DNA of 29,034 nt from an uncultured Candidatus Sumerlaeota bacterium (lineage in GTDB: Bacteria; Sumerlaeota; Sumerlaeia; MWCT01; JAGHBZ01). How positions within the stretch are numbered: the first letter of the stretch is position 1; every line of letters begins with the position of its first letter. The stretch covers positions 5,708 to 34,741 of the forward strand of contig CAYRXI010000012.1 in NCBI GenBank assembly GCA_964428255.1, given 5' to 3'. The notes below the pieces were generated by a model. It did not search any database. It was not told the DNA's origin and was given only the letters and a program-made list of their open reading frames with translations. A program made the translations under genes and the position numbers. This document shows, piece by piece, positions 1-29,034 of this stretch.

Positions 1-276
1 CACAGAATCCATATACGCAGTGGCAATACCTGTCACTAAATTGGTAGCACCGGGACCGGAAGTTGCCATACACACGCCTACCTTACCACTGGCGCGAGCA
101 TAGCCATCTGCAGCATGCGCTGCAGCTTGCTCATGTCTTACCAGATAAAATTTTATCGGGGAGCGGTCAAGGACATCAAACACATCTAAAATCGCTCCGC
201 CTGGAAAACCAAAGATCACTTCCACGCCTTCTCGTTGCAGTACATCAATTACTATTTGTGCGCCTGTCATCTTCAT
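1..276 (-). CDS. ilvB: Acetolactate synthase large subunit, N-terminal 92 codons (gene continues off the left edge)
   Basis: Not in the ORF track. Hand translation of the minus strand from ATG at 276 gives [34 protein letters not shown]...[48 protein letters not shown], the canonical AHAS/TPP-enzyme N-terminal domain. Confidence 0.95.
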
Positions 277-481
277 TTTTCAGCCTTTATAAGAGAAAAG
301 TGTTAATACAATCTTAATTAAAGGCCGTTTTAATCCGCAAGGAAAATGTAAGCCACAAACAATGAGCAGTTAGAGGGTAAAAATAATAAGGTTCAGATTC
401 AGCGAACAGTGAGTAGAGTTTCTGATTGAGGTTGAAGTTACTGAGACCTGCCAGACATAATTATATTTTAAGGTAGCTGAT

Positions 482-1153
482 ATGTTGCAGATTAAAAATC
501 TGGGTATACTGGAGTATACACACTGGCTAAATCTTCTGGAACAATATTGTCAGGAGCGCGCCCTGAACAAAAACGGCGATACTCTATTTCTTCTGGAACA
601 CTCTCCTGTGTTCACAATCGGCAGAAGTACTGATCTTGCAAATGACTTCCCTGAAGAATACTATAAAGCAGAGTCTCAATTACGCGGAATACCGGTGGTG
701 AAAGTCGGACGTGGGGGGGGAGCAATGGTGCATAATCCCGGGCAGCTGGTAGGGTATCCGGTGGTGAAATTAACGCCCAATAGACTAAACTTACGAACAC
801 TGATCTGGCTGCTGGAGGAGACAATAATTCAAGTGCTATCGCAATTTGATATTAAAGCCTTTCGTAAACCGAACATTCATCCTGGTATCTGGACTGACAA
901 CGGCAAAATAGGGTTTATTGGTGTGGCAGTGCGACAGGGTATACTTCTGCACGGTTTTGCTGTAAATGTGAATAATGACCTTGAACCATTTAACTGGATT
1001 GCACCATGTGGCTTAAAATCCTCTCCCGTAACTTCAGTGAGCAATTGTCTCCATCAGAAAATTGATATGATAAGTTTCAGACAGACAACTGGTGAAATCT
1101 TTTCTGGATTATGGCAAGAGGCTGTTTTATCTGCTACAAGTTCTTGTTTGTAG
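482..1153 (+). CDS. lipB: Octanoyltransferase (lipoate-protein ligase B)
   Basis: Motifs LLEHSPVFTIGR, RGGGAMVHNPGQLVGYP, GKIGFIG (conserved Lys), HGFAVNV and IAPCGL (catalytic Cys); lies next to lipA. Confidence 0.93.
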   Translation: MLQIKNLGILEYTHWLNLLEQYCQERALNKNGDTLFLLEHSPVFTIGRSTDLANDFPEEYYKAESQLRGIPVVKVGRGGGAMVHNPGQLVGYPVVKLTPNRLNLRTLIWLLEETIIQVLSQFDIKAFRKPNIHPGIWTDNGKIGFIGVAVRQGILLHGFAVNVNNDLEPFNWIAPCGLKSSPVTSVSNCLHQKIDMISFRQTTGEIFSGLWQEAVLSATSSCL

Positions 1154-1256
1154 CGGAGAAATATGGTCCAGACCAGAGGGATTTCTGTTTAATCTTAATG
1201 ACGGATGTAAAAATTCGCTTTTAAAAATAAACATGCAATTTTGGCATAAATGAGAA

Positions 1257-2153
1257 ATGACAAACTTTCCACAGCATATCAGAAAAAAACTGTTATACAC
1301 CAGCGGGAAACTAAATAAGGTAAAAGATATTCTTCGTCGCTATGCGCTACATACAGTTTGTGAAAGTGCACGGTGTCCTAACAGGGCAGAATGTTTTCAT
1401 TCTGGTGTTGCCACCTTTTTGATTCTCGGAGATAGTTGTACTCGCCGGTGCAAATTCTGCGGAGTTAACAAGGGAATGCCCTCACCTGTGGACGAAACCG
1501 AAGCTGAGCGCGTAGCTCTGGCTGCAAGAGAGCTGGGTTTACAGCATATTGTCATTACTTCAGTAACTCGTGATGATCTGGAAGATGGGGGCGCGAGGGA
1601 ATTTGCACGCGCCATTCGTGCTATCCGCCGTCATCTACCAGATGCGACAGTGGAAGTCTTAACCCCGGATTTTAAAGGTTCAATCACAGCACTTCAATCG
1701 GTGCTGAGCGAAAAACCCGAGGTATTTAATCATAATCTGGAAACTGTACCGCGTCTGACACCGGAAATTCGTCCGCAGGCTGATTATCAACGCAGTCTTT
1801 GGGTGTTGCAAAAAGTGAAAGAAGTGGGAGATGGTGCCATTATAACCAAGTCTGGAATTATGGTCGGTATAGGCGAAACTGTAGATGAAGTACTTGCGGT
1901 TATGCGCGATCTACGTGCGGTAAACTGCGATGTATTGACAATTGGTCAATATATCCAGCCGGGCGCCTCACAAATTGCAGTGAAAGAATTTATCTCTCCC
2001 GAACAATTTCTTTATTATCGCAGGGAAGGATTGCAGATGGGGTTCAAAGCTGTGCTGGCAGATACATTTGTGCGGTCGTCATTTCAAAGCGGCGCCATTG
2101 TGCAACAACTTAGAAAAAGAGTTGACGCCATACCCTTATCATCTGCCATATAA
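1257..2153 (+). CDS. lipA: Lipoyl synthase (radical SAM)
   Basis: CX4CX5C (CESARCPNRAEC), CX3CX2C (CTRRCKFC), ITSVTRDDL, HNLETV, KSGIMVGIGE, TIGQY and C-terminal VRSSF. Confidence 0.97.
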   Translation: MTNFPQHIRKKLLYTSGKLNKVKDILRRYALHTVCESARCPNRAECFHSGVATFLILGDSCTRRCKFCGVNKGMPSPVDETEAERVALAARELGLQHIVITSVTRDDLEDGGAREFARAIRAIRRHLPDATVEVLTPDFKGSITALQSVLSEKPEVFNHNLETVPRLTPEIRPQADYQRSLWVLQKVKEVGDGAIITKSGIMVGIGETVDEVLAVMRDLRAVNCDVLTIGQYIQPGASQIAVKEFISPEQFLYYRREGLQMGFKAVLADTFVRSSFQSGAIVQQLRKRVDAIPLSSAI

Positions 2154-2205
2154 TAATATCATAACTTTCATATCCTAAAAAGAAAGGAGGCTGTTCAACA
2201 CATCT

Positions 2206-2454
2206 ATGTTACATGAACTTAGATTTAGCAGTGAAGATGGAGAATATCGCCGGGGAGTAGTTCAATTCTGGCATATTGATGAGAATGATGAGGTTGAAGA
2301 GGGCGATGACCTGATTGATGTGGAGACTGACGATGAATCCATATTAACCTTAAAAGCACCGGTAACCGGCAGAGTAAAACAGATATTTGTTGAGGAAGGC
2401 GATGTGGTGGAGGATGGCAGTTTACTGGCAATAATTGAAGAAAGCGAGGAATAA
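2206..2454 (+). CDS. Stand-alone biotinyl/lipoyl-fold protein, highly acidic, acceptor Lys absent
   Basis: Pattern W..DENDEVEEGDDLIDVETD...APVTGRVKQIFVEEGDVVEDGSLLAII matches lipoyl domains; strong SD AGGAGG upstream; VETDDES replaces the VETDKA motif. Confidence 0.85.
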   Translation: MLHELRFSSEDGEYRRGVVQFWHIDENDEVEEGDDLIDVETDDESILTLKAPVTGRVKQIFVEEGDVVEDGSLLAIIEESEE

Positions 2455-2456
2455 TA

Positions 2457-3383
2457 ATGTCAACCACATTAATAGTGGGCTCAGTCAACCGGGCATTAGG
2501 TGGCTCCGCCACTTACGCCGCAATAGCAGCTTCTTATTTTTCTCCCACGGTGCGCCTGGTAGGCATAGTGGGACGTGATTTTGGTCTCAAAAATATAAAC
2601 ATTTTCAAGCGGCGGGGCATTGATGTGGCTGGCTTAACTATTTCTGAACAGGGCGACACGTTCCATTGGCAGGGTGTTTATGAAGATGATATGAATCAGG
2701 CACACACTATCTCAACCTGCGTTAATGTGTTTGCTGATTTTCAACCACAGCTTCCGGAAGAATATCGTGATAGCAAATTTGTGTTTCTGGCAAATATTGA
2801 CCCTGAGCTGCAGAGCCACGTGATGAAACAAATGAAACATTCGGCACTGGTAATTTGTGATACGATGAATTACTGGATTAGTTGCAAACGCCAGGAATTA
2901 CTTCAGGTTCTCCGCAAGGCAGATGTTATTCTGCTAAATGAAGCTGAATTACGCCAGCTGGCTGAAGAGGAAAATCTCTGTCGTGCTGTACAGAAGTTTC
3001 TGCGCCTGAGAAAAGCCCGCTGGCTCATTGTGAAAAAGGGAGTACATGGCGCAGTAGTTTATAGCCACACTGACCAGTTTATAGTCCCGGCTTATCCGAC
3101 CCTTAAGGTCAAAGACCCGACAGGAGCTGGAGACACGTTTGCTGGCGGCTTCGTCAGCTGGGTAGCCTATCGCAATCGTGTGGATAGTGAAACTATTCGT
3201 CAGGCAGCAATTATCGGCTCGGCTCTGGCTTCATTTACAATAGAGGACTTCAGCATTCGCAGACTGTATCGTCTTAACTTAGAAAGTATCAGTGAACGGG
3301 TAGATTTTCTGCTGCGGATGCTTGAATGTCCGCCCATTAAATTTACGGATAAAATGCTGAGGGTACCACAGCGCAAATTATGA
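2457..3383 (+). CDS. PfkB/ribokinase-family kinase (ribokinase group C-like), with an apparent ~12-aa N-terminal deletion
   Basis: ALGGSATY, VRLVGIVG, DTMNYWI, and the PfkB signature DPTGAGDTFAGG; SD-like GAGGA upstream; start follows the previous stop after 2 nt. Confidence 0.88.
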   Translation: MSTTLIVGSVNRALGGSATYAAIAASYFSPTVRLVGIVGRDFGLKNINIFKRRGIDVAGLTISEQGDTFHWQGVYEDDMNQAHTISTCVNVFADFQPQLPEEYRDSKFVFLANIDPELQSHVMKQMKHSALVICDTMNYWISCKRQELLQVLRKADVILLNEAELRQLAEEENLCRAVQKFLRLRKARWLIVKKGVHGAVVYSHTDQFIVPAYPTLKVKDPTGAGDTFAGGFVSWVAYRNRVDSETIRQAAIIGSALASFTIEDFSIRRLYRLNLESISERVDFLLRMLECPPIKFTDKMLRVPQRKL

Positions 3384-4705
3384 AACCAGAAATAAAAGTT
3401 GGCTTAATTGGCTGGGGAAATATTGGCACGGCAGTTGTGCAATATTTTATGGAACACGGTGAATTAATAAATCACCGTGCTGGCTGTAAGGTCACCATTG
3501 CTGGAATTGCGGATATTGACCTGGAACGTCCACGTGCTGTATCTGTAGACCTCGCTATATTAACTCGTGATGCAGAGAGTCTGGTTAATGCCTCCGAGCT
3601 GGATATAATTGTAGAATTAATCGGAGGAATAGAGCCGGCTCGGACATATATTGACCAGGCTTTACGCAACAAGAAACAGGTAGTTACGGCAAACAAGGCG
3701 TTGCTGGCTGAATATGGTCCTGAATTATTAGCTCTGGCACGCGAAAATAATTGTCAGTTGCGCTTTGAAGCAAGCGTCGGAGCTGGTATTCCAATTATTC
3801 GTGTTATTCAACAAGCATTGACTGCCAATCATCTGGTAGCGATTTACGGCATTATCAATGGGACCTCTAATTACATCTTAACTGCGATGGCGCAGGAAAA
3901 AAAGGAGTTCTCCGTCGCGCTGGCTGACGCCCAGCAACGCGGTTATGCTGAACCTGACCCGAGCTTTGACATAGAAGGTATTGATACCGCGCACAAAATC
4001 GCCATTCTCGCCTCTCTGGCTTTTAATCAAGACATTCGGGTTAAAGATGTTTATGTAGAGGGTATCACTCATATTGAACAAATTGACATTAAATATGCTG
4101 ACGAATTGGGCTACGTGATAAAACTACTCGGGATTGCCAGACTGTACGAGGACAAACGGGTTTCAGTCTATGTGTATCCAACTCTCGTTCCTGACGATTC
4201 TCTGCTGGCATCGGTAAATGGTGTCTATAATGGAATTATGATTGAAGGCGTGCCAGTAGGCAAACAATTATATTATGGAGAAGGTGCGGGCAGAGGTTCA
4301 ACCACCAGTGCCGTTATTGGTGACATCATCAGTATTGCGCGCTGGCTTACTTTACCCAAAGGTCCTCAGCAATTCCTTCCGCTGTCTGAAGCTGAGGTGC
4401 CAAACATTCAAATCGGAAATAAGAACGTTAAACCGATAGAGGAACTGGAGACGCCATATTACTTCCGCTTCTCTGTGCTGGATAAAATTGGAACTATGGC
4501 ACGGCTGAGCAAAATTCTGGCTGACAATAATATCAGCATTGCTTCAATGATTCAGAAAACGATAAACCCGATGCAATATGCCACACTTATCATAGTGACC
4601 CATCGCGCTAGAGAATCCGCCGTGCGCCAGGCAGTTAAGGAGATAATCAAGCTGGACATCTGTGAGAAACCGCCACTGATGCTGAGGGTTCTGGAATCTA
4701 CGTGA
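3380..4705 (+). CDS. hom: Homoserine dehydrogenase with C-terminal ACT domain
   Basis: Rossmann GWGNIG, VVTANKA, FEASVGAGIP, INGTSNYIL, GYAEPDPSFDIEGIDTAHK, GAG..T.SAV..D; ACT-like tail (DKIGTMARLSKILADNNISIASM); ATGA overlap with the upstream gene. Confidence 0.96.
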   Translation: MKPEIKVGLIGWGNIGTAVVQYFMEHGELINHRAGCKVTIAGIADIDLERPRAVSVDLAILTRDAESLVNASELDIIVELIGGIEPARTYIDQALRNKKQVVTANKALLAEYGPELLALARENNCQLRFEASVGAGIPIIRVIQQALTANHLVAIYGIINGTSNYILTAMAQEKKEFSVALADAQQRGYAEPDPSFDIEGIDTAHKIAILASLAFNQDIRVKDVYVEGITHIEQIDIKYADELGYVIKLLGIARLYEDKRVSVYVYPTLVPDDSLLASVNGVYNGIMIEGVPVGKQLYYGEGAGRGSTTSAVIGDIISIARWLTLPKGPQQFLPLSEAEVPNIQIGNKNVKPIEELETPYYFRFSVLDKIGTMARLSKILADNNISIASMIQKTINPMQYATLIIVTHRARESAVRQAVKEIIKLDICEKPPLMLRVLEST

Positions 4706-4717
4706 AATGCTACGAAT

Positions 4718-5968
4718 ATGACAAATAATTTTACTGAAATACAAAGTGCAATTTCCCCGGTCACCAACCCTGTGGTTAATGATTTTCTGGCTTCGCTGGA
4801 TAGTTGCTGTCTACAACCAACCGCCCTAGCTCGTCCTACTCACTATTCCATCTCCGTCTCGGTCGTCTGTGATATAAAATGTCCTTATTGTGCACGGCAG
4901 ACCTATACGGAGCTGGTAGAAAGTGGCTTGATGAAATTAGAACAATTCAAACAGTTAGCGGAGGATTTGAAATTTGCGCGATTGGTTGCACTTTATGGCT
5001 TGGGTGAGCCATTATTACATCCGCAATTCTTTGAGTTTGTGCGACTGGTAAAAGCTGCCGGTAGCTACGCATCTACCAGCTCGCATGGAATGACTCTCAC
5101 GCCAGAAGTAATTGGGAAGATTCTTGACTCCAGACTGGATGAACTGGAAATCTCTATAGATGCCACAGACCAGAAATTGTTTAATTACTTAAGGCGTGGT
5201 GCGGACTTACCCACCATTATTAAAAATGTGGAGAATCTACAACGGGAGAAACAACGTCATGGCATTAGATTGCCAAAGGTGCAAATTGCCTGTGCCATTT
5301 CTGTGTATAATCTAAAAGAAATTCCCCAAATTGTGCGTCTGGCAAGCCAGCTGCATGCTGATAATGTGGTATTTTCTAATTTAATCGTCTCCTACCCGGC
5401 AGATCAGTATGCCTCTATCTGTCCTTCTGCGACATTTCAACGGGCAATTGACGAAGCGAAAAAATTGGGGCAAAGACTGGGCATCGGCGTGCATTATTTT
5501 TATCAGAAACCGCATCCCTGGCAGTGCGAAATCTTTAACCTTCCCCTTTATACGTCGGATAATGCGGAACCGGTTTTGGGCTATGGCTGTCCGTTAGCCT
5601 ATCGGCATTTCTTTGTTAATCTGAAAGGTTTTGTGACGCCCTGTTGCTACTTTGCCGAATATTTTGGGAATTGCTTTACCGAACCACCAACGAAGATCAT
5701 CAACAACTCTCGCTTTCGCCAGCTACGGCAGGAGTTAATTGAAGGCAATCTTCCGGCATGCTGTGTAGATTGCGGTAGTCTAATGCGAATTACATCTTCA
5801 TATCTGAGACAAAAATTAGCAGAAGCTGAACAGCATCTGGATAAAATATCTAACCAGATTACTGAAAAAGAACTGGCAGAACTAAAAAAGGTGCTGGCAG
5901 ATTATCGCCAGATGGCCAATAAAAGAATTGACCAATATCACTCAGCCACTATGGAGCTTAGAAAATGA
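4718..5968 (+). CDS. Radical SAM enzyme with SPASM/twitch-type C-terminal Cys cluster; function unknown
   Basis: CX3CX2C (CDIKCPYC), GLGEPLLHP, ISIDA, then GCPLAY...VTPCCYF...CCVDC; helical charged C-terminal extension. Confidence 0.88.
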   Translation: MTNNFTEIQSAISPVTNPVVNDFLASLDSCCLQPTALARPTHYSISVSVVCDIKCPYCARQTYTELVESGLMKLEQFKQLAEDLKFARLVALYGLGEPLLHPQFFEFVRLVKAAGSYASTSSHGMTLTPEVIGKILDSRLDELEISIDATDQKLFNYLRRGADLPTIIKNVENLQREKQRHGIRLPKVQIACAISVYNLKEIPQIVRLASQLHADNVVFSNLIVSYPADQYASICPSATFQRAIDEAKKLGQRLGIGVHYFYQKPHPWQCEIFNLPLYTSDNAEPVLGYGCPLAYRHFFVNLKGFVTPCCYFAEYFGNCFTEPPTKIINNSRFRQLRQELIEGNLPACCVDCGSLMRITSSYLRQKLAEAEQHLDKISNQITEKELAELKKVLADYRQMANKRIDQYHSATMELRK

Positions 5969-6411
5969 AATCTTTAATTAAACTCTTACAGATTGGTTTA
6001 TTAGTATTGCTGGTGGGATGTTCCGCATCACAAATACATCCCCTGACGGACAAAAAATTTCCTGCGAAGCCAGCTACTGAAGAAATTGACCTGTATATGG
6101 GAAAGGTTGAACGTCCACATCTTGAAATCGCCATAATTGACTCACGCTCACTCCCTGGCAGGGAAGATAAAGATAAGCAACTCCAATTAAACGACCTAAA
6201 AAGAATGGCGCGAAAATTAGGGGCTGATGCGGTTCACGACATTCGGTTATTAAATAAGAAAGCCCGGGGTATGGTAATTGACGAGCGAGTGCCTTTTCCC
6301 GCCTGGAAGCAAGGTGAATATAAATTATATTTCCTGCGTGGCACGGCTATTAAATTTATTGCGGACGAGGACCTGGAAACACCCGCAACACGCACGACGA
6401 CTTCGCCTTAA
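5965..6411 (+). CDS. Lipoprotein, YbjQ/UPF0145-like fold
   Basis: Signal II peptide MKSLIKLLQIGLLVLLVGC (lipobox LVGC); LKRMARKLGADAV...RGTAIKF pattern; ATGA overlap with the radical SAM stop. Confidence 0.75.
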   Translation: MKSLIKLLQIGLLVLLVGCSASQIHPLTDKKFPAKPATEEIDLYMGKVERPHLEIAIIDSRSLPGREDKDKQLQLNDLKRMARKLGADAVHDIRLLNKKARGMVIDERVPFPAWKQGEYKLYFLRGTAIKFIADEDLETPATRTTTSP

Positions 6412-6437
6412 TTTCTCTTTCACGGATAAGCTAAGAG

Positions 6438-7347
6438 ATGAGATATACCCCTCTTGGACAACGTGGACCAGTGGTCTCCACCGTAGGTTTCGGTGCCTGG
6501 GCAATTGGAGGGATAAACTGGGGCAAGACAGACGATGAAATATCCAAACGTGCCCTGCATAAAGCCCTTGATCTCGGTGTAACTTTTATTGACACCGCAG
6601 ACGTCTATGGATTTGGTCATTCCGAAGAACTGATTGCGCAGGTATTGAAAGAGCGAGGTGGTACAGGAAATGTCATTATTGCCACTAAAGCAGGAAATGA
6701 CTTTTATAACGTTTCTCCACAAGACGACCGGGGTTACGGACCCATAAAACAGAATTACAATAAAGACTACATCATTTTTGCAGTAGAACAAAGCCTTAAA
6801 CGGCTTCAGATAGATGTCATAGACCTCTTGCAATTGCATAGTGGCGATACCGAGAATTTGCAACGGGATGACCCCTGGGAAGCACTGGAACTTCTGAAAC
6901 GGCAGGGGAAAATCAAATACGCGGGCTGGAGTGTGCAATCCTTTAATTCAGGTTCGGTACAACTTGCTGGAACGCAGTGCAGAACAATCATTATTTCCCC
7001 GTGCGCAAAAATACGGCATAGGTGTTATTATCCGCATCCCACTCCTTTTTGGCTTATTAACCGGAAAATTTAATCGCTCCACCCGTTTCACAGAAGACGA
7101 CCACCGGCGTTTCAATCTTTCTCCGGAAAAACTGGACAAATACCTGCAGCAGTTAGAAACGCTGAAACCACTATTTGAACGTTATCCTGACCAGACAATG
7201 ACCCAGGTGAGTTTACGCTTTTGTCTCTCGCATCCAGCCTGTCACACCGTTATCCCCGGCGCAAAAACTCCCGAACAGGTTATAGAAAATTGTTCTGCTT
7301 CAGACCTCGGTCCAATTCCGCCAGAATATATACCGCCACTAAATTAA
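6438..7347 (+). pseudogene. Aldo/keto reductase split into two frames near 6945 (deletion plus frameshift)
   Basis: The 5' frame has GFGAWAIGG, FIDTADVYGFGHSE, ATKAG, SLKRLQIDVIDLLQLH, GKIKYAGWSV. The 3' frame (+1) resumes IQVRYNLLER, RIPLLFGLLTG, VIPGAK. The usual segment between WSV and IQ.RYN is largely missing. Confidence 0.85.
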
Positions 7348-7391
7348 TAAAGCAACCCGTTGAAAATTGTATAAAACTTTTGCGCTCACCC

Positions 7392-7425
7392 TATTCTGGT
7401 TGATAACCGAGAATAATATTTTTTT
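7392..7425 (+). terminator. Possible intrinsic terminator after the aldo/keto reductase
   Basis: Hairpin TATTCT-GGTT-gat-AACC-g-AGAATA followed by a T-rich tract, in the gap between convergent genes; the stem is AT-rich and weak. Confidence 0.35.
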
Positions 7426-7460
7426 AGCGGATGGTAAGTTTAGCCGTTATTTGAGGATTG

Positions 7461-8894
7461 TTATTCTCCTGAAGATATAGCTTTTAGGGGAATAGTAAAC
7501 GTAAAGGTGGAGCCAGAACCAATTTGACTATGTACCGTAATTTTCCCCCCGTGTGCTTCAACGATTTGCTTCGCTATTGCCAGCCCCAGACCGGTACTTT
7601 TTTCTCCCGCAGTTGGGCGGACACTCGTTTTGGTAAACATATCAAACAACATATCAATTTCTTCGGGTAAAATCCCCGGTCCTTGATCCTGCACTGCTAT
7701 TTCTACATACTCTCCAGCTGTTCGGGCTTTTAACTTAATCGTGGTGCCTGGTTGTGAGAATTTTAACGCATTCGTGAGAAGATTATTAAGTACCTGAGTG
7801 ATACGCTCAGCATCCATTATTACGACTGGCAGAGATGGCTCCAACTCCAGTTCTAAGGAGATGTTCTTCGTCTTTGCGATAATTATGTTCGTCTCGTAAT
7901 ATTCTTTGAGGAATTTAGCCAAATCTACCGACTTCGGCTCAAGTACAAGTCTGCCTGAGGCAATAGCACTTACATCCAGCAGGTCATCAATCAAAGTAAG
8001 CATAGTCTCGCAGGACTTGTTCATTGTTAATAGATATGGACGTTGTGATTCAGGTACATCGCCGACAAATCTTCCCAGAATCAAACCCAGAAAACCCTTG
8101 ATAACCCCGATAGGATGTCTGAGGTCATGAGCCACTATCCCGAGAAATCTATTTTTAATCTGATTAAGCTCTGCCAGCTCCTGATATAGACGTCCTTTTT
8201 CCACAATTAAAGCCAGCTGTGTAGCAATTTTTTGAAAAATCCCCACATGCACATTTTGGTAAGTAGCTGGTTTCATACTGGAGAAAAACATAAAACCGAT
8301 AGGTTTACCTTTGATAATTAAGGGACAGGTGAGGCTGGAGCGTATTCCTTCAGCCACAATACGGCGAGTGGATTCTGAATCTGGATGTTGCCGGAGATAT
8401 TCTTCTAAGTCGTTTAAAATACGGGGTTGCCCGGTTTTTGTGATTGTCTCCAGACTGCTTCCCTTGAGTGGGGCTGAATAGCCGGGAGTAATCAGCATTT
8501 GTGGCGCCATGGAGCGCCCCCAGCGAGTATTCACCATACCGTTATCATCAATTAACGCTAAGCCGATTCGGTCGTATGGTATTATTTGATGAAATGAGTC
8601 ATAAATCAGGTCCAGAATTTCATCCAGCGTGTGCCCAGCATTTATCTCTTCGGTAATTCGCGCCAGGGTTTCGGCTTCATCAAATTTTTGTTTTAATGTT
8701 AATCCGAGTTCTTGAATAGCCTGCCCCAGACGCGCAAGCGTCTCGTCCTCACTCCGCGGTAATTCACCATCAAACTGGAAATTCTTAAGTTTCTCTATTG
8801 CCTTAATATATTCAGCCAGTCCTGTGTCAGTAGAGATGTCCTTTTTTTTGCTATGCCTTGTTATTTTTTTTGATTTCTGGACTTTCTTTAGCAT
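7461..8894 (-). CDS. Soluble sensor histidine kinase (HAMP-like segment - GAF - HisKA - HATPase_c)
   Basis: GAF ([21 protein letters not shown]), H-box VAHDLRHP, N-box [10 protein letters not shown]1 DQGPGI, G2 GLGLAI; no transmembrane segment. Confidence 0.93.
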
Positions 8895-8923
8895 TTTAGT
8901 TATCCATTAATACAGACATTTCT

Positions 8924-8953
8924 ATGATACCTTTGAGCCCCATTTAACGTCAA
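8924..8953 (-). promoter_or_regulatory. Sigma70-type promoter for the GAF histidine kinase
   Basis: Minus strand TTGACG-N18-TATCAT, ending about 30 nt upstream of the ATG at 8894. Confidence 0.55.
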
Positions 8954-8991
8954 TGCATTATACCAGGCATTTGTTAATTGCACAAATCAGC

Positions 8992-9021
8992 TTGACCTTC
9001 AAGCCAGCTCACTTATAGACT
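8992..9021 (+). promoter_or_regulatory. Sigma70-type promoter for the TPR gene (divergent from the kinase promoter)
   Basis: TTGACC-N18-TAGACT. Confidence 0.5.
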
Positions 9022-9063
9022 TGTATTTTACTTTTCTACTTGTTGTTAACAAAGGGGAATAAT

Positions 9064-9519
9064 ATGGAACAGGTAATTGTAAAAAATGAAGCAACAGAAT
9101 CTTCTCTATATGAGCGTCAAATGGCACTATTCAGACAATTACTGGCTGAAGACTGGGAAACTGCCATCCAGATTTGTGGAATGTGGCACATTCACGGGTT
9201 AACACCCGAGGAAAAGATGCAACTATTTGAAAAATTTGGATTTACGCTCTGCCAGGCACAGGAGTTCTATGACCTGGGTGTGCGGGCAGCCTTGAATAAT
9301 AATTTTAAAGATGCGGAGAAATATTTTAAACTCGCCCTTGAAAATAATCCCCAATTTACTGAAGCCATTTATAACCTGGCACTAACTTATGAGCACATGG
9401 GCAATCTCAAGAAATCGCTGGAACTCTGGGAATTATATCTGGACAAAGTAGGACCCAATCATCCTGACCATCCAGTAGTCAAATCTCACATCCGCACGTT
9501 AAAGAAGAAGGAGAGTTAA
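9064..9519 (+). CDS. Small tetratricopeptide-repeat protein
   Basis: Two TPR-like units (YDLGVRAALNNNFKDAEKYFKLALENNPQFTEAIYNLALTYEHMGNLKKSLELWELYL). Start moved from the ORF-track 9040 to the ATG at 9064, which follows SD-like AAAGGGG. Confidence 0.85.
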   Translation: MEQVIVKNEATESSLYERQMALFRQLLAEDWETAIQICGMWHIHGLTPEEKMQLFEKFGFTLCQAQEFYDLGVRAALNNNFKDAEKYFKLALENNPQFTEAIYNLALTYEHMGNLKKSLELWELYLDKVGPNHPDHPVVKSHIRTLKKKES

Positions 9520-9586
9520 TTTAGCTCTACAAACTTTTTCGTTGGGCTTCGGTTTAGGTAATTCTGATTTTTTCTGTTGTGCCAAA

Positions 9587-10951
9587 TTATGGGGTGTTAG
9601 GTTTTATGGCGTAATACCTTATCATAACCACCAGGTCATCCGTTGCAGGATTCCCCTTACTAAAAATTCTGTCAGGTCCACAGCTGATTAACTTGCCATA
9701 TACATTGCCGGAAACTTCACTTTTACCTACAACATAGCGAATAGGTGAATCCCAGCGGTCTCTGGGAGGAATCTCACCGCGGTAATACGGACCTTTCCAG
9801 CCTCCAACGCCGGGATTTTCCGACAGCACTTTAAATCCTTGCTCTTCGGTGGGTATCGTACCAGTGTCTTTATAGTATTCTTCAAAAATACTTGCCAGGC
9901 GTTCCAGTTTCTTCGTTTCTGCTTCAATTATATTATGTTCACGTGCTTCCATCTCCAGACGATAAGTCTGTGCCAAAGGTGCCACAATTGCACCACTGGC
10001 TGGTGAAACGAGCCCCAGACTTTCTACCTTCTGTGCGAATTGGTCCCAGTAATCCCATTCCGCGCGTTCTCGCGGGTCCGCGGGTCGTGGAGGAGAAATC
10101 TGCCCCTGACGCGTGACTACTACTTCGGTCAACGTGGGTATTTCTACTTTCTCCTGGGTGAGGTTACTGATGGTTTCGACTTTGCCCTCAAAGACTGCTA
10201 CTCGTGAACCATCCTGCTCGCTAATTGCAATTTTAAATAATGTGCCGCGCACACCTGCTGTTAAGTCTGGAGTTGTTACCTGATAATTAACCAACCCGCC
10301 GCCCGGTGTTATTTTATTCCACACCGCACCACCTTTAAGTTCCAGCGTGATGTTATTGCCATCTGGAGAGACACTTTTTAAAATCAAGTGCGAGTTTGGC
10401 GGTAAGCGAACTTCACCTCTACCACGGATGCTGATTTTAACCCTACCGTCGCCATTAAGAATCTCATCGCCCACTTTAAGTTGCATATCGTCCTGGGCTT
10501 TAATCCATTCGCCAGCAGCTGAGCGCCGTATTTTTACGTCATCTACCACTCCAAATAACACCGCATCATACCCGGGCTGGATAGACGGGGGAGGCTGAGG
10601 AGTGGGAGTTGGTCCTGCCGGCACCTGGGAGGTGGCGACCTGTGGTGATTGTCCTGCTAATTTCTCTGTTTTATTTTGCTCCTGAGAAGCGGTAGTTTGC
10701 AGCCCGGCATCTGCCTCTTTATCCCCTCCTTTTGTTTGCTTATCATTATAAGAAACGCGCTTAATTTTTAACTTATCAAACTCTAATTTACCATACTGCT
10801 CGGTTTGTATGATAATCTTTTCCTTGCTTTCTTTCAAAATGTTACCCGTGATTTTCTGTCCATCAAGGAGCTCTATTTCATCAGCTCTTGTAATGAGCAT
10901 CAGGGAAAGCAACAGCGCAAAACTCAGCCAGAATATGTTATGCCGAAACAT
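9587..10951 (-). CDS. Secreted/periplasmic protein: small N-terminal beta domain + Pro-rich linker + FecR domain + C-terminal GspG (T2SSG) pseudopilin head domain
   Basis: Signal I peptide MFRHNIFWLSFALLLSLMLITRA|DE; FecR motif TTPDLTAGVRGTLFKI...VAVFEGKV; GspG motif YYKDTGTIPTEEQGFKVLSENP...WKGPY...PRDRWDSPIRY...SCGPD. Start placed at 10951 because a promoter lies inside the ORF-track extension to 11128. Confidence 0.85.
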   Translation of the reverse strand: MFRHNIFWLSFALLLSLMLITRADEIELLDGQKITGNILKESKEKIIIQTEQYGKLEFDKLKIKRVSYNDKQTKGGDKEADAGLQTTASQEQNKTEKLAGQSPQVATSQVPAGPTPTPQPPPSIQPGYDAVLFGVVDDVKIRRSAAGEWIKAQDDMQLKVGDEILNGDGRVKISIRGRGEVRLPPNSHLILKSVSPDGNNITLELKGGAVWNKITPGGGLVNYQVTTPDLTAGVRGTLFKIAISEQDGSRVAVFEGKVETISNLTQEKVEIPTLTEVVVTRQGQISPPRPADPRERAEWDYWDQFAQKVESLGLVSPASGAIVAPLAQTYRLEMEAREHNIIEAETKKLERLASIFEEYYKDTGTIPTEEQGFKVLSENPGVGGWKGPYYRGEIPPRDRWDSPIRYVVGKSEVSGNVYGKLISCGPDRIFSKGNPATDDLVVMIRYYAIKPNTP

Positions 10952-10987
10952 TCCATCTTTACTACAGGTCTGAAATTCTATAAAATT

Positions 10988-11016
10988 AGGATATATCGGT
11001 TGTCTGGTAAAGTCAA
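10988..11016 (-). promoter_or_regulatory. Sigma70-type promoter for the FecR-GspG gene
   Basis: Minus strand TTGACT-N17-TATCCT, 36 nt upstream of the ATG at 10951. Confidence 0.6.
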
Positions 11017-11292
11017 CACACCTATCTCTAACAAATATTTTACTCACTAATGTTTTTTTAAAACTCAAAAACATCAAAAGAATTTTTTCTACGATGTGGA
11101 ATAAGTTCAGTATAAGCAAGTGATGCATTATAGCTCTGAATAAAAGGTCATACGGGACGCAGGCGATTAGTGTGACAAAGGGAAAAGGTCTGGTGGAACA
11201 ATTGATAAATTAAAGATAATCAAAGGCATAAAGTATCTGAAAAAATCCTGCGAGAATAATTAGTATTGTCTTTTTAATCTTTTGCTGACGGC

Positions 11293-12468
11293 TTATTTCT
11301 CGCCGATTACACGAACGAGATTCCAGTATGGTAATAATAAGCCCAGAGCGATGAAAATCACCACAAAACCTAAAAAGACTATCAATAGTGGTTCAATTAA
11401 GGCGGTCAAGCCCTTGAGGCTGGCATCCACATCTGTTTCATAAACATCTGCGATTTTATTTAGCATCATATCAAGTGCGCCTGCTTCATCACCTATGGCA
11501 ATCATATCCACCACCAGCGGAGGAAATACCGGGTTTTTACGCAAAGGCTCATCCATTTTTCCCCCGCGTTCCACATTATCATGAGTTTGCTTGATAGCTT
11601 CTGCTACCACCACATTTTCCGCGGTTCGGAAGGCTACATTTAAGACTTCCAGCAGAGGTATCCCGGCTGCTAGTAGCCCGCCAGCAGTGCGGGTAAAACG
11701 CGCAACATTTATCTTAACGTTTATCGGTCCCATAATGGGGAGTTTTAACTTAAGCCAATCATACATCCGTCTTCCCACCGGAGTCCGCCCATAGGCAATC
11801 AATAACACAATTGCAACCACAAGCAGAGGCACATAGATTAATGGATAATCCTGAACAAAATGAGACACAGCCAGAATGATACGTGTGACTCCCGGTAATT
11901 GTGCAGCCTGTTCCTTATATACCTGCTCAAAGCGGGGAATAGCTACCACTAACATTAAGATAATTATACCTATAGACATCAGTAAAGCTGCTACTGGATA
12001 GGCTACGGCAGAGAAGATTTTTTTCTTGATGTCTGCCTTTTTCTCCAGAATATCTGCCAGGCGTTTGAGTGAACTCTCCAGAATACCGCCGACTTCTCCG
12101 ACTTTTACCACGTTAACAAACAATGGAGAAAACACTCTGGGAAACTTTGCCAGAGCGGAGCTGAGGCTTTGTCCTTCTTCCACACTTTTTGCCACTTCCC
12201 CGACTACTTTTTTCAGGCGCGGATGCTGGGTACGCTCACTGAGTATTTTTAAACTCCGTAAGAGCGGGATGCCCACATCCAAAAGTGTTGCCAGCTGGCG
12301 GCAAAAGGTTGCCATATCCCGAATATTAGGTGGCAACAAGCCTAACTCACGAGTAAACACTGAGGGTTGCGGAGTGCGTGCCGGGGCTGTATCACGGGGC
12401 GGCTCTATTTTTATTACCGGCTGCGCCTCCTCTCCCGGTTTACTTATTTTCTTCTCGTCAGCTACCAT
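11293..12468 (-). CDS. pilC: Type II secretion system F family / type IV pilus platform protein (GspF/PilC)
   Basis: FCRQLATLLDVGIPLLRSL, GEVGGILESSLKRLAD, AYP + TM, ARFTRT..GLLAAGIPL, IGDEAGALDMMLNKIAD, LIEP + TM. Confidence 0.93.
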   Translation of the reverse strand: MVADEKKISKPGEEAQPVIKIEPPRDTAPARTPQPSVFTRELGLLPPNIRDMATFCRQLATLLDVGIPLLRSLKILSERTQHPRLKKVVGEVAKSVEEGQSLSSALAKFPRVFSPLFVNVVKVGEVGGILESSLKRLADILEKKADIKKKIFSAVAYPVAALLMSIGIIILMLVVAIPRFEQVYKEQAAQLPGVTRIILAVSHFVQDYPLIYVPLLVVAIVLLIAYGRTPVGRRMYDWLKLKLPIMGPINVKINVARFTRTAGGLLAAGIPLLEVLNVAFRTAENVVVAEAIKQTHDNVERGGKMDEPLRKNPVFPPLVVDMIAIGDEAGALDMMLNKIADVYETDVDASLKGLTALIEPLLIVFLGFVVIFIALGLLLPYWNLVRVIGEK

Positions 12469-12502
12469 AGTTTATGCTCCCTTTCTTCCAAGTTTAAATT
12501 TT

Positions 12503-14758
12503 CTATACTAAACTAATGTTTTCCAAAACCTCTTCTACAGTGGTAATTCCTTCAAAAATCTTTTTAATTCCACTCTGCATTAAACTGCTCATTCCTTTTT
12601 TCACTGCGGTATCAAAAATCTTTTGTTCACTTGAATGTTTTATAATTAAATTCCGAATCTCATCATCCACTTGTAATATTTCAAACACCCCGATTCTCCC
12701 GTAATATCCAGTCTGTAAACAGTAATCACAGCCCGCGCCTCTATACATTTCGCGTTCGGTGGTCGCTGGTAAGCCCAGCGCTTGAAAGACAGCTTTTTCT
12801 GGCTTATAAGCCACCTTACATTTGGGGCAAATCTGCCGCACAAGCCTTTGAGCTACAATCCCGATTACTGCACTGGCAATTAAATATGGGGCAATACCCA
12901 TTTGAATAAGTGGAGCAAAAGCACTAGCTGTTGTATTGGCATGGAGAGTGCTAAAAACGAGATGCCCGGTTAACGCGGCACGGATTGCGATTCTGGCAGT
13001 TTCATCATCGCGAATCTCACCTACCAGTATCACATCCGGATCCTGGCGCAGAATAGACCTTAGCCCGTTAGCAAAAGTAAGGTCAATGTTGTAATCCACC
13101 TGCACCTGGTTAATTCCATCTAACTGATATTCTACAGGGTCTTCAATGGTCACTATATTGCGGTCAATCCTGTTAATTAAATTTAAGGCTGAATATAAGG
13201 TGGTAGTTTTGCCACTGCCAGTCGGTCCGGTAACCAGAATCATTCCGTAGGGCTTCCGAATAAGAGATTCCATTATGGCTTGCTGTTCTTTATCCAGACC
13301 GAGCTCTGCCAAGCCCTTCAACACCGTGCTCTTTTCTAAGATTCTCATCACGATTTTCTCGCCCAAATTGGTCGGCAGCGAAGAGACCCGAAAATCAAAA
13401 TATTTCTCCTCCAGATTAAGTCCAATATGCCCGTCTTGAGGCCTACGGCGCTCGGTAACGTCCATATTTGCAAGCACTTTAATCCGGCTAATTACTGAGA
13501 GTTGAACGTCACGGGGGATGTGCATAATGTTATGTAATTTGCCATCAATCCGATAACGCACCCGCAGACCTTCCCGTAATGGCTCTAAATGTATGTCTGT
13601 TGCCCGAGTGGCTATAGCCGTTTCTATCAATGAATTCACCAGCTGCACTGTTGACTGGCTGTCCACCAGAGTGCGGATCCGCCGAAGCTGAGGTTCCCCT
13701 ACCACTACACCGTCTCTGCTCGTTCCCGTAGCAGAAGTAGATACTTCAGCGGGCTTCACAGCTTGCCTGGCTTCAACCGCAGGAGCAACTGTCATTCTTC
13801 TAACAGACTGTGATTCTTCAGCCGTTCGCGATGCTGGTTCTGCGATTTTTTCTTCTCTCAAAATCAGGTTAATTTTATTGATAATCTCTTCTTGCAAGGC
13901 AAAATACGGCAATACATACTTACCTGTAATTAATGAAATCGTGTCAGAGAGTGTGAGAAGTAAGGGGTCTGGCATAGCTGCTAATATTTGCTTATCCGTG
14001 ATCAGAAGCAGTAAGAATAGCTCACGACGTAAAAAGCTGGTCGGGATTTTAGCAAGTAACTCGCGGGAGACTGGGGTTTCTCGTAGATTGACCGTGGGGA
14101 GATACAAGCCTTTTGCCACCAGTTCCAGCAGTTCGGTTGAACCAAGTTTACTTTTAGCTGCCCAGATTTTACTAATCTCCTCTCCGGTAGTTTCACTCTC
14201 TGCCAGAATTTCCTGCACCAGGTTTTTATCTATCAATTTATTATACTCCAGAATCTCCAGTGCCAGTCGGAGCCTGTTCTGGCGCGAAAATTTGTTGTTT
14301 CCCTTTTCCACAACTTTGGCAATCATCTCAGGTGTAATAAGCTCCCGCTCTAAAAGCACATTATAGGCAGTGTCGCCCAGACGGCTTACGATATCTCTGG
14401 CTTCGGCGTATTCTTCTTCAGTCAGGATTTTATTCTGCCATAAAATTTCCACCAGTGTCTTAGCGTCTGGTCTATGAGTATTGAGTAATGACTGTAATTC
14501 TTGATATGACAGTTGTACCTCTTTACCGAGTGCCAGCTGAATCTCCTGGCGTTGTGGTTTACTTACAAAGGGGATTTTAATAATCTCATAGGTGAGTAAT
14601 TCTTTGTAAGTTTTCAGGCTTAGCGCATCCGAGGTCAGGATTTTACCAAAGCTTTTCCCCTCGCTGACAAATTGCTTTTGTGCTTTTTGCCAGTCTGCCT
14701 CGTTTATCAAGCCAGCTTCTTTAAATAATCCGGCTAATCTGATGCTTGAGTCTTTCAT
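12503..14758 (-). CDS. pilB: GspE/PilB-family extension ATPase with extended N-terminal region
   Basis: ATDIHLEP, RRPQDG, Walker A GPTGSGKT, TIEDPVE, LRQDPDVILVGEIRD, LTGHLVFSTLH, tetracysteine CPKC...CDYC. GspE and PilB cannot be distinguished from motifs alone. Confidence 0.93.
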   Translation of the reverse strand: MKDSSIRLAGLFKEAGLINEADWQKAQKQFVSEGKSFGKILTSDALSLKTYKELLTYEIIKIPFVSKPQRQEIQLALGKEVQLSYQELQSLLNTHRPDAKTLVEILWQNKILTEEEYAEARDIVSRLGDTAYNVLLERELITPEMIAKVVEKGNNKFSRQNRLRLALEILEYNKLIDKNLVQEILAESETTGEEISKIWAAKSKLGSTELLELVAKGLYLPTVNLRETPVSRELLAKIPTSFLRRELFLLLLITDKQILAAMPDPLLLTLSDTISLITGKYVLPYFALQEEIINKINLILREEKIAEPASRTAEESQSVRRMTVAPAVEARQAVKPAEVSTSATGTSRDGVVVGEPQLRRIRTLVDSQSTVQLVNSLIETAIATRATDIHLEPLREGLRVRYRIDGKLHNIMHIPRDVQLSVISRIKVLANMDVTERRRPQDGHIGLNLEEKYFDFRVSSLPTNLGEKIVMRILEKSTVLKGLAELGLDKEQQAIMESLIRKPYGMILVTGPTGSGKTTTLYSALNLINRIDRNIVTIEDPVEYQLDGINQVQVDYNIDLTFANGLRSILRQDPDVILVGEIRDDETARIAIRAALTGHLVFSTLHANTTASAFAPLIQMGIAPYLIASAVIGIVAQRLVRQICPKCKVAYKPEKAVFQALGLPATTEREMYRGAGCDYCLQTGYYGRIGVFEILQVDDEIRNLIIKHSSEQKIFDTAVKKGMSSLMQSGIKKIFEGITTVEEVLENISLV

Positions 14759-14776
14759 CTCACTATTTGCCAGTAG

Positions 14777-15226
14777 CTAAAATTTTTGCGAGAGCAAAAT
14801 ATCTACTCTGCGCTTTGTCTTCAAATTAGTTAAATAGGTCCTTTCTAATTTATAACTATCTTCGCCCACCCTGTATTCCACCTCAACCACCGCTTTGACA
14901 TCACCTTCCTGATAATTAATACCGGCTCTACTATATAGCTCATTACTCTCGGCAATTGGCTCTGCGCGCACATATAAAATCACGTCCGGCAATTTATAAT
15001 TTCTGCCTGTAACGTTAGTTAATACTTGCTGATGAAGCTCCCGTTTTAATTTTGCCAGCCCGCTGTCTGCAAATGAATCGAGTTTGGTACGAATTACGTT
15101 GAGACTCAAACGGTCATACAACGCACTGGAAGTAAGGGCAACTGTGCCAATCATAATAAACATCACTGCCAGCACTCCCAGTGCAGCAATCAAGGCAAAC
15201 CCACGCTTTTCGTGAATATCTCTCAT
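14777..15226 (-). CDS. GspK/PilX-like minor (pseudo)pilin
   Basis: Class III signal KRG|FALIAALGVLAVMFIMIG with a hydrophobic residue instead of Glu at +5, diagnostic of GspK/PilX; much shorter than typical GspK. Confidence 0.75.
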   Translation of the reverse strand: MRDIHEKRGFALIAALGVLAVMFIMIGTVALTSSALYDRLSLNVIRTKLDSFADSGLAKLKRELHQQVLTNVTGRNYKLPDVILYVRAEPIAESNELYSRAGINYQEGDVKAVVEVEYRVGEDSYKLERTYLTNLKTKRRVDILLSQKF

Positions 15227-15237
15227 TGTATTCTTCC

Positions 15238-15861
15238 TTATTTTATTAATCGCATCGCCGAAGTTAATACCAATGGCTTTACCAATCCCTCTTTATCGCT
15301 TACCACTATTTTCCATCTAATTAACACCGGCGACTGAGTCTCTGTCAGTTCAGGGACCCATCTTGCCTCTAAATTATTAAATTCTCTGGCATAGGCAAAT
15401 TCTATTGTGGTGCTGATCTTGGCTTCTTTTGAACCAAGAATAATGGATTCGTCAGGAAGAACAGAGGTTGCAGTAGCTGGTTTATCTATTAACATCACTC
15501 TATTCTCATCGCCACTTTCAGACTTCACATTTTTAAAGGTGGCTAATCGTAACTCAGGGGTTTGACCGGGTAACATCCAGAAGAGAGTAAGAGTATTATC
15601 TTTAAACTCCGGCTTACCAATAGCTGTTTTCACTCTTTCAGAGGGGATATAACCTGCCAGCATCTGCTCCAGCTTTTGGGCAATTAACGTGGCTTCCTGT
15701 AGCATTATAGCTTCTATATTCCTCTTTTTTGCTGCAGTATTAGTAGCAATAAAGATTTCCAGCAGCAGACCCAGAATCATCCCGCCAATCACCAGCACAG
15801 CTAAGATCTCAATTAAAGTAACAGCTCTAATCTTGCGAATATTTTGGGTATTCCACTTCAT
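15238..15861 (-). CDS. GspJ/PilW-like minor (pseudo)pilin
   Basis: Basic leader then RA|VTLIEILAVLVIGGMILG (Glu at +5; Ala rather than Gly at -1). Confidence 0.75.
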   Translation of the reverse strand: MKWNTQNIRKIRAVTLIEILAVLVIGGMILGLLLEIFIATNTAAKKRNIEAIMLQEATLIAQKLEQMLAGYIPSERVKTAIGKPEFKDNTLTLFWMLPGQTPELRLATFKNVKSESGDENRVMLIDKPATATSVLPDESIILGSKEAKISTTIEFAYAREFNNLEARWVPELTETQSPVLIRWKIVVSDKEGLVKPLVLTSAMRLIK

Positions 15862-15863
15862 AA

Positions 15864-16271
15864 TTATTCCTCACCGGCTATGACATATGCGGTTAATTTA
15901 ACCGCAGAATTCGAAAAATTTTTACGGGCTACTGTGACTTCCAGCCGTAATGTATCACTGGTCTCCTGGTTCAGCCCCCATTGCCATTCAAATTGAGGGC
16001 TCTCAGGCAAAGTTGCAGGCGAGATAACAAAGTCCCCTGCGCGTTGTTTAAAATAAGTAAATAGCTTATCGGGACCTGCTGCTTGCAGTTCAGCCATTTT
16101 GCCCCGCGCTAAATACAAAGACTGTGTCCTAAAGACCGCACGTTCACCCAGTCGTTGCGAGGTAAAATACAAATCCAGTAAGGCATAGAGTCCAAATATC
16201 AACACCACGAGTGCAATAAGCACTTCTATGTAAGTAATACCTGCAATTTTATTTGTCTGTCTTTTTGTCAT
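15864..16271 (-). CDS. GspI/PilV-like minor (pseudo)pilin
   Basis: AG|ITYIEVLIALVVLIFG class III signal; 135 aa; later A..LAR.KMAEL and LEVTV patterns typical of PilV/GspI. Confidence 0.8.
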   Translation of the reverse strand: MTKRQTNKIAGITYIEVLIALVVLIFGLYALLDLYFTSQRLGERAVFRTQSLYLARGKMAELQAAGPDKLFTYFKQRAGDFVISPATLPESPQFEWQWGLNQETSDTLRLEVTVARKNFSNSAVKLTAYVIAGEE

Positions 16272-16322
16272 TTCTGTGAGTTATCTTTCTCTGCTGGTTT
16301 TTATCCATTATAAAACAAATTA

Positions 16323-16353
16323 ATAGTAACAAATAATAACCTTATCCTGTCAA
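16323..16353 (-). promoter_or_regulatory. Possible promoter for the pilin/gsp operon
   Basis: Minus strand TTGACA-N19-TACTAT with an extended -10 TGn (TGT-TACTAT); the spacer is longer than optimal. Confidence 0.45.
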
Positions 16354-16375
16354 GTGTAAATAAAATTTTTATCTA

Positions 16376-17206
16376 TCAAGTAGTCGTAACGATTAAGCGA
16401 ATAAGTTCCGCTAACCGACTGGCTACTTCCTCAGCTGCTTGGATTACCTCTTCATGAGTGGTCTTCTTAAGTGGAATCTCCGCTAACGTATTACTTATGA
16501 ATGAAATCCCGAGCACCTCAATGCCCAGTGAGGCAGCAGCCATAGCTTCTGGTACTGTGGACATTCCTATAGCATCGCCACCAAGTGCGCGCAAGTAGCC
16601 TACCTCGGCTGACGTCTCGTAGGAAGGACCGGTAGTTGCAATATATACACCACTGCGCAGAAAGAAGCCTTCACGTTTTGCCTGTGCCAGCACGCGGTTG
16701 CGCCAGGTTGGCGAAAAAACTGTGGCAAGATCCAGCCTGTAAAACTTGCTATACGCTGGAAATTCTCGCAGAAAAAATGGCTTAAAGGTGAGATTAATTC
16801 CTTCGGTAATCAGCATTAAGTCACCCACATTAAAGGCAGGATTCAACCCGCCTGCTGCATTGGTAAGAATTAGCCGAGGAACTTTGAATTCTCCCAGCAG
16901 AAAGATAGGAAATACAACCCGTGCAAGGGATTCTCCTTCATATATATGTTTTCTGCCACTAAAGAGAAGAACTTCCTGCTGGATGATTTTTCCAAACACC
17001 AGCTCACCCTTATGTCCAGCAACCGTTGCGTGCGGATAATAAGGAATTTCAGCATACGGAATGCGCTCACTAACAGTGATGATTTTTTCCAATGCTTCAC
17101 CAAGCCCTGAACCAGCAACTATAGCTATTTTAGGAGTGATTTTAACTGTATGTCGGAGAAATTCAGCAGCTGCCTTTATGGACTCTTCATAACTGATGGT
17201 TGACAT
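16376..17206 (-). CDS. punA: Purine nucleoside phosphorylase (trimeric, PNP I / xanthosine phosphorylase type)
   Basis: GSGLG, GHKGELVFG, GRKHIYEG, TNAAGGLN, GPSYET.AE, GGDAIGMSTVPE, ISN. Confidence 0.93.
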   Translation of the reverse strand: MSTISYEESIKAAAEFLRHTVKITPKIAIVAGSGLGEALEKIITVSERIPYAEIPYYPHATVAGHKGELVFGKIIQQEVLLFSGRKHIYEGESLARVVFPIFLLGEFKVPRLILTNAAGGLNPAFNVGDLMLITEGINLTFKPFFLREFPAYSKFYRLDLATVFSPTWRNRVLAQAKREGFFLRSGVYIATTGPSYETSAEVGYLRALGGDAIGMSTVPEAMAAASLGIEVLGISFISNTLAEIPLKKTTHEEVIQAAEEVASRLAELIRLIVTTT

Positions 17207-17354
17207 TGCTCTAATCTCTTGTCCTCATTTCTGGCGAAAAATCACGCGGAATAAAACAACTAAATGAGGCAAAAATTTTTAATCTCTGCTAAGGACGAGT
17301 CTATAACAGCGTTTGCCTAATAGTACCTGGCAGTGGAGCTGTGTTATCTACTGA

Positions 17355-19616
17355 CTATAGTTTTACTTCAACCTGCACGACTTTCCCGGCTTCAACTTCC
17401 ACCGGAATGGTTTTTTCACCGATACCATTCTTCTTAACAATTAATGAATGATTACCCGGTGATAACTCAAGCAGAGCGAAGGTCCCATCTGCAGAGCTCA
17501 GACGCTTCTTCCCGTTTGAAGCTACGGTCACCAAGGCATCCATCACTGGTGAATTATCAGCAGAGTTAATGACTTTTCCCAGAATTATGCCAGTTGCTGG
17601 TGTTTCCTTCCAGGACATTTTGGGGATACTTGCTGGCTGAGGAAACAGGGTTGTTTTCTTTTCTGAGAGAAGATTGCCTGCATTAAGTCTTGTCCAGGAG
17701 AAAAATGCCGTACCCGGAACTCCTAACGTGCGGTTTAAATTCACCGCATCCTGGAGTTGCTTAATATTGTTAAAGTTCACCAGACCATAAATGTGCCGTT
17801 TAGAGGCATATTGAACGAAATATTTTATACAATCATCATAATCGGGTTTTCTGCCGTCATTCATTGGCCAGTATATCATTGGCAGTAGTGCATCTACAGC
17901 ACCCTCTTCAACCCACTGAATACTATCCTGATAATAATCATGATAACCGCTGGAAAATCCGCTGTAGCCAGGGATTTTATCCTTGCGATGAATGCCCCAC
18001 ACGGCAGCCGTAATTTTTACTCGCGGCTTAATACTCATTACCTCAGCATATATTTTTTCCAGACACATACTTAACTGCTGGCGTTGCCAGTCTTCCTTGT
18101 TAATCTGATCGGGATTTCCATCGCCTGCAAGGCGCTCTAAGGTTATGGGGTCGTGCGAGGCATTAGGATGCGGATAACGAACACGGTCATAATGAATCCC
18201 ATCAACATCATAACGGCGAACGATATCAACTATAACCTGGCGAATATAGTCATGAAATTGGGGGATGCCGGAGCTAAAATAATAATATTTATCTCCATCA
18301 ATTATTGGATTTTTAGTCTCGTTCAGGCAAACCCAGGTGGGATTAGCTGTGGGTGAACAGTATTTAATAAATGGGTGAACTATCTCAGTAGCTGGCGGCG
18401 GTTCTGTTCCCTGCCATACCGGACATATATTTACAACTGCATGGAATTCCAGCCCACGTTTATGAGCTTCCTCCAGCGCAAACTGTAATGGGTCAAAGCC
18501 CGGATCTTTGGCACCTAACAATTTGGACCAGGGCTCAATCTGACTGGGATATAGTACATCGCCCTGTCCGCGCACTTGAAAAAATACTGCATTTATGTTT
18601 GCAGCTGTCAGTTTATCAAACATTGTTTGAATGCGACCTTTACAGGTTGCGGCATCCGGGTCGGGCCATTCAAAACGGCTAATCCAGACTCCGCGGAATT
18701 CTTCGGCGGGAGCTGAAAGTCGTTCTGTGGACAAAATTGGTGTGAGTGCTGGCGCCACTTGTTCTTGCTGAATGGAAGTCGGAGGAGGAACTTCAGCAAC
18801 TATCAGTGCAGGTGTGGGTGCTGCAGACTCAACAAATGGCTTTAGCCCGGGGATTGACTCCTGCGGTTGAGGAGCTGGCGTTGGCGAGATCTGCCTGATT
18901 TCTGGAGTTCCTTCAATGATGAACGGCGGCTGAATGACCGGTTTCTCTTCTATTTTCTGCTCGGGGGACAACTCTTGAAAAGGCTTAAGCATCATCGGAG
19001 ACGCCACCGGTGGAGGGGTAGTTATTTTCTGCTCCTCGGGTTTAACAGGTTCTACCGGCTGAGAGGGGGGCTGTGCTGGCACAGTTGTAAATGGGGAAAC
19101 TGGCTGGGTGACAAATGGAGCCTCTGGAGACACTGCCGGCGATGGTACAGGAGTAACAGCGGGGACTGGCGCAGTAATGATTGAAGTCAACGCCGGAAGT
19201 TTTTCACCTGGCTTGGCTTCCACCTCAGTTAATGGAGGCAAGGCTCCAGGCTCCTTCGTTCCGACCACTGAAGTCAATGTCGGTAGTGATAATCCCTCCG
19301 GAGCCGGTGTAGGTGTTGCCTGTGTGACAGCAGTAAACGGCGATATACCTGGTGAGGCTGAGGGAGTCGGAGAAAGCAAAGGAGTCTCTGCTGGTTTAGC
19401 TTCTTCACGCTTGATTTCTTTAATTCTTGCTCGTGGAATAGTTATCTCCACGTCATCTGCGATAATCTTCACCTCGGTTTGATTAATCTCCCTAATGGTG
19501 CAAATAATTTCCCTGCCTTCTACCAGAATGATTTTATCCGCAGCCGCTGATAAAACAAGCAAGCTTATCAAAAATATGTTGATTAGAATTACGGGGGATA
19601 AATTTATGGTTTTCAT
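17355..19616 (-). CDS. Secreted glycoside hydrolase-like family 10 (YddW/DUF187) protein with N-terminal beta domain, ~220-aa Pro/Thr linker and C-terminal carboxypeptidase-regulatory-like domain
   Basis: Signal peptide ending LVLSAAA|DK; EFRGVWI, INAVFFQVRGQGDVLYPS..EPWS, DPGFDPLQFALEEAHKRGLEFHA, YDVDGIHYD, PMIY; C-terminal ILGKV...PVMDALVT...SADGTFALLELSPG. Confidence 0.88.
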   Translation of the reverse strand: MKTINLSPVILINIFLISLLVLSAAADKIILVEGREIICTIREINQTEVKIIADDVEITIPRARIKEIKREEAKPAETPLLSPTPSASPGISPFTAVTQATPTPAPEGLSLPTLTSVVGTKEPGALPPLTEVEAKPGEKLPALTSIITAPVPAVTPVPSPAVSPEAPFVTQPVSPFTTVPAQPPSQPVEPVKPEEQKITTPPPVASPMMLKPFQELSPEQKIEEKPVIQPPFIIEGTPEIRQISPTPAPQPQESIPGLKPFVESAAPTPALIVAEVPPPTSIQQEQVAPALTPILSTERLSAPAEEFRGVWISRFEWPDPDAATCKGRIQTMFDKLTAANINAVFFQVRGQGDVLYPSQIEPWSKLLGAKDPGFDPLQFALEEAHKRGLEFHAVVNICPVWQGTEPPPATEIVHPFIKYCSPTANPTWVCLNETKNPIIDGDKYYYFSSGIPQFHDYIRQVIVDIVRRYDVDGIHYDRVRYPHPNASHDPITLERLAGDGNPDQINKEDWQRQQLSMCLEKIYAEVMSIKPRVKITAAVWGIHRKDKIPGYSGFSSGYHDYYQDSIQWVEEGAVDALLPMIYWPMNDGRKPDYDDCIKYFVQYASKRHIYGLVNFNNIKQLQDAVNLNRTLGVPGTAFFSWTRLNAGNLLSEKKTTLFPQPASIPKMSWKETPATGIILGKVINSADNSPVMDALVTVASNGKKRLSSADGTFALLELSPGNHSLIVKKNGIGEKTIPVEVEAGKVVQVEVKL
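19183..19287 (-). repeat. Degenerate short repeats in the linker of the hydrolase (LP[T/P/A]LT[S/E] x3)
   Basis: GAAGTCAACGCCGGAAGT (19183-19200) and GAAGTCAATGTCGGTAGT (19270-19287) differ at 3 of 18 nt; a third, more diverged copy lies between them. Protein: LPTLTSV / LPPLTEV / LPALTSI. Confidence 0.55.
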
Positions 19617-19697
19617 TTTTTCCTTCTCTCCTCACTTAAACACAAACTACAAAATTTTCTGGTTTAATGCTTACCGTTTGCAAGAGAAAAATACCTT

Positions 19698-21767
19698 TCA
19701 GTGTGTCTCCTGCATTGTTACCTCATAAATTTCAATGCCATACTGAGCATATATCTCCTGTAAATGTTCAGCTTTATATTTTTCCAGAAATTCATCCACC
19801 ACAAGTGATACCTTTGGCAGTTGTTCAAAGCCGAGATGAAAGCCGGGATTGTATAAGATATGAGTAATGCCCAGACGGGCTATTAAATCTCTCCACTCAA
19901 TCATTGCATTGTTACCTGCTGCGATGACAAAGCGCGCTAGTCTTAATGCCGTCAGAGGGAATGCTGTGCGCTCACAATAATATAACCGTTCATCACTGAT
20001 AAACAAAATTTTTGCGTCCCGCGGAAGTTTCGTATTAATGAACTTCACAGCAGGATATATCTCAGACCTTAATGTTACATATTGTTCCCGATTCATAATC
20101 CCGGCAACATACTCCAAACTCTTGTGTCGCAGAAAGGTTATGCCATTGTCGTAAACCAGTGCAGTGCACACCAGTAATACAACTCCAAGCAATAACTTTC
20201 TTACCGTCTGCCAGCTCTCGTGACATCCCCCGTTAACTATAAAAGCTGCAACTACCGCCAGCAGCGGGAATATCGGTACCAGATAACGAGTATGATTACT
20301 GCGTGTAAGCTGTGTCAGAACTATATATAATAAACCGATGGCAAGGAGTTGCTGAGCAATTTTCGGTTTACGACAAAAAATAAACAACGGTAATAAAATT
20401 AAATACAGTGGGGTTATCTTGGCATTAAACCGTGCCAGGTCGTAATTTCTGCCCAAAATTGTAAACTTCCAGAAGGGAAGAGAGAGATAATACCAGATAG
20501 AATAATCTGGAGTCAGCGCGGGTCCGGAGAGCCTGTACTTTTGATTAAGTTCAGCAATCACTTCCTCAAAATAATGTCCGCTGGTGCCACCAAGTTGCGC
20601 GGTAAAAAATGGATAAACTGGAGACCCACCACCTGTATAAACGTAATTTCGGATATACCACGGTGAGCCAATTAACAACGCCCCTGCAACAAAAATAATA
20701 ATACTTGTTAGCAGTGATTTTTGCCAGCGGACAAATAACAAATGATAAGTAAAAAATAGAGATACAATGGCTAAAGCAATTAACCCACGATAATCAATAT
20801 GTAGACTTATACCCATAAGCACTATGGCGAAGAGAAACCAGCCACGGTACTTACTGGAACTTCCCTCAGAAATGGTGATTCCTTCCCACCAGCGAAGGCT
20901 TGCATATAGCGCAAGTGTGATAAAGAATATCGTCCCGAGGTCATTCTTCCCTACACCTGCAAACCAGACCGGTATCGGACAGGTGTAAAAAATCGCTGAG
21001 GCAAGCAAAGCTGTCCGCTGACTAAACCAGCGTCTGCACATCACATATATCAATAGTAATACCAGCCAGCCGAAAAAATTATGAAGCAGTTTAAGTGCAA
21101 TGTCGCTATCTAATAACAGACACACACCATACACCAGCTCCACCCCACAAGTATAGTAGCTCTGATGAATAAATGGTAACTTTACAATTTTCCCGCTGGC
21201 TATGTATTGCTTCTGGCAGTAAAGATGATAACTTAGTGTGTCCCACTCATAGGGGGGGGTAAAACTGGCGATCAGGTTCATTCCAGCCTGAATTAGCAAA
21301 AGCACAAATAACAACATAAGTGGAATAGAACGAAAACCCGGCTTGAGGTCAAGATGCGTCAATCGCTGTGACAAGTTAACAACAAAATACCGTAGCTCGG
21401 TGATTCCGGCGAGAAAAAAAATTATCAATAAGGGCAAAACCACCTCGAGTCTCAATAAACCAACAAACCCCAATCCCATAACTATGTAACTCAAGAGAGC
21501 AAAGCCTATGGCAAAGGCAAATAGGAAATCTTCCAGGAGATTGTCTGCTTGCCAGCGTGCCAGCCGCATCAAGACCACTCTTCCAGTACCATAAATGACA
21601 CAAATAATGAAGAGAAACACAAATAAATCGTTAAATAGAAAGAGAAAATGATAATAAGGACGGATATGCTCCGGATGATACCACACATACCAGAACAAAA
21701 CCAATAACACCCAGATACTGGCGATTACGAACAACCACCATTCCGCAGTATTCTTTCGTCGTTCCAT
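19698..21767 (-). CDS. Polytopic membrane glycosyltransferase, GT-C fold (ArnT/PMT_2, GT39/83-like)
   Basis: About 13-15 hydrophobic segments; acidic loop PPYEWDTLSYHL; KNDL; PWYIRNY..TGG.SPVYPF; RYLVPIFP; C-terminal extracytoplasmic domain. Start chosen at ATG 21767 (MERRK); the ORF track extends 5 codons further. Confidence 0.8.
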   Translation of the reverse strand: MERRKNTAEWWLFVIASIWVLLVLFWYVWYHPEHIRPYYHFLFLFNDLFVFLFIICVIYGTGRVVLMRLARWQADNLLEDFLFAFAIGFALLSYIVMGLGFVGLLRLEVVLPLLIIFFLAGITELRYFVVNLSQRLTHLDLKPGFRSIPLMLLFVLLLIQAGMNLIASFTPPYEWDTLSYHLYCQKQYIASGKIVKLPFIHQSYYTCGVELVYGVCLLLDSDIALKLLHNFFGWLVLLLIYVMCRRWFSQRTALLASAIFYTCPIPVWFAGVGKNDLGTIFFITLALYASLRWWEGITISEGSSSKYRGWFLFAIVLMGISLHIDYRGLIALAIVSLFFTYHLLFVRWQKSLLTSIIIFVAGALLIGSPWYIRNYVYTGGGSPVYPFFTAQLGGTSGHYFEEVIAELNQKYRLSGPALTPDYSIWYYLSLPFWKFTILGRNYDLARFNAKITPLYLILLPLFIFCRKPKIAQQLLAIGLLYIVLTQLTRSNHTRYLVPIFPLLAVVAAFIVNGGCHESWQTVRKLLLGVVLLVCTALVYDNGITFLRHKSLEYVAGIMNREQYVTLRSEIYPAVKFINTKLPRDAKILFISDERLYYCERTAFPLTALRLARFVIAAGNNAMIEWRDLIARLGITHILYNPGFHLGFEQLPKVSLVVDEFLEKYKAEHLQEIYAQYGIEIYEVTMQETH

Positions 21768-21839
21768 TATTATAATTACCAAACACTGGGATTTTAACGC
21801 GCTTACACGAGGAAGTGCAAATTTTATTTACTGAGGGAC

Positions 21840-21868
21840 TTGACACGAAATAACCTGACACCTAAAAT
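21840..21868 (+). promoter_or_regulatory. Sigma70 promoter of rpsO
   Basis: TTGACA (21840-21845) - 17 nt - TAAAAT (21863-21868). Confidence 0.8.
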
Positions 21869-21890
21869 TTATGCTTCTTTTAAAATTACA

Positions 21891-21960
21891 CCGTGAGCTG
21901 GGTTAACGACGGTACCTCCATCGTCTAGCTCGGCTTTCGGCAAGTTTACTAACAGGAGGG
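21891..21960 (+). promoter_or_regulatory. Putative S15-responsive structured mRNA leader
   Basis: Stems GAGCTG/TAGCTC and GACGGT/ATCGTC enclose loop ACCTCC, which is complementary to the SD GGAGG at 21955-21959. Confidence 0.65.
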
Positions 21961-21968
21961 CAACAACA

Positions 21969-22238
21969 ATGTCAATTACCCCAGAGAAAAAACAACAGCT
22001 GATTCAGCGCTTTAGACTTAATGAGAAAGACACCGGCTCTGTTGAAGTGCAGGTGGCAATTTTAACGGAACGTATAAACCGGCTTACAGAACATTTCCGT
22101 GTGCAGAAAAAAGACTTCAATTCCCGCCGGGGACTGCTTAAATTGGTCAGCCGCCGTAAAAAATTACTGGAATACTTACAGAGAAAGGACATTGACCGCT
22201 ATCGGAAATTAATTAACGCGCTTGGACTGCGGAAATAA
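21969..22238 (+). CDS. rpsO: 30S ribosomal protein S15
   Basis: [22 protein letters not shown]...[24 protein letters not shown]...[12 protein letters not shown]; 89 aa; SD GGAGG. Confidence 0.98.
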
Positions 22239-22377
22239 TTTTAAAACCCAATATCATAAAGCCTGCATTTGAAAATGCGCAAACATTCATTGACGGAAAT
22301 TGTGGAATCTGCAGGAAGTTATTTTGTAATTCGTCTTTCGGCGATAGTAACTTTGTCTATCACTGATTATTAACCAT

Positions 22378-23301
22378 ATGAACTACAGTATCTTTGCCTG
22401 GGTAGGGTTTATCATATTCATCCTGTTAATGCTCTATCTGGACCTGCGAGTATTTTACCGGCGAGCACACGTAATAAAAATCAAAGAAGCCCTGTTACTC
22501 TCGGCATTCTGGATTGCTCTGGCACTGCTATTTAATCTGGGGATTTTTTTCTTCTACAATAAGCATAAAGCCCTGGAATTCCTCACCGGGTATCTAATTG
22601 AGAAATCACTGAGCGTGGATAATCTGTTTGTCTTTTTGGTAATTTTCTCTTATTTCTGCGTCCCGGCTACTTACCAGCACAAAGTCCTGGTCTTGGGTAT
22701 ACTGGGGGCAGTTGTAATTCGCGCCCTGTTTATCATTATCGGGATCACCTTGATCCAGAAACTACACTGGATGATATATATCTTTGGCGCCTTTTTAATC
22801 CTCACGGGGGCGAAATTAGTTCTGGAGCGAGAGCGCCAGATTAAGCCGGAACAAAATCTGGTGTTACGGCTGTTTCGTCGGGTGTTTCCTGTCACCAGAA
22901 CGTTTGAAAACGGGAAATTCTTCATCAAGCGAAACGGTAAATATTTTGCAACTCCACTTTTCGTGGTGGTGCTGACTATAGAAACCACGGATATAGTCTT
23001 TGCCATAGATTCCATACCGGCGATACTGGCGATTACTTTAGACCCTTTTATTGTGTATACCTCTAATATTTTTGCCATTCTGGGACTGCGAGCTCTTTTC
23101 TTTGCCCTTGCTGATATTATGCAGTTGTTTCATTATCTTCGCTATGGTCTATCTGTTATTTTAATATTTGTGGGTGCCAAGATGCTGCTCTCCGAATTCT
23201 ATAAAATCCCCATTAGTATAGCTTTGGGTGTTGTTGCTTCTATTTTGCTTTTTTGTATGTTTCTCTCTATTCTCTGTCCACCCAGACAACCAAAAATTTA
23301 A
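22378..23301 (+). CDS. TerC/Alx family membrane protein
   Basis: EFLTGYLIEKSLSVDNLFVF, QHKVL..GILGAVVIRALFI, ETTDIVFAIDSIPA, IVYTSNIFAILGLRALFF. Confidence 0.93.
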   Translation: MNYSIFAWVGFIIFILLMLYLDLRVFYRRAHVIKIKEALLLSAFWIALALLFNLGIFFFYNKHKALEFLTGYLIEKSLSVDNLFVFLVIFSYFCVPATYQHKVLVLGILGAVVIRALFIIIGITLIQKLHWMIYIFGAFLILTGAKLVLERERQIKPEQNLVLRLFRRVFPVTRTFENGKFFIKRNGKYFATPLFVVVLTIETTDIVFAIDSIPAILAITLDPFIVYTSNIFAILGLRALFFALADIMQLFHYLRYGLSVILIFVGAKMLLSEFYKIPISIALGVVASILLFCMFLSILCPPRQPKI

Positions 23302-23323
23302 GATTAATCCTGAATTTTTTGAC

Positions 23324-23353
23324 TTGCCACACATTAAAATTTTTATCTATAAT
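23324..23353 (+). promoter_or_regulatory. Possible sigma70 promoter for the multi-PAS kinase
   Basis: TTGCCA-N18-TATAAT in a very AT-rich intergenic region. Confidence 0.45.
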
Positions 23354-23479
23354 AGAAATCTTTATAACTCATTTATTTTTAAAGTTATATCTTAAACTCT
23401 TTTTAGTTAAAAATAAGTTATACTTATATTTTTTGAGGTAGGGAATTGAGGTGTTTTACTGTGAAAAAGAAGGGTAAGA

Positions 23480-26400
23480 ATGAAGAAAAGTCACAAGAAA
23501 CAGCGCACATTAAACACTCCTTTTGACTCTCTTCAACATTTAGCAATTAAACACAAAAGGGCAGTGGAAGCCCTTCAGGAACACGAAGAAACATCTCAGG
23601 TTTTGTTAAACGCCACTCATGACCTCGTATTAGTAGACCGCCACGGGACCATTCTGGCAGCAAACGAAGCCTTTGCCCGGAGATTTAGTAAATCCATTGA
23701 AGAACCCCTCGGGACCTGTGTCTATAATCTCTTTCCACCTGAATTAGTCCGGCAGCGCAAAGTCTGCGCAGCTGAAGTGTTTCGTTCCGGAAATCCTCTA
23801 CACTACGAAGAGAAAATAAGAGACAAATGTTTTGAAACAACAATTTATCCTATAAAAGGTAAAAAAAACAAGGTAGAAAAAATAGCCATTTTTGTACATG
23901 ATATAACCTCTCTCAAGCAAACCGAGGAGCTTCTGCGTGAAAGCGAAGAAACCGCCAGGGCACTCTTAAATGCAGTTACAGAATCTGCTATCCTAATAGA
24001 TCAAAAGGGAATTATTCACGCCATAAACAAGATAGCTGCCCAAAGATTGGGCCAAGATGTAGAATCGTTGCTTAATACCTGCGTGTATGACCACCTACCT
24101 CCTGAAGTAGCTAAATATCGTAAACCTCGTATCCAGCAGGTTTTTCGCACTGGCATACCAGTACGTTTTGTTGACCAACGCCAAGGTAGATGGTTTAACA
24201 ATAACATCTATCCAGTGTTCAATAAAGAAGGTAAAGTTGACCGTGTCGCCGTTTTTGCCAGTGACATTACTGAGCTGAAGAAAGCCGAACTTGACGCCGC
24301 TGATTTGCTAAACGCGCCTCGTGACCCCGCAGCTCTGGTAGACAAAAATGGTAAAATTCTCGCTCTTAACGCTTCTGCAGCTAAATTAGTGGGGAAAAGT
24401 ATAGAGGAACTGGTTGGAAAATGTCTCTTTGATATCATTCCCCCAGAAAAGGGAATTCCAAATAGGTTTCTACAGGTCTTTCGCACCGGTAACTCTATGC
24501 GATTTGAACATGAAATTAACGGCAGATATTTTGATGTATCACTCTACCCGATTTTTGATCAAAACCATAAAGTTATTCGAGTCGCAGCCTATGGGAGAGA
24601 GATTACTGACCGAAAAAAAGCAGAGTCTGCACTTATGCGTGCGCATCAAATCTACCAACAGGTTATTCAGAATGCACAGGGAGTTCCTTATTATCGGATG
24701 TTTGACAAAGACCATTATGAATTTCTGGGCGAAGGCGTTAAAGATTTAGTAGGTATTCCTCCGCAGAAACTAACTTATATGAAATTTAAACAACTGATAA
24801 AAGAACGCATAGTAATGGAACCTGGTGCACCTGCTGACCCTGTTGAATACACCAAAGCTGTAATTAATGGGAAATTTGACAGATACTGGGTAGATTTAAA
24901 AATTGTTACTCCACAAGGAAAAGTAAAATGGATTAACGATTGCGCAGTGTTACTGCGTGATGAGCAGACAGGAAAACCTGTTGGTTCTATAGGTATCCTG
25001 CAGGACGTCACCCTGAGAAGACAGATGGAACAGAACCTGAGAGAGAGCGAAGAACGTTATCGTCGGCTGGTGGAGCTTGCTCCGGCACCTATTGTGGTCC
25101 ACACCAACGGGAAAATTGTCTCTGTAAACACTGCCGCATTAAAAATGATTGGTGCTACAAAGCCGGAGCAGCTCTTGGGAAAGCCTGTACTGGACTTTGT
25201 GCATCCGGATTATCATCGCCTGGTAAAAGCGCGCATTCGTAAGATGATAAAAGATGGGAAACACGTTCCCCCGGTGGAAGAAAAACTAATTCGTCTGGAC
25301 GGACAAATTATAAATGCAGAAATCACAAGCATCCCGATTATCTATAATAATAAGCCATCGGTACAGCTGATTTGTCGGGACATCACCGAGCGAAAACAGA
25401 TGGAAGAGGCACAGAGACAGGCAGAGACGAAATACCGTTCGCTGGTGGAACAAATCCCGGCAATAGTATACATCGCTGCACTGGATAGAACCAGCACCAT
25501 GCTTTATGTTAGCCCGCAAGTAAAAAATATCCTCGGCTTCTCACCAGAAGATTATAAGGCTGACCCAGACATCTGGATTAAACAACTCCATCCGGAAGAT
25601 TATAAACGTGTAATGAGCGAAGTCAAAAAGAGGCAAGCTAATGGAAGATTGCTATCCATAGAATACCGAATGCTAACCAAGGTTGGACGAGAGGTCTGGT
25701 TTCAAGACAACGCTGAAATAGTTAGAGATGCTCGTGGAAAACCTTTATTCCTCCAGGGAGTAATGATTGACATTACTCAGCGCAAGCAGGCAGAAGAAGA
25801 GCTAAAAAAACACCAGCAGCAGTTAGAAGCATTAATTGAAGAACGCACCGCTAAACTGGCAGCGGCTAATGAGCAACTGGAATTGGAAATACTGAAGCAC
25901 CAAAAATTGGCGGATAAACTCATTACCCTAAAAGCACGTCTGGAACATTTGCTTACCTCTGCTACTGCTATCATTTATAGCGCTAAACCTGGCAATGAAC
26001 CGGGAACAACCTTCGTAAGTAAAAATATCAAACACCTGCTGGGCTACAAACCTTCTGAAGTAATCACTGATCCGCATTTCTGGTCAAATATTATTCATCC
26101 AGAGGATTTACAATTTGTACAGGATAAAATCGCTCGGTTGTCTGCAAAGAAACCAATATCTTTAGAATACCGTTTGCGCCATAAAAATGGGAGCTATCGC
26201 TGGATACATGACGAAATCAGACTTATCTGTGACGAAGACCTGAACCCCAGAGAAATTGTGGGTTGTATCATAGACATTACTGAACGCAAACAGGCAGAAC
26301 ACGCTCAGCAAATCCTGCAACGTCACTCGCATCAGTTAAACAAACAGCTGAGTCTTAATGAAATTGGACCTGTTGTAGCCGGAGTTTCTCGCGAATTGTT

Positions 26401-27919
26401 TCACCACGATGCCTTCTGGTTTGCATTGTATGATGAAACGCAACATCGCCTAATAGGAATGTATAGCGAAGATACTCCACCAGGAGGCAAAGAACCATCC
26501 ATTATTGATACTGAACCTTCTGTGTTAGAGATTGATCCCTCCGTCATCAAGGTCTTGCGAGGAAAACAATATCTGTTAAATCGGCAAGAAGAACCATCAG
26601 ATAGCAAGCTACAGCGGTTTGGTTGCACTGAACGCCTCTCCCGTTCTCTTATGTTTGTCCCCATTCGTGCTGAAGACCGTATTATCGGGATTCTGTCTGC
26701 CCAGAGCTACACTCCTAACTTATATAGCCATAGCGATCTGCATCTCTTGCAAACCTTCGCCGACCAGTGTGGGAATGCCTTGCGCAGGGTTCAGCTGGAA
26801 AATCACCTCCGACAAAGTGAAGAACGTTATCGTTCCACGCTGAATTCACTCCCTGATGCAGTTCATGTTATTGATACTGACTTTAGAATTGTTCTTTTTA
26901 ATGAGGCATTTAAAGACTGGAACAAACAACTGGGGCTTGATACCAAAGTCTTTGGCAAAACCATCTTTGAGGTTTTTCCTTTTCTGCTGAATAAAGTGCG
27001 GGAGGAATATCTGGAAGTTTTTAAAACCGGTAAAGTAATGATTACTGAGGAAGAGACCCGCGTTGGTAACAAGGACTTTGTTACAGAAACACGGAAAATC
27101 CCGATTATTGATAATGGCAAGGTCCTGTTTATTGTCACTATAATTAAAGACATAACGCAACACAAACAATCTGAGGCAAAACTAAAGCAGCTTAATCAGG
27201 AATTAGCTGAACGCCTGGAAGCACTAAATGCTATTAACAAAGAGCTGGAAGCGTTTAGCTACTCTGCCTCCCACGATCTGCGTGCTCCGCTACAGATAAT
27301 CTCTAATATAGCAACCCAACTGCTAAAGAAATATGAAGACAAATTAGGAGTAACTGGCCACCAGCTTGTCCAAACTATTACTGCTCAAACCAAGCTAATG
27401 AAACAACTAATTGATAATTTGCTGGCATTATCTCATCTGGACCGTCAGGAATTAAAGTTTACTGAATTAGATATGACCAACCTTGCAAAGACCGTTTTTC
27501 TGGAGCTCAAGTCCCTTAATTCGGAACGTAACTTGCAGTTTAAGCTAACTCCTTTACCACCCGCACTGGCTGACCGCACAATGATACGTGAGGTCTTTTG
27601 CAATCTTTTCTCCAATGCCATTAAATTCACTAGTAAAAAAGAAACCGCCCTGATTGAAGTCGGTGGCTGGAGTGAAGAAGAACAAAATGTGTACTACGTT
27701 AAAGACAACGGTATTGGCTTTAATATGAAAGATGCCGATAAGTTGTTTAATGTCTTCCAGCGTTTGCACCGTGGAGAAGAATTTGAAGGCACTGGTGTTG
27801 GGCTGGCGCTGGTAAAACGGATAATCCATCGTCATGGAGGAAAAGTTTGGGCAGAAAGCAAGGTTAATGAAGGAGCAACTTTCTATTTTTCTCTACCTAA
27901 ACCAAAACGCGCAGAATAA
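23480..27919 (+). CDS. Large cytoplasmic sensor histidine kinase: 7 PAS/PAC - GAF - PAS - HisKA - HATPase_c
   Basis: Eight PAS units ending in DIT/DVT/EIT linkers; GAF (RSLMFVPIRAEDRIIGILSAQS); H-box SASHDLRAP; NLFSNAIKF; DNGIGF; GTGVGLAL; no TM segment. Confidence 0.94.
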   Translation: MKKSHKKQRTLNTPFDSLQHLAIKHKRAVEALQEHEETSQVLLNATHDLVLVDRHGTILAANEAFARRFSKSIEEPLGTCVYNLFPPELVRQRKVCAAEVFRSGNPLHYEEKIRDKCFETTIYPIKGKKNKVEKIAIFVHDITSLKQTEELLRESEETARALLNAVTESAILIDQKGIIHAINKIAAQRLGQDVESLLNTCVYDHLPPEVAKYRKPRIQQVFRTGIPVRFVDQRQGRWFNNNIYPVFNKEGKVDRVAVFASDITELKKAELDAADLLNAPRDPAALVDKNGKILALNASAAKLVGKSIEELVGKCLFDIIPPEKGIPNRFLQVFRTGNSMRFEHEINGRYFDVSLYPIFDQNHKVIRVAAYGREITDRKKAESALMRAHQIYQQVIQNAQGVPYYRMFDKDHYEFLGEGVKDLVGIPPQKLTYMKFKQLIKERIVMEPGAPADPVEYTKAVINGKFDRYWVDLKIVTPQGKVKWINDCAVLLRDEQTGKPVGSIGILQDVTLRRQMEQNLRESEERYRRLVELAPAPIVVHTNGKIVSVNTAALKMIGATKPEQLLGKPVLDFVHPDYHRLVKARIRKMIKDGKHVPPVEEKLIRLDGQIINAEITSIPIIYNNKPSVQLICRDITERKQMEEAQRQAETKYRSLVEQIPAIVYIAALDRTSTMLYVSPQVKNILGFSPEDYKADPDIWIKQLHPEDYKRVMSEVKKRQANGRLLSIEYRMLTKVGREVWFQDNAEIVRDARGKPLFLQGVMIDITQRKQAEEELKKHQQQLEALIEERTAKLAAANEQLELEILKHQKLADKLITLKARLEHLLTSATAIIYSAKPGNEPGTTFVSKNIKHLLGYKPSEVITDPHFWSNIIHPEDLQFVQDKIARLSAKKPISLEYRLRHKNGSYRWIHDEIRLICDEDLNPREIVGCIIDITERKQAEHAQQILQRHSHQLNKQLSLNEIGPVVAGVSRELFHHDAFWFALYDETQHRLIGMYSEDTPPGGKEPSIIDTEPSVLEIDPSVIKVLRGKQYLLNRQEEPSDSKLQRFGCTERLSRSLMFVPIRAEDRIIGILSAQSYTPNLYSHSDLHLLQTFADQCGNALRRVQLENHLRQSEERYRSTLNSLPDAVHVIDTDFRIVLFNEAFKDWNKQLGLDTKVFGKTIFEVFPFLLNKVREEYLEVFKTGKVMITEEETRVGNKDFVTETRKIPIIDNGKVLFIVTIIKDITQHKQSEAKLKQLNQELAERLEALNAINKELEAFSYSASHDLRAPLQIISNIATQLLKKYEDKLGVTGHQLVQTITAQTKLMKQLIDNLLALSHLDRQELKFTELDMTNLAKTVFLELKSLNSERNLQFKLTPLPPALADRTMIREVFCNLFSNAIKFTSKKETALIEVGGWSEEEQNVYYVKDNGIGFNMKDADKLFNVFQRLHRGEEFEGTGVGLALVKRIIHRHGGKVWAESKVNEGATFYFSLPKPKRAE

Positions 27920-27942
27920 ACTCTAGATTTTCTCCTGCAGTC

Positions 27943-29034
27943 TCACCTATAAATAAGATACTGAGCACGGACTTTGGCAAAGTCCTGTAATTCATTTTGC
28001 CAGCTTTGCACAATCTTCTCCAGCGGCGTGCGTTGTTTAATCATCTCCAGCACTTGTTTTTTGCCAATTAATCCGACATTTCGGTCAATCTCGTATTTGT
28101 CCGAATACAGCTTATAAATAGCATCCAGAATATTAAGCCCGGTAATTACCGGCATAAATTCATCTCGGTCAGTAATAGTAATACGGCAACCATGGCACAG
28201 TTGTCCTTGATATACGTGAACTGTCTTTTGTGGTGTAAATGAGACTGGGTCAAATTTAACTCCGGGCAGATTACGTCCATTTAACTCATTTGTCAATTCA
28301 ACAGCGTTAATCCAGGGAGCACCAAATACTTCAAAGGGTGTATCCGTGCCTCTTCCCACACTGACATTTGAGCCCTCGGTCAACGCTACACCCGGATAAA
28401 GAATTGCCTGAGTCACATTACGGATATTCGGTGACGGATTAACCCAGGGCAACCCGGTCTCGTCAAAATACATCGTCCGCCTCCACCCTTTCATTTCTAC
28501 CACTTCCAGGTCGCATTGTATCCCATATTCCTCATTATATAGCTTTGCCAGCTCGCCAATTGTCATCCCATGCATTACAGGCAGAGGGAAATAACTCGTA
28601 AATTTGCGAAGCTGTTCCCTGTCCTGAATCGGTCCGTCAACCTTTATGCCACCAATCGGATTGGGACGGTCAAGAACCATAAACTTCTTGTTGTGCTTTT
28701 TGGCTTCTTCCATACAGATGGCTAAGGTAGAAATGTATGTATAAAATCGTGCGCCAATATCCTGAATATCAAACACCAGAAGGTCTACATCTTTGAGCAT
28801 TTCCGGCTGCGGGCGATGGTCGCGGGCTCTATCGTACAGACTATAAACCGGTAAGCCTGTGCGTTCATCTTTACCATCTGTGATTTTCTCGTCGGCAGTT
28901 CCCCGTAAGCCATGCTCTGGAGCAAAAAGGGCAACTAATCTTACATTCTCACTCTTCACCATTATATCCAGTATATGTTCGCCTTTATGATTCAGTGCGG
29001 AGTGATTGGTGATTAAACCCACATTTAAGCCTTT
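27943..29034 (-). CDS. namZ: DUF1343 / NamZ-type exo-beta-N-acetylmuramidase (5' end off the right edge)
   Basis: The frame is open to the window edge (KGLNVGLITNHS...); ALFAPEHGLRG, LVFDIQDIGARFYTYI, VLDRPNPIGG, HGMTIGELA, PWVNPSPN, NVSVGRGT..PFE. Confidence 0.9.
   Translation of the reverse strand, partial: KGLNVGLITNHSALNHKGEHILDIMVKSENVRLVALFAPEHGLRGTADEKITDGKDERTGLPVYSLYDRARDHRPQPEMLKDVDLLVFDIQDIGARFYTYISTLAICMEEAKKHNKKFMVLDRPNPIGGIKVDGPIQDREQLRKFTSYFPLPVMHGMTIGELAKLYNEEYGIQCDLEVVEMKGWRRTMYFDETGLPWVNPSPNIRNVTQAILYPGVALTEGSNVSVGRGTDTPFEVFGAPWINAVELTNELNGRNLPGVKFDPVSFTPQKTVHVYQGQLCHGCRITITDRDEFMPVITGLNILDAIYKLYSDKYEIDRNVGLIGKKQVLEMIKQRTPLEKIVQSWQNELQDFAKVRAQYLIYR

What the first reader, a model, noticed from the sequence alone, without database searches (positions are those of the whole stretch)
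2206..2454. Stand-alone lipoyl domain next to lipBA lacks the lipoylation lysine
Seen in the sequence: an 82-aa, very acidic lipoyl-fold gene with a strong SD lies 52 nt after lipA. At the beta-turn the DNA reads GAG ACT GAC GAT GAA TCC (ETDDES), and 8 residues separate ETD from AP. Established: E2-type lipoyl domains carry ETDKA with 7 residues to AP, and that Lys is what LipB octanoylates and LipA sulfurates. The protein's only two Lys (LKAP, VKQI) are outside the turn. Inference: this is not a carrier but may be an unmodifiable mimic (competitive inhibitor, adaptor or chaperone) regulating LipB/LipA, or a fold reused for another partner.
Basis: partly seen in the sequence, partly recalled or inferred. 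Interest (0 to 1): 0.7.

Follow-up and report, generated by a model that had tools for sequence, protein, structure and literature searches.

The report
Lysine-less lipoyl domain partnered with lipA
A small, very acidic protein with the fold that normally carries the lipoic-acid cofactor, but without the lysine the cofactor attaches to, is encoded right behind the lipoic-acid synthase gene; the pairing is kept in several bacterial phyla, so it is probably an undescribed helper or regulator of that enzyme rather than a decayed gene.

Summary
Window 2206-2454 (+) encodes an 82-aa lipoyl-fold protein (PF00364; AF2 pLDDT 90; TM 0.87 to E2 lipoyl domains). Its beta-turn reads D42-D43-E44-S45 in place of DKA and is one residue longer. 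It is not an error or decay. Ten relatives down to 51% identity keep an acidic, lysine-free turn. Its non-synonymous divergence is lower than that of its neighbour genes, while synonymous sites are saturated. Close relatives keep lipA-X-pfkB-hom. The window (Candidatus Sumerlaeia) belongs to a large family of very acidic single-domain lipoyl(-like) proteins encoded directly after lipA or lipB in Omnitrophota, Planctomycetota, Hydrogenedentota, Verrucomicrobiota, Bacillota and Chloroflexota. Most members keep TDK[AS]. The lysine changed state at least three times, and 9 of 10 distinct lysine-less types with enough upstream DNA still sit directly behind an intact lipA. In lysine-less members the turn and the adjacent beta1-beta2 loop lose conservation, and the rest of the domain does not. 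The most likely reading is inferred, not shown: a non-acylatable carrier paralogue that docks on LipA as a regulatory or protective partner. No paper describing this was found. Interest is moderate to high; it is a new variant of a known kind.

The parts
2206..2454 (+). Gene for the 82-aa stand-alone, Lys-less lipoyl-fold protein (LD)
   Evidence: The ORF is listed. PF00364 scores 46.4 bits. The AF2 model has pLDDT 89.8. Foldseek gives TMq 0.86-0.88 and rmsd 1.4 A to E2 lipoyl domains. Homologues are 51-98% identical. Against L003, pN is 0.085 with pS 0.75.
2323..2340 (+). Codons E40-T41-D42-D43-E44-S45: an acidic beta-turn replacing ETDKA, one residue longer
   Evidence: The sequence was read. 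In the alignments the lipoyl-Lys column falls on D43. The model's turn is residues 42-45. The turn stays Lys-free and acidic in the clade: ETDDES, ETEDDT, ETEDES, EADDES.
2377..2379 (+). K58 codon: the only Lys invariant within the ETDDES clade, located in a strand and not at the turn
   Evidence: See the alignment and strand 55-60 of the model. This position is variable in other subfamilies.
2186..2190 (+). GGAGG ribosome-binding motif, 15 nt upstream of the ATG
   Evidence: It is read directly from the sequence, and the spacing is longer than optimal.
1257..2153 (+). lipA (lipoyl synthase), the conserved upstream partner gene
   Evidence: TIGR00510 scores 351.6 bits against a cut-off of 310.25. 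CX4CX5C lies at 1359-1394, CX3CX2C at 1437-1460 and RSSF at 2073-2084. RSS[YF] is an allowed variant (PMC13232139).
482..1153 (+). lipB (octanoyltransferase), first gene of the co-oriented run
   Evidence: TIGR00214 scores 128.1 bits against a cut-off of 83.55. PF21948 is matched. The conserved Lys (GKIGFIG, 902-922) and Cys (APCG, 1001-1012) are present.
2457..4705 (+). pfkB-family kinase (2457-3383, starts 2 nt after the LD stop) and homoserine dehydrogenase (3380-4705, 4-nt overlap). These are co-oriented downstream genes, linked to the LD only in this clade and in L100.
   Evidence: Pfam matches are. Synteny is seen in L001, L003, L073 and L100. No terminator-like site lies in the intergenic gaps.

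Best explanation
The gene encodes a genuine, maintained lipoyl-fold protein that cannot be lipoylated. It is the Sumerlaeia representative of a widespread family of very acidic, single-domain lipoyl(-like) proteins whose genes sit directly behind lipA (or lipB).

In most members the TDK[AS] lysine is intact, and they are presumably dedicated LipB/LipA acceptors. In several lineages, including this one, the lysine was lost while the lipA linkage and the rest of the domain stayed under selection.

The most likely mechanism is a pseudo-carrier. The Lys-less protein still docks electrostatically on the basic carrier-binding face of LipA, and perhaps of LipB. It is made together with LipA and modulates or protects this oxygen-labile, self-sacrificing enzyme. 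It could do so by occupying the docking site when no octanoylated acceptor is present, or by pacing turnover relative to Fe-S cluster repair.

Shown: the fold, the absence of an acylatable turn residue, conservation, purifying selection, the recurrent loss of Lys, the linkage to lipA, and one metatranscriptome contig spanning the lipA-LD junction.

Inferred: physical binding to LipA or LipB, and any effect on their activity.
For: - Fold and missing Lys.
- Selection: against L003, pN of the LD is 0.085, compared with 0.15-0.22 for pfkB, hom and rSAM, while pS is about 0.75 and saturated.
- Linkage to lipA: among distinct stand-alone LDs with at least 1.2 kb upstream, 9 of 10 Lys-less types have lipA directly upstream on the same strand, from an 8-nt overlap to a 224-nt gap. 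These types are ETDDES, RTEEGD, RTENGE, IVEGNA, STEDG, STEEG, IVESE, IVDST and QTDRA. Of the Lys-bearing ones, 23 of 36 have lipA or lipB directly upstream. Other neighbours differ.
- The partner enzyme looks functional: all adjacent LipAs inspected keep both cluster motifs and RSS[YF] (the motif script printed nothing for the RSS site of L031/L033, but their sequences carry RSSY).
- Repeated loss: Fitch parsimony on the LipA NJ tree gives 4 changes between Lys and Lys-less. In 100 bootstrap replicates the count ranged 3-6 and was never below 3.
- Where constraint is lost: in the Lys-less group, entropy rises only at the turn and strand 5 (positions 41-50), the beta1-beta2 loop (8-12) and positions 20-21. 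Positions 26-36 and 57-59 stay equally or more conserved.
- Charge: LD about -20, LipA pI 8.95. The human LIAS/H-protein interface is charge-charge, with the carrier negative (PMC12246082).
- Expression: a metatranscriptome contig covers 2063-2407, from the lipA 3' end into the LD gene.
- Real acceptors probably exist elsewhere in the genome: Sumerlaeota MAGs are reported to carry pdh as well as por (PMC8092238).
- Precedent in the same superfamily: plant BADC proteins are BCCP homologues that cannot be biotinylated and inhibit ACCase (bioRxiv 10.1101/634550).
Against: - No direct evidence of binding exists. Complex modelling could not be run.
- No natural LipA-LD fusion appeared among 268 fetched proteins. 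None appeared among the 120 best of 8000 candidates scored with a LipA+LD profile, where a fusion would have ranked first.
- LipA is reported to recognise its substrate mainly through the octanoyl chain (PMC13232139), and LipB binds its protein partner weakly (PMC9307952 abstract). A domain without an acyl chain may therefore bind poorly.
- One Lys-less type (NTSSG, L099) is not next to lipA.
- Gene order alone cannot separate 'acts on LipA' from 'inherited position of a former substrate gene now doing something else'.
- The metatranscriptome contig could derive from DNA carry-over.
Confidence: 0.4

Rival explanations
1. The fold has been reused for a partner outside LipA/LipB. The Lys-less domain might serve as an adaptor or subunit for another lipoate-related or unrelated enzyme, such as E3, E1 or the pfkB/hom products. 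In that case it keeps its place behind lipA only for historical or co-expression reasons.
For: The end of the domain that faces lipoylating enzymes and E1 (the turn plus the beta1-beta2 loop) is exactly what lost conservation, while other surfaces are kept. In L101 a TIGR01350-passing dihydrolipoyl dehydrogenase directly precedes lipA-LD. lipA-LD-pfkB-hom is kept in two distant lineages. Barrel-sandwich domains serve as interaction modules in many systems, as the weak HlyD and NqrA Pfam hits show.
Against: The only neighbour common to nearly all Lys-less types is lipA. E3, pfkB and hom are each limited to one or two lineages. Short gaps or overlaps with lipA (8-nt overlap) suggest stoichiometric co-production with LipA.
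Confidence: 0.2
2. It is an acidic metal or Fe-S-repair helper. In this reading the extreme negative charge serves to bind iron or to recruit Fe-S carriers that rebuild LipA's sacrificed auxiliary cluster, in the manner of frataxin.
For: The net charge is -20 or more negative across most of the family. In L100 the pair lies directly after sufBD-rhodanese-NifU-Rieske-FeS_assembly_P. LipA destroys its auxiliary cluster at each turnover and needs carriers such as NfuA (PMC13232139).
Against: The suf context is seen in one lineage only. There are no conserved Cys or His ligands in the window protein. Lys-bearing members are just as acidic.
Confidence: 0.1
3. It is still a carrier, modified at a non-canonical site such as K58 (invariant in this clade) or a carboxylate.
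For: K58 is invariant in all 11 members of the ETDDES clade and variable elsewhere. The acidic turn is itself conserved within the clade.
Against: K58 lies inside strand 55-60 of the model, not at a protruding turn. Lipoylating enzymes need the Lys at the tip of the turn; this is established knowledge from lipoyl-domain mutagenesis and was not tested here. Other Lys-less subfamilies have no Lys at this position. No ligase of another type is a conserved neighbour.
Confidence: 0.07
4. It is a relic: a former LipB/LipA acceptor that lost its lysine and is decaying. Alternatively, it is a sequencing or assembly error.
For: The window does carry two probable lesions elsewhere: a split aldo/keto reductase, and an 11-codon deletion in pfkB relative to close relatives.
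Against: pN is lower than in the neighbouring enzymes while pS is saturated. The same Lys-free turn is found in independent assemblies from several samples. The ORF is intact and of constant length in all relatives. Lys-less forms persist in several phyla.
Confidence: 0.03

Closest known systems
Lipoyl domains of 2-oxoacid dehydrogenase E2 subunits (PF00364; e.g. PDB 1LAB, 1GHJ, 2L5T, 3CRK chain C)
   Same: The fold is the same flattened beta-barrel (TMq 0.86-0.88, rmsd 1.4 A). It shares the W22, the GD and EEGD turns and the AP-x-x-G motifs. It is acidic.
   Different: The window protein is stand-alone rather than part of an E2 chain. It has no Lys at the turn (DDES, one residue longer) and no PxLGE-type beta1-beta2 loop. 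Its negative charge is about twice as large. Its gene is tied to lipA rather than to E1/E3 genes.
lipA/lipB-adjacent stand-alone acidic lipoyl domains with TDK[AS]/TSKA (Omnitrophota, Planctomycetota, Hydrogenedentota, Peptococcaceae; annotated only as 'biotin/lipoyl-binding protein' or 'lipoyl domain-containing protein')
   Same: They share the size, the acidity and the gene position directly after lipA or lipB. They are 35-48% identical to the window protein.
   Different: They keep the lysine and a highly conserved TDK[AS]TFNVP[AS]P turn and strand, and the PxLGE loop. They can plausibly be lipoylated. No NCBIfam model reaches its curated cut-off for the window protein, and no paper on this family was found.
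Plant BADC proteins (BCCP paralogues that cannot be biotinylated)
   Same: They belong to the same biotinyl/lipoyl superfamily, are carrier paralogues that lost the modifiable residue, and were retained by selection. They act as non-catalytic partners and inhibitors of the enzyme that uses the real carrier (bioRxiv 10.1101/634550).
   Different: They work with a different cofactor system (biotin/ACCase) and are eukaryotic. Their binding and inhibition are shown experimentally; nothing comparable has been shown for the window protein.
Single-domain biotin/lipoyl attachment protein BLAP of Bacillus subtilis (PDB 1Z6H)
   Same: It is a stand-alone domain of about 70-80 aa with the same fold. It gives a weak sequence match (E 0.0043).
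   Different: BLAP has the modifiable Lys. The match is much weaker than to E2 lipoyl domains. No lipA linkage is known to me for BLAP; that is from memory and was not tested.
GcvH / LbpA lipoate-binding proteins
   Same: They are small, acidic, stand-alone proteins that interact with lipoate-assembly enzymes. H protein docks on lipoyl synthase by charge-charge contacts (PMC12246082).
   Different: They belong to a different family (the H-protein fold, which has extra helices), they carry the Lys, and they gave no sequence match here.

Membership tests
Biotin_lipoyl domain superfamily (PF00364) | Profile score above Pfam's gathering threshold | tested here: met
   The score is 46.4 bits against 22.1, over residues 13-77 and profile positions 10-73 of 73.
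Biotin_lipoyl domain superfamily (PF00364) | Flattened beta-barrel of two four-stranded sheets | tested here: met
   The AF2 model has pLDDT 89.8 and seven DSSP strand segments (the N-terminal part of the domain scores lowest). Foldseek's best matches are E2 lipoyl domains with TMq 0.86-0.88.
Functional lipoyl carrier (substrate of LipB/LplA and LipA) | Lys at the tip of the beta4-beta5 turn (DKA/DKS-type motif) | tested here: not met
   The turn is D42-D43-E44-S45 and the Lys column is D43. The same holds in 10 relatives.
Functional lipoyl carrier (substrate of LipB/LplA and LipA) | Conserved beta1-beta2 surface loop next to the turn (PxLGE-type in the lipA-linked family) | tested here: not met
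   The window reads F7-S-S-E-D-G-E13. This loop is conserved in Lys-bearing members (P 0.94, L 0.79, E 0.81) and not in Lys-less ones.
Functional lipoyl carrier (substrate of LipB/LplA and LipA) | Protein is octanoylated or lipoylated in vivo or in vitro | not testable with these tools
   This needs intact-mass spectrometry or anti-lipoate blots.
   The window protein is 82 aa with charge -20. Relatives range from -14 to -43.
   The window gene lies 52 nt after lipA. The same arrangement holds for 9 of 10 Lys-less and 23 of 36 Lys-bearing distinct loci.
Curated NCBIfam small carrier families (NF005239 PRK06748; NF004547 biotin/lipoyl-binding carrier protein) | Score above the curated cut-off | tested here: not met
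   The scores are 30.7 against 111 and 29.7 against 75 bits.
Pseudo-carrier regulators (BADC-like; functional analogy, not homology-defined) | Carrier paralogue lacking the modifiable Lys yet under purifying selection | tested here: met
Pseudo-carrier regulators (BADC-like; functional analogy, not homology-defined) | Binds the cognate enzyme and alters its activity | not testable with these tools
No fusion proteins were found.

The most novel reading that the evidence does not exclude
The lipA-adjacent acidic lipoyl-like proteins, with or without the lysine, are a previously unrecognised accessory subunit of bacterial lipoyl synthase. In the Lys-less lineages the protein has become a pure LipA partner. 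It would gate access to the active site and/or assist rebuilding of the sacrificial auxiliary [4Fe-4S] cluster, so that LipA in these phyla works as a two-protein enzyme.
Probability: 0.15. Interest if true: 0.8.

Novelty: new variant of a known kind. Interest (0 to 1): 0.62.

Why it matters
Lipoyl synthase consumes its own Fe-S cluster at every turnover. How cells pace and protect it is still being worked out; only the Fe-S carriers NfuA, IscU and NFU1 are known helpers.

A conserved, selectively maintained, non-acylatable copy of its substrate domain is encoded with lipA in several mostly uncultured phyla, and the lysine was lost at least three times. This points to a protein-level partner or regulator that has not been described in the literature searched here.

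The proteins are small and easy to express, so the idea can be tested directly. The finding also affects annotation. These genes are currently labelled 'E2 component' or 'biotin/lipoyl-binding protein', and they would be counted wrongly as lipoate acceptors in metabolic reconstructions.

Tried and rejected
- **LipA-LD complex model.** I built paired LipA-linker-LD sequences from 20 syntenic loci (A4).
- **Rosetta-stone test.** No protein with both radical-SAM and RSSY motifs was found among the 268 fetched proteins. A search with the LipA+LD profile returned only 277-321-aa lipoyl synthases in the top 120. This is negative but limited to 8000 word-sharing candidates.
- **Literature.** Five searches and targeted reading found nothing on Lys-less or stand-alone lipoyl domains next to lipA.
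- **Second lipoyl or H-protein gene in the window.** There is none (HMM of A1 against the six-frame translation).
- **RNA elements and terminators.** There are no Rfam matches in the window, and no terminator-like site lies between lipB and the end of the gene run.
- **Taxon names for related loci.** The cluster look-ups mostly returned none. The window's own assignment rests on a member of the 90%-identity homoserine-dehydrogenase cluster and an 85%-identical LipA, both named Candidatus Sumerlaeia.
- **Sequencing error or decay.** Rejected.
- **RSSF in LipA as a sign of an aberrant enzyme.** Rejected; it is an allowed variant.
- **P0005.** This is a 128-aa relative whose C-terminal tail looked to me like the end of a diaminopimelate decarboxylase. 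Pfam did not confirm that, so I make no claim about it.

Full report
**1. The observation**

Window 2206-2454 (+) is an 82-aa ORF that begins 52 nt after the stop of lipA (1257-2153). lipB lies before lipA at 482-1153. The identity of the flanking genes is solid:
- LipB passes TIGR00214 (128 against 83.6 bits).
- LipA passes TIGR00510 (352 against 310 bits).
- LipA carries CX4CX5C, CX3CX2C and RSSF. RSS[Y/F] is a documented variant (PMC13232139).

The small protein matches PF00364 at 46.4 bits against a cut-off of 22.1. Alignments to solved E2 lipoyl domains, and MAFFT alignments anchored with E. coli SucB and B. stearothermophilus E2p domains, put the lipoyl-lysine column on D43 with a one-residue insertion.

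An AlphaFold2 model built on 121 sequences has pLDDT 89.8. Its strands are 35-41 and 46-50 and its turn is 42-45. K50 closes a strand and K58 lies inside strand 55-60. Foldseek's best matches are E2 lipoyl domains, with TMq 0.86-0.88 and rmsd 1.4 A.

The protein has 26 acidic and 6 basic residues, a net charge of about -20. That is twice the charge of canonical lipoyl domains.

One detail needs correcting. The GGAGG lies 15 nt before the ATG, which is long for a Shine-Dalgarno spacing. The start codon is nevertheless corroborated by homologues that begin at the same Met.

**2. Not an error and not decay**

Ten relatives from independent assemblies, 98% down to 51% identical, all have a lysine-free acidic turn: ETDDES, ETEDDT, ETEDES or EADDES.

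Against the relative in L003, synonymous sites are saturated (pS 0.75). The non-synonymous difference is only 0.085. For the same genome pair it is 0.17 in the pfkB kinase, 0.15 in homoserine dehydrogenase and 0.22 in the radical-SAM/SPASM gene.

The order lipA-LD-pfkB-hom-rSAM is kept in L001, L003 and L073/L074. lipB is seen upstream wherever the contig reaches far enough.

One metatranscriptome contig from a hot-spring sample spans 2063-2407, from the 3' end of lipA into the LD gene. None of its differences falls in the turn codons. This suggests co-transcription, with the caveat that DNA carry-over is possible.

The organism is a member of Candidatus Sumerlaeia. A member of the 90%-identity homoserine-dehydrogenase cluster and an 85%-identical LipA both carry that name.

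**3. The wider family**

An exhaustive HMMER search of 1.84 billion representatives and a profile search show that the window protein belongs to a large set of stand-alone, very acidic proteins of 75-140 aa with this fold. In genome and metagenome loci and in contigs looked up by exact protein, these genes lie directly behind lipA. In Peptococcaceae and Chloroflexota they lie behind lipB. They are on the same strand, from an 8-nt overlap to a few hundred nt apart.

I counted distinct proteins with at least 1.2 kb of upstream DNA:
- 23 of 36 lysine-bearing proteins are directly behind lipA or lipB.
- 9 of 10 lysine-less proteins are directly behind lipA.

The script scored L102 as unlinked only because its gene overlaps lipA by 8 nt; one search shows the adjacency. 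The other neighbours differ from lineage to lineage, so the conserved unit is the pair lipA-LD. E2 proteins recovered by the same scans do not show this adjacency.

Most members carry a highly conserved TDK[AS]TFNVP[AS]P. They occur in Omnitrophota, Planctomycetota including Kuenenia, and Hydrogenedentota; Peptococcaceae have TSKA. The lysine-less types are:
- ETDDES (this clade);
- RTE[ED]G[DG] with long acidic tails (Verrucomicrobiota);
- STE[ED]G and IVEGNA (Omnitrophota);
- IVESE, IVDST and VDNE;
- QTDRA, TDSA and TDDA;
- QLTNGA;
- NTSSG.

Only NTSSG (L099) was found away from lipA. The adjacent LipAs inspected keep both cluster motifs and RSS[YF] (L031/L033 RSSY is visible).

**4. The lysine was lost repeatedly**

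I built an NJ tree of the adjacent LipA proteins with a Streptomyces outgroup. Fitch parsimony needs four changes between the lysine and lysine-less states. In 100 bootstrap replicates the number was 3 (7 replicates), 4 (65), 5 (26) or 6 (2), and never fewer than three. The subfamilies also differ in indel state and in turn sequence, which agrees with independent events.

There are caveats. NJ on one protein is a rough tree, and the inference assumes that the gene pair is inherited together.

**5. Where the constraint lies**

I compared 48 lysine-bearing and 83 lysine-less short proteins column by column. The lysine-less group loses conservation at three places:
- the turn and the following strand (positions 41-50);
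- the beta1-beta2 loop (positions 8-12, PxLGE in lysine-bearing members);
- positions 20-21.

From established work on E2 lipoyl domains, the turn and the beta1-beta2 loop lie next to each other and form the end of the domain that meets the modifying enzymes and E1. That is my own knowledge and was not tested here.

Positions 26-36 (E-G-D-x-V-E-E-G-D-D-L) and 57-59 are as conserved or more conserved in the lysine-less group. So the 'business end' of a carrier has been released from its old constraint, while the body of the domain has not.

Within each lysine-less clade the turn is conserved again, and it is usually acidic. The lysine column is D or E in 55 of 83 sequences and R in only 3. K58 is invariant within the ETDDES clade only.

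**6. Mechanism**

What is shown: an intact, selectively maintained, probably co-transcribed lipoyl-fold protein that has no acylatable residue at the turn, and whose gene is tied to an apparently functional lipA.

What is inferred: that it still docks on LipA, and possibly LipB, as a pseudo-carrier that modulates or protects the enzyme.

Points in favour:
- The lipA linkage persists after several independent lysine changes (at least three).
- The short gaps or overlaps are typical of proteins made together.
- The charges are complementary, LD -20 against LipA pI 8.95. This matches the charge-charge interface seen between human lipoyl synthase and H protein (PMC12246082).
- Sumerlaeota MAGs are reported to have both pyruvate:ferredoxin oxidoreductase and a pyruvate dehydrogenase (PMC8092238). 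Genuine acceptors therefore probably exist elsewhere in the genome, and lipoylation demand would vary with oxygen.
- There is a precedent in the same superfamily. Plant BADC proteins are BCCP homologues that cannot be biotinylated and inhibit acetyl-CoA carboxylase (bioRxiv 10.1101/634550).

Points against:
- LipA is reported to recognise its substrate mainly through the acyl chain (PMC13232139).
- No LipA-LD fusion was found.
- I could not model the complex.

I put this explanation at 0.4. The broader statement, that this is a functional, non-lipoylatable, lipA-linked paralogue of a lipoyl carrier, I would put near 0.85.

**7. Rival explanations**

- **Reuse of the fold for another partner (0.2).** It would explain why the enzyme-facing end lost constraint. 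It is hinted at by a bona fide dihydrolipoyl dehydrogenase directly before lipA-LD in L101, and by lipA-LD-pfkB-hom in two distant lineages. But only lipA is common to nearly all the types.
- **An iron or Fe-S-repair helper (0.1).** It is suggested by the extreme acidity and by the suf genes before lipA-LD in L100. That context is seen in one lineage only, and no conserved metal ligands are evident.
- **Non-canonical modification, for example at K58 (0.07).** This is unlikely, because K58 lies within a strand.
- **Relic or error (0.03).** This is contradicted.

**8. Comparison with known systems**

By fold and profile the protein is a member of the biotinyl/lipoyl domain superfamily. It fails the defining feature of a lipoyl carrier, the turn lysine, and should not be annotated as one. 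Sources currently call relatives 'E2 component' or 'biotin/lipoyl-binding protein'.

No curated NCBIfam model reaches its cut-off. No paper in the searched library describes lysine-less or stand-alone lipoyl domains next to lipA.

I classify it as a new variant of a known kind. It is worth an experiment because the proteins are small and the predictions are simple.

Noticed in passing
window 2457-3383 (around 2484): The pfkB-family kinase lacks 33 nt (11 codons) near its N-terminus. Two close relatives' assemblies carry those bases at this point, and the L001 homologue is 320 aa against 308 aa here. This is an in-frame deletion or an assembly difference in a conserved part of the kinase.
   Followed up: partly
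window 6438-7073 and 6931-7347: The aldo/keto reductase is split into two overlapping ORFs, matching Pfam profile positions 2-149 and 160-281. The relative in L001 has a single 320-aa gene. This is a frameshift: either a pseudogene or a sequencing error.
   Followed up: partly
window 2457-4705; L100:4326-7636: A pfkB-family kinase directly precedes homoserine dehydrogenase, with overlapping or adjacent coding. This holds both here and in the distant L100 (about 45% identity), where a PALP enzyme follows. No NCBIfam kinase model comes near its cut-off. The kinase may belong to the homoserine/threonine pathway, but this was not tested.
   Followed up: partly
L101:1829-4288: A dihydrolipoyl dehydrogenase that passes TIGR01350 (436.5 against 408.8 bits) overlaps the start of lipA. 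lipA is followed by a lysine-less lipoyl-like gene (turn IVDST). This gives an E3-lipA-LD module without a lipoylatable LD.
   Followed up: partly
L100:1-4240: sufBD, rhodanese, NifU_N, Rieske and FeS_assembly_P genes lie directly upstream of lipA and a lysine-less LD (turn QTDRA). Fe-S assembly genes and lipoyl synthase therefore sit in one co-oriented run.
   Followed up: no
window 2073-2084: LipA has RSSF instead of the usual RSSY, while its closest relatives in L003 and L073 have RSSY. A 2026 preprint lists Phe as an allowed variant at this position.
   Followed up: yes
L007, L010, L012-L022 (about 6190-6222); L008:5172-5588: The lysine-bearing Omnitrophota proteins end in a conserved EEEE[AS]LFEEEE tail. 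The lysine-less Verrucomicrobiota proteins have 40-60-residue acidic tails ending in ESFADDDEL. An aromatic residue set in an acidic tail looks like a docking motif.
   Followed up: no
window 9587-16271 (- strand): This is a type II secretion/pilus-like cluster. It holds a T2SSE ATPase with an MshEN domain (12503-14758), T2SSF (11293-12468), a 513-aa FecR plus T2SSG-domain protein (9587-11128), and three ORFs without Pfam matches (14777-16271).
   Followed up: no
window 23480-27919: This is a 1479-aa sensor histidine kinase with at least six PAS domains and a GAF domain. A second GAF histidine kinase lies at 7461-8894 (- strand).
   Followed up: no
P0005 (128 aa, from the representative search): This lysine-less relative (turn ETEDES) carries a 50-residue C-terminal extension unrelated to the family. 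Pfam finds nothing in the extension. It may be a chimeric or frameshifted gene call.
   Followed up: partly
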